Of a DNA stretch of 64,000 nucleotides, positions 1 to 64,000 are shown piece after piece; positions within the stretch are counted from its first letter, which is position 1, and each line of letters begins with the position of its first letter. Under the pieces are notes generated by a model. The model did no database searches. It was not told where the DNA came from and was given only the letters and a program-made list of their open reading frames with translations. The position numbers and the translations under genes were made by a program. The stretch covers positions 11,709 through 75,708 of the forward strand of contig JBPOHD010000005.1 of assembly GCA_052035955.1 (NCBI GenBank). Direction: 5' to 3'. Origin of the DNA: Pseudomonadota bacterium (GTDB taxonomy: Bacteria; Pseudomonadota; Gammaproteobacteria; Burkholderiales; Rhodocyclaceae).

Positions 1-3000
1 CGGCGAGCTGGCCTTCAGCGCCGGCCAGACGGCGGCCCAGGTGACGGTGCTGGTCCGCGCCGACCACCAGTTCGAGGGCGACGAATGGTTCGGCCTCGCC
101 CTGAGCGATCCCATCCACCCGGGCAACCCGGGGATCCCCGAGAACTTCTACGTCGGCATCGACAACGACGACGACTTCTTCATCGGCGCCGCCAGCGCCA
201 GCGTCGGCGGCGGCATCGTCAGGGCCACCCCGGTGGCCGTCGGCACCGGCTTCGGCGGCGCCTACGGGCGGGCCAATTTCGCCGGTGACCAGGACTGGAT
301 GCAGATGGATCTGGTCCAGGGCCAGAACTACGAGTTCGTCGCCTACAACAACGGCGACGGCGTCGGCATCGTGCCCGGCATCCGGGTCTTCGGTGCAAAC
401 GGCAGCACCCAGGTGACGGCCGGCGTCTCCGGCAGCACCATCGCCGGCGTACTGAGCTATGTGGACCTGACGGCGCCCACCTCGGGCACCTATTACGTCG
501 CCCTGCAGGGGGCGGCGGCCGGCGGCTACGGCTTCATGAGCACCGCCGACATGACCGTGGACGACTACGCCGACGGCAACGGCACCCACGGGGTGCTGGT
601 GGCCGACTTCGCCGGCGCCGACCGCCACGGCCGCTTCCAGACGGCCGGCGATGCGGATTTCCTGCGGCTCTACCTGGAAGTCGGGCAGACCTACACCTTC
701 GGCGCCGACCTGGTGGGCACCACCGGGGACCTGGTCCTCTACGACGAGTTCGACAGCCCCCTTGCCTTCGACGTGACGGGCATTGGCGTCGCCACGGGGG
801 TCCGCGAGTACCGGGTGACCGCCACGGCGGAATACAGCGGCGTGCATTACCTGGCCGTCACCGGCGCCACCGCCGGCGGCCGCTGGGTCGCCTTCTACGA
901 CGGGCAATCGCCCGATCCCCTCTCCATCCCGCCGACCCGCTACGGCGTCGAGGCCGCCACCCCGAACATCTACGAGGCGGATACCGGCGAGCAGGTGGCC
1001 TGGTTCAACGTCTTCCGCACCGGCAGCACCGACGACGCCGGCAGCGTCGGCTGGCGGCTGGCCGTCGAGGGCGCGGATTTGACGGGCAACGCGGACAGCA
1101 ACACGCTGACCGGCACCGTCGCCGACGACTATCTCGACGGCGGCGGGAGCGACGACCAGCTCGACGGTGGCGCCGGCGAGGACGTCGCCGTCTTCTTCGG
1201 TTATCGCGACGACTACCTGGTCGACTTCGGCACCGGCGGCACGCTGACGGTCACCGACACTTACACGGAAGATGGCGACGAGGGCACGGATACCCTGACC
1301 GGCATCGAATGGCTGTCCTTCTATGACGGCAGCTACCGCATCGAGCAGGGCGGCGAGTTCCAGGTCAATACGAATACCCTCGACAGCGAGGAGATGCCGA
1401 CCATCGCCCGCCTGGCCGACGGTGGCTGGGTGACCGCCTGGGAAGATGACGTCGAGGGCAACGTCGACGTCTTCTTCCAGCGTTACGACGCCGACGGCGC
1501 ACCGGTCGGCGGCGAGGTCCAGGCCAATACCTACGGCAGCAGCGACCAGATGGATGCCACCGTGGCCGGCCTGCAGACGGGCGGCTGGGTCGTGCTTTGG
1601 GAGTCCTGGAACCAGGATGGCGACCAGGACGGGGTGTACGGGCAGATCTACGACGAATTCGGATCGGTCGTCGGCAGCGAATTCCGGGTCAACCAGACGA
1701 CCGCCGGCGACCAGGACGAGGCCTCCGTGGCCACCCTGGCCGACGGCCGCTTCCTGGTCACCTGGGAATCCTCCACCTCGGACTCGGGGGGCACTTCCCA
1801 TGGCGTCCAGGCCCGGCTCTATGCGGCCGACGGCACCGCCCTCAGCGACGAGTTCGCCGCCAGTTCCGGCGACGACTGGAACCCCCATGTGGCCGACCTG
1901 GCCGGCGGCGGTTTCGCCATCGCCTGGGACTACTACAACGCCGGCAACGATTCCGACGAGGTCTACCTGCGGGTCTTCGATGCCGACGGCAATGCCCTCG
2001 GCGCCGCCTTCCGGGCCAACCAGTACATGGCGGATTACCAGGAGCAGGCGTCGATCGCCGGCCTGGCCGACGGCAGCTTCGTCCTCGCCTGGGAGACCTG
2101 GGAGCAGGACGGCAGCGGCGAGGCCGTCTACGCCCGCCGCTTCGATGCGGCCGGCGTGGCCCTGGGCAACGAGTTCCGCCTCAACCAGTACGCCATCGGG
2201 GACCAGGAGGACGTGGCCGTGGCCGCCCTGGCCGGCGGCGGCTTCGTCGCCGCCTGGGAATCCTACGGCCAGGACGGCAGCCTGGAAGGGGTCTATGCCC
2301 GCCGCTACGACGCCCTGGGCACCGCCCTGGGTGCCGAGTTCCGGGTCAATGTGGTGGATTTCGATGACCAGGACACCCCGACGGTGACCGGCCTGGCCGA
2401 CGGCGGCTTCGTCGTCTCCTGGGAATCCTGGGGCCAGGACGGCGATTACTACGGCATCTACGGCCGCCGCTACGATGCCGACGGCCTGCCGGTCGGCGCC
2501 CCGCGCCTGGTCTACGATGTCCTCCCAGAGCTACCCGTGGTCGATATCGCGGACTTCGCGCCCGGCTCGGTCTTCTCCGGCGTCGCCAGCTTCTCGGCCG
2601 GCCAGGCCGCCACCCTGGTCAGCATCCGGGTGGCCGGCGACACCGCCACCGAGGGCGACGAGGCCCTCGGCCTGGTCCTCACCGGCCCCGGCCTGGCTTC
2701 CGGCCATGAAACGGCGACCGCCGTCATCCGCGACGACGACGCCTTGGGCGTCGTCACCATGGATGGCGTGCCGGGCAACGTCACGGAAGGCGGCGGCTTC
2801 ACCGTCGTCCTGCGCCGGGACGGCGGCCTGCGCCAGACCTCCCTGGTGCGCTGGGGGGTGGATGCCCCCGCTCTTGCGGACGTCATGCCCCATAACGTGC
2901 CCGCTGCGGGTGACTTCGTCGGCGGCCTGCTGCCCGGCGGCACCGTCACCTTCGCTCCCGGCGCCACCACGGCGAGCTTCACCATCGCCACCGCCAACGA

Positions 3001-6000
3001 CGTGTTCAGCGAAAGCCCGGAACTCTTCGACCTGACGTTCAGCGCCAGTCGCGCCTACTTCGGCTTCCCCGGCGAGTTCGTCGGCTCCGCCCCGGGCTTC
3101 GGCATCGACGACAACGATCCCTCCCTGACCGCCGTGCCGTCCTATGCCATCTCGGCCCCGGTGAGCGTCCTCTACGAGGGCGGCGCCATCGCCCGCGAGG
3201 CGACCCCGCCGGCCACCGCCTCGGCAACCCCGGTGGTATTCACCGTCACCCGCTCGGTCCACACCGCCCAGGCCACGACCGTGAACTGGAAGCTGGACCT
3301 GGCCGAGACCCGTCGCGGCCGCGGCAACCACATGACCGTCGCCGACCTGGCCGCCGGCCAGGCCCTCTGGGGCGAACTGGGCTTCACCGCCGGCCAGACC
3401 ACGGCCACCCTGACCGTGCGGATCGCCGCCGATTATGCCAATGAGCTGAACGAGTACTTCGGCGTGGTCCTCGGGGAGGCGAATGGCTTCGAAATCGCCC
3501 GCGCCGGCGTCAGCGTGCTGAACGACGACGACCGCTTCATCGGCACGACCCTGGCCGTGGTCGGCTCCGCCACCCTGACCCCCGCCGCCCTGGTCATCGG
3601 CACCGACCGGGTGGGTTCCCGCACCCGCATCGACTTCGCCGCCGACCAGGACTGGTATGCCGTGCAGCTCAACGCCGGCGAGCAGTACGAGTTCTACGAC
3701 GTCGGCCGCCCCGGCGCCATCGACCCCAGCCTGCGCCTGCTCGACGCTTCGGGCGTCCAGGTGGCCACCGGCGCCAACAGCTTCGCCGCCTTCGACCGCA
3801 TCGTCTACACGGCCCCCGTGGCCGGCACCTATTACCTGGCCGCCGGCGCCAACGGCGGCTTCACGACGGCCGCCGTCGCCTACTCGAACCAGTACGCCAT
3901 CGTTTCCCGCACCCCGGGCGAAACCGACGACTTCGAATCCGGCCTGGCGACCCTGGATCGCCTCGCCGCCTCCAACCACCTGCCGGGCATCTTCGGCCGC
4001 ATCGACGGGGAAGGCGACGAGGATGCCTTCAGGACCTGGCTGGATGCCGGCACCACCTACACCTGGATCGTCGCCGGGATCGCCCCCGACACGGCCGCCG
4101 ATGGCCTGAGTTTCTCCCTCTACGACGCTTCTTCCGGGACCGCCGTCGTCGCACCGGTGACGATGTCCGCCGCGTCGGCCGGCGCCTGGATGACGCCGGG
4201 CGCCATTACCTTCACGCCGACGACGACCGGCGACTACGTCCTCGCCGTCACGGGCAGCGACCAGGCCCTCTGGCACATCGGCCTGGACGGCGTCTCCGTT
4301 CCCGGGCCCCTGACCTCCGCCACCCCGACGGTCTACGGCCTGCAGATCCCCGGCACGGTGATCGAGGAGGGGGACGGCAACAAGTTCAGTGCCCTGCTCG
4401 GCGTGCACCAGGTCTTCGTCAACGTCTATCGCACCGGCCCGACCAACGAGGCCGGCTCGGTGGATTGGAGGATCGGCACCCCGTCTCCCGGGCTCGACAA
4501 TGACGATTTCATCGGCGGTGCCGCCGGCACCGCCGGCACCGTCTTCTTCGGCGCCGGCGAGGCCTACCAGGGCCTGACCCTGCGCATCGTCGGCGACGAC
4601 ATCGACGAGGACGACGAAAGCTTCAGCCTCGAGCTGACGAACCCCACCTACGGCGGCAGCACCCTGACCGCCGAGCTTCACGAAGCCGACTGGCGGGACG
4701 ACCTCCGCCTCGCCGACGACGACCACACCGTCTTCTCCGTCGCCGCCCTCGAATTGCGCAAATACGAAGGCAACAGCGGCGCCACGCCCTACGTCTTCCT
4801 GGTCTCGCGGGCCGGCAGTTCCGGCGCCGGGGCCAGCGTGAACTGGGTGATGTCCTTCGGCGGCACCGCCAACGAGGCCGATTTCGTCGGCTCCGCCATG
4901 CCCGGCGGCACCATCGTCTTCGCCGAGGGCGAAACCGCCCGCCTGGTCACCGTCACGGTCCAGGGCGACACGACGCCGGAAGCCGACGAGTTCATGCGCT
5001 TCGAGCTCTACGGCGTGCCCCCCGAAGCTCTCGGCACGAATATCGCCAACGCCACCCTCCGCAACGACGATCCGGACACCGGCGCCAACACTCTCGCCGG
5101 TGCCGCCGCCGGCGGCTCGGCGCTGGCCTTCGCGGGCGGCCTCGTGTCCAACGGCATCAACGGCATGGTCGGCGGTGCAGACCGCAACGACTTCTACAAG
5201 TTCACCCTGGGCAGCGCGGCCAACGTCCGCCTGCATCTCTACGGAATGGCCGGCGGCGACGCCAACCTGCGCCTCTACCGGGGTGGCACGCCGATCGCCT
5301 ATTCCGGCAATGCCGGCAGCCAGGACGACTTCCTGCGCTACGGCGGCGCCGGCCTGGAGGCCGGCACCTACTTCGTGCAGGTGCTGCAGGGCGCCGGCGA
5401 CACGCCCTACAACCTCTACCTGGAGGCCTCGGCGGCCTCCGCGGCGCCCTCGGACGTGCTGATCACGCCGGCCAACGCCGACCGCTACGAGGGCAACACC
5501 GGCGCCACGCCCTTCGTCTTCACCGTCCTGCGCGGCGGCAACCTGGCCACCGCATCGACGGTGGGCTGGGCCGTGGCGGGCACGGGGGGCGACCCGGCGA
5601 CTTCGGCCGATTTCGTGGGCGGCACCCTGCCTTCGGGAACGCTCACCTTCGCCGCCGGCGCCACCGCCCTGCTGCTGACCATCAACGTCGCCGGCGACAC
5701 GGTGGACACCTCCAGCGACACCTTCCGGGTGCAGCTGACGGCCATCGCCAATGCCTTCCTGCCCAACGGCGGCGCCGCCGACGCCATCATCCGCAACGAC
5801 GACGGGCTGCCCGCCGACCGCGGGGCCAACACCATCGCCGGCATCGGCGCGGCCCCCTTCACCTCGGCCGACCTCGGCTACGTGGGCCTGGTGCCGACGG
5901 CCGTGGCCGGCGAGATCGTCGGCACCACCGACCCCAACGACTACTACCGCATCCGCCTGGCCGCCGACGCCGACCTGATCGTGGACCTGACCGGCATGCG

Positions 6001-9000
6001 GGCCGACGCCAACCTGGAACTGCTCAACGCCACCGGCGGCCTGCTCGCCGCCTCCTCGAATCCCCATGCCAGCGACGAGCGGATCGTCTATTCCGGCCTG
6101 GCCGCCGGCAGCTACCTGATTCGCGTCTATTCCCAGGGCGGCGCCGACACCCCCTACGACCTGCGCGCCCTGGCCGTGCCGCCCAAGGCGACCGTGCGCG
6201 TGGACGCCACCTCGGCGCCGGCTTCCGAGGGCGACAGTGTCTCGTACGATCACGTGTTCTCTGTCAGCCGCCAGGGCGACCTGTCCCAGGAAGGCCACGT
6301 CGAGTGGCGCCTGGCCCTGCCGTCGCCGGGCCTCGACGAGTTCGACTTCCCGGTCGGCTTCGCGCTGTCCGGCACGGTGAGCTTCTCCGCCGGCCAGACC
6401 ACGCCGTCTACCATCACCATCCGGACCACGGGCGACGTGGACGTGGAAGCCGACGAGAGCTTCGTCGTCGAGCTGTTCAATCCCGTCGAACTGTCCCTGC
6501 ATCCGACCGCGCGCACGGCCGGCGGCGTCATCCGCAACGACGACCGCATCGTCGCGCCACCTTCGGTGCTGATCCAGGCGCCGGGCCTCTCCGCCTTCCG
6601 CGACGAGGGCGCCGCCGGCACCGCCAGCACCTACGTGTTCACCGTCCTGCGCAACGGCGAGGCGGCGGCCCTGGACACGGGCTCCGTCGTCTCCTGGACC
6701 GTCGCCGGCCTGACGCCGGGCCTGACGGCCGAGGATTTCGACGGCGCCACGATGCCCGGGGGCAACGTCTTCTTCGCGGCTGGCCAGACCTCTGCCACCC
6801 TGACGGTGACGGTGGCCGGCGATGCCCTGGTGGAACCCGACGATCCCTTCCAGGTTCGCCTGACCGGCACCGACTGGGGCGTCGTGGTCGGCGGCGCCGA
6901 CTCGGCCTTCGCCCTGATCCGCAACGACGACATCCCGCCCGCTGCGGCGGTGGTTGCCCTGCGCGCGGTGGCCGACTCCTCGGCCCGCGACGAGGGCGAT
7001 GCCGGCAGCACGCCCTTCACCTTCGAGCTGCGGCGCAGCGGCGGCGACCCGAACGCGGTCGCCACCGTCGAATGGCGGGTGGACATCCCCGGCATCGGCG
7101 GCGCCTCGGCCGGCGACTTCGCCGGCGGCACCCTGGCCGCCGGCACCGCCACCCTGACGGCCGGCGCCGATTCGGTGCCGATCACCATCCTGGTGGCCGG
7201 CGACGCCAGTCCCGAGTTCGACGAGGGCTTCATCGTCCGCCTGACCGGCGCCAGCGGCGCCGTCATCGACCCCCTGGGGGCCAGCGTCGGCGGCCTGATC
7301 CGCAACGACGACCGGGTCACCCGCTTCGGCCTGCGCAGCGACGCCCCGGCCCTGGCCGAGGGCGATGCCGGCGACACCACCAGCTTCAGCTTCACGGTCA
7401 CCCGCTCGGGCAGTTCGGCGGGCACCGATACCGTCCAGTGGAGCGCCCTCGGCCTCGGTGCCGTGGCCGCCGACTTCCTGAACGAGACCCTGCCGGCCGG
7501 CACCCTCACCTTCACCGCCGGCCAGGAAACGGCCACCATCAGCGTGCTGGTGACCGGCGACGCGACGGTGGAGGGCAACGAGCCCTTCGCCGTGCTGCTC
7601 TCCAATCCCAGCGCGGGTGTCGAGATCGATGCCCTGGCCAACGTGGCCGTGGCCCGCATCCTCAACGACGACGGCCTGATCCCCGAGGTGGCGATCGCCG
7701 CCGTCACCGAGGTCGCGGCCGGCCCCGGGGTCGGCGACGAGGCCGTCCCGGGCGCCCGGGAAGGCGATTCCGGCAATGTGCCCATCCTCTTCCAGCTGAC
7801 CCGCAACGGCGCCAACCTGGGCAGCGCCTCGGTGGTCCGCTGGGCGGTGGCCGGGGCCCTGGTCTCGGGCGCCGACTTCGCCGGCGGCGCCCTGCCGACC
7901 GGCACCTTCAGCTTCGCCGCCGGCCAGGATTCCGGCTTCATCACCATCCGCGTGAACGGCGACAGCCAGTTCGAGGCCGACGAGCAGTTCCAGGTCAACC
8001 TGACGGCCGTCAGCAACGCGGTGATCTCCGCCGTCGCCGGCCAGGCCGCCGCCACCATCCTCAACGACGACGCTCCGCCCCTGGTCGGCATCGGCCTCGA
8101 CGGATCGACGGCGGCCGAGCAGGCCGAGGGCAACAGCACCGCCTCCGCGGGCCTGTGGAAGTTCGTCGTTGCCCGCAGCGGCGACACCTCCGGCGCCGGC
8201 AGCGTCAAGTGGGCCCTGGGCGGCAGCGACACCGGCCTGGGCGCCGACGACTTCGCCACCACGCCCCTGTCCGGGACGGTGAGCTTCGCCGCCGGCCAGG
8301 TGACCGCGACGGTCACCGTCAAGGCCAGGGCCGACTTTCTCCAGGAGGAGGACGAGCACTTCTTCCTCGCCCTGTCCGATGCCGTTGGCATGGTCATCGA
8401 CGGCGGCGCGGGCCAGGCCCATGCGGTCATCGAGAACGACGACGAGCCGCCGGTGCTGTCCATCCTGGCCGAGTCGGCCAGCCTGCAGGAGGGCAGTTCC
8501 GCCTCCGCCGGCGCCGCCACGCCCTTCGTCTTCAAGGTGGTCCGCGACGGCAGCACGCCGGCTTCCGCGGTGACGGTCAAGTGGGCCGTCTCCAGCCTGG
8601 CCAGCGGCCTCACGGCGGCAGACTTCGTCGGCTTCGCCGGCCTGCCCTCCGGCACCCTCACCCTGGCCGCGACGGCCACCGAGGCCTATATCACCCTGAA
8701 GGTGGCCACCGACTTCCTGCCCGAGGCCGACGAGCCCTTCCAGGTTTCCCTGTCGGCGGCGGTCAATGCCGGCATCTCGGCCTCCGGCGGCAGCGCCGGC
8801 GGCGTCATCGTCAACGACGACGTGCCGCCCGAGTTCAGCATCACGCCCCAGGAACTGGCCCGGAGCGAAGGCAACAGCGGCAGCACGCCCTATGTCTTCA
8901 CGGTCACCCGGGACGGCAACGTGGGCGTCGCCTACACCGTCAATTGGCGGGTCGTGGACCTGCCCTTCGCGCCCTCGGTCGCCGGCGCCGACTTCACCGG

Positions 9001-12000
9001 CGGCGCGCTGCCTTCCGGCACCCTGTCCTTCGGCGCCGCGGAAAGCGTCAGGACCATCACCCTCAACGTGGCCGGCGATGCCCTGGCCGAGCTGGACGAG
9101 ACCTTCGTCCTCGCCGTGGTGGACAACAACGGCCTGGTGCCCAGCATCAGCACCGCCGTCGGCCGCATCCTCAACGACGACGACGACAACACCGGCATCG
9201 GCACGGCCGCCAAGGCCTTCGCCGTTCCCGGCGCCGCAGCCGGCAGCTTCGATTCGCCCACCGACGAGGACTGGTTCAAGCTCAGCCTGACGGCCGGCAC
9301 CAACTACCGCTTCGTCGCCGCGGCGCTCACCGCCGACGCCCGCCTGCACCTGCGCGACGGCGCCGGCACGCTGCTCCAGGAGGACGACGACTCGGGCGGC
9401 GGCAACGCTGCCCTGATCGAGTTCACGCCGGTCACTACCGGCACCTACTACCTGGTCGCCGACGCCGCCGACGGCGCCGAGGGCCTCTATGCCCTGGCCG
9501 GCTTCCGGGTCGATGCCGGCGGCGTCATCGCCTGGCCGGGAACGGCCTCGGCGGCGCCGGTGCTGACTTTGAACGCGGCCCCGGTGGCCGGCCTGATGGA
9601 TGCCGACGGCAGCCAGTACAAGGTCAGCCTGAGCGCCGGCACCATCTATCAGTTCGTCGCCCACGGGGCCGGCACCGGCGCCTTCTCGATGGCCATCTAC
9701 AACGGTCCGTCAGGCGGCGCGACCCTGCTCGCCGCCGAGACCACCACCGACGCCCCCGACACTACTGTGACCTTCCAGGCCGCCACCAGCGGCGCCTACT
9801 ACCTGGATGCCCTGGGCGAGGCCGGCCAGGTCTTCTCCCTCGAGGCCAAGGCGGACAACTTCGCCGCCGTGCTGCCCACCCTGTCGCTCTCCGGCGCCCA
9901 GACGGCGCTGCCGGAGGGCAATGCCCTCGGGGCCGCGACGCCCTTCGTCTTCAACGTCAGCCGCGCCGGCGCGGCGGTCAATACCGTCAAGGTGGCCTAC
10001 CAGGTGACGGTGACCACGGCAGCGGGGCAGGCCAATGCGGCCGACTTCGGCGGCGCCTTGCCCACCGACACGATCACCTTCGCCCCCGGGGAACTGCTCA
10101 AGACCATCACCATCAACGTCGCCCAGGACCAGGCCTTCGAGGGCGACGAGGTGTTCGGCCTGAAGCTGCTCAATGCCTCCGGCGCCCTCATCTCGGCCAC
10201 CGGCGGCACGGTCAACAACACCATCAGGAACGACGACGCGGCACCCACCATCGCCGTCTCGGTGGATGGCGAGGCCTCCCGCGGTGAAGGCGACGCCGGC
10301 TACACGGAACGCGTCTTCGTGGTCACCCGCTCCGGCGCCATCGGCAACACCGGCAGCGTCAAGTGGAGCGTCGCCGGCGCCACCGCCACCGGCATCGGCG
10401 CCGCCAACGCGGCCGATTTCGTCGGCGGTGTGCTGTCCAGCGGCACCCTCGGCTTCGCCGCCGACCAGGCCACCGCCACGGTCACCGTCCTGGTGGCCGG
10501 CGACGCCCTGGTGGAAGGCGACGAGGCCTTCGACCTCGTCCTCTCCGCCCCGGTGGGCGGCGCCCTCGACGCCGCCGCCACCCGCGCCCGGGCCCTCATC
10601 GCCAACGACGACGTGGTCGCCCCGACGATCACCGTGACGGCGGTGGATGGCTCGAAGACGGAAGGCAACACGGCCGCCAGCGCCTATGTGTTCAGCATCA
10701 ACCGCAGCGGCGACCTGGCGCGCGCCAGCACCGTCGTCTGGGGGGTCATCCCGGTCATCGGCGGCGCCACCCTGTCCGACTTCGCCGGCGGCGTGCTGCC
10801 GGCCGGCACCGTCACCCTGGCGGCCAGCCAGTCGGCGGCCCTGGTCACCATCAGCGTGGCCGGCGACGCCTTCCAGGAGATGGACGAGGCCTTCCGGGTC
10901 AAGGCCCTTTCCGTGACCAACGGGGTCGTCTCGACCCTCGGCGGCACGGCGGTCGGCAACATCCGCAACGACGACACCACCGGCCTCGCCGCCGAGGCAG
11001 ACACGACGCGCATCGACCTGGCCGGGAACAGCCGCGACCTGGCCTACGACGTCGGCAACATCGGCTCGGCGGTGCGCAGCTTCAGCGACTTCGTCGGCGA
11101 TCCGGACCGCAACGACTACTACCGCTTCGTCACCACGGCGCGCGGCAAGCTGACCATGAACCTGACCGGCCTGACGCCGGACTCGGACCTGCAGCTGCTC
11201 TCCGGCAGCGGCAGCTTCATCGCCGGCAGCGCCCTGGCCGGCGTCGCCCCCGAGAACATCGCCGTCGACAACCTGGAGGCCGGCACCTACTACGTGCGTG
11301 TCTACCAGTTCCTCGGCAACATCAACTACACCCTCAAGCTCTCCTCGGCGGCCAACGCCGACAATGCCGGCGACTCCATCGCCACCGCCCGCAACGTCAG
11401 CGCCCTGACCGCCAATGAAGTCAGCTTCAGCGACTACGTGGGCGGCACGGACCAGGACTTCTACAAGTTCACCCTGGCCGGGGAGACCAATTTCCGCCTC
11501 AGCCTGATCGGCGACAGCCCGAACGCGGACGTCCGCGTCCTCGATGCCAATGGCCTCATCGTCGCCTCCAGCACCGGCAGCGGCAGCAACGAGAACATCG
11601 CGGCCGTCCTCGGCGTCGGCACCTATTACGCCTGGGTCTACCCGGCCAGCGGCACCATCAATTACACGCTGCGCATGTCCGGGGCGACCACCGCCCAGAG
11701 CGGCAACAACGCCTACACGGAGGCCCAGGACCTGGGCACCCTCACCACCGGCGCCAAGACCGTCACCGAGGCCGTGGGTGTCGCCGACGGGGAGGACTTC
11801 TTCAAGTTCACCACGACGGGCCTGGCCAAACTGACGGCCAACCTGACAGGCCTGACGGCGGACGCCGACCTGGTGCTGCTGCGCGGCGACGGCACCACGC
11901 CGATCGCCTTCTCGACCAATGCCGGCGCCACTTCCGAATCGGTGGTCTTCGACAACCTGGCGGCCGGCAGCTACTACCTGCAGGTGACCAGCCGCAGCGG

Positions 12001-15000
12001 CTCGACGAGCTACAACCTGACGGTCTCCTCCACGGCACCGAATCCGGCCGACGGGGCCGGCAACGGCATGGCCGTCGCCAAGGTCCTGGCCGTCGGCGCC
12101 AAGCCGCTGGTCGTCACCGATGCCATCGGCTATGGCGCCGGTGCCTCCCAGGACACGGAGGACTGGTATTCCTTCGTCCTCGCCAGCAGCAGCCTCGCCC
12201 CCACCTACGGCGTCCAGCTCGGCCTGGCCGGCCTGTCCGACGATGCCGACGTCCAGCTCTGGCGGCGCACCGCCACCGGCAGCACCACCGCGGCCCTGGC
12301 CCTGGTCGGCGCCGACCTCGGGGCCGGCCTGGACGACATCGGCCTGGGCGGTGCCCTGGCCGCCGGCACCTACTACGTCCGCGTCTTCCAGCACGACACT
12401 GCCGACAAGACCGCCTACAACCTCAGCCTGCAGGCCGCCCTCGACCCGGTGGAAGAGGGCAACGACTCGCGGTTCGTCACCACCTCGAGCCTCTTCCTGG
12501 GCACCGGCACCGTCTCGGCCGCCACCCTCACCGCGACCAGCACCGCCACCGCCGTTTCCGCCGGGCGGAAGGAGTTCATCGGCGCCCTCGACCCCGACGA
12601 CTGGTTCAAGGTCGTCCTCGCCCCCGCCGGCAGCGCCTTCGGCATCAATGTTTCCATGAGCCTCACGGGCCTGGCCGTCGGCAGCGACGCCGACCTGGAA
12701 CTGGTCGACGCCACCGGCGCCGTGGTGGCCCGCTCCGCGGTGGCCGGCAACGGCGCCGAGAGCCTGGCCGTCAATGGCCTCACCGCCGGCAACGACTACT
12801 ACGTGCATGTGCTCTCGGTGGCCGGCGATTCGGCCTACAACGTCAAGCTGGACGCGAAGCTCGGCACGGCGCCGACCGATGCGGCCGGCAACAACGTCAG
12901 CCTCACCACCACGGCCGGCCCGCGGCTGGTGACCGTGGCCGCTACCCAGGCCACGCCCTACCTGGACTATGTCGATCCGGCGGCCGACGCCGACGACTGG
13001 TACCGGTTCACGCTGCCGCCGGCCGGCGCCTCGGCCGGCGCCCTGTCCAACTTCATCGCCACCCTGTCCGGCCTGACGGCGGATGCCGACCTGGAGCTCT
13101 GGAAGATGAGCGGCACCGGCACCGGGGCCACCTGGGCCGCCTACGCGGCCACCCCGGTCAGCGCCACCGAGTCGGCCTACGGCGAGGTCTTCCGCGCCGA
13201 GGGGCTGGCCTCCGGCACCTATGCCATCCACGTCACCGCCGCCGGCGCCACCAACTATGGCCTGACCCTGGTGGCCTCGGTGGACGACTTCGCCGCCGGC
13301 ACCGGCACGACGGGTTCCTTCGCCGCCTCCACGGCCACCGCCGGCCTCTACACGGCGGCCGGCAGCATCCAGGCCACCGGCGACGTGGACTGGTTCAAGG
13401 TGGACCTGACGGAAGGCGTCTGGACCCTGCGCCAGACCGGCACCGGCACCACCGGCAAGCTCGGCGATCCCTTGATCTACGGCATCTACGACGGGGCCGG
13501 CAGCATCATCGCCGGCACCGCCAACGACGACGCCGACGGATCCACCAAGGACGCCCAGGTGATGTTCTCGGCGACGGCGGGCACCTATTACGTGGCGGCC
13601 AGCGCCTTCGGCGGCGCCACCGGGGCCTTCGCCCTGAGCCTGTCCTCAAGCAACCAGGCGCCGGTGGTGGCCAACGGCCTCCTCGACCGCAGCCTGGGCG
13701 AGAACTTCGACGCTACCCTCCGCCTGCCCTGGAACAGCTTCGCCGACGCCAACGGCGATGCCCTGACCCTGAGCTGGGCCAACGAGACCGAGCTGACCGA
13801 GGCCGGCGTCGGCTGGCTGAGCTTCGACGCGACGGCGCGCCTCTTCCATGTCACGGGGCTGACCGCCGGGGCGCCCGACATCGTGGTCCGGGTCAAGGCC
13901 GACGATGGCCACGGCGGCTCCGTGACGGACGACTTCGTGATCCGCACCACGGCGACCGCCGACGACTTCGGCGACTACCCGGGAACCCACGTGATCGGCG
14001 AGCGGACCATGGCGCCGGGCAGCCTGGCCGCGGGCAACTTCGTGCGCGGCGCCATCGACGCGGCGGGCGACGCGGACTTCTTCCAGGTGGTGCTGGCCGC
14101 GGGCCAGGACTACGTGGCCGACCTCAAGGGCCTCGGCGCCGGCACCCTGGCCGACCCGCTGCTCCTCGGCCTCTACAACTCCGGCGGCACGGCGCTGACC
14201 AGCGGCTTCACCGTCGTCCAGGACTATGCCGGCAGCACCGACGCCCGCCTGTTCATCGACGCCACCGCCGGCGGCACCTTCCACATCGGCGTGGCCGGGG
14301 CGGCGGAGGCGGTCGGCAGCTATGTGCTCGCCCTGTCTTCGGGGACCACGGCGGTGCCGGGCGTCGATCCGGTCTACGTGAACGGCAGCATCGGAACCCC
14401 CTTCCTTTACGACGAGGGGCACCACCAGGATTACCTGGAGGCCCGCGAAGGCCAGTCCTTCGCCTTCACGCTGCCCAGCGGCATGTTCACCGGCGCGGCG
14501 CCCCTCAGCTATGCGGCTACCCTGGCCAGCGGCGCGGCGCTGCCCTCCTGGCTGAAGTTCGACGCCGCCACCCGCAGTTTCGGCGGCACCGCCACCGCCG
14601 GCGCGCCGGACCTCGCCGTGCGGGTCACCGCCCGCGACGAGCTGGGCCAGTTCGCCGCCGTCGATTTCGCGGTGCGCACGCCCGTCGCCACGGGCGAGCG
14701 GAAGGCCGCCTGGACCCTGCTGGTCTATGTCGCGGCCGACTCGGCCCAGGGCGCCCTGGCCCTCAAGGACCTCAACGAGCTGGAGGGCGTGCGCCTGCCC
14801 GACAACGTCAATGTGGTCGTCATGTGGGACGGCGCCGCCGCCAACGACACCAAGCGCGGCAAGCTGGCCTACGACGCCGACATGGGCACCTTCAAGAGCG
14901 TGCTGGCCCCCGTGTCGGCGACCGCCCTGGAGAAGAACATGGGCGATCCCGCCACCCTGACCGAGTTCCTGGACTGGGGCTCCGCCAACTACCGGGCCGA

Positions 15001-15754
15001 CAACTATGCCCTGGTGGTCTGGGACCGGGCCGGCGGCGGCTTCACCGGCATCGGCACCGACGCCACCAGCGGCCGCGACACCCTGTCGGCCGGCGAGCTG
15101 TCCCGGGCCATCGCCCAGTCCAGCCTGGGCGAGGTGGACCTGCTGGGCTTCGACACCAACCTGTCGGCGACCCTGGAGCAGGTGCGGGAGGTGTCCGGCG
15201 TGGCCGACTTCGTGGTGACCCCGGAGACGGTGGCCAAGGCCGACGGCTGGGACTACACGGGCTGGCTGCTCAAGCTCTCGGCCGACCCGGGCATGAGCGC
15301 CGCGGAACTGGGCGCCGCCGCCCAGGCCGCCTACTACGCCTACTACGGCCTGACCGACGGCACGGTGCTGCAAGGCGCCGACAGCAGCCAGGTCGGCGCC
15401 CTGGTCGGCGCCCTGCGCGACTTCCTGGTCGACTTCGTGGATGCGGAGGGTGCCGGCATCGACGACGACGTGCGCGACGCGCTGACCGCCAGCCGGCTGC
15501 TGGCCGACGGCGGGCAGGCCGACCTGCGCGCCTTCATGACGACCGTGGCGGGGGATGCCGAGGTGATCGCCGACGCGGCCGGCCTGGTGGCGGGCGCCAA
15601 CGCCGTGCTGGCCGCCCTCGACGCCGCCCTGGGCGCCACCGGCTCCCTGTCGGTGGCCGCCGTCGGGTCGGCCGACTACAACGCGGCCAACTACCGCTTC
15701 GTCGCCGAGTCGGGCTGGAACTCCTTCGTCACCAACCTGTACAGCATCACATAG
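1..15754 (+). CDS. Giant secreted adhesin-like protein, 5'-truncated at the window edge (>5,237 aa). Contains RTX-like Ca-binding repeats, ~8 copies of a ~60-aa Trp-rich repeat, ~20 Calx-beta domains, ~10 PPC (pre-peptidase C-terminal) domains, two cadherin/He_PIG-like domains, and a C-terminal clostripain (C11)-like domain with substituted catalytic residues.
   Basis: The ORF is open from nt 2 in the same frame; its first residues, GELAFSAGQTAAQVTV, already match the Calx-beta consensus. The motif F.AGQ..ATvTV...D...E.DE.F.V.L recurs about 20 times. The DFYKF...YYV.V motif recurs about 10 times. A GGxGxD run, LDGGGSDDQLDGGAGEDV, sits at nt ~1090-1300. The C-terminus reads WTLLVYVAADS...NVNVVVMWDG...ALVVWDRAGGG...LLGFDTNLS, which resembles the peptidase C11 fold. 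The stop codon is TAG at 15752-15754. Confidence 0.85.
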   Translation, partial: GELAFSAGQTAAQVTVLVRADHQFEGDEWFGLALSDPIHPGNPGIPENFYVGIDNDDDFFIGAASASVGGGIVRATPVAVGTGFGGAYGRANFAGDQDWMQMDLVQGQNYEFVAYNNGDGVGIVPGIRVFGANGSTQVTAGVSGSTIAGVLSYVDLTAPTSGTYYVALQGAAAGGYGFMSTADMTVDDYADGNGTHGVLVADFAGADRHGRFQTAGDADFLRLYLEVGQTYTFGADLVGTTGDLVLYDEFDSPLAFDVTGIGVATGVREYRVTATAEYSGVHYLAVTGATAGGRWVAFYDGQSPDPLSIPPTRYGVEAATPNIYEADTGEQVAWFNVFRTGSTDDAGSVGWRLAVEGADLTGNADSNTLTGTVADDYLDGGGSDDQLDGGAGEDVAVFFGYRDDYLVDFGTGGTLTVTDTYTEDGDEGTDTLTGIEWLSFYDGSYRIEQGGEFQVNTNTLDSEEMPTIARLADGGWVTAWEDDVEGNVDVFFQRYDADGAPVGGEVQANTYGSSDQMDATVAGLQTGGWVVLWESWNQDGDQDGVYGQIYDEFGSVVGSEFRVNQTTAGDQDEASVATLADGRFLVTWESSTSDSGGTSHGVQARLYAADGTALSDEFAASSGDDWNPHVADLAGGGFAIAWDYYNAGNDSDEVYLRVFDADGNALGAAFRANQYMADYQEQASIAGLADGSFVLAWETWEQDGSGEAVYARRFDAAGVALGNEFRLNQYAIGDQEDVAVAALAGGGFVAAWESYGQDGSLEGVYARRYDALGTALGAEFRVNVVDFDDQDTPTVTGLADGGFVVSWESWGQDGDYYGIYGRRYDADGLPVGAPRLVYDVLPELPVVDIADFAPGSVFSGVASFSAGQAATLVSIRVAGDTATEGDEALGLVLTGPGLASGHETATAVIRDDDALGVVTMDGVPGNVTEGGGFTVVLRRDGGLRQTSLVRWGVDAPALADVMPHNVPAAGDFVGGLLPGGTVTFAPGATTASFTIATANDVFSESPELFDLTFSASRAYFGFPGEFVGSAPGFGIDDNDPSLTAVPSYAISAPVSVLYEGGAIAREATPPATASATPVVFTVTRSVHTAQATTVNWKLDLAETRRGRGNHMTVADLAAGQALWGELGFTAGQTTATLTVRIAADYANELNEYFGVVLGEANGFEIARAGVSVLNDDDRFIGTTLAVVGSATLTPAALVIGTDRVGSRTRIDFAADQDWYAVQLNAGEQYEFYDVGRPGAIDPSLRLLDASGVQVATGANSFAAFDRIVYTAPVAGTYYLAAGANGGFTTAAVAYSNQYAIVSRTPGETDDFESGLATLDRLAASNHLPGIFGRIDGEGDEDAFRTWLDAGTTYTWIVAGIAPDTAADGLSFSLYDASSGTAVVAPVTMSAASAGAWMTPGAITFTPTTTGDYVLAVTGSDQALWHIGLDGVSVPGPLTSATPTVYGLQIPGTVIEEGDGNKFSALLGVHQVFVNVYRTGPTNEAGSVDWRIGTPSPGLDNDDFIGGAAGTAGTVFFGAGEAYQGLTLRIVGDDIDEDDESFSLELTNPTYGGSTLTAELHEADWRDDLRLADDDHTVFSVAALELRKYEGNSGATPYVFLVSRAGSSGAGASVNWVMSFGGTANEADFVGSAMPGGTIVFAEGETARLVTVTVQGDTTPEADEFMRFELYGVPPEALGTNIANATLRNDDPDTGANTLAGAAAGGSALAFAGGLVSNGINGMVGGADRNDFYKFTLGSAANVRLHLYGMAGGDANLRLYRGGTPIAYSGNAGSQDDFLRYGGAGLEAGTYFVQVLQGAGDTPYNLYLEASAASAAPSDVLITPANADRYEGNTGATPFVFTVLRGGNLATASTVGWAVAGTGGDPATSADFVGGTLPSGTLTFAAGATALLLTINVAGDTVDTSSDTFRVQLTAIANAFLPNGGAADAIIRNDDGLPADRGANTIAGIGAAPFTSADLGYVGLVPTAVAGEIVGTTDPNDYYRIRLAADADLIVDLTGMRADANLELLNATGGLLAASSNPHASDERIVYSGLAAGSYLIRVYSQGGADTPYDLRALAVPPKATVRVDATSAPASEGDSVSYDHVFSVSRQGDLSQEGHVEWRLALPSPGLDEFDFPVGFALSGTVSFSAGQTTPSTITIRTTGDVDVEADESFVVELFNPVELSLHPTARTAGGVIRNDDRIVAPPSVLIQAPGLSAFRDEGAAGTASTYVFTVLRNGEAAALDTGSVVSWTVAGLTPGLTAEDFDGATMPGGNVFFAAGQTSATLTVTVAGDALVEPDDPFQVRLTGTDWGVVVGGADSAFALIRNDDIPPAAAVVALRAVADSSARDEGDAGSTPFTFELRRSGGDPNAVATVEWRVDIPGIGGASAGDFAGGTLAAGTATLTAGADSVPITILVAGDASPEFDEGFIVRLTGASGAVIDPLGASVGGLIRNDDRVTRFGLRSDAPALAEGDAGDTTSFSFTVTRSGSSAGTDTVQWSALGLGAVAADFLNETLPAGTLTFTAGQETATISVLVTGDATVEGNEPFAVLLSNPSAGVEIDALANVAVARILNDDGLIPEVAIAAVTEVAAGPGVGDEAVPGAREGDSGNVPILFQLTRNGANLGSASVVRWAVAGALVSGADFAGGALPTGTFSFAAGQDSGFITIRVNGDSQFEADEQFQVNLTAVSNAVISAVAGQAAATILNDDAPPLVGIGLDGSTAAEQAEGNSTASAGLWKFVVARSGDTSGAGSVKWALGGSDTGLGADDFATTPLSGTVSFAAGQVTATVTVKARADFLQEEDEHFFLALSDAVGMVIDGGAGQAHAVIENDDEPPVLSILAESASLQEGSSASAGAATPFVFKVVRDGSTPASAVTVKWAVSSLASGLTAADFVGFAGLPSGTLTLAATATEAYITLKVATDFLPEADEPFQVSLSAAVNAGISASGGSAGGVIVNDDVPPEFSITPQELARSEGNSGSTPYVFTVTRDGNVGVAYTVNWRVVDLPFAPSVAGADFTGGALPSGTLSFGAAESVRTITLNVAGDALAELDETFVLAVVDNNGLVPSISTAVGRILNDDDDNTGIGTAAKAFAVPGAAAGSFDSPTDEDWFKLSLTAGTNYRFVAAALTADARLHLRDGAGTLLQEDDDSGGGNAALIEFTPVTTGTYYLVADAADGAEGLYALAGFRVDAGGVIAWPGTASAAPVLTLNAAPVAGLMDADGSQYKVSLSAGTIYQFVAHGAGTGAFSMAIYNGPSGGATLLAAETTTDAPDTTVTFQAATSGAYYLDALGEAGQVFSLEAKADNFAAVLPTLSLSGAQTALPEGNALGAATPFVFNVSRAGAAVNTVKVAYQVTVTTAAGQANAADFGGALPTDTITFAPGELLKTITINVAQDQAFEGDEVFGLKLLNASGALISATGGTVNNTIRNDDAAPTIAVSVDGEASRGEGDAGYTERVFVVTRSGAIGNTGSVKWSVAGATATGIGAANAADFVGGVLSSGTLGFAADQATATVTVLVAGDALVEGDEAFDLVLSAPVGGALDAAATRARALIANDDVVAPTITVTAVDGSKTEGNTAASAYVFSINRSGDLARASTVVWGVIPVIGGATLSDFAGGVLPAGTVTLAASQSAALVTISVAGDAFQEMDEAFRVKALSVTNGVVSTLGGTAVGNIRNDDTTGLAAEADTTRIDLAGNSRDLAYDVGNIGSAVRSFSDFVGDPDRNDYYRFVTTARGKLTMNLTGLTPDSDLQLLSGSGSFIAGSALAGVAPENIAVDNLEAGTYYVRVYQFLGNINYTLKLSSAANADNAGDSIATARNVSALTANEVSFSDYVGGTDQDFYKFTLAGETNFRLSLIGDSPNADVRVLDANGLIVASSTGSGSNENIAAVLGVGTYYAWVYPASGTINYTLRMSGATTAQSGNNAYTEAQDLGTLTTGAKTVTEAVGVADGEDFFKFTTTGLAKLTANLTGLTADADLVLLRGDGTTPIAFSTNAGATSESVVFDNLAAGSYYLQVTSRSGSTSYNLTVSSTAPNPADGAGNGMAVAKVLAVGAKPLVVTDAIGYGAGASQDTEDWYSFVLASSSLAPTYGVQLGLAGLSDDADVQLWRRTATGSTTAALALVGADLGAGLDDIGLGGALAAGTYYVRVFQHDTADKTAYNLSLQAALDPVEEGNDSRFVTTSSLFLGTGTVSAATLTATSTATAVSAGRKEFIGALDPDDWFKVVLAPAGSAFGINVSMSLTGLAVGSDADLELVDATGAVVARSAVAGNGAESLAVNGLTAGNDYYVHVLSVAGDSAYNVKLDAKLGTAPTDAAGNNVSLTTTAGPRLVTVAATQATPYLDYVDPAADADDWYRFTLPPAGASAGALSNFIATLSGLTADADLELWKMSGTGTGATWAAYAATPVSATESAYGEVFRAEGLASGTYAIHVTAAGATNYGLTLVASVDDFAAGTGTTGSFAASTATAGLYTAAGSIQATGDVDWFKVDLTEGVWTLRQTGTGTTGKLGDPLIYGIYDGAGSIIAGTANDDADGSTKDAQVMFSATAGTYYVAASAFGGATGAFALSLSSSNQAPVVANGLLDRSLGENFDATLRLPWNSFADANGDALTLSWANETELTEAGVGWLSFDATARLFHVTGLTAGAPDIVVRVKADDGHGGSVTDDFVIRTTATADDFGDYPGTHVIGERTMAPGSLAAGNFVRGAIDAAGDADFFQVVLAAGQDYVADLKGLGAGTLADPLLLGLYNSGGTALTSGFTVVQDYAGSTDARLFIDATAGGTFHIGVAGAAEAVGSYVLALSSGTTAVPGVDPVYVNGSIGTPFLYDEGHHQDYLEAREGQSFAFTLPSGMFTGAAPLSYAATLASGAALPSWLKFDAATRSFGGTATAGAPDLAVRVTARDELGQFAAVDFAVRTPVATGERKAAWTLLVYVAADSAQGALALKDLNELEGVRLPDNVNVVVMWDGAAANDTKRGKLAYDADMGTFKSVLAPVSATALEKNMGDPATLTEFLDWGSANYRADNYALVVWDRAGGGFTGIGTDATSGRDTLSAGELSRAIAQSSLGEVDLLGFDTNLSATLEQVREVSGVADFVVTPETVAKADGWDYTGWLLKLSADPGMSAAELGAAAQAAYYAYYGLTDGTVLQGADSSQVGALVGALRDFLVDFVDAEGAGIDDDVRDALTASRLLADGGQADLRAFMTTVAGDAEVIADAAGLVAGANAVLAALDAALGATGSLSVAAVGSADYNAANYRFVAESGWNSFVTNLYSIT

Positions 15755-15774
15755 AATCGCGCCCTGCATCCCGC

Positions 15775-15806
15775 ATGCCCGCCCCTCGGGGCGGGCATGT
15801 CTTTCC
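15775..15806 (+). terminator. Rho-independent terminator after the giant adhesin gene
   Basis: Perfect GC-rich hairpin atgcccgcccc-tcgg-ggggcgggcat, followed by gtctttcc, 20 nt after the stop codon. Confidence 0.6.
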
Positions 15807-15824
15807 AGCCCTGGAGAACGAACC

Positions 15825-16151
15825 ATGAACCAGAACGACCTCTTCGCCGACACCTTCAACGGCATTGCCGTCACCGGCAATCTCGTCCGCATCGACCTCG
15901 CCACCCTGGCCCCGACCCCGGGCGGCCAGCCCCAGGGGCAGCCCCAGTTCGAGACCCGCGGCCGCCTGGTGATGCCCATCGACGGCTTCCTGCGCGCCTT
16001 CGCCCTGGCCGAGGACGTCATGAAGAAGCTGATCGCCGCCGGCATCGTCACCCAGAAACCCGGCGCCCCCGCCGTCGCCGCCCCCGCCGCCGAAGCCGCT
16101 ACGGCCGCCCCGGCTGCCCCCGCCAAGCCTTCGTCGCCGAATTTCCAGTAA
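15825..16151 (+). CDS. Hypothetical 108-aa protein with an Ala/Pro-rich C-terminus and no signal peptide
   Basis: GGAGAA RBS lies 6 nt before the ATG. It sits between the adhesin terminator and the REP array and T1SS genes. I recognise no family. Confidence 0.5.
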   Translation: MNQNDLFADTFNGIAVTGNLVRIDLATLAPTPGGQPQGQPQFETRGRLVMPIDGFLRAFALAEDVMKKLIAAGIVTQKPGAPAVAAPAAEAATAAPAAPAKPSSPNFQ

Positions 16152-16198
16152 GAAGCGGCTGAACCGGACGGGTGACAGCGTTGTTCGTTGGATCGCGC

Positions 16199-16745
16199 GG
16201 CGCGGCCTCCACGCCTGCGGCCCGATCGCGGTGGCCCCGACCCCATCGCGGCGAGGACGCCGCTCCTACAGTGGCGAATCGGCGCTCCGGGGGGGGCAGC
16301 GAACAAACGAAAGCCGTCGCGCAGCGACCCTGTAGGAGCGCCGCCTGCGGCGCGATGGCGGTGGCCTCGACCCCATCGCGGCGAGGACGCCGCTCCTACA
16401 GGGGCGAATCGGCGCTCCGGGGCGGCAGCGAACGAACGACAAGCATCCCACGGCGGCCCTGTAGGAGCGCCGCCTGCGGCGCGATCGCGGTGGCCTCGAC
16501 CCCATCGCGGCGTCCCCGCCGCTCCTGCAGGGGCGAATCGGTGCTCCGGGGGAGCAGCGAACAAACGACAAGCATCCCACGGCGGCCCTGTAGGAGCGCC
16601 GCATGCGGCGCGATGGCGGTGGTTCCGGCCGCATCGCGGCGTCCCCGCCGCTCCTACAAAAACCGGATGGCACCGCCTTGTGGGAGCGCCGCCTGCGGCG
16701 CGATGGCGGTGGCCCCGACCCCATCGCGGCGGGGGGAGGGCGGGC
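16199..16745. repeat. Tandem array of ~4.5 copies of a 129-bp REP-like palindromic unit
   Basis: The unit is ctgtaggagcgccgcctgcggcgcgatggcggtggcctcgaccccatcgcggcgaggacgccgctcctacag (an 11-bp perfect stem, TGTAGGAGCG/CGCTCCTACA) plus gggcgaatcggcgctccgggg..cagcgaacgaacgacaagcatcccacggcggcc. It repeats at ~16199, 16330, 16459, 16588 and 16680. There are no unique spacers, so it is not CRISPR. Confidence 0.85.
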
Positions 16746-16748
16746 CCA

Positions 16749-18896
16749 ATGCCTGAAGCCTTCCCCCACACCGCCGTCCAGTGCCTGACCGCCATCGCCC
16801 AGCACCACGGGCTGCAGGTCAATCCCGAGCGGCTGGTCCACGAGTACGCCCTCGGTGCGGAGGAGCCGCCGCTGGCCCTCTTCCTGCGCATGGCCGCGGA
16901 CCTGGGCCTGAAGGCCAAGGCGGAGAAGCTGGGCTGGGAGGCCCTGGTCGCCCTGGAGGGGGTGTTCCCCCTGGTGGCCCGGCTGTCCAACGGCAACAGC
17001 GTCATCGTCATCGGTGCCCGCCGGGAACCGGGGGGCGAGGCGAAGATCGCCGTCCTCGATCCCCTGGCCGACAAGGCGGCGCCCATCATCCTGACCCGGG
17101 ACCAGTTCTGCGGCCGCTGGGACGGCGACCTGGTCTTCCTCAAGCGCAGCTATTCGCTGGCCGACCCCTCGCAGCCCTTCGGCCTGCGCTGGTTCATCCC
17201 GGAGATACTGAAGCAGAAGGTGGCCTTCCGCGACATCGCCGTCGGCGCCCTGGTGCTGCACGTCCTGGCGCTGGCCTCGCCCATCTTCTTCCAGCTGATC
17301 ATCGACAAGGTGCTGGTGCACCAGAGCAGTTCGACCCTCTGGGTGCTGGCGGTGGGCATCGTCATCGCCCTGGTCTTCGATTCCACCTTTGCCTTCCTGC
17401 GCCAGTTCCTGACCCTGGCGGCGACCAACAAGATCGACATGCGCCTGGCCCGGCGTACCTTCGCGCAACTGCTTTCCCTGCCCATCGACTACTTCGAGGC
17501 GGCCACCGCCGGCGTCATCGTCCGCCACATGCAGCAGGTGGAGAAGATCCGCCAGTTCCTCACCGGGCGGCTCTTCTTCACGGCCCTGGACGCCACGGCC
17601 CTGGTGGTCTTCCTGCCCCTGCTCTTCTTCTATTCGGCCAAGCTGGCCGGGGTGACGCTGCTGTTCACGCTGCTGATCGGCGGTGTCGTCGCGTCCCTGA
17701 TCCCGCCCTTCCAGCGCCGGCTGAAGGAACTCTACGAGGCCGAGGGGGAGCGGCAGGCCCTGCTCGTCGAGGCCATCCACGGCATGCGCACGGTGAAGGC
17801 CCTGGCCCTGGAGCCGATGCAGAAGAAGACCTGGGACCAGAAGGCGGCCCGGGCCATCACCATGCACTTCCGGGTCGGCCGCATCTCCATCACCGCCATG
17901 TCGGCCGTCCAGTTCCTGGAGAAGCTGATGTCGGTCGCCATCATCGTGCTGGGCGCCCAGGACGTCTTCGACCAGCAACTGACCGTCGGTGCCCTGATCG
18001 CCTTCCAGATGATCTCGGGGCGGGTGGTATCGCCCCTGGTGGCGATCGTCTCCCTGGTCCACGAGTACCAGGAGACGGCCCTCTCGGTGCAGATGCTGGG
18101 CCAGGTCATGAATCGTCCCTCGGAAGGGCGCGCGGGGGCCGGCGGCCTGCGGCCGCCGCTCAAGGGCGAGATCCGCTTCGAGGACGTGACCTTCCGTTAT
18201 CCCGGGGCCAGCGTCGCCGCCCTGGACCGGGCGAGCTTCGTCGTGCCCGCCGGCACGGTCATCGGCATCGTCGGCCGCAGCGGCTCGGGCAAGACGACCC
18301 TGACCAAGCTGGTCCAGGGCATGTATCCGGTGCAGGAAGGGATCATCCGCTTCGACGGCATCGATGCCCGCGAGATCGACCTTTCCCACCTGCGCCGGCA
18401 GATCGGCGTCGTGCTCCAGGAGAACTTCCTGTTCCGCGGCACGGTCAGGGAAAACATCTCCGCCGCCCGACCGGATGCCTCCTTCGAGGAGGTGGTCGCC
18501 GCCGCCCAGGCCGCCGGCGCCGACGAGTTCATCGAGCGCCTGCCCCAGGGCTACGACACCCTGCTGGAGGAGAACGGCTCCAACCTCTCCGGGGGCCAGA
18601 AGCAGCGCCTGTCCATCGCCCGCGCCCTGCTCTCCCAGCCGCGCATCCTGATCCTCGACGAGGCGGCCAGCGCGCTGGACCCGGAGAGCGAGGCCATCTT
18701 CATCCGCAACCTGTCGCGCATCGCCGTCGGCCGCACGGTGATCATGATCTCGCACCGCATGTCCACGCTGGTCAATGCCAACGCCATCGTCATCATGCGG
18801 CAGGGCCGCGTCGAGGACATCGGCCGGCACGCGGAACTCCTGGACCGTTGCGAGACCTACCGGAACCTATGGAACCAGCAGACCGCCCACCTGTGA
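16749..18896 (+). CDS. Type I secretion system ABC transporter (HlyB/LapB-like) with an N-terminal C39 peptidase-like domain
   Basis: The listed ORF 16188..18896 extends N-terminally through the REP array. The conserved protein begins at the in-frame ATG at 16749 (MPEAFPHTAVQCLTAIAQHHG). It has a TM domain, Walker A GRSGSGKTT, the signature LSGGQKQRLSIARAL, and Walker B ILILDEA. Confidence 0.85.
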   Translation: MPEAFPHTAVQCLTAIAQHHGLQVNPERLVHEYALGAEEPPLALFLRMAADLGLKAKAEKLGWEALVALEGVFPLVARLSNGNSVIVIGARREPGGEAKIAVLDPLADKAAPIILTRDQFCGRWDGDLVFLKRSYSLADPSQPFGLRWFIPEILKQKVAFRDIAVGALVLHVLALASPIFFQLIIDKVLVHQSSSTLWVLAVGIVIALVFDSTFAFLRQFLTLAATNKIDMRLARRTFAQLLSLPIDYFEAATAGVIVRHMQQVEKIRQFLTGRLFFTALDATALVVFLPLLFFYSAKLAGVTLLFTLLIGGVVASLIPPFQRRLKELYEAEGERQALLVEAIHGMRTVKALALEPMQKKTWDQKAARAITMHFRVGRISITAMSAVQFLEKLMSVAIIVLGAQDVFDQQLTVGALIAFQMISGRVVSPLVAIVSLVHEYQETALSVQMLGQVMNRPSEGRAGAGGLRPPLKGEIRFEDVTFRYPGASVAALDRASFVVPAGTVIGIVGRSGSGKTTLTKLVQGMYPVQEGIIRFDGIDAREIDLSHLRRQIGVVLQENFLFRGTVRENISAARPDASFEEVVAAAQAAGADEFIERLPQGYDTLLEENGSNLSGGQKQRLSIARALLSQPRILILDEAASALDPESEAIFIRNLSRIAVGRTVIMISHRMSTLVNANAIVIMRQGRVEDIGRHAELLDRCETYRNLWNQQTAHL

Positions 18897-20293
18897 CGCC
18901 GCCCGGAGCGCCGGGAGCGCCCGCGCCGGGGCCGTCCGCGGCGCCGGAGTCGGCCGCGCCGGTGTCGGAAACCGCCATCGAGTTCCTCCCGGACGCCGAC
19001 GAGATCGAGCGGCGGCCGCTGCCCCAGGCCGCCCGCATGACCCTCTACGTGCTGGCGGCGATGGTGCTGGTCTTCCTGGTCTGGGCGACCGTGTCGGAAG
19101 TGGACCGCATCGTCGTCGCCCGCGGCCGGCTGGTGACGCCCCTCTCCAACCTGGTCATCCAGCCCCTGGAGACCTCGCTGATCCAGGGCATCGACGTGCG
19201 CGTCGGCCAGGTGGTGAAGAAGGGCCAGCGCCTGGCCGCCCTCGACCCCACCTTCACCGGCGCCGACCTGGCCCAGTTGCAGCAGCGCTACCAGAGCCTC
19301 GATACCCAGGCCCGGCGGCTCGAACATGAACTGGGGCCGGGCGGGAAGCGTTCTGCGAAGGGCGGCTCCGACGTGGACAGCCGCACCCAGGCCCGCCTGC
19401 AGGAGGAACGGCAGGCCAACTACCGGGCCCAGCTCACCAGGCTCGACGAGACGGTGGAGCGGCTCAAGGCGGCGGCCGAAACCAATCGCCACGACCAGCG
19501 GGTCCTCGACGCCCGGGTCAGGTCCCTGGCCGAGATCGAGGCCATGCAGGAGAAGCTGCTGGCCCAGCAGTTCGGGTCCCGGGCCCGTCTGCTCGAGGCC
19601 CGGGAGAAGCGCCTGGAGGTGGAGCGCGACCTGCAGCAGGCGAAGAACCGGGAGGCGGAGATCCGCCGGGAAATGGCCGCCTCCGAGGCCGAGCGCTCGG
19701 CCTTCGTCAAGGGCTGGCGGCAGAAGGCCTATGAAGACCTCCTGTCCACCCAGCGCGACCGGGATGCCGCCGGCGAACAGCTGCAGAAGGCCGGCAAGCG
19801 CAGCGAGCTGGTGGTGCTGACGGCGCCCGTCGATGCCGTCGTCCTGGAGATCGCCAGGCGCTCCGTCGGCTCGGTGGTCAAGGAGGCGGAGCCCCTGTTC
19901 ACCCTCGTGCCCCTGGACGCCGAACTGGAAGCCGAGGTACAGGTGGATTCCGGCGACATCGGCTACCTCAAGCTCGGCGATCCGGCGCGCATCAAGCTCG
20001 ACGCCTTCCCCTTCCAGCAGCACGGCACCCTGCCGGCCCAGGTGCGCACCCTGTCCGAGGATGCCTTCCGCCGGGAGACCCCGGCCGCGGCGGCGGCGGG
20101 GCCGGGTGCCGACGCCTACTACCTGGCCCGGGTCGGCCTGCAGCAGGTCCGCCTGAAGGGCATGGAGGCCCGCCACCGCCTGCTGCCCGGCATGACCGTG
20201 ACGGCGGAGATCGTGGTCGGCAAGCGCAGCGTCATCTCCTACCTGCTGTGGCCCCTGACCAAGGCCATGGACGAGGCGATCCGGGAACCGTGA
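18869..20293 (+). CDS. Type I secretion periplasmic adaptor (HlyD family membrane fusion protein)
   Basis: In-frame ATG at 18869 overlaps the ABC gene stop by 28 nt. A ~56-aa cytoplasmic N-terminus (EFLPDADEIERRP) precedes the TM segment MTLYVLAAMVLVFLVWA. A long coiled-coil and a C-terminal beta domain follow. The listed 16781..20293 ORF is the same frame read back through the ABC gene. Confidence 0.8.
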   Translation: MEPADRPPVTPPGAPGAPAPGPSAAPESAAPVSETAIEFLPDADEIERRPLPQAARMTLYVLAAMVLVFLVWATVSEVDRIVVARGRLVTPLSNLVIQPLETSLIQGIDVRVGQVVKKGQRLAALDPTFTGADLAQLQQRYQSLDTQARRLEHELGPGGKRSAKGGSDVDSRTQARLQEERQANYRAQLTRLDETVERLKAAAETNRHDQRVLDARVRSLAEIEAMQEKLLAQQFGSRARLLEAREKRLEVERDLQQAKNREAEIRREMAASEAERSAFVKGWRQKAYEDLLSTQRDRDAAGEQLQKAGKRSELVVLTAPVDAVVLEIARRSVGSVVKEAEPLFTLVPLDAELEAEVQVDSGDIGYLKLGDPARIKLDAFPFQQHGTLPAQVRTLSEDAFRRETPAAAAAGPGADAYYLARVGLQQVRLKGMEARHRLLPGMTVTAEIVVGKRSVISYLLWPLTKAMDEAIREP

Positions 20294-20620
20294 CCTGCCT
20301 GCGGCCCGATTCTTCAACGCAAAGGCGCGAAGGCGCGAAGGACGCGAAGAGAGGCATGACCCTGAAAACCTCGGTCACACCACCAGGACACCAAGAACAC
20401 CAAGGGACACCAAGGAAAGCGAAGGCGAATGCCAATTGCCCGCCAGGTGAAGCCCGGGCGACTCGCAATGGGCTGTTCCCGGTGCGACCGGGTGCCCTTG
20501 GGGCCTTGGTGGTGAGGAGTTTGGGATGAAGTCGAGGCGCGCGAGGCAGGCCGGGCGGTCCGTGATGGCCACGAACCTCTGCCCGTCGAACCGGATGCCT
20601 TTGCGCGCACCTTTGCGCCT
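20294..20620. repeat. Structured intergenic region with nested inverted and direct repeats (gcaaaggcgcgaaggcgcgaagg ... cctttgcgcgcacctttgcgcctttgc; caccaccaggacaccaag ... ccttggggccttggtggtg)
   Basis: Seen directly. The outer arms are ~25-30 bp and lie ~270 bp apart. The inner arms carry reiterated ccaagg/ccttgg motifs. No coding potential. Confidence 0.6.
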
Positions 20621-23600
20621 TTGCAGTCGATCTTGGCGGTATTGGAGCGTCACGGCATGGTGAAGAAGAACGACGACGGCCGCGCCTCGCCGGCCCGGTC
20701 CGGCGGCCGGACCCCGACGCGGCCCATCGCCCAGGCCGGCGCCCGCGGCGGCCCCCGGCTGAAGCCGGCCGCCCGCGAGGTGGCGCCGCCGCAGGTGGGC
20801 TGGGTTGCGGCGCCCGGGCCCCAGGACCTGGCCGGCATCCTCGCCCGGGCCGTCGGCCTGCACCAGGCCGACCGGCGGGAGGAGGCCCAGGGCCTCTATC
20901 GCCAGGTGCTGGCCGTGGCCCCCGACCACGTGGACGCCCTGCACCTGATGGGGGTGGCCCATTGCCAGGCCCGGGAGTTCGACCAGGCCCTGCCCTTCTT
21001 CGAGCGGGCCCTGCGCCTGAAGCCCGATTTCGCCGATGCCCACAACAACCTGGGCAAGGCCTACAAGAGCATGAACCGGCTGGCCGATGCCGAGGCGGCC
21101 TTCCGGCGGGCCACGGAACTGGCGCCCGGGATGGCCGAGGCCTGGACCAACCTGGGCCGCCTGAAGCGGCGCCAGGGCGACATCGAGGGTTCCGTCGCCT
21201 GCTACCGCCAGGCCCTGACCGCCGGCTCCGGCGACGCCGAGGCCCACCATTTCCTCGGGGTCACCCTGAAGGATGCCGGGCGCATCGACGAGGCGATCGC
21301 CGAATACCGCCGGGCCCTGGAACTCAATCCCGAGTATGCCGAGGCCCTCAACAACCTGGCGGCCGCCCTGCGCGACAAGGGGGACCTCAAGGGCGCCATC
21401 GAGACCTACGAGCGGGCCGTCGCCGTCAAGCCGGACTTCGCGGCCGCCCTGACCAACCTGGGCAACGCCTACCAGGAGGCGGGCCGGATCGACGACGCCG
21501 TCGAGCACCACAAGCGCGCCATCGAGCTGCAGCCGAACCTGGTCGAGGCCCACAACAACCTGGGCGCCCTCTACATGGGCGAGGAGAAGGCCGAGGAGGC
21601 GGTGGCCTGCTTCGAGCGGGCCATCGAATGCCAGCCGGATTTCGCGCCGGCCTGGAGCAACCTGGGCAACATCCGGGTCGGCCAGGAGCAGATCGAGGAG
21701 GCCCGCCGCTGCTACGGCGAGGCCCTGCGAATCAAGCCGGATTTCGTCGAGGCCCTGACCAACCTGGGCAACCTGCTGCAGGATTTCGTGAGCCTGGAGG
21801 AGGGCCTGGCCAGCTACGAGAAGGCCCTGGCCATCAACCCGAACTTCGCCGGCGCCCGCTTCGGCCACTCGCTGGTCAAGCTGATGATGGGCGACCTGAA
21901 GGCCGGATTCGCCGAGTACGAGTCCCGCTGGGAGGGCTCCGACCAGGCCAGGAAGGTGAAGCCGCCGCGCTTCCCCTGCCCCCAGTGGAAGGGCGAGCCG
22001 GTGGGCCGCGATGCCCGCATCATCGTTTACTACGAGCAGGGGTTCGGCGACACGATCCAGTTCTGCCGCTACGCGCCGCTGCTGCTCGAGCGCTTCGGGC
22101 ACGTCAGCTTCGTGGTCCAGAACGAACTCTACCGCCTGGTGCAGCAGAGCATGGGCGACCGGGTGCGGGTGATCCCCGGCGAGCATGCGCAGCCGGCGGT
22201 GCGGGAGCGCTACGACTTCCACTGCCCGGCCATGAGCCTGCCGATGGCCTTCGGCACGGACCTGGCGACGGTACCGGCCCAGGTGCCCTACCTGTTCGCC
22301 GGCCGAGCCGCCGCGGCGGCCTGGCGCGAGCGCCTGGCCGGCGAGCGCCGGCCCCGCATCGGCCTGGTCTGGTACGGCTCCCGGGGATTCCGCGGCGACC
22401 GCTATCGGAGCATCGCCCTGGAAACCTTCCGCCCGCTGCTGGAGCGGGACGACGTGGCCTGGGTCAGCCTGCAGAAGGTGCGCCCCGACGGACCGGTGCC
22501 GGCCGAGCTCACCGACCACCTGATCGACCCCATGGGCGAGGTCAAGGATTTCGCCGATACGGCGGCGCTGATGGGGGAGCTGGACCTGGTGGTCTGCGTC
22601 GATACGGGCGTCGCCCACCTGGCCGGGGCGCTGGGCCGGCCGGTCTGGATGCTGAACCGCTTCAACAGCGAGTGGCGCTGGATGCGTGGCCGCACGGACA
22701 GCCCCTGGTATCCGACGATGCGCATGTTCAAGCAGGAAAAGCCGGCCGTCTGGGAACCCGTGCTGGCGGAAGTGGCGGCGGCCCTGCCCGAATGGCTGGC
22801 CTCCCGCGGGCCGCGCATCGTCAGGACTCGGCCGGATGCCAGGCCCTTCCAGCCGGCCGCCGTCGAGGTGGTGACGGCGGACCGCTACCAGCTGGCGGGG
22901 GCCGGCGGCGCCTCGCGCAGCGACCACGTGCAACTGGTCGCCGGCCCGGGTACGGTGGCCGCCGCGGCCCGCCGGCGGGCCGAGACCGAGGCGGCCCTGC
23001 AGGCGGGATTCGCCGCCCACCGGGCCGGCCGCCTGGAGGAGGCCCGGGCGGCCTACCGCAAGGTCCTGGACCTGGACCCCGAACATCCCGACGCCTGGCA
23101 CCTGACCGGCGTCATCCACGGTGCCCGCAAGGAGCACGAGCCCGCCATCGCGGCCATCCGGCGGGCCCTGGCGGCCAAGCCCGGCGACCCCGTCTACCTG
23201 GGCAACCTGGGCATCGCCCTGGCCGGCGCCGGCCGCCATGCCGAGGCCGCCGAGGCCTACCGGGAGGCCCTGGCGGGCGATCCCTCGGCCTCGGGCATCG
23301 CCTACAACCTGGGCAATGCGCTGACCGAGGAATACCGCTTCGAGGAGGCGGTGGGGGCCTACCGCAAGGCCATCGAGCTGCGGCCCGACTACGTGGCGGC
23401 CTGGCTCAACCTGGGCAACGCCCTGCGCGAGAAGGGTGCCTTCGACGACGCCCTGGCGGCCTACGGCCGGGTCCTCGAACTGTCCCCGGGCCATGCCGGC
23501 GGCCTGCTGAACCTGGGCAACCTGCGCCGCGAGCTGGGCGAGCCGGCCCTCGCGAGGGATCTGCTGCGCCAGGCGCTGGACACCGAGGCCACCAACTACC

Positions 23601-24652
23601 GGGCCTGGAACAACCTGGGCAGCGCGCTGCGCGAGCTCGGCGACCTGCCGGGCGCCCTGGACGCCTACCGGCGCTGCCTGGAAATCGCGCCGGACCATGC
23701 CGAGGGACGGCTGAACCTGGCCATGGCCCTGCTCGCCGCCGGCGACTTCGGCAACGGCTGGCGGGAGTACGAGTACCGCTGGGAAGGCGCCGCGGAGGCG
23801 AAGCGGCACCGTCGCCAGTTCCCCATGCCCCAGTGGCGCGGCGAACCCATCGCCGGCCGCTCCATCATCCTCCACGCCGAGCAGGGCCTCGGCGATGCCC
23901 TGCAGTTCGTCCGCTATGCCGAGCGGGTGGCCCGGCGAGGGGCGCGGGTGATCCTCGAATGCCATCCGCCCCTGAAGCGCCTGTTCGACCTGCTGCCCGG
24001 CATCGAGCGCGTCGTGGCCCAGGGCGAGGGGCTGCCGGTCACCGATTTCCACTGTCCCCTGATGAGCCTGCCCCTGGCCTTCGGCACGCGGCTGGAGACC
24101 ATCCCCGCCGCGACGCCCTACCTCTGGGCCGATCCGGTCCTGGTCCGGCGCTGGGCGGAACGCCTGGCCGGCGACCCGCGGCCCCGGGTGGGCCTGGTCT
24201 GGGCCGGCAATCCGCGGCGCAGCGACCCGGGGGCGCACCTGATCGACCGCCGGCGCAGCCTGGGCATCGCGGCGCTGGCGCCGGTGCTGGCCGTGCCGGG
24301 CCTGCGTTTCCTGAGCCTGCAGAAGGGGGAGGGGAGCGCCGGCCTGCCGGCCGTGCTGGAGGATCCGACGGCCGACCTGCACGATTTCGCCGACACGGCG
24401 GCCCTGGTCCGCAACCTGGACCTGGTGATCACCGTGGACACCTCCGTCGCCCACCTGGCCGGCGGCCTCGGCGTCCCGGTCTGGAACCTGTCCCGCTTCG
24501 ACGCCTGCTGGCGCTGGCTGATGGACAGGGAGGACAGCCCCTGGTATCCGACCATGCGCCTGTTCCGCCAGCCCGCCTACGGCGACTGGCCGTCGGTGAT
24601 CGCCCGGGCGGCGGCCGAGCTGGCCGACTGGCGCGACCGCTTCCTCCCGTGA
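20621..24652 (+). CDS. Internally duplicated TPR-repeat protein with two heptosyltransferase (GT9)-like C-terminal domains
   Basis: Two modules, each with ~8-10 TPRs followed by a domain carrying the motifs Q/EqGfGDtiQFcRY, hCP.MSLP.AFG, and CVDTGVAHLAGALGRPVW.L.RF...WRWM..R.DSPWYPTMR.F.Q. The true start may be the downstream ATG at ~20657 (MVKK). Confidence 0.75.
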   Translation: MQSILAVLERHGMVKKNDDGRASPARSGGRTPTRPIAQAGARGGPRLKPAAREVAPPQVGWVAAPGPQDLAGILARAVGLHQADRREEAQGLYRQVLAVAPDHVDALHLMGVAHCQAREFDQALPFFERALRLKPDFADAHNNLGKAYKSMNRLADAEAAFRRATELAPGMAEAWTNLGRLKRRQGDIEGSVACYRQALTAGSGDAEAHHFLGVTLKDAGRIDEAIAEYRRALELNPEYAEALNNLAAALRDKGDLKGAIETYERAVAVKPDFAAALTNLGNAYQEAGRIDDAVEHHKRAIELQPNLVEAHNNLGALYMGEEKAEEAVACFERAIECQPDFAPAWSNLGNIRVGQEQIEEARRCYGEALRIKPDFVEALTNLGNLLQDFVSLEEGLASYEKALAINPNFAGARFGHSLVKLMMGDLKAGFAEYESRWEGSDQARKVKPPRFPCPQWKGEPVGRDARIIVYYEQGFGDTIQFCRYAPLLLERFGHVSFVVQNELYRLVQQSMGDRVRVIPGEHAQPAVRERYDFHCPAMSLPMAFGTDLATVPAQVPYLFAGRAAAAAWRERLAGERRPRIGLVWYGSRGFRGDRYRSIALETFRPLLERDDVAWVSLQKVRPDGPVPAELTDHLIDPMGEVKDFADTAALMGELDLVVCVDTGVAHLAGALGRPVWMLNRFNSEWRWMRGRTDSPWYPTMRMFKQEKPAVWEPVLAEVAAALPEWLASRGPRIVRTRPDARPFQPAAVEVVTADRYQLAGAGGASRSDHVQLVAGPGTVAAAARRRAETEAALQAGFAAHRAGRLEEARAAYRKVLDLDPEHPDAWHLTGVIHGARKEHEPAIAAIRRALAAKPGDPVYLGNLGIALAGAGRHAEAAEAYREALAGDPSASGIAYNLGNALTEEYRFEEAVGAYRKAIELRPDYVAAWLNLGNALREKGAFDDALAAYGRVLELSPGHAGGLLNLGNLRRELGEPALARDLLRQALDTEATNYRAWNNLGSALRELGDLPGALDAYRRCLEIAPDHAEGRLNLAMALLAAGDFGNGWREYEYRWEGAAEAKRHRRQFPMPQWRGEPIAGRSIILHAEQGLGDALQFVRYAERVARRGARVILECHPPLKRLFDLLPGIERVVAQGEGLPVTDFHCPLMSLPLAFGTRLETIPAATPYLWADPVLVRRWAERLAGDPRPRVGLVWAGNPRRSDPGAHLIDRRRSLGIAALAPVLAVPGLRFLSLQKGEGSAGLPAVLEDPTADLHDFADTAALVRNLDLVITVDTSVAHLAGGLGVPVWNLSRFDACWRWLMDREDSPWYPTMRLFRQPAYGDWPSVIARAAAELADWRDRFLP

Positions 24653-24709
24653 GGCCGTCGCTGCCCCGGAATTCCCTGCCGCCGCCAGGGGCGCCTCAAG
24701 CCCCGGGCC

Positions 24710-24715
24710 TATAAT
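24710..24715 (+). promoter_or_regulatory. Candidate -10 box TATAAT within ggcctataatgccg, upstream of the FecR-domain gene
   Basis: Perfect TATAAT 35 nt upstream of the GTG start. The same extended motif, TATAATGCCG, recurs upstream of argS. The -35 is weak. Confidence 0.35.
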
Positions 24716-24750
24716 GCCGTTATCCAACCATTCCCCCGTGGAGGCATGCC

Positions 24751-26082
24751 GTGGGTATGCGTGACCGAATCCTGATCCTTTCCCTGGCTGCGCTGCCGGC
24801 GGCAGGCGACGTCCTGGCCGAAGTGGCCCGGGCCGACTTCGTCAACGGTCCCGTCGCGGTGGTCGGCGCCGACGGCGGTCGCCGCGTCCTGGTCAAGGGC
24901 GGCGAACTGAACAATGGCGAACTGGTGGCCACCGGCGACGGGCGGACCCAGCTGCGCTTCACCGACGGCGCCCTCGTGGCCCTGCAGCCGCGCACGGAAT
25001 TCAAGGTGGACGAGTACCGCTTCAGCGGCGCCAGCGACGGATCGGAGCGGGGCCTCTTCAGCCTGTTCAAGGGTGCCCTGCGGACGGTCACGGGCCTGAT
25101 CGGCAAGGGCAAGCGGGACAACTACCTGCTGCGTACCGAGGTCGCCACCATCGGCATCCGCGGCACCGAATACACGGCGGAGCTGGAGAACGGCTTGCGC
25201 GTCACCACCACGGCCGGCGAGATCGAGGTCTGCAACCAGGCCGGGTGCACGCCGGTCGGGGCCGGGCAGTCGGCCTACACGCCCAATTCGACCACCAAGC
25301 CCGCCTATGCGACGGACAAGGTCAGTGCCGGGCCGACCCCGCCGCCGCCCGATCCCAAGCTCTATCCGGAAAAGCCGGCCGTCGCCGTGCTGACCTCGGG
25401 AACGGGCTACGCGGTGGCATTCTCCGGCTACGACGTCTCGACGCCGCCGCCCATCGGCTTCGTCGGCCATTCCACCGACGCCACGGCCACCTACGACGAA
25501 CTGGGCGGCCTCTCCGGCTTTGCCTCCCCGAGCGGATCCCTCGGCGCCGTCAGCGCGACGCCGGCGGCCCATGCCGAACGCGGCACCGACGGCAGCGGCG
25601 TCATCGCCTGGGGACGCTGGGCCAGCGGCAGCTTCAACGGCGTGCCGGTCAGCCAGTTCCACTACGTGGCGGGCGTCCCGACCCCGGCCACCGCCCTGGG
25701 CGAGCTGATGGGCCTGAAGACCACCTACACCCTGATCGGCGCCACCTCCCCGACCGCCGCCAGCGGCGCGGTCGGCGGCCTGGTCACCGGTTCCCTCACC
25801 GTGCAGTTCGGCGCCACCACGACGACCGCCGCCCTGCTCAGCATTCCCATCGCCGGCGGCAGCTTCACCCTGTCCGGGTCCGGCATCACCGGCTTTCCCG
25901 CCTTCAGCGGTTCCGGCCTCAGCCTGACCTGCGGTCCCTGCCCGGCCGGCGCGACGCCGGGCACCGGCGCCGTGGGCGGCATGTTCTTCGGTCCCGCCGC
26001 CTCCCACGCGGGCCTCAACTATCTCTTCAACGGGGGGGCCACCCTGGGCGACGTGACGGGTGCGGCCGCCTTCCGGCGCTAG
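24751..26082 (+). CDS. FecR-domain secreted protein with a Gly/Ser/Thr/Ala-rich C-terminal region
   Basis: GGAGG RBS lies 7 nt before the GTG start. The N-terminus MRDRILILSLAALPAAGDVLA looks like a signal peptide without a lipobox Cys. The central region has the FecR-like motifs QLRFTDGALVALQPRTEFKV...LFSLFKGALRTVTG...TIGIRGTEYT. Confidence 0.7.
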   Translation: MGMRDRILILSLAALPAAGDVLAEVARADFVNGPVAVVGADGGRRVLVKGGELNNGELVATGDGRTQLRFTDGALVALQPRTEFKVDEYRFSGASDGSERGLFSLFKGALRTVTGLIGKGKRDNYLLRTEVATIGIRGTEYTAELENGLRVTTTAGEIEVCNQAGCTPVGAGQSAYTPNSTTKPAYATDKVSAGPTPPPPDPKLYPEKPAVAVLTSGTGYAVAFSGYDVSTPPPIGFVGHSTDATATYDELGGLSGFASPSGSLGAVSATPAAHAERGTDGSGVIAWGRWASGSFNGVPVSQFHYVAGVPTPATALGELMGLKTTYTLIGATSPTAASGAVGGLVTGSLTVQFGATTTTAALLSIPIAGGSFTLSGSGITGFPAFSGSGLSLTCGPCPAGATPGTGAVGGMFFGPAASHAGLNYLFNGGATLGDVTGAAAFRR

Positions 26083-26086
26083 CAGG

Positions 26087-27412
26087 ATGCGGACGACCAT
26101 GAACACGACGAGACTCCTGGCCGCCCTGGCGGTGGCCTTGGCCTGTACCGGGCAGGCCCGGGCCGATGCCCGGACCGACGAGGCCCGGCGGCTGATCGAG
26201 GCCGGGCAGGGCGCCCAGGCCTATGCCCTGCTGGTGCCGCTGGAAAGTGCCCGGGCCGGCGAGCCCGAGTTCGACCTGCTGCTCGGCATCGCCGCCCTGG
26301 ACGCCGGCGAGGGGACGCGGGCCGTCTTCGCCCTGGAGCGGGCGGTGACGGTGCAACCGGAAAATGCCCGGGCGCGGGCGGAACTGGCCCGGGCCTACCT
26401 GGCCGTCGGCGAGACGGACGCCGCCCGGCGCGAGTTCGAGCGGGTGCGCAGCCAGCCGGTGCCGGCCGAGGTGAAGGGCACCATCGACCGCTTCCTGTCG
26501 GCGGCGGACCGGCTGGACGACAAGACCCGGCCGACCCTGCGCGGCCATGTGGAACTGGCGGTCGGCACCGACAGCAACGTCAATAGCGCTTCCGCCGGCC
26601 AGAGCCTGGCCATTCCCGCCTTCGGCGGCATGCCCGCGCTGCTCGATCCCCTCAGCGTCCAGACGGGCGACAAGTTCCTGGCCCTGGGCGGCGGCCTCCG
26701 TTTCCGCAATCCGGTCGGCAACGGGCTGTCCCTCACGGCCGGACTGGGCGGGAGCGTCCGCCACCATCCGACGGACGAGATCTGGGACCTGGGCAACGTG
26801 GACGGCAACGCCGGCCTCCTCTGGGAGAGCGGCGCCGACAGCTGGTCCCTGGCCTACCAGCACAGCACCCTGCGCCTGCAAAGCGATCGTTACCGGGCCG
26901 CCAACGGGGTCGGTGCCCAGTGGCAAAGGCAGTTGGGGCCGGAGGACCAGGTCGCCGCCTTCCTCCAGTATTCGCGGCTCAGCTACCCGGCCCAGGACCT
27001 GCGCAACGCCGACCGCTGGGTGGCGGGCGGCGCCTATGCCCACGGCTTCGGCAACGGCCTGACGGCCTTCGCCGGCGCCTATGCGGGAACGGAAAGGGAG
27101 CGCTCGGACGCCGTGCCCCACCTCGGGCACCGCCTGGCCGGCCTGCGCCTGGGGGGCGAGTACTCGCTGACCGCCGCCGCCGCGCTGTTCGCCAACCTCT
27201 CCTACGAGGGCCGGCGCTACGGCGGGACGGAGCCCCTGTTCTTCGAAGCCCGGCGCGACCGCCAATGGAACCTCCAGCTCGGCGCCAACCTGGGCCTGGC
27301 CCGCAACTGGCTGCTGACGCCGCAGTTGAGCGCGACCCGCAACGAGTCCAGCATCGGGCTCTACGATTACCGGCGGCGGGTGGCGTCCCTGAACCTGAGG
27401 CACGATTTCTGA
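26087..27412 (+). CDS. Outer-membrane TPR + beta-barrel protein, Slam-like (DUF560 family, surface lipoprotein assembly modifier-like)
   Basis: Signal peptide MNTTRLLAALAVALACTGQARA. About 130 aa of TPR-like helices follow. The C-terminal ~300 aa have the alternating pattern typical of a beta-barrel and end with the aromatic terminus LNLRHDF. It starts 5 nt after the stop of the FecR gene. The listed 26060 start overlaps the upstream gene; ATG 26087 or 26099 is more plausible. Confidence 0.55.
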   Translation: MRTTMNTTRLLAALAVALACTGQARADARTDEARRLIEAGQGAQAYALLVPLESARAGEPEFDLLLGIAALDAGEGTRAVFALERAVTVQPENARARAELARAYLAVGETDAARREFERVRSQPVPAEVKGTIDRFLSAADRLDDKTRPTLRGHVELAVGTDSNVNSASAGQSLAIPAFGGMPALLDPLSVQTGDKFLALGGGLRFRNPVGNGLSLTAGLGGSVRHHPTDEIWDLGNVDGNAGLLWESGADSWSLAYQHSTLRLQSDRYRAANGVGAQWQRQLGPEDQVAAFLQYSRLSYPAQDLRNADRWVAGGAYAHGFGNGLTAFAGAYAGTERERSDAVPHLGHRLAGLRLGGEYSLTAAAALFANLSYEGRRYGGTEPLFFEARRDRQWNLQLGANLGLARNWLLTPQLSATRNESSIGLYDYRRRVASLNLRHDF

Positions 27413-27460
27413 CCCGGCAGCGGGTCGCCGGGCGGTCCGGGTCGGCGACCGGTCGCCCGC

Positions 27461-27466
27461 TATAAT
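27461..27466 (+). promoter_or_regulatory. Candidate -10 box TATAAT within gctataatgccggc, upstream of argS
   Basis: Perfect TATAAT 42 nt upstream of the argS ATG. It shares the TATAATGCCG core with the 24710 site. Confidence 0.35.
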
Positions 27467-27508
27467 GCCGGCTCCGCGGCGGGTCGCCCGCCCAGCACAA
27501 TCCCAACC

Positions 27509-29278
27509 ATGAATCAGGATCCCAAGGCCTACCTGGCGCAACTGCTGACGGCCGCCCTCGGGCAGGTCGCCCCCGGCGCCAGCGCCGACATACAGCTCGA
27601 GCGTCCCCGGGACGCCACCCACGGCGACTTCGCCTCCAACCTTGCGCTGCAGCTGGCGCGGCCGATGAAGGCCAATCCGCGGGAAGTGGCGGCCCGACTC
27701 GTCGCCGCGCTGCCGAAGTCGGAATGGGTGGCCAGGGCGGAGATCGCCGGGCCGGGATTCATCAACTTCACCCTCGCCGGCAAGGCCAAGACCGGCATCG
27801 TCCGCACGGTGCTGGCGGCCGCCGACGACTACGGCCGCGGGCGCCTCGAGGGGCGGCCGAAGGTGCAGGTGGAATTCGTCTCGGCCAACCCGACCGGCCC
27901 GCTCCACGTCGGCCATGGCCGCGGCGCCGCCTACGGCGCCAGCCTGGCCTCCCTGCTGGCCTTCGCCGGCTACGACGTGGTGCGGGAGTACTACGTCAAC
28001 GATGCCGGCCGGCAGATGGACATCCTCGGCGTCTCGACCTGGCTGCGCTACCTGGAGCTGTTCGACGAGTACGTCCCTTTCCCGCCCAACGCCTACCAGG
28101 GCGGCTACGTGCGCGAGATGGCCGAGCAGATCAAGCTCGCCCACCAGGACCGCTACGCGCATCCGGCGGCAGCGGTGCTGGCCTGCGTGCCGGCGGCGCC
28201 GGCCCCCCGCGAGGACGGCGCCTGGACGGCCGAGGAGAAGGCCCAGCTGGAGGCCCACCTGGACGGCCTGATCGCGGCCGCCAAGGACCTGCTGGGCGAG
28301 GAATGGTCCTACGTGCACCAGCACGCCCTGACCGAGCAGCTGGCCGACTGCCGCGAGGACCTGGAGGGATTCGGCGTCCATTTCGACGTCTGGTTCTCCG
28401 AGCGCTCCCTCTACGACACTGGCATGGTCGGGCGGGCCGTGGCGGAACTGGAGCGGCGCGGCCACCTCTACGTGCAGGACGGCGCCAAGTGGTTCCGCTC
28501 GACGGCCTTCGGCGACGAGAAGGACCGGGTGGTGCAGCGGGAGAACGGCCTCTACACCTACTTCGCCTCCGACATCGCCTACCACGCCAACAAGTTCGAG
28601 CGCGGCTTCGCCAAGGTGGTGGACGTCTGGGGCGCCGACCACCATGGCTACATCCCGCGGGTGAAGGGGGCCCTGAAGGCCCTGGACCTCGACGCCGACC
28701 GGCTCGACGTGGCCCTGGTCCAGTTCGTCAGCCTGTTCCGCGACGGGGCCAAGGTCTCCATGTCGACCCGGGCCGGCGAATACGTCACCCTGCGCCAGCT
28801 GCGCGAGGACGTCGGCAACGATGCCTGCCGCTTCTTCTACATGCTGCGCAAGTGCGACCAGGCGCTCGACTTCGACCTCGACCTGGCCAAGTCCCAGTCC
28901 ACCGACAACCCGGTCTACTACGTCCAGTACGCCCATGCCCGCATCTGTTCGGTGCTGGCCCAGTGGGCGGGGAACGAATCCGGCCTGGCCGGCGCCGACC
29001 TGGCGCCCCTGGCCCAGGAGCGGGAACTGGCCCTCTGCGCCCGCCTGCGGGAATTCCCGGAGATGGTCGCCGCGGCCGCCCGCGATTTCGCGCCCCATGC
29101 CGTAGCCTTCTACCTGCGCGAGCTGGCGGCGGAATTCCACGGCTGGTACAACGCCGAGCGCCTGCTGGTGGACGACGCGGCCCTGCGCGAGGCGCGGCTG
29201 GCGCTGGCCATTGCGGTGCGCCAGGTGCTCCGCAACGGCCTGCGCATACTGGGCGTCTCGGCGCCGGAAAGCATGTGA
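27509..29278 (+). CDS. argS: Arginine--tRNA ligase
   Basis: 589 aa. Carries the class I HIGH motif (PTGPLHVGHGRGAAYG). Length and overall sequence are typical of ArgRS. Confidence 0.9.
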   Translation: MNQDPKAYLAQLLTAALGQVAPGASADIQLERPRDATHGDFASNLALQLARPMKANPREVAARLVAALPKSEWVARAEIAGPGFINFTLAGKAKTGIVRTVLAAADDYGRGRLEGRPKVQVEFVSANPTGPLHVGHGRGAAYGASLASLLAFAGYDVVREYYVNDAGRQMDILGVSTWLRYLELFDEYVPFPPNAYQGGYVREMAEQIKLAHQDRYAHPAAAVLACVPAAPAPREDGAWTAEEKAQLEAHLDGLIAAAKDLLGEEWSYVHQHALTEQLADCREDLEGFGVHFDVWFSERSLYDTGMVGRAVAELERRGHLYVQDGAKWFRSTAFGDEKDRVVQRENGLYTYFASDIAYHANKFERGFAKVVDVWGADHHGYIPRVKGALKALDLDADRLDVALVQFVSLFRDGAKVSMSTRAGEYVTLRQLREDVGNDACRFFYMLRKCDQALDFDLDLAKSQSTDNPVYYVQYAHARICSVLAQWAGNESGLAGADLAPLAQERELALCARLREFPEMVAAAARDFAPHAVAFYLRELAAEFHGWYNAERLLVDDAALREARLALAIAVRQVLRNGLRILGVSAPESM

Positions 29279-29898
29279 TGGCGAAAAATCCAAGACCGGC
29301 GGCCCGCCCCGTGCCGACCCGCAGGAGCCGCGGCGGTACGCTGCTCGGCATCTTCCTTGGCCTGGTGGTCGGCGTGCTGATCTCCTTCGGCGTCGTCTGG
29401 TACCTGAACAAGACGCCGATTCCCTTCCAGAACAAGACGGGACGTCCCGAGGCCGGCAAGGCCGCGGAAACCAAGGCGCCGGACGGCAAGGCAGCCGACG
29501 GCAAGGCGGTCCCGGCGCCCCAGGCCCTGCCCGGCAAGCCCGGCGACAAGGCTCCCGGGGCCCCCGGCGAGGGGGACCGCCCGCGTTTCGAGTTCTACAA
29601 GATCCTCCCCGGCGGCCAGGACGCCGCGCCGGCGCCGGCCGAGAAGGCCCCGGCGGCGGCCGAGATCCTCTTCTTGCAGGCCGGAGCCTTCCAGAAGGCC
29701 CAGGATGCCGACAACCTGAAGGCGAAGCTTGCCCTGATGGGCGTGGAAGCCGGCGTGCAGGAGATCAACCTGCCCGACAAGGGCGTCATGCACCGGGTGC
29801 GGGTGGGTCCCTTCGCCAAGCCCGAGGAAATGAACCGGGTGCGGAACCAGTTGGCCCAGGGCGGCATCCAAACCACCGTCGTCAAGAACAAGGACTGA
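29278..29898 (+). CDS. SPOR-domain cell-division-associated membrane protein (FtsN/DedD-like)
   Basis: The ATG overlaps the argS TGA (atgtgATGgcg). One TM helix is followed by a Pro/Ala/Lys-rich linker and a C-terminal SPOR domain (LQAGAFQKAQDADNLKAKLALMGVEA...HRVRVGPF). The listed ORF 27724..29898 is the same frame read through argS. Confidence 0.75.
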   Translation: MAKNPRPAARPVPTRRSRGGTLLGIFLGLVVGVLISFGVVWYLNKTPIPFQNKTGRPEAGKAAETKAPDGKAADGKAVPAPQALPGKPGDKAPGAPGEGDRPRFEFYKILPGGQDAAPAPAEKAPAAAEILFLQAGAFQKAQDADNLKAKLALMGVEAGVQEINLPDKGVMHRVRVGPFAKPEEMNRVRNQLAQGGIQTTVVKNKD

Positions 29899-29901
29899 TC
29901 C

Positions 29902-30555
29902 ATGAACAGATTCCTCGCCAGCTTCGCCGCCCTCGCCCTTGCTGCCGCCGCGCTGTTCGCCGGACCCGTCGCCGCCCAGGCGCAGCTCCAGGAGGGCCGC
30001 GACTTCGCGATCCTCAGCCCGGCCCAGCCCACCGATGCCAAGGGGAAGGTCGAGGTGGTCGAGTTCTTCTCCTACGCCTGCCCCCATTGCAGCGACTTCG
30101 ATCCGGTGCTCGACAAGTGGATCAAGCGCCTGCCCAAGGACGTGGAAGTCCGCAAGGTGCCGGTCACCTTCAACCGGGCTGCCTGGGCCAACCTGGCCAA
30201 GATCTACTACGCCCTCGACACCCTCGGCGAGACCGGCCGGCTGCATTCGAAGGTCTTCGAGGCCATTCATGCCAGGAACATCAGACTCGAGGACGAGAAG
30301 GTCGCCATGGAATGGCTCGCCGCCCAGGGCGTGGACATGAAGAAGTTCCAGGATGCCTGGAATGCCTTCGGCATCGGCGGCCGCGTCTCCCAGGGCCAGG
30401 CCATGGCCGTCGCCTACAAGATCGGCGGCGTCCCGACCCTGGCCGTGGCCGGCAAGTACGTCGTCCTCGGCAAGGCCGCGACGACCTACGAGGACCTGCT
30501 GCGCATCGCCGACGCCCTGATCGTCCGGGCGCGCGGCGAGGGCCTCGGCAAGTAA
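29902..30555 (+). CDS. dsbA: Thiol:disulfide interchange protein DsbA
   Basis: Signal peptide present. Carries the CPHC active site in FFSYACPHCSDFDP. 217 aa. Confidence 0.85.
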   Translation: MNRFLASFAALALAAAALFAGPVAAQAQLQEGRDFAILSPAQPTDAKGKVEVVEFFSYACPHCSDFDPVLDKWIKRLPKDVEVRKVPVTFNRAAWANLAKIYYALDTLGETGRLHSKVFEAIHARNIRLEDEKVAMEWLAAQGVDMKKFQDAWNAFGIGGRVSQGQAMAVAYKIGGVPTLAVAGKYVVLGKAATTYEDLLRIADALIVRARGEGLGK

Positions 30556-30571
30556 GCCTGCGGGTGCCGGC

Positions 30572-31357
30572 GTGAGGGTGCCCGGCGGCACGCCGCCGCG
30601 GGTCTTCATCACCGGCGCGTCCTCGGGCCTGGGCGCCGCCCTGGCCCGCGCCTATGCGGCCCGGGGGGCGACCCTGGGCCTGGCCGCCCGCCGGGGCGGC
30701 CTCCTCGCTTCGCTGGCCGGCGAACTCGGCGTTCCCTGCCATTGCTACGCCCTCGACGTCGCCGACGCGGCGGCCATGGAATCGGCGGCCCGGGACTTCG
30801 CCTCGGCCGCCGGCTGCCCCGACATCGTGATCGCCAACGCCGGCATCTCGGTCGGAACCCTGGCGGCCGAACCGGCCGACCTCCCCGTCCTCGAGCGCAT
30901 CATGGCGGTCAATGTCAACGGCATGGCCAATACCTTCGCCCCCTTCCTGCCCGCCATGGGCGCCCTGGGCCGCGGCCGCCTGGTCGGCATCGCCTCGGTG
31001 GCCGGCATCCGCGGCATTCCCGGGGCAGGGGCCTACTCGGCGTCCAAGGCGGCGGCCATCGCCTACCTGGAAAGCCTGAGGGTGGAGTTGCGCCCGGCCG
31101 GCGTCCGCGTCGTCACCATCGCGCCCGGCTACGTGGACACCCCGATGACCCGGCGCAATCCCTATCGCATGCCCTTCCTGCTGCCGGCCGACGAGGCCGC
31201 CCGGCGCATGCTGAAGGTCATCGACCGGGGCGACGGCTACGCGGTCGTTCCCTGGCAGATGGCCGCGGTCGGCAAGCTGCTGCGCCTGCTCCCCAACCCG
31301 GTGTTCGACCGGCTGTTCGCCCGCGCCGGACGCAAGCCCCGCGGCACCGGGCTCTGA
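30572..31357 (+). CDS. SDR-family short-chain dehydrogenase/reductase
   Basis: N-terminus VFITGASSGLGAALARAYA matches the TGxxxGxG motif. Also carries YSASKAA (the YxxxK motif). Confidence 0.8.
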   Translation: MRVPGGTPPRVFITGASSGLGAALARAYAARGATLGLAARRGGLLASLAGELGVPCHCYALDVADAAAMESAARDFASAAGCPDIVIANAGISVGTLAAEPADLPVLERIMAVNVNGMANTFAPFLPAMGALGRGRLVGIASVAGIRGIPGAGAYSASKAAAIAYLESLRVELRPAGVRVVTIAPGYVDTPMTRRNPYRMPFLLPADEAARRMLKVIDRGDGYAVVPWQMAAVGKLLRLLPNPVFDRLFARAGRKPRGTGL

Positions 31358-31771
31358 GCGGCAGGCCCTTGCCCATGGTATTTTTCCGTGCGTGCCGCCC
31401 CCGGCCGGCGGCGAACCAGGGAGGGAAGTGGCTTGGCTGACCCCGCGATGATCTGGGCGCGCCTGACGGCCGGCTTCCGGCGGCTGTCGGAGGAGTCGCG
31501 GGAGGCCCTGACGCAGCGCCTGCTGGCCCGCCGAGGCGTGCTGTTCTTGCACGTGGCCGCCTTCCTCGTCTTCGGCCCCCTGGGCCTGCTCGCCACGGCC
31601 GGCGTCCACGCCCTCGTGGAGGCCTGGCGGGCCGGGGAGGGCGCCGTCCCGCCGGTGCCGCGCAGCCCCCTGGGCGAGGGCGGCGGGAGCGCCGCCGCAT
31701 CGAATCCCTTCGCTTCCCCCTTCAGGCGGTCCGCCGCCGGCTCACCCTCCGTCTTTTCGGGAGTTCCCGCC

Positions 31772-32569
31772 ATGCCGCGCTTCATCAAGGTCCTGCTTTC
31801 CCTCGCCGCCGCCGTCCTGGTCCTCTGGATCCTGTCGCCCTTCGCCATCGTGCCGGCGGGCCACCGGGGCGTCGTCACCACCTTCGGCAAGGTCTCTCCG
31901 GAGGTTTTCGACGAAGGCATCCACCTCGTCATCCCCGTCGCGCAAGCGGTGTACCTCATGGACGTGCGCATCCAGAAGGGCGAGGGGGCGGGCGACGCGG
32001 CCTCGAAGGACCTGCAGCAGGTGCACACGACGGTGGCCCTGAACTACCACATCGACCCGAAGGAGGCGGCCAACGTCTTCCAGGACGTCGGGACCACCAT
32101 CGGCGACAAGATCATCGTCCCCGCCGTCCAGGAAGCGGTGAAGGCGGCGACGGCCCAATACACCGCGGAGGAACTGATCACCAAGCGCCCCGAGGTGCGC
32201 GACCGGATCCGGGGCCTGCTGGTCGAGCGCCTGACCCGCCACGGCGTGGCGGTGGACGAGTTCTCCATCGTCAATTTCACGTTCTCCAAGAGCTTCAACG
32301 AGGCCATCGAGGGAAAGACCACGGCCGAGCAGTTGAAGCTCAAGGCGGAGCGCGACCTGATGCGCATCCGCGTCGAGGCGGAGCAGAAGGTGACCCAGGC
32401 CAAGGCGGAGGCGGAGTCCCTGGCCTTGCAGAAGCAGCAGGTGACGCCGGAACTGATCCGCCTGCGGGAGATCGAGAACCAGCGTCGAGCCATCGAGAAA
32501 TGGGACGGCCACATGCCCCAGGTGGCCGGCGGCGCCCTGCCCTTCATCAACGTCCAGCCTGCCCGGTAG
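31772..32569 (+). CDS. SPFH/band-7 (prohibitin/HflC-like) membrane protein
   Basis: GGGAG RBS is present. The protein begins MPRFIKVLLSLAAAVLVLWILSPFAIVPAGHRGVVTTFGKV. A coiled-coil C-terminus follows. The listed 31388 start is an unsupported N-terminal extension. Confidence 0.75.
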   Translation: MPRFIKVLLSLAAAVLVLWILSPFAIVPAGHRGVVTTFGKVSPEVFDEGIHLVIPVAQAVYLMDVRIQKGEGAGDAASKDLQQVHTTVALNYHIDPKEAANVFQDVGTTIGDKIIVPAVQEAVKAATAQYTAEELITKRPEVRDRIRGLLVERLTRHGVAVDEFSIVNFTFSKSFNEAIEGKTTAEQLKLKAERDLMRIRVEAEQKVTQAKAEAESLALQKQQVTPELIRLREIENQRRAIEKWDGHMPQVAGGALPFINVQPAR

Positions 32570-32581
32570 GGGCGACCTCGT

Positions 32582-33364
32582 TCAGAAGGTCGCCGCCAGC
32601 TGGGCGGCGGCGCGGCGCAAGGCCGGCAGGTGGGCCAGCGCCTGCGACAGACCCATGCGCGAGGATGGGGCGTGGACGGCCAGCGCGGCGGGCACCCTTC
32701 GATCGCCATCGTCCACGGGCACGGCCACGCAGACCGTCCCCTCCAGGTATTCCTCGTCATCGGTGCCGACGCGCTCGCGGCGGATGCGCTTCAGGGCGGC
32801 GTCGAAGGCTTCCCGGTCCGTGACGGTCTTGTCCGTGAAGCGCTCCATGGGCATGGCGTCGAGCAGGCGCTTGCGCTCGCGGGCCGGCAGCAGGGAGAGG
32901 AGGAGCTTGCCGCTGGCGCTGCAATGGGCCGGTACGCGCGAACCGCGCTGGAAATGCAGGCGCAGGGGCCAGGCGGCTTCGACGCGATCCAGATAGACCA
33001 CTTCGCCTCCGTCCAGCATGGTGAGGTTGCAGGTTTCCCCGAGCTCGGCCACGAGTCCCTGGAGGATGGCATGGCGCGGACCGCGGATGCCGGTGTTGGA
33101 CAGCACGTCGAGGGCGAGGGCGGCCAGGCGCGGCCCCGGCAGGTAGCGTCGCCCATCCGGTTCGCGGACCAGCATGCCTGCCTGCTCGATGACCCCGAGG
33201 ATGCGGTGCACCGTCGGCTTCGGCAGGCCGGTTGCCGCCATCAGGTCGGCGGGGGCCACGGGACCGTCGGCCCGCGCCACCTGTTCCAGCAGGTTGAGGG
33301 CACGCAGGGCCGCCGAAGAGGACTCGTTGTCGTGTTTCGACATAAATTCAACAAAACGAGACAA
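32582..33364 (-). CDS. IclR-family transcriptional regulator
   Basis: N-terminal HTH (LLEQVARADGPVAPADLMAATGLPKPTVHRIL) followed by an IclR effector domain. Transcribed divergently from the TPP-enzyme operon. Confidence 0.8.
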   Translation of the reverse strand: MSRFVEFMSKHDNESSSAALRALNLLEQVARADGPVAPADLMAATGLPKPTVHRILGVIEQAGMLVREPDGRRYLPGPRLAALALDVLSNTGIRGPRHAILQGLVAELGETCNLTMLDGGEVVYLDRVEAAWPLRLHFQRGSRVPAHCSASGKLLLSLLPARERKRLLDAMPMERFTDKTVTDREAFDAALKRIRRERVGTDDEEYLEGTVCVAVPVDDGDRRVPAALAVHAPSSRMGLSQALAHLPALRRAAAQLAATF

Positions 33365-33433
33365 GGTGTCCCATTATTGCAATCCTTCGTGCGACATGCA
33401 ATCATTGGATCGAAAAGCTCAGGAGGAATCGCC

Positions 33434-35206
33434 ATGACGAATCCGTCTTCCGCACCCGGGGTCCAACGGATGACCCCCAGCGAGGCTCTGGTCGAAACCC
33501 TGGTGGCCCAGGGCGTCCGCGATGTCTTCGGCATCGTCGGCTCGGCCTACATGGATGCCCTCGACCTGTTCCCCGCCGCCGGCATACGCTTCATTCCCAC
33601 CGTCCACGAGCAGGGCGCCGCCCACATGGCCGACGGCTATGCCCGGGCGGGCGGCCGGCACGGCGTCTGCGTCGGCCAGAACGGGCCCGGCATCACCAAT
33701 TTCGTCACCGCCGTGGCGGCGGCCTACTGGGCCCACAGTCCGGTGGTCTTCATCACGCCCGAGACGGGCAGCATGAGCGTCGGTCTTGGGGGATTCCAGG
33801 AGACCGACCAGCTGGCGATCTTCTCGCGCATCACCAAATACCAGGGGCATGTCAACAACCCGCGCCGCATGGCCGAGATCGCCGGCCGCTGCTTCGACCG
33901 CGCGGCCCTCGACATGGGGCCGGCCCAGCTCAACATCCCGCGCGACTACCTCTACGGCGAGGCCGACTACGCCATTCCGCGGCCCGTCCGGGTCGAGCGC
34001 GGCCCGGGTGGGCGGGAGAGCCTGGACGAGGCCGCGGCCCTGCTCGCCGGCGCCCGATTCCCCGTCATCGTGGCCGGCGGCGGGGTGGTGATGGCGGAGG
34101 CGACGGAGGCCTGCGTGCGCCTGGCCGACCTGCTGGCCGCGCCGGTGGTCACCAGCTACCTGCACAACGATGCCTTCCCCGCGGGGCACCCCCTGTGGTG
34201 CGGACCCATCGGCTACCAGGGATCGAAGGCTGCCATGCGCCTGATCGCGCGGGCCGACGTGGTGCTTGCCCTGGGAACGCGGCTCGGTCCCTTCGGCACC
34301 CTGCCCCAGTACGGGCTGGACTACTGGCCCTCGTCCGCGAAGATCATCCAGATCGACGCGGACCCGCGGATGATCGGCCTCGTGCGGCCCGTCTCGGTCG
34401 GCATCTGCGGCGACGCGAAGGCCACTGCGGAGGCGCTGCTGGAGCGGCTCTGGTCCCGGCCGGGCGTCTCCCTCGGCGACCTCGACGGGCGACGGGAGGC
34501 GGTGGCCCGGGAAAAGGCCGCCTGGGAGGACGAGCTTGCCGGGTGGATCCAGGAACAGGATCCCTGGAGCATGGAGGTGGCGGCCCAGGATCAGGGCATG
34601 CACCCGCGGCAGATGCTGAGGGCACTGGAGCGCGCCATGCCGCACGACGCCATGGTCTCCACGGACATCGGCAACATCTGCTCCGTGGCCAACAGCTACC
34701 TCCGCTTCGATCGGCCGCGCAGCATGTTCGCGGCGATGAGCTTCGGCAACTGCGGCTACGCCTTCCCGGCCATCATCGGCGCCAAGGTGGCGGCCCCGGA
34801 GCGGCCGGCGATCGCCTACGTGGGCGACGGGGCCTGGGGCATGAGCTTCGGGGAGATCCTCACCTGCGTGCGCGAGCGGATTCCGGTCACGGCCGTGGTC
34901 TTCCACAATCGCCAGTGGGGGGCGGAGAAGAAGAACCAGGTCGATTTCTACAACCGCCGCTTCGTCGGCGCCAACCTAGAGAGCCCCAGCTTTGCCGGCA
35001 TCGCCCGGGCGATGGGGGCCGAGGGCCAGGTGATCGACCGCCTGGCCGACGTCGGGCCCGCCCTCGAGGCAGCCTGCGCGGCCCAGGAGGACGGCCGGAC
35101 GACCGTCCTCGAGATGATGGTGACGCGGGAACTGGGCGATCCCTTCCGCCGCGACGCCCTCGCCAAGCCCGTCCGCCTTCTGGACAAGTACAAGGACTAC
35201 GCATGA
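33434..35206 (+). CDS. Thiamine-pyrophosphate enzyme (acetolactate synthase / sulfoacetaldehyde acetyltransferase superfamily)
   Basis: AGGAGG RBS is present. 590 aa. Has the three TPP-enzyme domains and the TPP-binding motif YVGDGAWGMSFGEI...N. The N-terminus MTNPSSAPGVQRMTPSEALVETL recalls Xsc-type enzymes, but that assignment is uncertain. Confidence 0.7.
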   Translation: MTNPSSAPGVQRMTPSEALVETLVAQGVRDVFGIVGSAYMDALDLFPAAGIRFIPTVHEQGAAHMADGYARAGGRHGVCVGQNGPGITNFVTAVAAAYWAHSPVVFITPETGSMSVGLGGFQETDQLAIFSRITKYQGHVNNPRRMAEIAGRCFDRAALDMGPAQLNIPRDYLYGEADYAIPRPVRVERGPGGRESLDEAAALLAGARFPVIVAGGGVVMAEATEACVRLADLLAAPVVTSYLHNDAFPAGHPLWCGPIGYQGSKAAMRLIARADVVLALGTRLGPFGTLPQYGLDYWPSSAKIIQIDADPRMIGLVRPVSVGICGDAKATAEALLERLWSRPGVSLGDLDGRREAVAREKAAWEDELAGWIQEQDPWSMEVAAQDQGMHPRQMLRALERAMPHDAMVSTDIGNICSVANSYLRFDRPRSMFAAMSFGNCGYAFPAIIGAKVAAPERPAIAYVGDGAWGMSFGEILTCVRERIPVTAVVFHNRQWGAEKKNQVDFYNRRFVGANLESPSFAGIARAMGAEGQVIDRLADVGPALEAACAAQEDGRTTVLEMMVTRELGDPFRRDALAKPVRLLDKYKDYA

Positions 35207-35257
35207 CGGGCCGCGCCGGCAGGCGCGGCGCCCAGCAACCGGAAAGAGGAGAGAAAA

Positions 35258-37009
35258 ATGTCTGAAATCAGCGGCGGCGAGATCATCGCCCGCATGTTGC
35301 AGAAGGAAGGCGTCGAGAAGGTCTTCGGCATCATCGACGGGACCTACTTCGGCTTCTATTCCTCGTTGCATCGGCTCGGCATCGAGATCGTCACGCCGCG
35401 CCACGAATCCTGCGCGGCCCACATGGCGGGCGCCTATGCGCGCCTGACCGGCAAGCTGGGCGTCTGCATGGCCAGCAACGGGCCGGGGGTGGCCAACATC
35501 CTGCCCGGCCTGGTCGTCGAGCAGGCGGAGGGCAACCGGGTCCTGGCCATCACCAGCGCCCGCCGGCCCGGCATCATGTACCCGGACCGGGGCGGTGCCT
35601 ACCAGTGCTTCGACCAGTCCGGCGTCATCGGGAAGATCGGCAAGTGGAGCGCCGCGGTGTCGGCCTTCGAGCGGGTGCCGGAGCTGACCCGCAAGGCTCT
35701 GCGCAAGAGCTGGGAGGGGCGTCCCGGCGTGGTGCACGTGGACGTACCGGAGAACATCATGAACGGCAAGGTGAAGGCCGAGGTGGGCTTCTGGGCGCCC
35801 CACCAGTACCGCCATCCCGATCCGGTCTCCCCAACCACGGACCAGGTGGCCCGGGCCGCCACCCTGCTGGTGCAGGCCAAGGCGCCGATGATCCACGCCG
35901 GGTCCGGCATCATCCATGCCGGCGCCTACGACGCCCTGAAGCGGGTCGCCGAACTGCTGCAGGCGCCGGTGACGACCAGCTGGGCCGCCCGCGGCGTGCT
36001 GACGGAGGATTCGCCGCTGGCCATTCCCATGCCCCACGTGAAGCTCAACCACAAGGTGCGCAACGATGCGGACGTGGTGCTGATCATCGGTTCCCGCCTC
36101 GGCGAGACCGACTGGTGGGGCAGGCCGCCCTACTGGCGGGCGGCCGCCGAGCAGCAGACCATCCAGGTGGACGCCGACCCGGACATGATCGGCCTCAACA
36201 AGCCGGCGGACCTGGCCATCGTCGCCGACGCCCGGCGCTTCCTGGAGGCCCTGGCCGCCGAGCTCGAGCTGCGCAGGAACGGCATCGACACCGCCGGCCG
36301 CCAGGCCCGCCTGGCCGGCTACTCGAAAGTCATGCGGGAGGACCGGGAAGGCTGGGACAAGGCCCTCGCCGACATGGCCGTGCCCATGCATCCCGCCCAC
36401 ATCGGCGCCGTCTGCCGCGAGCTCTTCCCGGCCGATTCGGTGCTCGTCGCCGACGGCGGCAACGCCACCATCTGGGCCATGTTTTATCACCGGGTCACCG
36501 TGCCCAACACGGTGGTGTCCACCTTCAAGTTCGGCATGCTCGGCGCCGGCATGGCCCAGGCCGTCGGCGCCGCCATGGCGCGACCCGGCAAGCCGGTCTG
36601 CTGCATCATCGGCGACGGCGCCTTCGGTTTCCATCCCCAGGAGGTGGAGACGGCGGTGCGCAACAAGGCCCAGGTCATCTACGTGGTCCTCTGCGACAAG
36701 CAGTGGGGCATGGTGAAGATGAACCAGCAATTCATGCTGCGCCCCTTCAAGACGATGATCTTCAAGCACCTGGACCCGGACGAGACCATCAAGGCCGACC
36801 TCGGCGAGATCGAGTTCGACAAGCTGGGGCAGAGCATGGGGGCCTACGGGGAACGGGTGTCCGACCCGACGCAGCTGAAGTCGGCCCTGGAGCGCGCGCT
36901 GGCCACCGGCGGCTGCGCGGTGATCCACGTCGATGTGGACCCGGTGAAACACATGTGGGCGCCGGGGCTGATACATTTCAAGAAAATGCACGAGGAGCCC
37001 AAGGGCTGA
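35258..37009 (+). CDS. Thiamine-pyrophosphate enzyme (acetolactate synthase large-subunit-like)
   Basis: 583 aa. Carries the TPP motif IIGDGAFGFHPQEVETAVRNK. Confidence 0.75.
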   Translation: MSEISGGEIIARMLQKEGVEKVFGIIDGTYFGFYSSLHRLGIEIVTPRHESCAAHMAGAYARLTGKLGVCMASNGPGVANILPGLVVEQAEGNRVLAITSARRPGIMYPDRGGAYQCFDQSGVIGKIGKWSAAVSAFERVPELTRKALRKSWEGRPGVVHVDVPENIMNGKVKAEVGFWAPHQYRHPDPVSPTTDQVARAATLLVQAKAPMIHAGSGIIHAGAYDALKRVAELLQAPVTTSWAARGVLTEDSPLAIPMPHVKLNHKVRNDADVVLIIGSRLGETDWWGRPPYWRAAAEQQTIQVDADPDMIGLNKPADLAIVADARRFLEALAAELELRRNGIDTAGRQARLAGYSKVMREDREGWDKALADMAVPMHPAHIGAVCRELFPADSVLVADGGNATIWAMFYHRVTVPNTVVSTFKFGMLGAGMAQAVGAAMARPGKPVCCIIGDGAFGFHPQEVETAVRNKAQVIYVVLCDKQWGMVKMNQQFMLRPFKTMIFKHLDPDETIKADLGEIEFDKLGQSMGAYGERVSDPTQLKSALERALATGGCAVIHVDVDPVKHMWAPGLIHFKKMHEEPKG

Positions 37010-37112
37010 AGGGCTTCCGCGGCCGCCACCGGCGGGACCGCCGGGCGGCGGCCGTTCGATTGCGCGACCAGGAAGGCGCAGTTGCGGCGCTGCGCGGGAG
37101 GGAGGAGGGAAC

Positions 37113-38033
37113 ATGGGCGACATCGATCTGGTCCGGCTGAACTTCAATCCGGAATCCCTGGGATTGTTGAACGTGATCCTGGGCATCGTCATGTTCGGTG
37201 TCGCCATGGACATGAAACTCTCGGACTTCAAGGGCGTGCTGGCGACGCCCAAACCGGTGATGATCGGCGTGCTCGGCCAGTTCGTCCTCCTGCCGGCCTT
37301 CAGCTACCTCCTGATCCTGCTCATCGAACCGGCGCCGAGCATCGCCCTCGGCATGATGCTGGTGGCCGCCTGTCCGGGCGGCAACATCTCGAATTTCCTG
37401 ACGCACTTCTCGCGCGGGAACACCGCCCTCTCCGTGACCATGACGGCCATCTCGACGGCCGTGGCCATCGTCATGACCCCCCTCAACTTTTCCTTCTGGT
37501 CCAGCCTCAATCCGAAGACCGCCACCCTCCTCAACTCGGTGTCGCTGGACCCGGCCGAGATGCTGCTGGCCGTGTTCATGCTCCTCGGCGTGCCGATGGC
37601 GGCAGGCCTGCTGGTTGCCCGCCGCTTTCCCGCCTTCGCGGAGCGGACCAAGAAGCCGATGCGCGTCTTCTCCCTGGTGTTCTTCGCGATCTTCGTCATT
37701 GGCGCCCTGATCGCCAACTGGCAGTACTTCATCAAGTACGTGGGTTTCGTGGTCTTCGCGGTCTTCCTGCAGAATGCCCTGGCCCTTTCTGCAGGCTATT
37801 TCGCCGCCCTGTTCTCGGGCCTTCCCGAGGCGGACCGGCGGGCCGTCTCGATCGAGGTCGGGATCCAGAATTCCGGTCTCGGCCTGGTCCTGATCTTCAA
37901 TTTCTTCGACGGCCTCGGCGGCATGGCCATCGTCACCGCGTGGTGGGGCATCTGGCACGTGATCAGCGGCTTTACGGTCGCCGGCCTCTGGCGCCGCAGG
38001 CCCCCGACGGCGACTGCCGCCCCGACGCCATGA
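37113..38033 (+). CDS. Bile acid:sodium symporter (BASS) family transporter
   Basis: 306 aa polytopic membrane protein with the motifs ...LVAACPGGNISNFLTHF... and ...IEVGIQNSGLGLVL... typical of the SBF/BASS family. Confidence 0.7.
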   Translation: MGDIDLVRLNFNPESLGLLNVILGIVMFGVAMDMKLSDFKGVLATPKPVMIGVLGQFVLLPAFSYLLILLIEPAPSIALGMMLVAACPGGNISNFLTHFSRGNTALSVTMTAISTAVAIVMTPLNFSFWSSLNPKTATLLNSVSLDPAEMLLAVFMLLGVPMAAGLLVARRFPAFAERTKKPMRVFSLVFFAIFVIGALIANWQYFIKYVGFVVFAVFLQNALALSAGYFAALFSGLPEADRRAVSIEVGIQNSGLGLVLIFNFFDGLGGMAIVTAWWGIWHVISGFTVAGLWRRRPPTATAAPTP

Positions 38034-39001
38034 ACGGCGTTCCCGTCCTCGTCACGGGTGCCGGGGGTTACCTGGGCACCCAGCTCCTGGCCGGCCTGGC
38101 CGGCGATGGCAATGGCCCGGGCATCGTCGCCCTCGACGTGCGCGAAGTCCCGGCGGAAAGGCGCCTGCCCGGCGTCGATTACCGCCTGGCCGACGTGCGC
38201 GATGCCGAGGGCCTGCAGCGCATCTTCCTCGAGACCCGGCCGCGGGTGGTGGTGCATCTCGCCTCCATCGTCACCCCGGGCAAGGACAGCAACCGCCAGT
38301 TCGAGTACGAGGTGGACGTGGGCGGCACGGCCAAGGTGCTGGAGGCCTGCCGGCTGGCCGGCGTGCGGCGCATCGTCGTCACCTCGAGCGGCGCCGCCTA
38401 CGGCTATTACGCCGACAATCCCGCCTGGATCTCGGAGGACTGGCCGGTGCGCGGCAACGAGGCCTTTGCCTACGCCTACCACAAGCGCCTCGTCGAGGAG
38501 ATGCTGGCGGCCTGGCGCAGGAAGTTTCCAGAGCTCGAACAGGTGGTCTTCCGGGTCGGCACCATCCTCGGCGAGACGGTGCGCAACCAGATCACGGACC
38601 TCTTCGAGAAGCCGCGGCTGATCGCCATCCGCGGTTCCGACAGTCCCTTCGTCTTCGTCTGGGACCGGGACGTGGTGGGCGCCATCCGGCGCGCCATCGG
38701 GGACGGCCCGGCCGGCATCTACAACGTCGCCGGGGACGGCGCCATGACCATCCGGCAGATCGCCGCCCGCCTCGGCAAGCCGGTGCTGGCGATTCCGGCC
38801 GGCCTGCTGCGCGGCGTCCTGGCCGTCCTCAAGCCCCTCGGCCTGACCCAGTACGGACCCGCCCAGGTGGATTTCCTGCGCTACCGGCCGGTCCTCGACA
38901 ACGCCCGCCTGAAGGGCGACTTCGGCTACCGGCCCGAGCTGAGTTCCGCCGAGGTCTTCGACCTCTACCTGCGCTCCCACGGCCACCGTGTCACGGCGTG
39001 A
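38030..39001 (+). CDS. NAD-dependent epimerase/dehydratase family protein
   Basis: The ATG overlaps the upstream TGA. Carries the Rossmann motif VLVTGAGGYLGTQL and YxxxK (YAYHKRL). Confidence 0.75.
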   Translation: MNGVPVLVTGAGGYLGTQLLAGLAGDGNGPGIVALDVREVPAERRLPGVDYRLADVRDAEGLQRIFLETRPRVVVHLASIVTPGKDSNRQFEYEVDVGGTAKVLEACRLAGVRRIVVTSSGAAYGYYADNPAWISEDWPVRGNEAFAYAYHKRLVEEMLAAWRRKFPELEQVVFRVGTILGETVRNQITDLFEKPRLIAIRGSDSPFVFVWDRDVVGAIRRAIGDGPAGIYNVAGDGAMTIRQIAARLGKPVLAIPAGLLRGVLAVLKPLGLTQYGPAQVDFLRYRPVLDNARLKGDFGYRPELSSAEVFDLYLRSHGHRVTA

Positions 39002-39803
39002 CTTCCGCGGCCGGCATGTGGTCGTCACCGGCGCCGCCGGCGGACTCGGCCGGGCGCTCTGCCTGCGCTTCGGCGCCGAGGGGGCGAGCATCGCGGCCCT
39101 GGACCGGGATGCGGGCGCCCTGGCGGCCCTGTCGGAACTGCTCGCCGGGCGCGGCATCCGCCACGCCGCGGTCGCCTGCGACGTGGCCGACGAGGGTGGG
39201 GTTGCGGCGGCCTTCGATCAGGCCAGGGCGATCCTGGGGCCGGTGGACCTGCTGATCGCCAACGCCGGCATCACCCAGCGCAGCCTGCTGGCGAACACCC
39301 GTCCGGCGGTGATCCGCCGGGTCATGGAAGTGAATTTCCTCGGCGCCCTGTACTGCACCCACGCCGCCCTGCCGGACCTGCTGGCGCGCCGGGGCATGGT
39401 GATCGGCATTTCCAGCGTCGCCGGCTTCGCGCCCCTGCTGGCCCGCACCGGTTATGCCGCCAGCAAGCACGCCCTGCACGGCTTCTTCGACAGCCTGCGC
39501 AGCGAAGTGTCGGGTGCCGGCGTGGATGTGCTGCTGGTCTGCCCGTCCTTCATCGAGACGGGCATCGAGAAGGCGGCGCTGGCGGGCGACGGCCGACCGG
39601 TCGGCCACGGCCAGGCCGTCGTGGGCCGGCGGGCGACCCCGGAGGAGATCGCCGAAAGAATCCACCGCGCCGCCGTGCGTCGCCGGCGGTTGCTGCTGCC
39701 GGGCGCCGTGCCGCGCCTGGCCTGGTGGGTGTCGCGGCTGGCCCCGGGGGTCTATGCGCGGCTCATGGCGCGCAGCCAGCGGGCGGAGTTGGAGGCCGGC
39801 TGA
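38988..39803 (+). CDS. SDR-family oxidoreductase
   Basis: Carries VVVTGAAGGLGRAL and YAASKHAL. Confidence 0.75.
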   Translation: MSRRDFRGRHVVVTGAAGGLGRALCLRFGAEGASIAALDRDAGALAALSELLAGRGIRHAAVACDVADEGGVAAAFDQARAILGPVDLLIANAGITQRSLLANTRPAVIRRVMEVNFLGALYCTHAALPDLLARRGMVIGISSVAGFAPLLARTGYAASKHALHGFFDSLRSEVSGAGVDVLLVCPSFIETGIEKAALAGDGRPVGHGQAVVGRRATPEEIAERIHRAAVRRRRLLLPGAVPRLAWWVSRLAPGVYARLMARSQRAELEAG

Positions 39804-39827
39804 GGGCCGGCGCCGCATCGCCGCCGG

Positions 39828-40376
39828 TCAGGGGCTGATGGCCACGTAGCCTTGGTGGGCGAGGTCGATCATGCGCAGGTTGGCACCGGCATTCACCTTC
39901 ACGCCGGGCAGCAACCGGGCGTTCGTCCAGCCGTCGCGCATCATGGTCATGCCGCATTCCTCGACCTGCACCCCCATGGCGAGCAACTTGCCGATGCCGG
40001 CCTTGTAGGGGTTGCCGGTCCTGGTCTTGCGGGCCTCGTCGTAGGCCTTGTCGTTGAGCAGCATGAAGCCGCCGGCGCCGTTGAAGACGGCGACGATCTT
40101 CGCCTCGGTGCCGGTCTGGCGGAACTTCTCGGCCAGCATGGCGACCTGTTGCACGGCGAAGCCGTTGTCGCCGCCCGGCGCCACCCGGTCGATGTGGAAG
40201 ACCACCTTCGCCTCCTTGAGGTTCACCGGGATGTCGATGGTCGGGCCGCCCGCCATGGCGCCCGGCATCCCGGATGGCATGGCCGCGCCCGGCATCATGC
40301 CGCCGTGACCGGCGTGCCGGGCGGGAACGGAGGTGGCGAGGAACAAGGTGGCGGCGGCGAAGAGCGCGCGTTTCAT
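39828..40376 (-). CDS. Secreted DsrE/DsrF-like family protein with a Met/His/Gly-rich N-terminal segment
   Basis: Signal peptide present. A Met-rich run, HAGHGGMMPGAAMPSGMPGAMAGG, follows. The DsrE-like core reads KIVAVFNGAGGFMLL...GVQVEECGMTM. Confidence 0.5.
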   Translation of the reverse strand: MKRALFAAATLFLATSVPARHAGHGGMMPGAAMPSGMPGAMAGGPTIDIPVNLKEAKVVFHIDRVAPGGDNGFAVQQVAMLAEKFRQTGTEAKIVAVFNGAGGFMLLNDKAYDEARKTRTGNPYKAGIGKLLAMGVQVEECGMTMMRDGWTNARLLPGVKVNAGANLRMIDLAHQGYVAISP

Positions 40377-40397
40377 GGCAGGTCCTTTCGGCGTGGG

Positions 40398-41111
<714 letters not shown>

Positions 41112-41113
41112 CG

Positions 41114-42307
41114 TCAGCCTCCGATGGCCGTCGCCGGATCGACGCGCAGGGCGGCGCGGATGGCGGCGATGCTGGCCACCGCGCAGATCAGCATGACGGA
41201 GAAGAAGGCGCGCACGGCGTCGCCGGTTTCCAGTAGCACGTACTTGGGGAAATAGGGCGCCCAGAGTGTGGCGGCGGTCTTGCCGACGAGGAAGCCGGCC
41301 AGGCCCAGGCCCATGGCCTCCTGGAGGATCATGCCGGCGATGGTCCGGTTGCGCGTGCCGATGAGCTTCAGCACGGCGATCTCGCGCAGCTTGCCGAGGG
41401 TCATGGTGTAGATGATGAAGGAGACGATGGCGCCGCTGACCACGGCGAGGATGGCCAGGAACATGGCGATCTGACGTGCCGAGGTGGCGATCAGCTTGGC
41501 GACCAGGATCTCTTCCATCTGGTCGCGGGTGTAGGCGGTCAGCCGCTTCCAGCGCCGGATGGTCTCGGCCACCTCGTCGGCATCGGTTCCCGGGGCGACG
41601 CGTACCAGGACGGCATTCACGTTGTGGTTGGCGGCCTGGCTGGCGATCACGGCGTCGAGCAGCCCCGGCACGCCCGGCCGGTTGAGGGCAGGATTGGCCG
41701 CGGTGCGCGCCCGGTCGTTGACGATGGCATCGTTGTCCCTCAGGAACTGGGCCTCCTGGGCGTCCTGCAGGGGGACGAAGATCATCGGGTCGCCGCCGGA
41801 GGAGACCATGCGGCGGGTGAGGCCGACCACGGAATAGTCGTGGCGGCGGATGCGCACCACGTCGCCGGGGCGCAGGCCCGTCTTCTCGTCGGCGACCGCC
41901 TCGTAGTGGCTGCGCGTCACGGGCCGGCCGGCCACCAGCTTGCCCGGCGCCCCGGGACGCCCCGGCTCGAAGCCGACCACCATGGCCCGGGTGTCGCTGT
42001 CGCCGTGGCGGACCTGCATGGTGAGGTAGGTGGCGTTGCCCGTGGCGGCGACCCCCGGCAGGCCGGCGATGCCGCGCCAGGCGTCGTCGTGGACGGTGGA
42101 CGGCTCGGCGTAGGGGCCGAGGGTGTCCTGCTGCACCACCCAGAGGTCGGCGCCGCTGTTGGACAGCAGCACCTTGGCGTCTTCCACCATCCCGCGGTAG
42201 ATGCCGGCCATGGACAGGGTGACGCCGATCAGCAGTCCGAGGCCGATCCCGGTGAACACGTACTTCCCCCAGGAATGGGCGATGTCGCGGGCGGCCAGGT
42301 TGATCAT
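41114..42307 (-). CDS. ABC transporter permease, FtsX-like (DevC/MacB-type)
   Basis: 397 aa. N-terminal TM segment, a large periplasmic domain, and a C-terminal cluster of three TM segments. Confidence 0.75.
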   Translation of the reverse strand: MINLAARDIAHSWGKYVFTGIGLGLLIGVTLSMAGIYRGMVEDAKVLLSNSGADLWVVQQDTLGPYAEPSTVHDDAWRGIAGLPGVAATGNATYLTMQVRHGDSDTRAMVVGFEPGRPGAPGKLVAGRPVTRSHYEAVADEKTGLRPGDVVRIRRHDYSVVGLTRRMVSSGGDPMIFVPLQDAQEAQFLRDNDAIVNDRARTAANPALNRPGVPGLLDAVIASQAANHNVNAVLVRVAPGTDADEVAETIRRWKRLTAYTRDQMEEILVAKLIATSARQIAMFLAILAVVSGAIVSFIIYTMTLGKLREIAVLKLIGTRNRTIAGMILQEAMGLGLAGFLVGKTAATLWAPYFPKYVLLETGDAVRAFFSVMLICAVASIAAIRAALRVDPATAIGG

Positions 42308-43476
42308 CGGGCGAGGCTTTCGACGACCCGGACGCGCTCGCCGCCCTTGAGGTCGGCCGCCGCGTGGTGGACGACCGCGTCCCCGGCCCGCAGGCCCTCG
42401 AGGATTTGTGTCTGCCCCTCCAGGGAGCGCAGGCCGGTGCGCACCGGGACGAATTCCGCGCGCCCATCGGCGAGGCGGAAGACGCCCGTCTGCCCGCCCT
42501 GGCGGCGCAGGGCCGCGGTCGGCACGAGCAGCGCGTCGGCGGCGCCGGGCAGGGTGACGGTCACCTCCGCCAGTTCGCCCGGCGAAAGGCCTTCCACCGC
42601 CTGGGCGAAGGCCACGTCGATGATCCGCTCCTCGGTCACGCTGTCGCTCGCCACCTCGATGCGGGCAATGCGGCCGGGAGCGGGCGCGCCCGGCCGCGAG
42701 CGCAGCAGGACGCTGGCCGGCTGGCCGACCGCCAGGCCGGCGGCGCGGCCCTGGTCGATGCGGGTGCGGACCCAGAGGCTGGCCGGGTCGATGAGCTTCA
42801 GCACCGCCTGGCCGGCCACCACCGTCGAGCCGGGCTCGGCGTCCCGCGACTGGACGACGCCATCGACCGGGCTGAGCAGCCGGTACTGGGCCCGCTGCTT
42901 GCCGATGCCGGCGCGCTCCGACTGCAGGCGCGCCTGGTCGCGGCGGGCGGCGGCCAGGCCGGCCTCGGCGGCTTCCAGGCCGGCCCTGGCCGCATTGGCC
43001 TCGTGCTGCTTGGCGTCGGCGGCCTCCTGGCTGACGAAATTCTTCTGCCGCAGGTCGCCGAAGCGGGCGGCGCTGGCCGCCGCCACCTCGGCCCGGCTGC
43101 GGGCTTCCCGGACCTGGGCCGCCGCCGCTTCGGCGGCGCTGGCGGCGCGGGCCTGGGCGCTGGCGGCGCTGGCGACGCGCTCGTCCAGATCCACCGGATC
43201 CATCTCGGCCAGCAGCTGTCCCGCGCGCACCGCATCGCCCTGGTCCACATGGACGCGCGCCACCCGGCTGGCCAGGGTGGGGCCGACGGCGAAGCTGCGC
43301 CGGGCCTCCACCGTCCCGATGCCGAAGACCTTGGGCACCAGTTCGCCGCTGCGGACGCTGGCCGCGGTCACCTGCGGGCCGGCAGGCGGGCCGTGGCGCA
43401 GGAACAGGATCGCGAGGACGGCGAGCAGGGCGAGCGGCAGGGCGACGGTCAGCAGGAGGCGCAAGGGACGTTTCAT
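42304..43476 (-). CDS. Efflux periplasmic adaptor (HlyD/DevB-family membrane fusion protein)
   Basis: Signal/TM segment at the N-terminus. Has a biotinyl-lipoyl-like hairpin (VRAGQLLAEMDPVDLDERV) and a coiled-coil. Confidence 0.75.
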   Translation of the reverse strand: MKRPLRLLLTVALPLALLAVLAILFLRHGPPAGPQVTAASVRSGELVPKVFGIGTVEARRSFAVGPTLASRVARVHVDQGDAVRAGQLLAEMDPVDLDERVASAASAQARAASAAEAAAAQVREARSRAEVAAASAARFGDLRQKNFVSQEAADAKQHEANAARAGLEAAEAGLAAARRDQARLQSERAGIGKQRAQYRLLSPVDGVVQSRDAEPGSTVVAGQAVLKLIDPASLWVRTRIDQGRAAGLAVGQPASVLLRSRPGAPAPGRIARIEVASDSVTEERIIDVAFAQAVEGLSPGELAEVTVTLPGAADALLVPTAALRRQGGQTGVFRLADGRAEFVPVRTGLRSLEGQTQILEGLRAGDAVVHHAAADLKGGERVRVVESLAR

Positions 43477-44114
43477 GGCCGGACTCCGAGGGCGCGAAGG
43501 TAGAGGCGGAATACCCCGGCGGCCCGGGATTCGAGTTGGGCGGGGCCGTCGGCGATGGCCGCTTGCATGACCAGGCCCTGCACCATGCCGACGTAGAGGA
43601 CCGCGGCGGATTGCAGATCGACCTGCCGGTCGATCTGGCCCGTCGCCTGGGCGGCCTTCAGGCTCTGCATCACACGTTTGCGGTAGGCCTCCAGGATGGC
43701 CCTGACCTCGGCCCGCAAGGGCGACTCGGCCGGCCGCTGCAATTCGTGGAAGATGAGCCGTGGCACGGCGGGCCGCTCGGCGACGAAGCGGATGTGCGCC
43801 ATGAACATGGCCTCCAGCCTTTCCAGGGGAGCGTCGATGCCTTCGGTGGCTTCATCGAGGACGGCCAGGAAGCGTTCCCGGACCCAGGCGATGGTGGCGG
43901 CCTGGATTTCGTCCTTGCTGGCGAAATGGCGGAACAGGCCGCCCTGGGTGATGCCTATCTCGTCGGCGATGGCCTGGGTGGTGATGCCGTCAGGGCTCGC
44001 GTAGCAGGCCAGGCGCAGGACCGCCTCGACGATTTCCTGCCGCCGCTGCGCGGTGCTGGCCCGGGGGGTGGGTGTTGCGACCATCGGTGTTGGTAAGTAA
44101 TTAAATACTTGCAT
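43473..44114 (-). CDS. TetR-family transcriptional regulator
   Basis: HTH segment ITTQAIADEIGITQGGLFRHFASKDEI. Its stop overlaps the start of the adaptor gene. Confidence 0.8.
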   Translation of the reverse strand: MQVFNYLPTPMVATPTPRASTAQRRQEIVEAVLRLACYASPDGITTQAIADEIGITQGGLFRHFASKDEIQAATIAWVRERFLAVLDEATEGIDAPLERLEAMFMAHIRFVAERPAVPRLIFHELQRPAESPLRAEVRAILEAYRKRVMQSLKAAQATGQIDRQVDLQSAAVLYVGMVQGLVMQAAIADGPAQLESRAAGVFRLYLRALGVRP

Positions 44115-44299
44115 TGTAGGCGTCCATCCGGTTGAGTCAAGCTCGAATGGCGTTCAGCCGGCAGGCCGGCGCGAAAGGCGACCGTCGCGGTCGCCGCCGG
44201 CAGGCTGCCCGAGACCTGCGACACGGGGGCGGCAGGGTAGTCAGCGTCGGCGGGCTCGGCGGGACGGGTATCACGCCATGCCCGCCGATCCGGAACCCG

Positions 44300-44767
44300 T
44301 TAAACCGGTTGCAATTCCTCGAGGGCGTCCTCCGGCCGCAGGATGCGGAATCTCCCCTCGAGGCGCCGCCGCCGGGAGACCCTCAACAGAGCCTTGTCCG
44401 AGGTGACCAGCCAATCCGCCCGCCCGTCCCGGGCGAGTTCGAGAAACTTCTGGTCGTCGGGATCCCTGCAAAGGGGCAGGGGGGCAGGGGCCGGGGCCGC
44501 TCCGGTCACCCATTCGGCCAGCGAAAGGAACTCGGACAGGATGTCCTGCTGTCGTCCTTCGTCCAGGGAGAAAAGCGGGTAGCGAAGGACCCGGCGGAAT
44601 TCGCCGTGGCAGGCGGGGCTGGTCAGGACCCGCCAGCGGCCGGTGTCCAGCGCCGATCGAAAGGACGAGAAACGGCTGTCCCGAAACACCCAGAGCGACA
44701 GCAGGACGTTGGTATCCAGGACCACCCTGAGCGCTTGCCTCTCGGTACCGGGGCCCGCTGCGTGCAA
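44300..44767 (-). CDS. PIN-domain protein (putative toxin-antitoxin toxin component)
   Basis: Carries VVLDTNVLLS and the conserved acidic residues of the PIN fold. No obvious antitoxin gene lies upstream. Confidence 0.6.
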   Translation of the reverse strand: MHAAGPGTERQALRVVLDTNVLLSLWVFRDSRFSSFRSALDTGRWRVLTSPACHGEFRRVLRYPLFSLDEGRQQDILSEFLSLAEWVTGAAPAPAPLPLCRDPDDQKFLELARDGRADWLVTSDKALLRVSRRRRLEGRFRILRPEDALEELQPV

Positions 44768-44780
44768 CGGAGCCTGTCCG

Positions 44781-45392
44781 CTAACGCCAGACCTCCCGGC
44801 AGTTTGCGATCTCCGTGTCGGTCATGACGGGCTTGACCACGCAGGACCGCTCCCTGGCGAGGCGGAGCTTTTCGTCCTCCTTTGCCTTCTGCTCGCGGGC
44901 CAGGCGCCGTTCCTCGGCCTGGCGCGCCTTCTCCTGGCGGGCGCTCTCGGACTCCACGCTGGCGGCCTTCAGGTCGATCTCGGCGCGTTGCCTTTCGCGC
45001 TCGGCCTTGAGCTTATCCATGGCCGCCTTGGCCTGCTGTTCCTCTGCCGCCTGCTTCTCTGCCCGCCGCCGCCGTTCCTCCGGCGACAGGGCGAGGGCCC
45101 CGGCATCGCCGGCTGCAGCGGCGGCGCCCACGCCCGCGGCGACTCCCACCGCAGCGGCGGTTCCGGTCTGCCCGGAGCCGCTGGACGAACTGCTGCCGCT
45201 ACGGATGGAAACGCCGGGCGCCCGCAAACCGCCGCTTTCCTGGGCCTCCGTCCGGGGCGGCGCCGATTCGGTCTTGCCGGCGGATCTGGGGGCTGACGAG
45301 GAGCGGGCTCCCACGCGCTTTGCATGGCCGTCGCCGGGAACCAAGGCCAGGCCTATCGCCAGCATCATGGAAAGGACAAGGTATGAGCGCAC
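44781..45392 (-). CDS. Secreted coiled-coil protein with a conserved C-terminal CxxKPVMTDxEIxxCRE motif (paralog 1)
   Basis: Signal peptide MRSYLVLSMMLAIGLALVPGDGHA. A highly charged E/R/K/A/Q-rich helix follows. The C-terminus is SCVVKPVMTDTEIANCREVWR. Confidence 0.6.
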   Translation of the reverse strand: MRSYLVLSMMLAIGLALVPGDGHAKRVGARSSSAPRSAGKTESAPPRTEAQESGGLRAPGVSIRSGSSSSSGSGQTGTAAAVGVAAGVGAAAAAGDAGALALSPEERRRRAEKQAAEEQQAKAAMDKLKAERERQRAEIDLKAASVESESARQEKARQAEERRLAREQKAKEDEKLRLARERSCVVKPVMTDTEIANCREVWR

Positions 45393-45526
45393 TTAAGCCT
45401 CCTGGATCGAATGGATGGATCTGGGTTCGGCAACGGGGGGAAACCTCGCATGCCCGGCGGAATTATCGAAGATTTGCCGGAAACGCGCATGGGACGCGCC
45501 TGATCCGCCGATCGTCCGGCTCCGCC

Positions 45527-45919
45527 CTAACGCCCGGCCTCCCTGCATCGGGCGATTTCGGCGTCCGTCATCACGGGTTTGACGAGACAGGATTTCGAAC
45601 GGGCCAGCCACCGGCCCTCCTCCTCCCGGGCCCGGCGTTCGCGGGAGATGCGGCGGGCCTCGGCCTGCCTCGCCTCTTCCTCGCGGACCTTCTCGGCCTC
45701 CGTCCGGGCCACGCTCCTGGCATCGTCGACGGGCACCGGTGCCGCGGATCGCTTTCCGTCCCCGGTGCCGGGGCGGGACGAGCGTGCCGACGCCTTGGCC
45801 GGCGGACGAGCGCCCCCGGCCAAGGCGCCGGCGGCGGCATCCGGGTCGGCCGCCAGGGCGGCCAAGGGGACGGTGGCCAAGGCCGCCAATGCGGCCGCCA
45901 GAAGTGCAGTCAGGCGCAC
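45527..45919 (-). CDS. Secreted coiled-coil protein, paralog 2 of the upstream gene
   Basis: The GTG start at 45919 gives VRLTALLAAALAALATVPLAALAADP, which looks like a signal peptide. The C-terminus SCLVKPVMTDAEIARCREAGR matches paralog 1. The listed 45527..46273 ORF extends into the phaC 3' region and is too long. Confidence 0.5.
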   Translation of the reverse strand: MRLTALLAAALAALATVPLAALAADPDAAAGALAGGARPPAKASARSSRPGTGDGKRSAAPVPVDDARSVARTEAEKVREEEARQAEARRISRERRAREEEGRWLARSKSCLVKPVMTDAEIARCREAGR

Positions 45920-45986
45920 GACCTGCCCGGCTCGGGGCGAAGGCGGCCGGCGGTGAAGGTTTCGACTTCCCGCCGGCACACCAGGC

Positions 45987-47807
45987 TCAGGCCTTCTTCT
46001 TCTGCGTGTCGAGGCGGAACTTGACGAAGGAACCGGGCGCGTCCTCGAGCGCCTTGAGCTTGCCCTTGGCGGGATCCCGCGCCGGCACCATGCTGTCGTC
46101 GTGGCCCGTGATCCAGGCCTGCCAGTCGGTCCACCAGGAGCCCTCGTTCTGCTCGGCACCGGAGAGCCACTCGTCGGGCGTCGCCGGCAGATCCTTGGCC
46201 GGATTGGTCCAGAAGCCGTACTTGTTCGCGGAGGGAGGATTGACGATGCCGGCGATGTGGCCGGACCCGCCAAGCACGAAGCGGATCGGACCGCCGAGGG
46301 CCGTGGCGCCCAGGTAGGTGCCCTTCCAGGGAGCGATGTGGTCCTCCATGGTGGAGATGAAGTAGCAGGGCGTCTTCACCGAGGACAGGTCGATCGGCAC
46401 ACCGGCCAGGGTGATCGCGCCGGGGACCCGCAGCAGGTTCTTCATGTACATGTTGCGCAGGTAGAAGCTGTGCATCTTGTAAGGCATGCGGGTGGAATCG
46501 GAATTCCAGAACAGCAGGTCGAAGGGGAAGGGTTCCTTGCCCATCAGGTAGTTGTTCACCACGAAGGACCAGATGAGGTCGTTGGAGCGCAGCATGTTGA
46601 AGGTGCCGGCCATCTCCGAGCCCTCCATGTAGCCGCGCTCGGACATCTTCTTCTCCAGGTAGGCGACCTGGGTCTCGTCGATGAAGGTGCCCAGTTCGCC
46701 GGGCACCGAGAAGTCGAGCAGGGCGACGAAGAAGGTGGCCGTGGCGACGCGCTTGTCCTTCTTGGCCGCCATGTAGGCCATGGTGGAGCCGAGCAGGGTG
46801 CCGCCCAGGCAGTAGCCGATCAGGTTCATGTCCTTCTCGCCGGTCTGCTCCTGGACCTTGTCCATGGCGGTCAGGGCGCCTTCGGTCATGTAGTCGTCGA
46901 ATTCCTTCTGGGCCAGCTTGTGGTCCGGATTGACCCAGGAGATGCAGAACACCGTGTGGCCCTGGTCGGTGGCCCACTTGATGAAGGAGTTGCTCTGCTT
47001 GAGGTCGAGGATGTAGAACTTGTTGATCCAGGGCGGGATGATCAGCAGCGGGCGCTTGTACTGCTGCTTGGTGGTCGGGTTGAACTGCAGCAGCTGCATC
47101 ATCTCGTTCTGGAAGACGACCTTCCCAGGCGTGGCGCCGACGTTCTTGCCCAGTTCGAAGGCCGTCGGGTCGGTCATCTTGACCCGCAGCTGGCCGCCGC
47201 CCTCCTCGATGTCGCGGAGCAGGTTGTTGAAGCCCTTGAGCAGGTTCTGGCCGTGGGTCTTCACCGTCTCGCGCAGGACCTCGGGATTGGTCGCCGCGAA
47301 GTTGGTCGGCGCGAAGGCGTCGATGAACTGGCGGGTGAAGAAGTTCACCTTCTTGCGCGAATTGTCGGTCAGGCCCTCGACGTTGCTGACGCTGTCATGG
47401 ACGTGGCGGGCAGTGATGAGGTAGCTCTGCTTGATGAAATCGAACAGGAAGTGCTCCTCCCACTGGGCATCCTTGAACCGGTTGTCGCCCTTCTTCGGGG
47501 CGGCCACCGGCGGCGCCTGCATGCCCATGAAGCGCAGCATCGAATGCTGCCAGAGGGAGAAGTAGTCCCAGACCAGGTTCATCTGGGCCTGGGCCAGCTT
47601 GTAGGGATTGGCGAGCATCTTGGCCATCATGTCCATGAACGCCTGGGCGATGCCCAGCTCGTCGGAAGGCGCCTTGACGCCGTGCTTCATCTGGCGCTGC
47701 ATGTGGTCGGAAATCAGCTTCGAGGCCCGCTGGGCCACCTCGGCGTAGGTCTTTGCGATTTCCTTCGGATCGGGCAATGCGTTCTTGGCTTCCTCGGTCT
47801 GCGACAT
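45987..47807 (-). CDS. phaC: Class I poly(3-hydroxyalkanoate) synthase
   Basis: 606 aa. Carries the lipase box GYCLGG and the conserved PhaC N-terminal and C-terminal regions. Confidence 0.9.
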   Translation of the reverse strand: MSQTEEAKNALPDPKEIAKTYAEVAQRASKLISDHMQRQMKHGVKAPSDELGIAQAFMDMMAKMLANPYKLAQAQMNLVWDYFSLWQHSMLRFMGMQAPPVAAPKKGDNRFKDAQWEEHFLFDFIKQSYLITARHVHDSVSNVEGLTDNSRKKVNFFTRQFIDAFAPTNFAATNPEVLRETVKTHGQNLLKGFNNLLRDIEEGGGQLRVKMTDPTAFELGKNVGATPGKVVFQNEMMQLLQFNPTTKQQYKRPLLIIPPWINKFYILDLKQSNSFIKWATDQGHTVFCISWVNPDHKLAQKEFDDYMTEGALTAMDKVQEQTGEKDMNLIGYCLGGTLLGSTMAYMAAKKDKRVATATFFVALLDFSVPGELGTFIDETQVAYLEKKMSERGYMEGSEMAGTFNMLRSNDLIWSFVVNNYLMGKEPFPFDLLFWNSDSTRMPYKMHSFYLRNMYMKNLLRVPGAITLAGVPIDLSSVKTPCYFISTMEDHIAPWKGTYLGATALGGPIRFVLGGSGHIAGIVNPPSANKYGFWTNPAKDLPATPDEWLSGAEQNEGSWWTDWQAWITGHDDSMVPARDPAKGKLKALEDAPGSFVKFRLDTQKKKA

Positions 47808-47829
47808 GGGAGACTCCTTGTTCGTGGTT

Positions 47830-48846
47830 TCAGCGCTGGACTGCGTAGCGGTGGATGCCGTTCTCGGTCACGCAACTGAGACGTTGCGCGTGTTCTAGGT
47901 ATTTCAGATGGGCGATGGTCTCGCCCATGGCAAACATGGTCTGGTGGGCGTCTCCCCCCAGGTCCCGCTGGAACAGCACGGGAATCAGTTCGGCCGCCGT
48001 CTTCGGTTCCCCGCAGGCGGCCTCCAGGTCGGCGCATCGGGCCGCATGGTGCTCTTCGAGGGCGGCGACGCGGGCATGCAGGCCGCGGAAAGGCTTGCCG
48101 TGCGACGGCAGGACGAGGGTGTCGGCCGGCAGGTGCCTGAAGTGCTGCAGGGATTCCAGGAACAGCCCCAGGGGATTTCCGTCAGGGACCGAGGCGACGG
48201 CGCTGACGTTGGTGGAGATGCGCGGCAGCAGCATGTCGCCGGAAATCAGGATGCCCAGCTCGGCACAGTAGAGGCTCATGTGCTCCGGCGCATGGCCGTG
48301 GCCCACCTGGGTGCGCCAACCGCGACCGCCGATGACGATCGTTTCGCCGTCGAAGAGCCGGCGGTAGGTCGGCGGCACCGCCGGTACGCCCTTGCCGTAG
48401 GAATTGCCGCGCACCGCCAGGGCCTCCAGGCGCTTGTCGTCCAGCCCGTGGCCCTGGTAGAAACGCAGCATGGCCGGAATCGAATAGCTGGCGACCTGGT
48501 GGCGGATCATCTGGGAGGTCGTGTATTCCCCCTGACTGATCCAGAGGGGCGCCCCGGTGTGCTCCTCCAGCCAGGCGGCCAGGCCGAGGTGATCGGGGTG
48601 GCAGTGGGTGACGATGATCCGCGACAGCGGATGGCCGGGAAGCAGCTTGCGCCAGGACTCCTGAAGGCTGTCCATGGCGATGCCGGTATCGACGGCGGTC
48701 CAGGTCGGGCCGTCGGCCAGGAGCCAGAGATTGACGTGATCGAGGGCGAAGGGCAAGGGCATGCGTACCCAGCGCACGCCGGGGACGATTTCCTCGCTGC
48801 TGCCCGCTTCCGGGAGCCGCTCGTAGGGATACTCGATCGTGTCCAT
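47830..48846 (-). CDS. MBL-fold metallo-hydrolase
   Basis: Carries the HxHxDH motif in THCHPDHLG. Confidence 0.75.
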   Translation of the reverse strand: MDTIEYPYERLPEAGSSEEIVPGVRWVRMPLPFALDHVNLWLLADGPTWTAVDTGIAMDSLQESWRKLLPGHPLSRIIVTHCHPDHLGLAAWLEEHTGAPLWISQGEYTTSQMIRHQVASYSIPAMLRFYQGHGLDDKRLEALAVRGNSYGKGVPAVPPTYRRLFDGETIVIGGRGWRTQVGHGHAPEHMSLYCAELGILISGDMLLPRISTNVSAVASVPDGNPLGLFLESLQHFRHLPADTLVLPSHGKPFRGLHARVAALEEHHAARCADLEAACGEPKTAAELIPVLFQRDLGGDAHQTMFAMGETIAHLKYLEHAQRLSCVTENGIHRYAVQR

Positions 48847-49013
48847 GGGCTGCCCGGGCGCGTTGCCCCGGCCTTTGAAATCCGATTAAACTGCGAGGGA
48901 TTCTTCGCCGCCCCCGGCCCTGCCCGAGTCCCGGGCCGGAGCCTGGATCGGGCGTTTCTCTCTTTTTTTGCGGCGAAGCAGCATTCTATCCGATTTCACC
49001 GGGCCGACGCGGC

Positions 49014-49430
49014 ATGAGCCAGGAACCCACCTTCACCATCACCGAGCTGTCCCGGGAGTTCGGCATCACCCCCCGTGCCATAAGGTTTTACGAGGACCAG
49101 GGCCTCGTCTTCCCGAGCCGCGAGGGAATGCAGCGCATCTACAGCAAGCGCGACCGGACCCGCCTGAAGCTCGCCCTGCGCGGCAAGCGCCTGGGATTCT
49201 CGATCGCCGAGATCCGCGAACTGATCGACATGTACGACCAGGCCACCGACCAGAGTCCCCAGCTGATCAAGTTCCTGAACGGGCTCGCCAAGCGGCGCGC
49301 CGCCCTGGAGCAGCAGCGCGAGGACATCGAGGCCGTGTTGGCCGAGATCAGCAACGCCGAGCGCCAGTGCCGGGAGATCCTGGACGGCAGGAAGGCATCC
49401 GGCGGCGGCCGTTCGCGGCGGGCCGCCTAG
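49014..49430 (+). CDS. liuR: MerR-family transcriptional regulator, LiuR-like
   Basis: MerR HTH segment FTITELSREFGITPRAIRFYEDQGLV and a coiled-coil dimerization helix. It sits immediately upstream of the ivd/liu genes. Confidence 0.75.
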   Translation: MSQEPTFTITELSREFGITPRAIRFYEDQGLVFPSREGMQRIYSKRDRTRLKLALRGKRLGFSIAEIRELIDMYDQATDQSPQLIKFLNGLAKRRAALEQQREDIEAVLAEISNAERQCREILDGRKASGGGRSRRAA

Positions 49431-49452
49431 TTTCAGGACTAAACGAATCACC

Positions 49453-49482
49453 TTGACGTTTACGTAAACGTCAACATAAAAT
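49453..49482 (+). promoter_or_regulatory. Perfect 22-bp palindrome TTGACGTTTACGTAAACGTCAA overlapping a sigma70-like promoter (-35 TTGACG, 18-bp spacer, -10 TAAAAT); candidate LiuR operator
   Basis: Seen directly. The palindrome spans the -35 and the spacer, as MerR-family operators do. It lies 36 nt upstream of the thioesterase/liuA operon start. Confidence 0.6.
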
Positions 49483-49517
49483 CCGCGCCACGAAAAACGC
49501 GGAAGACGGAGGAGCGC

Positions 49518-50003
49518 ATGGAGGTTCATGCCCGGCGGGCGACCCGCTTCGAACCCAGGGACCCGGACTGGGAGGCGAAAGTCCGCGACAGCTTCGCGCG
49601 CCAGAAGGTGATGGCCTTCATCGGCGGCCGCCTGACCGGACTGGCGCCCGGCTGGTGCGAGATCCGGCTGCCTTACCGCGAGGAACTGACCCAGCAGCAC
49701 GGCTTCTTCCAGGCCGGCATCATCGGCGCCATCGTGGACAACGCCGGCGGCTACGCCGGTTTCACCCTGATGCCGCCAGACACCGCGGTGCTCACCGTCG
49801 AATACAAGCTCAACCTCCTCGCCCCCGGCGACGGCGACCTGCTGATCGCCACGGGCGAGGTGCTGAAGCCCGGCCGCAACCTCGTCATCACCCGCGGCGA
49901 GGTCCATGTCGAGAAGGGCGGCAGGACCACCCACTGCGCCTCGATGCAACAGACCCTCATGACCATGCACGGCAAATCTGACACGGAAGGACTAGGAAAA
50001 TGA
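49518..50003 (+). CDS. PaaI-family hotdog-fold thioesterase
   Basis: 161 aa. Carries the hotdog-fold motifs [23 protein letters not shown]. Confidence 0.7.
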
Positions 50004-51169
50004 TGACCGGCCTGAATTTCCACCTCGGCGAGACCATCGACATGCTGCGCGATACGGTGCGCGCCTTCTCCGAGAAGGAGATCGCCCCCCGCGCCGCCCA
50101 GGTCGACCACGACAACCTCTTCCCGGCCGACCTGTGGAAGAAGTTCGGCGACCTGGGCGTCCTCGGCATGACCGTGCCCGAGGAGTACGGCGGCACCAAC
50201 ATGGGCTACCTGGCCCACATCGTCGCCATGGAGGAGATCTCCCGCGCCTCCGCGTCCGTCGGCCTGTCCTACGGCGCCCACTCCAACCTTTGCGTGAACC
50301 AGCTCCGCCGCAACGGCACCGAGGCGCAGAAGCAGAAGTACCTGACCAAGCTCGTTTCGGGGGAGCACGTCGGGGCGCTGGCCATGTCCGAGCCGAACGC
50401 CGGCTCCGATGTGGTCAGCATGAAGCTGCGCGCCGAGTTGCGCGGCGACCGCTACGTGCTCAACGGCTCGAAGATGTGGATCACCAACGGCGGCGACGCC
50501 GACACCCTGGTCGTCTACGCCAAGACCGACGGCGGCGCCGGCCCCCGCGGCATGACCGCCTTCATCGTCGAGAAGGGCTTCAAGGGATTCTCCAAGGGCT
50601 CCCACCTGGACAAGCTCGGCATGCGCGGATCCAACACCTACCCCCTGTTCTTCGACGACTGCGAAGTGCCCGCAGAGAACGTCCTGGGCGGCGAGGGCAA
50701 CGGCGTCAAGGTGCTGATGAGCGGCCTCGATTACGAGCGCGCCGTCCTCTCCGGCGGGCCGCTGGGCATCATGGCCGCCTGCATGGATGCCGTGGTTCCC
50801 TACATCCACGACCGCAAGCAGTTCGGCCAGAGCATAGGCGAATTCCAGCTCATGCAGGGCAAGGTGGCGGACATGTATTCCACCTGGCAGGCCACCCGGG
50901 CCTACGTCTATGCCGTAGGCCGGGCCTGCGATTCCGCCGACCACTCGCGCACCCTGCGCAAGGATGCCGCCGGGGCCATCCTCTTCTCCGCCGAGAAGGC
51001 CACATGGATGGCCGGCGAGGCGATCCAGACCCTGGGCGGCAACGGCTACATCAACGAGTTCCCGACCGGTCGCCTGTGGCGCGACGCCAAGCTCTACGAG
51101 ATCGGCGCCGGCACCTCGGAAATCCGCCGCATGCTGATCGGCCGCGAGCTGTTCAACGAGACGATGTGA
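50000..51169 (+). CDS. liuA: Isovaleryl-CoA dehydrogenase
   Basis: 389 aa acyl-CoA dehydrogenase. The N-terminus is typical of IVD ([37 protein letters not shown]). It sits in the liu cluster context. Confidence 0.85.
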
Positions 51170-51187
51170 CGTGGCGAAGCGCTGTCC

Positions 51188-51227
51188 GTTTCCGCGAAAG
51201 AAGACGCCGGGCGGCATCGCCCGGCGT
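51188..51227 (-). terminator. Rho-independent terminator for the PEP-CTERM gene (the hairpin may also terminate liuA)
   Basis: Hairpin gacgccgggc-ggcatc-gcccggcgtc. On the minus strand it is followed by ttctttcgcgg. Confidence 0.55.
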
Positions 51228-51245
51228 CGCTCGCGGGACCGCGTT

Positions 51246-52127
51246 TCAGCTGCGCCGGCGCAACCGCCGTGCCCGGGCCAGCATCAGGCCCAGGCCCGCC
51301 ATCATCATGGCGTAGGTTTCCGGCTCGGGAACCGGCGCCGGCACCGCAATCCCGCCGGCGCCGATGCCGTTGCTAAGCAGCGGCAGATCCGGGTCGCCGG
51401 TGCGCGGGCGCAGGGGCAGCACGTAGTCCTGGGTCACCAGGGTCCATTCCGTCTCGTCGGGGCCGAGGAGCTTGCCGGTGTAGCTCATGAACCCGAAGGC
51501 CGGGGCGATCATCTCGCTGTGGATGAAGACATCCGTGTTCCAGTACGAAGTGCCGGTATCCGGATCCGTCAGCCATTCATGGTCGATGCGGATGGGGTCG
51601 CCGTCGGGACCCAGGGCCATCCAGTGGGCGACGTCTTCCCGGCTCGGGTAGCCGAACGGGCCGATGCCGTAGCGCGGATCCCAGTAACTCCAGTCCTCGG
51701 GCGCCTCGCCTGGGTTTGGTACGTACCATTCGAGCAGCTTGTAGGGATGGTCGAAGACCGCGCTGCCCGAGGCGTTGATCCAGTTGTCGGCCGTGGCATC
51801 GACGAAGCGGTAGGTCCAGCCGGCCGGCTGGTAGATGGTCGCCGGGTCTATGGCGGCGAGGGCGGCCGGGGTGAGGATGGGCACAAGGTAGGAAGTGATG
51901 GTCGGGATCTGGTTGTAGACGTGCTCGCGGCCGTCCGGCAGAGGGGTCCAGCTGTAATCGCCCGTGCCGGTGTTGAAGACGACGTAGTCGAACCAGAGTC
52001 GGCCGCCGCCGCCCGGATCGGCGGAGGTTTCCCAGTAGGTGACGTAATCCTGGGTATATGCGAATGCATTGCCGCCGATGGCCAGGGCGCCGGCCAGGGC
52101 GAGGACGCGCAGGGAATTGCGCTGCAT
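51246..52127 (-). CDS. PEP-CTERM sorting-domain secreted protein (exosortase substrate)
   Basis: Signal peptide MQRNSLRVLALAGALAIGGNAFA. The C-terminus VPEPETYAMMMAGLGLMLARARRLRRRS has the PEP motif, a TM helix and an Arg cluster. The listed ORF starts 10 codons earlier. Confidence 0.8.
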   Translation of the reverse strand: MQRNSLRVLALAGALAIGGNAFAYTQDYVTYWETSADPGGGGRLWFDYVVFNTGTGDYSWTPLPDGREHVYNQIPTITSYLVPILTPAALAAIDPATIYQPAGWTYRFVDATADNWINASGSAVFDHPYKLLEWYVPNPGEAPEDWSYWDPRYGIGPFGYPSREDVAHWMALGPDGDPIRIDHEWLTDPDTGTSYWNTDVFIHSEMIAPAFGFMSYTGKLLGPDETEWTLVTQDYVLPLRPRTGDPDLPLLSNGIGAGGIAVPAPVPEPETYAMMMAGLGLMLARARRLRRRS

Positions 52128-52223
52128 GGGCTTTCCTTTCAGAAAAATAACAACCACTCTCTAGACATGGATTCTATTGGCATCGCGGTCAAGCGCCACC
52201 CCGGGACTCCAGTGCGGTCGGCG

Positions 52224-52243
52224 TACCGTGAATTAATTCACGG
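52224..52243. promoter_or_regulatory. Perfect 20-bp palindrome ACCGTGAATTAATTCACGGT in the divergent region between the PEP-CTERM gene and the thioesterase gene
   Basis: Seen directly. It is AT-rich in the centre, as an operator would be. The binding factor is unknown. Confidence 0.45.
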
Positions 52244-52294
52244 TTCGTCGGCCGTCCTGCCGCCCGCCGCAGCCGCAACTCATGGAGACGAGTC

Positions 52295-52726
52295 ATGACG
52301 GGAGTCGTCGAAACCGCCCGCGGGACGGTGCACGAGTGGCAGCGGGACCACATGGGCCACATCAACGTGCGCGCCTACATGGAGTTCTTCGAGGAGGCCT
52401 GCTGGCAGTTCTACGCCATGCTCGGCTTGACGCCATCGCTGCTGCGCAGCGGCGCCGTCAACCTGGCGGCCGTGCAGCAGAACATCTCCTACCAGCGGGA
52501 GCTCTATCCCGGCGACACCGTGGCCGTGCGCACCGGCATCCTGGAACTGCGCGACAAGGTGCTGCGCTTCCGCCACGAACTGTTCAACACCGAGACCGGC
52601 GAAGTCTCCTCGACCTGCGAGTTCACCGTCGTCTGCCTCGACCCCGAGGCGCGCAAGTCGCGGCCCTTCCCGGCCGAGGTGGCGGTCAAGGCCGCCGCCT
52701 ACATGCTGCCCGTGAAAGCGCCATGA
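52295..52726 (+). CDS. Acyl-CoA thioesterase (4HBT/YbgC-like hotdog)
   Basis: 143 aa. Carries HEWQRDHMGHINVRAYMEFFEEA, the YbgC/FadM-like motif. Confidence 0.7.
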   Translation: MTGVVETARGTVHEWQRDHMGHINVRAYMEFFEEACWQFYAMLGLTPSLLRSGAVNLAAVQQNISYQRELYPGDTVAVRTGILELRDKVLRFRHELFNTETGEVSSTCEFTVVCLDPEARKSRPFPAEVAVKAAAYMLPVKAP

Positions 52727-53265
52727 GCCAGGACGCCAAGACCGATCCGGCGGCCCTCGCCGCCGAGTGGGTCGCCGCCCGGGAATCGATCCGCGAGCGG
52801 GGCCTGCCGCCGGACGTGCTGCCCGTCGAGGAATTGCGGGGTTATGGCGGCCTGGAGTTCTTCCAGAAGATGCTGCGCGGCGAGATCCCGCCGCCGCCCA
52901 TCGCCCAGACCCTGGACTTCTCCCTGGTCGAGGCGGAGAAGGGCCGGGTCGTCTTCCAGGGCCATCCGGGCCGGGCCCACTACAACCCCATCGGTTCCGT
53001 GCATGGCGGCTACCACGCCACCCTGCTCGACTCCTGCCTGGGATGCGCCGTACAGAGCTGCCTGGAGGCCGGCCAGGGCTACACCACCATCGAGCTGAAG
53101 GTGAATTACCTGCGTGCCCTCTCCGACCGCGTCGGGCCGGTGCGCGCCGAGGGCAAGGTGATCCATGTCGGCAAGCAGATCGGCACCGCCGAGGCGCGGC
53201 TCTACGACGCCTCCGGCCGCCTGTATGCCCACGCCACCACCACCTGCCTCATCTTTCCGATTTGA
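52723..53265 (+). CDS. PaaI-family thioesterase
   Basis: The ATG overlaps the upstream stop. Carries GSVHGGYHATLLDSCLGCA, the hotdog catalytic region. Confidence 0.7.
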   Translation: MSQDAKTDPAALAAEWVAARESIRERGLPPDVLPVEELRGYGGLEFFQKMLRGEIPPPPIAQTLDFSLVEAEKGRVVFQGHPGRAHYNPIGSVHGGYHATLLDSCLGCAVQSCLEAGQGYTTIELKVNYLRALSDRVGPVRAEGKVIHVGKQIGTAEARLYDASGRLYAHATTTCLIFPI

Positions 53266-53439
53266 CGGCCATGGTTCGATGGACCACCGCGCATCATGAA
53301 ACACATCGCCTTGGCCGCGTCTCGAACCGGCAAATATGCCCGCCCCTCCCGTCCTCCCCTCGCGGGGAGGTTCCAAATTGGCTCGCTACGCTCGCGTCAG
53401 CCTACGCCGAATCCGCTTTGATCGATTGAGGAGATTGTC

Positions 53440-54621
53440 ATGTCCGACCCCATCGTCATCGTCGCCGCCGCCCGCACCCCCATGGGTGGATTCATGGGCG
53501 ACTTCGCCACCCTCACCTGCGCCCAGCTCGGCAGCGCCGCCATCAAGGCTGCCGTCGAGCGCTCGGGCCTGCAGCCGGCCCAGATGGACGAGGTGATCAT
53601 GGGCTGCGTGCTGCCCGCCGGCCAGGGCCAGGCGCCGGCCCGCCAGGCCTCCCTCGGCGCCGGCCTGCCCCTGGCCGCCGGCTGCACGACGGTGAACAAG
53701 ATGTGCGGCTCCGGCATGCGCGCCGCCATGTACGCCCACGACATGCTGCTGGCCGGCAGCGTGGAGGTGATGGTGGCCGGCGGCATGGAGTCGATGACCA
53801 ACGCCCCCTACCTGCTGCCCAAGGCGCGCGGCGGCTTCCGCCTCGGCCACGGCGAGGTCAAGGACCACATGTTCCTCGACGGCCTCGAGGACGCCTACGA
53901 CAAGGGCCGCCTGATGGGCACCTTCGCCGAGGACTGCGCCGGCAGCTACGGCTTTACCCGCCAGGCCCAGGACGAGTTCGCCATCGCCTCGACGACGCGC
54001 GCCAAGCAGGCCAACAGCGACGGCTCCTTCGCCTGGGAGATCGCCCCGGTCACCGTCGCCGGCAAGAAGGGCGACGTGGTCGTGGACAAGGACGAGCAGC
54101 CCTTCAAGGCCAACCTGGAGAAGATCCCCACCCTCAAGCCCGCCTTCCGCAAGGACGGCACCGTCACCCCGGCCAATTCCTCCTCCATCTCCGACGGCGC
54201 CGCCGCCCTGGTGCTGATGCGCGCCTCGACCGCTGCCCGCCTCGGTGCCAAGCCCGTCGCCACCATCGTCGGCCACAGCACCTTCGCCCAGGAACCCGGC
54301 CTCTTCACCACCGCCCCGGTGGGCGCCATCCGCAAGCTGCTGGCGAAGAACGACTGGAGCGTCGAGAGCGTGGAACTCTGGGAGATCAACGAAGCCTTCG
54401 CCGTCGTCACCATGGCCGCCATGCACGACCTGAAGCTGCCCCACGACAAGGTCAACGTCCACGGCGGCGCCTGCGCCCTCGGCCATCCCATCGGGGCCTC
54501 CGGCGCCCGCATCCTCGTCACCCTGATCGGCGCCCTGCGCAAGCACGGCAGGAAGCGCGGCGTCGCCAGCCTCTGCATCGGCGGCGGCGAGGCTACCGCC
54601 ATGGGCATCGAGCTGGCCTAG
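53440..54621 (+). CDS. Acetyl-CoA C-acyltransferase (thiolase)
   Basis: 393 aa. Has an active-site Cys in VNKMCGSGMRA and the C-terminal motifs NVHGGACALGHPIGASGAR and GVASLCIGGGEA. Confidence 0.9.
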   Translation: MSDPIVIVAAARTPMGGFMGDFATLTCAQLGSAAIKAAVERSGLQPAQMDEVIMGCVLPAGQGQAPARQASLGAGLPLAAGCTTVNKMCGSGMRAAMYAHDMLLAGSVEVMVAGGMESMTNAPYLLPKARGGFRLGHGEVKDHMFLDGLEDAYDKGRLMGTFAEDCAGSYGFTRQAQDEFAIASTTRAKQANSDGSFAWEIAPVTVAGKKGDVVVDKDEQPFKANLEKIPTLKPAFRKDGTVTPANSSSISDGAAALVLMRASTAARLGAKPVATIVGHSTFAQEPGLFTTAPVGAIRKLLAKNDWSVESVELWEINEAFAVVTMAAMHDLKLPHDKVNVHGGACALGHPIGASGARILVTLIGALRKHGRKRGVASLCIGGGEATAMGIELA

Positions 54622-54624
54622 GCC

Positions 54625-54765
54625 TGTTTGACCACAGAGGACGCAGGGGACGCGGAGAAGGGCATGAGAAAGGCATTCGGCGGGTCGATTGACCTGCCCT
54701 CGTTCCGATCTTCCCGGGGATTGTTTCTCTCCGTGTCCTCTGCGCCCTCTGCGGTGAACTGCCCT
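54625..54765. repeat. Intergenic inverted-repeat element, copy 1 of a 3-member family (arms accacagaggacgcaggggacgcggagaa / tctccgtgtcctctgcgccctctgcggtg)
   Basis: Arms of ~30 bp flank an ~80-bp core. The right arm ends ~30 nt before the next ATG. Confidence 0.7.
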
Positions 54766-54796
54766 TGAACTCCTGAAACGCACCCACGCCCGGCAC

Positions 54797-55654
54797 ATGA
54801 GCTACGAGACCATCCTCTACGAGACCCGGGACCGGGTCGCGACGATCACCCTGAACCGCCCCGAGCGGCTCAACGCCATCGTGCCGGCCATGCCGCGGGA
54901 GATCCGCCTCGCCGTCGAGCGCGCCAACGCCGACGACGGCGTCCATGTCATCGTCCTCAAGGGGGCCGGCCGGGCCTTCTGCTCCGGCTACGACCTGAAG
55001 GACTTCGCCGAGGGCGACGCCGACACGCCCTGCACCCAGAAGATGCCCTGGGATCCGATGATCGACTACCGGGTCATGAAGGGCTTCACCGACGACTTCT
55101 TCAGCCTCTGGCGCAGCTACAAGCCGACCATCTGCCAGGTGCACGGCTTCGCCGTCGCCGGCGGCAGCGACATCGCCCTCTGCTGCGACATGGTGGTGAT
55201 GGCGGAGGACGCCAAGATCGGCTACATGCCGGCCCGGGTCTGGGGCTGCCCGACCACCGCCATGTGGGTCTATCGCCTGGGGGCCGAGAAGGCCAAGCGC
55301 ATGCTGCTCACCGGCGACACCATCGACGGCCGCAGGGCCATGGACTGGGGGCTGGTCATCGATGCCGTGCCAGAAGCGGAACTGGAAGCGGCGGTCGCCG
55401 CCCTGGCCGACCGCATGGCCGGCGTGCCGAAGAACCAGCTGATGATGCAGAAGCTGATGATCAACCAGGCCTACGACAACATGGGCCTGGCCAACACCCA
55501 GATGATCGCCACCGTCTTCGACGGCATCACCCGCCACTCCCCCGAGGGCCAGTGGTTCAAGCACTACGCCGAGGAGCAGGGCTTCCACGAGGCGGTGCGC
55601 CTGCGCGATTCCGGCGAGCCGATTCCCGGGTCGAAGACCTACAAGGGTTACTAG
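54797..55654 (+). CDS. Enoyl-CoA hydratase/isomerase family protein
   Basis: Crotonase fold. N-terminus [20 protein letters not shown]. Confidence 0.8.
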
Positions 55655-55788
55655 GGTGAGGCGGATCCTGTCTTTCGGTTTGCTCGCAGCCATGGTGATT
55701 CGGGGCTACCGGGAGCAGTGTTTGCGTGGGGGAGGTTCCCCGTGCGACGAACGCCAGGGGGGTCGGGACGACAGGGTGTTCCGCTCCG

Positions 55789-55988
55789 CTCATGTCCCCC
55801 GGCGCCGGCCTTCGGCCACCGCCTCCTCCTTTACTTCGCTACGCGGAACACCCTGCCGTCCCGAATGGGCAGCGCATCGGGTGATCGACCGTTCGGAACC
55901 ACCGGACGATCCAGCCCGGGGCGGGGGGCGACCGGTGCGGCGAAGTAAAGGAGGAGGGCGGGGCGCAGCCCCGGCCGGGGGACATGAG
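55789..55988. repeat. Large inverted repeat (~50-bp arms, ~100-bp spacer) in the 535-bp gap upstream of the acyl-CoA dehydrogenase gene
   Basis: Left arm ctcatgtcccccggcgccggccttcggccaccgcctcctcctttacttcgc. Right arm gcgaagtaaaggaggagggcggggcgcagccccggccgggggacatgag. Confidence 0.7.
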
Positions 55989-56188
55989 TGGCGTCGGTCG
56001 CCCCCTGTTCCGGGCACCCGCAACGCTTCGGAAACGATGGCAGTTGGTTCGACACGTTCGGGTGCCGTGCGCTCCGTGTATCCATTCGGCATCGGGCAGA
56101 GGAAACTCGTGCGTCCGCGCGAAACCCCGGCTGCCCCTATCCCTTACCATCCCTCTGCCCACCGCCCCGTCGCGGTGAAAGGAAACCC

Positions 56189-57322
56189 ATGATCCTCACC
56201 CCCGAACAGGAACAGATCCGCGACATGCTGCGGGACTTCGCCCGCGAGCAACTGGCGCCGAAGGCCGCCGACTGGGACAAGACCTGCCATTTCCCCCGCG
56301 AGGAACTGCGCCAGCTCGGCGAACTGGGCTGCTGCGGCATGGTGGTCCCCGAGGAATGGGACGGCGCCGGCCTCGACTACGTCTCCCTGGCCCTGGCCCT
56401 GGAGGAGATCGCCGCCGGCGACGGCGCCACCTCCACTGTCGTCTCCGTGCAGAACTCGGTGGTCTGCGGCCCCATCAATGCCTTCGGGACGGACGCCCAG
56501 AAGGAGAAGTACCTGAGGAAGCTGGCCACCGGCGAATGGCTGGGCTGCTTCTGCCTGACCGAGCCCCACGTCGGCTCGGATGCCGCCGCCATCCGCACCC
56601 GCGCCGCCCTCGTCGATGGGCAGTGGGTCTTGAACGGCGTCAAGCAGTTCATCACCACGGGCAGGAACGCCCGGGTGGCCGTGGTCTTCGCCGTCACCGA
56701 TCCCGGCGCCGGCAAGAAGGGCATCTCCGCCTTCATCGTGCCCACCGACACGCCCGGCTACACCGTCGCCCGCATCGAGGAGAAGCTCGGCCAGCACGCT
56801 TCCGACACGGCCCAGATCCTCTTCGAGGACTGCCGCATCCCGGCGGAGAACCTGCTCGGCCGGGAAGGTGAGGGCTACCGCATCGCCCTGGCCAACCTGG
56901 AAGGCGGCCGCATCGGCATCGCCGCCCAGTCGGTCGGCATGGCCCGGGCCGCCTTCGAGGCCGCCCTGCGCTACGCCCAGGAGCGGGAGAGCTTCGGCCA
57001 GACCATCATCAACCACCAGGCGGTGAACTTCCGCCTGGCCGACATGGCCACCCGCATCGAGGCGGCCCGCCAGCTGGTGCACTACGCGGCCAGCCTCAAG
57101 GACGCCGGCCGGCCCTGCCTGAAGGAGGCGTCCATGGCCAAGCTCTACGCTTCCGAGATGGCCGAGCAGGTCTGTTCGGATGCCATCCAGATCCACGGCG
57201 GCTACGGCTACGTGGCCGACTTCCCCGTCGAGCGCATCTACCGCGACGTGCGCGTCTGCCAGATCTACGAGGGCGCCTCCGACATCCAGCGCCTGGTGAT
57301 CGGCCGCTCCCTCGCCATTTGA
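56189..57322 (+). CDS. Acyl-CoA dehydrogenase
   Basis: Starts [31 protein letters not shown]. 377 aa with the ACAD fold. The listed ORF begins 201 nt upstream, inside the inverted repeat, which is implausible. Confidence 0.85.
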
Positions 57323-57335
57323 CAAGGACACCCCC

Positions 57336-57959
57336 ATGGCCAATCCCGGCGATTCCGCCCCCGCCCCGGTCGAATTCTTCTTCGACTTCTCCTCCCCCTA
57401 TTCCTACATCGCCAGCGAGCTGATCGACGACCTGGCGGCGAAATACGGCCGCAAGGTCAAGTGGCGGCCGATGATGCTGGGCGCCGCCTTCCAGGCCAGC
57501 GGCCTGCCGCTGCTGGTGAAGGTGCCCCTGAAGGGCGAATACAGCCAGCGCGACTTCGACCGCTCGGCCCGCTACTACGGGGTGCCCTTCCGCTACCCGG
57601 ACAAGTTTCCCGTCGTCACCCTGTCCGCTGCCCGCGCCTACTACTGGCTGCACGGGGAGGACTGCGCGAAGGCCCGTGCCTTCGCCCACGCCGTCTTCCG
57701 CGCCTACTGGGTGGAGGGGCGCGACATCGGCGAACTGGGTGTCGTGCAGGCCGCCGCCACGGCCGTCGGCATCGATCCCGAGGCGCTTGCCGCCGCCATC
57801 CAGCGCCCCGAGATCAAGGAGCGCCTGAAGTCCGAGACCGAGGCCGTCGTCGCCCGCGGCATGTTCGGCGCCCCCTTCTTTTTCGTCGACGGCGAACCCT
57901 TCTGGGGCGCCGACCGCCTGCCCCAGGTCGAGAAGTGGCTGGCCACCGGCGGTTTCTGA
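57336..57959 (+). CDS. 2-hydroxychromene-2-carboxylate isomerase family protein (DsbA-like thioredoxin fold)
   Basis: N-terminus [15 protein letters not shown] and the motif [18 protein letters not shown]. Confidence 0.7.
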
Positions 57960-57967
57960 GGAATGCC

Positions 57968-59575
<1,608 letters not shown>

Positions 59576-59615
59576 GTATCGCGGACGCGAGGAACGAAGC
59601 AAGGAAAATGCATTT

Positions 59616-59756
59616 GAACCACAGAGGACACAGAGGGCGCAGAGGAAAATCAGGATCATGTCGAAATCGCGCGATTGCCCGATGGTGCATTCCCTTGCGG
59701 GCAAGCCGCTGATGCATTGCATTCCCCTGTGTCCTCCGCGTCCTCTGCGTCGAGGC
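59616..59756. repeat. Intergenic inverted-repeat element, copy 2 (arms gaaccacagaggacacagagggcgcagaggaaaatc / cattcccctgtgtcctccgcgtcctctgcgtcgagg)
   Basis: Same family as the 54625 copy. Lies between liuB and liuC. Confidence 0.7.
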
Positions 59757-59779
59757 CTTTGAATTAACGGAGCCAGCAT

Positions 59780-60568
59780 ATGTACGAAACCATCCTCACC
59801 GAAGTCGACAACGGCGTCGGCATCGTCACCATGAACCGGCCGGAGCGCCACAACGCCTTCGACGACGTGCTGATCCGCGAACTCATCGACGCCGTCGGCG
59901 CCATGGAGCGCGACCCGGCGGTGCGCGTGCTGGTGATTTCGGGCACCGGCAAGAGCTTCTGTGCCGGCGCCGACCTCAACTGGATGAAGCGCGCCGCCAC
60001 CTTCACGGCGGAGGAGAACCGGCGCGACTCCCAGGCCCTGGCGGAGATGCTGCGTTCCCTGGCCCAGATGGGCAAGCCGACCGTGGCCCGGGTCCAGGGG
60101 CCGGCCTACGGCGGCGGCGTCGGCCTGGTGGCCGCCTGCGACATCGCCATCGCCACCTTCGACGCCCAGTTCACGCTCTCCGAAGTGAAGCTGGGGATCA
60201 TCCCCTCGGTGATCAGCCCGCACGTGATCGCCGCCATCGGCGAGCGCTACGCCCGCCGCTACATGCTCACCGCCGAACGCTTCTCGGCCGCCGAGGCCTA
60301 CCGCATCGGACTGATCCACGAGATGGTGGCCGACGAGGCGGCCCTGGACGAGGCCGTCGGCATGATCGTGGACGGCCTGCTGAAGAACGGCCCGGCGGCG
60401 CTGCGCGCCTGCAAGGACCTGATCCGCGCCGTCGCCGGCCGGCCCATCACCGCCGAGGTGGTGGCCGACACGGCGGCCCGCATCGCCGCCATCCGCACCA
60501 CCGAGGAAGCCCAGGAAGGCATGGCCGCCTTCCTGCAGCGCCGCAAGCCCAACTGGGTGGTGGGATAA
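59780..60568 (+). CDS. liuC: Methylglutaconyl-CoA hydratase (enoyl-CoA hydratase family)
   Basis: Crotonase fold. Position between liuB and liuD. Confidence 0.75.
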   Translation: MYETILTEVDNGVGIVTMNRPERHNAFDDVLIRELIDAVGAMERDPAVRVLVISGTGKSFCAGADLNWMKRAATFTAEENRRDSQALAEMLRSLAQMGKPTVARVQGPAYGGGVGLVAACDIAIATFDAQFTLSEVKLGIIPSVISPHVIAAIGERYARRYMLTAERFSAAEAYRIGLIHEMVADEAALDEAVGMIVDGLLKNGPAALRACKDLIRAVAGRPITAEVVADTAARIAAIRTTEEAQEGMAAFLQRRKPNWVVG

Positions 60569-60582
60569 GGCGAAGTGTCATT

Positions 60583-60717
60583 CACCGCAGAGGACGCAGA
60601 GGGCACGGAGAAAGGCGTCGATGAGTGACCGGCCCGTCGATGGGGAGGACCTCGGCCTCTTGCCAGGATGTTCTTGGTGACTTGCCTTCCTCTGTGTCCT
60701 CCGCGTCCTCTGTGGTG
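60583..60717. repeat. Intergenic inverted-repeat element, copy 3 (arms caccgcagaggacgcagagggcacggagaaaggc / gccttcctctgtgtcctccgcgtcctctgtggtg)
   Basis: Same family. Lies between liuC and liuD. Confidence 0.7.
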
Positions 60718-60745
60718 GACTGCTTTTATTGAATAGGGATCGACC

Positions 60746-62746
60746 ATGTTCGACACCATACTGATCGCAAACCGCGGCGAGATCGCCTGCCGCGTCATCA
60801 AGACCGCCCGCCGCATGGGCATCCGTACCGTCGCCGTCTAGTCCGAGGCCGACGCCGGGGCGCGCCACGTGCGCCTCGCCGACGAGGCCGTCTGCATCGG
60901 CCCGGCGGCGGCCCGGGAATCCTACCTGGTGGCCGACCGCATCGTCGCCGCCTGCCGCCAGACCGGCGCCCAGGCCGTGCATCCGGGCTATGGCTTCCTG
61001 TCCGAGAACGAGGAATTCGCCGAGACCCTGGCCGCCAACGGCATCGTCTTCATCGGCCCGCCGGTGTCGGCGATCCGCGCCATGGGCCTCAAGTCCGAGA
61101 GCAAGAAGCTGATGGAAAAGGCCGGCGTGCCCCTGACCCCCGGCTACCACGGCGACGACCAGGCGCCGGCCCACCTCCAGGCCCAGGCCGACGCCATCGG
61201 CTATCCGGTGCTGATCAAGGCCTCCGCCGGCGGCGGCGGCAAGGGCATGCGCGCCGTCTGGAAGGGCGGGGACTTCGCCGACGCCCTGGCCTCCTGCCAG
61301 CGGGAGGCCCTGTCCTCCTTCGGCGATGCCCACGTGCTGATCGAGAAATACCTGCAACGGCCGCGCCACATCGAGATCCAGGTCTTCGGCGACAGCCACG
61401 GCAATGTGGTCCACCTGTTCGAGCGCGACTGTTCGGTGCAGCGCCGCCACCAGAAGGTGCTGGAGGAGGCCCCGGCGCCCGGGATGACGGCGGAACGCCG
61501 CGCGGCCATGGGCAAGGCGGCCGTCGACGCGGCCCGCGCCGTCGGCTACGTGGGCGCCGGCACCGTCGAATTCATCGCCAACCAGGACGGCAGCTTCTAC
61601 TTCATGGAAATGAACACCCGGCTGCAGGTGGAGCATCCGGTGACCGAGATGATCACCGGCCTGGACCTGGTCGAGTGGCAGCTGCGGGTGGCCGCCGGCG
61701 AGCCCCTGCCCCTCGCCCAGGAGCAGCTCTCCATCCGCGGCCATGCCGTCGAGGCGCGCATCTACGCCGAGGACCCGGACAAGGGTTTCCTGCCCTCCAC
61801 CGGCCGCCTGCTGCACCTGGCGCCGCCCGAGGAATCCCTGCACGTGCGGGTGGACACCGGTGTCGAGCAGGGGGACGAGATCACCCCCCACTACGACCCG
61901 ATGATCGCCAAGCTGATCGTCTGGGACGAGACCCGCGAACGGGCCCTGGCCAGAATGTTGCAGTCATTGGCCCGCTACCGGGTGGTCGGCGTCGCCAACA
62001 ACGTCGGCTTCCTGTCGCGCCTGGTGGCCTGCCCGGCCTTCGCCTCCGCCGACCTGGACACCGGCCTGATCGAGCGGGAGCAGGGTTTCCTCTTCCCGGG
62101 CGGCGCCGAGCCGCCGGCCGAGACCTGGCTGGCCGCGGCCCTGGCCGAGCTGCTGCGCGAGCGCAGCGACGCCCAGGAAGCGGCGGCCCACGATGCCGAC
62201 CCATTCTCGCCCTGGCACGGCCGCGACGGCTGGCGCCTGAACAGCGCCGCCCGCCGCACCCTGGCCTTCCGCTCCGGCGAGACCGAGAAGGAAGTCGCCG
62301 TCGCCTACGAGGGCGACGGCTTCGCCCTGGAACTCGACGGACTCGGCGTGCGGGCCCGAGGCGCCCTGGGCCCGGGCAGCGCCCTGCGCGCCGACTTCGC
62401 CGGCAACCGCATCAACGCCACGGTGGTGGTGGCCGGCGAGAAGCGCCACGTCTTCCTGCACGGCCGCGCCTTCGTGCTCTCGGCCGTCGATCCCCTCTAC
62501 CACGCCGGCGAGGGCGGCGGCGCCGAGGGCGGCCTCACCGCCCCCATGCCGGGCAAGGTCATCGCCCTGGTCGCGGCCGAGGGCTCGACGGTGGAGAAGG
62601 GCGCACCGCTGCTGATCCTCGAGGCCATGAAGATGGAGCACACCATCGCCGCCCCCTGCAAGGGCACGGTGAAGGCCTTCCGCTTCGGCGTCGGCGACCA
62701 GGTGGCCGATGGGGCGGAACTGGTGGAGTTCGAAGCGGCCAATTGA
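60746..62746 (+). pseudogene. liuD: Methylcrotonyl-CoA carboxylase biotin-carboxylase (alpha) subunit gene interrupted by an in-frame TAG at codon 32 (Tyr to stop); otherwise intact
   Basis: From the ATG at 60746 it reads [34 protein letters not shown](60839-60841)-SEADAGARHVRLADEAVCIGP... The frame then continues unbroken to 62746, with biotin-carboxylase motifs and a C-terminal biotinyl domain (EAMKMEH). The conserved residue at the stop position is Tyr (VAVYSEAD). Confidence 0.7.
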
Positions 62747-62906
62747 GGGGCCGGCCGCGACGGGGATTGCCCCCGTCCGCGCCGCCCACGGATTGCTGCC
62801 GCGGCACCGGGCGTGTGGTGTGCCGCACCCGGGCCGTTACAATGGCGGATAGCCATCCGTCCGCGCGCTAACATAGGGCGCCGTCCATTCCCCGCTCCCG
62901 AATCCC

Positions 62907-63821
62907 ATGGCCCTCCCCACCAAAGTCCGCCTCGTCGACGTCGGTCCCCGCGACGGCCTGCAGAACGAAAAGCAGAATGTCCCCACCGAGGTCAAGGTCG
63001 AACTGATCTACCGGCTGGCCGGGGCCGGGCTCAAGGTCGTCGAGGCGACGGCCTTCGTTTCCCCGCGCTGGGTGCCCCAGATGGCGGATTCGGCCAAGGT
63101 CATGGAGGCCGTGCGCGGACGCACGGACGTGGCCCTGCCCGTCCTGGTGCCCAACCTCAAGGGCTTCGAGGCGGCGCTGGCCGCCGGGGCGAAGGAGGTG
63201 GCGGTCTTCGGCGCCGCCTCCGAGGCCTTCTCGAAGAAGAACATCAACTGCACGATCGACGAATCGCTGGAGCGCTTCCGGCCCGTGGTGGCCGCCGCCC
63301 GCGATGCCGACGTCCGCGTGCGCGGCTACGTCTCCTGCGTCCTCGGCTGTCCCTACCAGGGCGAGGTGAAGCCGACCGCCGTCGCCGACGTGGCCTGGGC
63401 CCTGTTCGAGATGGGCTGCTACGAGGTCTCCCTGGGCGATACCGTCGGCATGGGCACGCCCGGCGCCGTCAAGGAAATGATCGAGGCCGTCGCCCGCCGC
63501 GTGCCGATCAAGAAGCTGGCCGGCCACTACCACGATACCTACGGCATGGCGGCGGCCAACATCTACGCCTCCCTGGAACTCGGCATCGCCGTCTTCGACG
63601 GCTCGGTCGGCGGGCTCGGCGGCTGTCCCTATGCCGCCGGCGCCTCCGGCAACGTCGCCACCGAGGATGTCGTCTGGCTGCTCAGGGGCCTCGGCATCGA
63701 CTGCGGGGTCGATCTGGACCGGCTGGTGGACACCGCCGCCTGGATTTCCGCCCAGCTCGGACGGGAGCCCGCGTCGCGGGTCGCCCGGGCCCTGCTGGCC
63801 AGGCGGGCCGCGGCTTCGTGA
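62907..63821 (+). CDS. liuE: Hydroxymethylglutaryl-CoA lyase
   Basis: Starts MALPTKVRLVDVGPRDGLQNE. 304 aa. TIM-barrel HMGL family. Confidence 0.85.
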   Translation: MALPTKVRLVDVGPRDGLQNEKQNVPTEVKVELIYRLAGAGLKVVEATAFVSPRWVPQMADSAKVMEAVRGRTDVALPVLVPNLKGFEAALAAGAKEVAVFGAASEAFSKKNINCTIDESLERFRPVVAAARDADVRVRGYVSCVLGCPYQGEVKPTAVADVAWALFEMGCYEVSLGDTVGMGTPGAVKEMIEAVARRVPIKKLAGHYHDTYGMAAANIYASLELGIAVFDGSVGGLGGCPYAAGASGNVATEDVVWLLRGLGIDCGVDLDRLVDTAAWISAQLGREPASRVARALLARRAAAS

Positions 63822-64000
63822 GCGTCGAATCCCCCTGCACGAAGACCCGCTGCCGGCTCGATTTCGAGACCGGCATCTGCCAGGGCTGTTTCCGCACCGC
63901 CGACGAGATCCTCGCCTGGCCCTCGGCCACGGACGAGGAGAGGCTGATGATCCTGGCCGCCATCGCCCAGCGCCGGTCCCGCGTCGATCCGGACGCGGAC
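63821..64000 (+). CDS. DUF1289-like small Cys-rich protein (3'-truncated by the window end)
   Basis: CTKTRCRLDFETGICQGCFRTADEILAW pattern. The start coordinate is approximate. Confidence 0.5.

Follow-up and report, generated by a model that had tools for sequence, protein, structure and literature searches.

A catalytically dead clostripain-like domain at the C-terminus of a giant repeat protein marks a conserved seven-gene export cluster

The window analyzed here is a 64,000-nucleotide stretch of bacterial DNA (contig JBPOHD010000005.1), and all features described below lie on its plus strand. A giant open reading frame (ORF) runs from position 2 to 15754; its 5' end is cut by the window edge, and the encoded protein, presumed to be type I secretion cargo, is at least 5,250 amino acids (aa) long. 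The GC3 value across the frame is 0.94. Pfam searches detect Peptidase_C11 together with multiple Calx-beta, PPC and He_PIG repeats, which make up a tandem array of beta-sandwich extender domains, and the internal repeats are 30-39% identical to one another. There is not a single cysteine in the entire ORF. One ortholog, L018, is 72% identical to the giant protein across 2,447 aa, and full-length orthologs reach 8,358 and 11,315 aa, the latter, from GCA_009668885.1, being the upper size seen. A pseudogene or an assembly artefact was considered and rejected, given that the 15.7-kb frame is intact and identical substitutions occur in independent contigs. Metabolic genes flanking in the window show ~78% DNA identity to Azospirillum replicons.

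No RTX nonapeptide repeats were found in the giant protein. A single GGxGxD occurs in 5,250 aa, at residue 389, and the Pfam HemolysinCabind match scores 20.7 bits, below the cutoff of 23, and lies far from the C-terminus. Lacking RTX nonapeptides, the giant protein is, as judged from its sequence, not a canonical RTX adhesin, although HlyB/HlyD-type secretion genes lie downstream, and the label "adhesin" is unproven. The last repeat is a He_PIG Ig-like domain (14441-14668; PF05345, E-values 1.2e-7 and 1.5e-6) located directly before the C11 domain.

The C11 domain (14702-15751) comprises the last 350 aa of the giant ORF. In-frame translation of 14501-15754 reads WTLLVYVAADS...NVNVVVMWDG...NYALVVWDRAGGGFTG...VDLLGFDTNLSATLE and terminates in NLYSIT and the stop codon, an exact match to the C-terminal sequence quoted in the original prediction, which had assigned this segment to the clostripain family. 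Pfam Peptidase_C11 (PF03415) matches the domain with 115.4 bits (E-value 5.8e-33; gathering score 25.8), and a phmmer search against the PDB matches it to 6n9j, 9cip (clostripain) and 6mzo. The AF2 model of the domain is confident (pLDDT 92.3, pTM 0.92), and Foldseek aligns it to 9cip (clostripain), 6n9j (thetapain) and the 6mzo zymogen with TM scores of 0.72-0.76 and E-values of ~1e-16; both the clan CD alpha/beta core and the C-terminal domain are present in the predicted fold. By these searches, which the prediction itself had named as checks, true homology to the clostripain family of peptidases (C11, clan CD) is established for the last 350 residues. The prediction is also borne out on where the domain lies: sequence, profile and predicted structure all put it at the very end of a protein longer than 5,200 aa in which Calx-beta and PPC domains abound. 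Pfam, AF2 and Foldseek define an alpha/beta core (domain residues 1-200; 14702-15301) that contains the former active site, and the helices of the AF2 model define a C-terminal helical subdomain (15302-15751). No tail follows the C11 fold. Within the clade to which the domain belongs, the final ~25 aa (ADYNAANYRFVAESGWNSFVTNLYS) are near-invariant, yet this motif is part of the general C11 fold, with F333 and W339 conserved across C11 generally.

Both catalytic residues of the domain have been replaced. At the position of the catalytic His (His133 in PmC11) there is Arg109-Ala110 (CGG GCx; 15026-15031), a His to Arg change accompanied by a one-residue insertion, and at Asp151-Thr152-Asn153 (15152-15160) the S1-pocket Asp is kept and Asn (AAC) stands where the catalytic Cys (Cys179 in PmC11) would be. 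The phmmer alignments to 6n9j, 9cip and 6mzo pair WDRAGGG with W(S/N)HG.G and FDTNLS with FDAC(L/Y)M. An HMM-based profile alignment of 125 relatives, 114 of which have both His and Cys at the dyad columns, puts the Asn in the Cys column and the Arg as a one-residue insertion beside the His column; clade member L049 retains the His (WDHNGGG), which places the Arg in the His column. Every alignment shows Asp151 without variation, and its PmC11 counterpart, Asp177, lies in the S1 pocket two residues before the nucleophile (PMC4850288). There is neither a His nor a Cys anywhere in the 350-aa domain, and the closest His is located ~90 residues upstream. The absence of Cys from the whole protein and of His from the domain excludes thiol proteolysis. 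As read from these residues, the C11-type domain can no longer work as a cysteine protease, and its thiol protease activity is predicted to be absent. Migration of the catalytic residues to other positions in the domain was rejected on the same residue counts. The loss of both residues had been proposed beforehand, and phmmer, the profile columns and the residue counts all bear it out; the competing outcome that the proposal had named, His and Cys conserved at nearby positions, is ruled out. The proposal had also read Thr-Asn in place of the catalytic Cys, of which the Asn stands and the Thr is not diagnostic, since active relatives also have GFDTC.

The Cys to Asn replacement is common to all eight members of the clade, and the residue before the Asn is always Ser or Thr. 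An Arg is found at the His position in six of the seven members that cover that site, with L049 as the exception. The clade also has a specific invariant Arg in an "SGR" loop, where C11 enzymes autoprocess and where PmC11 has Lys147 (PMC4850288). The active relatives share ~40% (37-45%) domain identity with the dead domain and have the same layout of PPC, He_PIG and C-terminal C11 with an intact dyad. Signal peptides are absent from them, and many have exactly one Cys in a protein of 1,000-3,300 aa. He_PIG followed by C11 is seen in P0001, P0003, P0124, P0127 and L001. Three of these active exoproteins, P0124 (2,216 aa), P0127 (1,854 aa) and L001 from Azospirillum oleiclasticum, typify the comparison: the order of PPC, He_PIG and C11 and the scarcity of Cys are the same, but the proteins are smaller and the His and Cys are kept, the Cys often being the sole one. 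Among 180 C11 domains drawn from the 150 closest cluster representatives and 8 earlier hits, 56 end within 15 aa of the C-terminus, and serial PPC repeats, He_PIG and a C-terminal C11 domain form a recurrent layout in which the dyad is usually intact. A C-terminal C11 domain is thus in itself recurrent; what is special is the dead variant and its gene neighborhood. Other C11 domains of large proteins show several independent losses, with Ser, Gly or Asp in place of Cys, and Asn or Gln in place of His. A single-protein scan of species-representative genome contigs returned only relatives of at most 41% identity, none with a dead dyad, and the clade is therefore absent from species-representative genomes at that sensitivity. 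The ancestor of the domain was an active C11 protease at the C-terminus of PPC/He_PIG repeat exoproteins that are poor in Cys and have no signal peptide, and one clade lost catalysis.

Six further genes follow the giant ORF on the same strand. A 108-aa gene (15825-16151) is conserved and comes next after every pseudo-C11 gene. Its product has no Pfam family and no significant or informative PDB fold match; AF2 predicts a beta3-alpha core with a disordered tail ending in KPSSPNF, and distant homologues adjoin other large exoproteins. It is followed by a gene for a HlyB-type type I secretion system (T1SS) ABC transporter (16749-18896) with an N-terminal C39-like domain (Pfam C39, ABC_membrane and ABC_tran). 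This transporter scores 642.8 bits against TIGR01846, below the cutoff of 725.55, matches E. coli HlyB (7sgr) over its full length (E-value 1.3e-145) and is 85% identical to the ABC transporter of L047, which confirms the start codon. The gene for a HlyD-family T1SS periplasmic adaptor (18893-20293; Pfam HlyD_3; TIGR01843 313.9 bits, cutoff 208.65) starts with a GTG that overlaps the ABC stop codon. Next are a TPR protein of ~1,340 aa (20621-24652) with two GT9-like (heptosyltransferase family) segments, which is syntenic and 72-73% identical in L049-L052, and a FecR-domain protein (24751-26082; Pfam FecR 34.3 bits) with a signal-peptide-like N-terminus, also syntenic in L049-L052. The last gene (26060-27412) encodes an outer-membrane barrel of the Slam / type 11 secretion (T11SS) family (DUF560), in which an N-terminal TPR region (TPR_19, E-value 2e-10) and a C-terminal SlipAM barrel (24.6 bits, cutoff 22) are predicted; SlipAM and TPR families are also on record for the syntenic genes. 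No TolC gene was found in the window and no protease gene in the cluster. An Rfam match to mir-6790 in intergenic repeats (34 bits, gathering 78) was set aside as a chance match to a GC-rich hairpin.

At seven independent pseudo-C11 loci besides the window, the 108-aa gene is next in every case, and wherever the locus extends further it continues with the ABC, HlyD, TPR, FecR and Slam genes in unchanged order. Among 44 loci with C11 relatives from outside the clade, not one has the cluster. The dead clade is confined to giant genes that have this fixed set behind them, and the dead C11 domain marks a conserved seven-gene export cluster. Loci of active C-terminal C11 proteins that were examined, such as L001, have no adjoining 108-aa, T1SS, TPR, FecR or Slam genes. 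No T1SS genes lie beside active C11 relatives at the loci examined, so that for the wider family export by a T1SS can be no more than conjectured.

The protein does not evolve evenly, and its dead core changes more slowly than the remainder. Compared with L048, dN/dS is 0.068 in the core (97% aa identity), 0.287 in the upstream sequence and 0.50 in the C-terminal 150 aa, making the core the slowest-evolving segment measured and the helical subdomain the fastest. Identity of the core exceeds that of the upstream sequence in all four ortholog comparisons (97/88, 81/74, 68/55 and 67/57%). Such strong purifying selection on a dead core shows that it has some function, and retention of the S1 Asp points the same way. 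Binding, retention and regulated processing, the roles suggested in the original prediction, are candidates for it.

Several known systems offer partial parallels. Active C11 peptidases (clostripain, 9cip; PmC11, 3uws; thetapain, 6n9j; the 6mzo zymogen from Parabacteroides distasonis) belong to the same family, PF03415, and have a fold like that predicted here, including the C-terminal helical subdomain, and the S1 Asp and DGWDY motif are kept in the dead domain. They are stand-alone enzymes of ~40-55 kDa, whereas the dead domain lacks His and Cys, has one residue inserted at the His turn and is joined to the tail end of a repeat protein of >5,000 aa that contains no Cys. The MARTX cysteine protease domain (C80, clan CD) is also a clan CD fold inside a T1SS-exported giant protein, but it is active, internal and autoprocessing, and the pseudo-C11 domain is terminal and dead. 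The C39-like domain of HlyB-type transporters is a parallel case of a protease fold kept, minus its Cys, as a binding module in type I secretion. It is encoded in the same cluster, but it belongs to another clan, resides in the transporter and not in the cargo, and has another partner. Pseudoproteases are already known, with examples in clan CD. Among these, pseudo-orthocaspases (C14) have Tyr and Ser in place of His and Cys (PMC6426788); in them too both dyad residues are replaced in a conserved protein, implying a non-catalytic role, but they differ in family (C14, not C11) and in the replacement residues, and they do not form the end of a secreted megaprotein. RTX adhesins such as LapA, MpIBP and FrhA are likewise megaproteins, built from beta-sandwich repeats that bind Ca. 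Their genes adjoin those for T1SS ABC and adaptor proteins, and the functional head lies at the distal C-terminal end, where FrhA and MpIBP have a peptide-binding domain (PMC10523503). Set against the minimum criteria for RTX adhesins (bioRxiv 10.1101/2025.09.30.679566), the giant protein is without a beta-roll, nonapeptides or a recognizable separate T1SS signal tail. FecR-like, Slam-like and TPR/GT9-like accessory genes are foreign to Lap systems.

We infer that the domain is a pseudoprotease that type I secretion cargo has retained for recognition or binding, a reading that we hold to be on balance probable. The adjacent type I system would export the giant protein with its C-terminus leading, so that the pseudo-C11 domain would be the first part outside and the first to fold. 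The domain would serve for recognition without catalysis. Its old substrate cleft, with the S1 Asp, the new invariant basic residues and the invariant Asn, may bind a peptide-like ligand or a partner from the cluster without cutting it, and the dead domain would stand in for two parts of RTX adhesins, the beta-roll and the distal region that binds ligand. Consistent with T1SS cargo, the HlyB-type ABC and HlyD genes lie directly downstream on the same strand and the cargo is Cys-free. RTX proteins are the usual cargo of HlyB-type transporters that have a C39-like domain, and it counts against this reading that the cargo is without RTX nonapeptides, that the ABC transporter falls below the TIGR01846 cutoff, that no TolC gene is in the window and that the N-terminus, where a signal peptide or retention module would sit, falls beyond the window edge. 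Furthermore, any classical T1SS signal must be held by the fastest-evolving subdomain.

A purely structural role is a possibility that we take seriously but consider clearly the less expected outcome. Here the domain would carry the C-terminal type I signal and act as a first-folding cap or ratchet in place of the RTX beta-roll, with no specific ligand. The chain ends exactly where the domain does, which fits this role, as do the near-invariance of the last ~25 aa and the adjoining T1SS genes in the absence of RTX repeats, and in canonical RTX-adhesin anatomy the beta-roll and signal occupy that very position (bioRxiv 10.1101/2025.09.30.679566). The pattern of constraint does not fit, being tightest on the core around the dead cleft and not on the C-terminal 150 aa; a fold-only role leaves the invariant Asn, Arg and S1 Asp unexplained; and the F333/W339 motif, shared with C11 relatives outside the cluster, is part of the fold. 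It is unlikely that the dead cleft or the "SGR" loop is instead a docking or cleavage site through which a trans-acting protease or the 108-aa protein, as a chaperone or inhibitor-like factor, controls release or maturation of the megaprotein. The constant association with the 108-aa gene, the occurrence of its distant homologues beside other large exoproteins and the clade-specific Arg in the autoprocessing loop speak for such a handle, but the cluster contains no protease gene and the 108-aa fold matches nothing informative.

Very improbable, in our estimation, is an alternative catalysis, in which either the invariant Asn forms a succinimide and the chain cleaves itself or a Ser/Thr within GFD[S/T]N acts as the nucleophile. 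We know of no precedent for either in clan CD. The invariance of the Asn at the nucleophile position in all eight sequences, always preceded by Ser or Thr, and the His still present in one lineage would suit it; against it, the site does not resemble any Asn-lyase motif that is known, six of the seven sequences covering the His position have lost that residue, and Ser or Thr before the nucleophile is also found in active enzymes (GFDTC, GFDSC). Several independent catalytic losses in C11 domains of large proteins could suggest that the domain is neutral debris decaying at the end of a fast-expanding repeat protein. This idea is barely credible, and the selection analysis of the sequences already contradicts it: the core evolves slowest, the frame is intact, the AF2 model is confident, and identical substitutions are conserved between the window, with its Azospirillum-like flanks, and a Rhodocyclaceae metagenome-assembled genome.

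The recognition-module reading can be extended, more speculatively, to the entire cluster. In this doubtful but coherent extension, the dead C11 domain would be the signature cargo module of a hitherto undescribed composite export and anchoring pathway, built from HlyB/HlyD, the 108-aa factor, the TPR/GT9-like putative glycosyltransferase, the FecR-like periplasmic protein and the Slam/T11SS-family barrel, that serves megaproteins of 5,000 to 11,000 aa without Cys. The former protease cleft, with its S1 Asp, invariant Asn and new Arg residues, would serve as the docking handle joining the first-emerging end of the cargo to a pathway partner, replacing the combination of RTX beta-roll and N-terminal retention by which Lap-type adhesins operate.

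In the literature searched, we found no description of a dead C11 domain, nor of its strict pairing with a seven-gene cluster that combines type I parts with a Slam-family barrel, and a survey of T11SS cargo (PMC12282271) mentions none of FecR, HlyD, T1SS, Calx or clostripain. The active sisters, with their single Cys in thousands of residues, provide a natural comparison set for restoring the lost catalytic residues. If the dead cleft is indeed a binding or docking site, it would give a handle on how very large non-RTX proteins are recognized, exported and held at the surface, and on how protease folds are repurposed as binding modules.

The reading frame of the giant protein is open from window position 2 to a stop at 15754 (+), with a third-position GC of 0.94 versus ~0.70 overall, and therefore encodes at least 5,250 amino acids, its N-terminus being cut by the window edge. 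The C-terminal text quoted in the original prediction is present exactly in the translation. Pfam places Calx-beta, PPC and He_PIG repeats along the protein and Peptidase_C11 at its extreme C-terminal end (14702-15751; 115.4 bits, E = 5.8e-33, gathering score 25.8), which bears out the proposed C11 homology. The clostripain equivalog TIGR02806 matches weakly (29.9 bits, cutoff 550), so the domain is a distant family member and not clostripain itself. Description of the protein as a >5,200-aa Calx-beta/PPC adhesin holds for its size and repeats, but nonapeptide repeats, which belong to the minimum definition of an RTX adhesin (bioRxiv 10.1101/2025.09.30.679566), are absent throughout, and it is therefore not a canonical RTX adhesin. 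An AlphaFold2 model of the C11 domain, built from a 56-sequence alignment, has a mean pLDDT of 92.3 and a pTM of 0.92, and its sole significant Foldseek matches in the PDB are clostripain, thetapain, the 6mzo zymogen, iotapain and PmC11 (best E = 1e-16; TM-scores 0.72-0.76), so that the anticipated fold is also recovered.

Both catalytic residues are replaced, as had been predicted from the sequence. In phmmer alignments to PDB sequences, VVWDRAGGGF aligns with the His regions VFWSHGDGWL (6n9j), IMANHGGGA (clostripain, 9cip) and VLWSHGTGWL (6mzo), and GFDTNLSAT with the Cys regions FDACYMQ, FDACLMG and FDACYMS of the same three structures. In a profile alignment of 125 relatives, of which 114 carry the complete His and Cys dyad, Asn falls in the Cys column and Arg is treated as a single inserted residue next to the His column (WD-R-A-GGG versus WD-H-GGG). 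A Rhodocyclaceae ortholog (L049) reads WDHNGGG and GFDTNAS, showing that Arg occupies the His column and that the next residue is the insertion. Catalytic residues shifted to another position can be ruled out because the 350-aa domain contains neither His nor Cys, and the entire 5,250 aa contain no Cys. Asp151 of the domain, the counterpart of the S1 Asp177 in PmC11, is retained and invariant across every alignment; Asp177 is the primary S1 determinant and is conserved throughout C11 (PMC4850288). The domain is thus a C11 fold without the catalytic dyad.

When 1.84 billion cluster representatives were searched exhaustively with HMMER, 112 proteins were recovered at E<1e-30, mostly large, multidomain and 1,000-3,700 aa long. 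His and Cys are both kept in 161 of 180 aligned C11 domains, and the domain ends within 15 aa of the C-terminus in 56. The 180 also include other dyad losses, with Cys replaced by Ser (six domains), Gly (two) or Asp (one), and His by Asn or Gln. Large proteins with dyad losses include P0123, P0146, P0155, P0158, P0176, P0211, P0125, P0238 and P0263; in some proteins C11 domains stand in tandem, two or three together. Within this subfamily, catalysis appears to have been lost repeatedly and independently. The closest active relatives (P0003, P0124, P0127, P0130 and the Azospirillum oleiclasticum locus L001; 37-45% domain identity) share with the giant protein the order PPC repeats, He_PIG, C-terminal C11. 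No signal peptide is found at their starts, and many of them have a single Cys among 1,000-3,300 residues.

Asn at the nucleophile position defines a clade of eight sequences: the window, its closest ortholog L048 (91% identity), L018 (71%), P0010, P0001/P0122, P0002 (=L051/L052), P0004 and L049. Seven of them cover the His position, with Arg in six and a retained His in L049, and every available stretch of the giant proteins is Cys-free. Near the cleft the clade shares further invariant changes: PET replaces AS(E/Q), Lys/Arg-Ala replaces Pro-Gly ahead of DGWDY, and an Arg is present in the SGR loop that separates the two halves, the site of autoprocessing in C11 enzymes. Two of the orthologs are called at 11,315 aa (L049, GCA_009668885.1, SBEJ01000002.1) and 8,358 aa (L051, JGI Ga0496013_0000044), very large for single bacterial proteins; in both, the last ~3,300 aa available contain no Cys and finish with the dead C11 domain.

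Nei-Gojobori estimates against L048 give a dN/dS of 0.068 (97% amino acid identity) for the core, domain residues 1-200, compared with 0.287 (88.5%) for 2,844 upstream codons and 0.50 (84%) for the C-terminal helical subdomain. Each of the four ortholog comparisons shows higher conservation in the core, and lower conservation in the helical subdomain, than in the upstream repeats. Of the parts measured, the dead active-site region is thus under the tightest constraint, which rules out a decaying remnant; the domain evolves under strong purifying selection.

Immediately after the giant gene come six genes in the same orientation: a conserved 108-aa gene (15825-16151, +), an ABC transporter with a C39-like N-terminal domain (16749-18896, +; full-length match to E. 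coli HlyB, E = 1.3e-145), an HlyD adaptor (18893-20293, +; above the TIGR01843 cutoff), a TPR protein of ~1,340 aa with two GT9-like segments (20621-24652, +), a FecR-domain protein (24751-26082, +) and a TPR+SlipAM (Slam family) barrel (26060-27412, +). The order is conserved after the giant genes of L051 and of L049, a Rhodocyclaceae MAG. The 108-aa gene comes directly next in all seven independent pseudo-C11 loci besides the window, and the remaining genes follow in order in every such locus extending far enough, while none of 44 loci carrying other C11 relatives has any of these genes so arranged. The dead domain is strictly linked to this type I secretion cluster. Between the window and a betaproteobacterial MAG, the export genes (ABC 84-88%, HlyD 74-76%; TPR protein 72-73%) are better conserved than the C11 domain of the cargo (58-60%). 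Because the window flanks resemble Azospirillum, such identity suggests that the cluster moves horizontally.

The 108-aa protein (also at L046 2011-2340, L047 1923-2252 and from position 10001 in L048-L052) matches no Pfam family; its AF2 model has a beta3-alpha core and a disordered Ala/Pro tail whose final residues, KPSSPNF, are invariant. Distant homologues, at 40-53% identity, lie next to a TpsA/TpsB exoprotein and OmpH in Sporomusa (L053) and next to RTX genes (L054), so the family seems tied to large exoproteins. The interval between this gene and the ABC gene holds four to five tandem units of 129 bp (16160-16734), each with a 27-34 nt palindrome, which occur nowhere else in the window. 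Relatives lack them, and the corresponding interval there measures only ~70-110 bp. The units resemble a REP-like insertion and possibly affect the coupling of cargo and transporter expression. The C39-like domain (16749-17150, +) has Thr (PHTAVQC) at what register with the HlyB alignment places as the C39 catalytic Cys position; HlyB has Tyr there. If this placement is correct, it is a second dead protease fold in the cluster. The TPR protein, 72-73% identical across syntenic clusters, comprises two repeats of a TPR block plus a short GT9-like (heptosyltransferase family) segment, and this putative enzyme may glycosylate the Ser/Thr-rich giant protein. The FecR-domain and TPR+SlipAM (Slam/type 11 secretion family) genes, placed directly behind those for type I secretion, belong to the conserved set of the cluster, a pairing for which no description was found in the literature searched. 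A 304-aa protein with a PEP-CTERM sorting motif (51249-52160, -) lies far from the cluster, with no evident link to it.

Pseudoproteases of clan CD are known: in pseudo-orthocaspases Tyr and Ser replace His and Cys (PMC6426788), whereas here His gives way to Arg plus an insertion and Cys to Asn. Very large surface proteins with C11 domains have received passing mention, one example being a 390-kDa Acetivibrio cellulolyticus protein (PMC3723904). Literature on clostripain/C11 with RTX, type I secretion, adhesins or pseudoenzymes yielded no description of the dead clade or its cluster, and a T11SS cargo survey (PMC12282271) does not mention such a gene neighborhood.

The giant protein is probably cargo of the adjacent type I system, in which case its C-terminal domain would be the first part to reach the outside and fold. 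The main alternative, a secretion cap or signal with a purely structural role, loses weight because selective constraint is strongest in the core that bears the cleft and not in the C-terminal 150 aa. We infer instead that the pseudo-C11 domain is a non-catalytic recognition module. It could be a docking handle for a cluster partner, or a ligand-binding head at the distal end, where the binding domains of RTX adhesins are located (PMC10523503).
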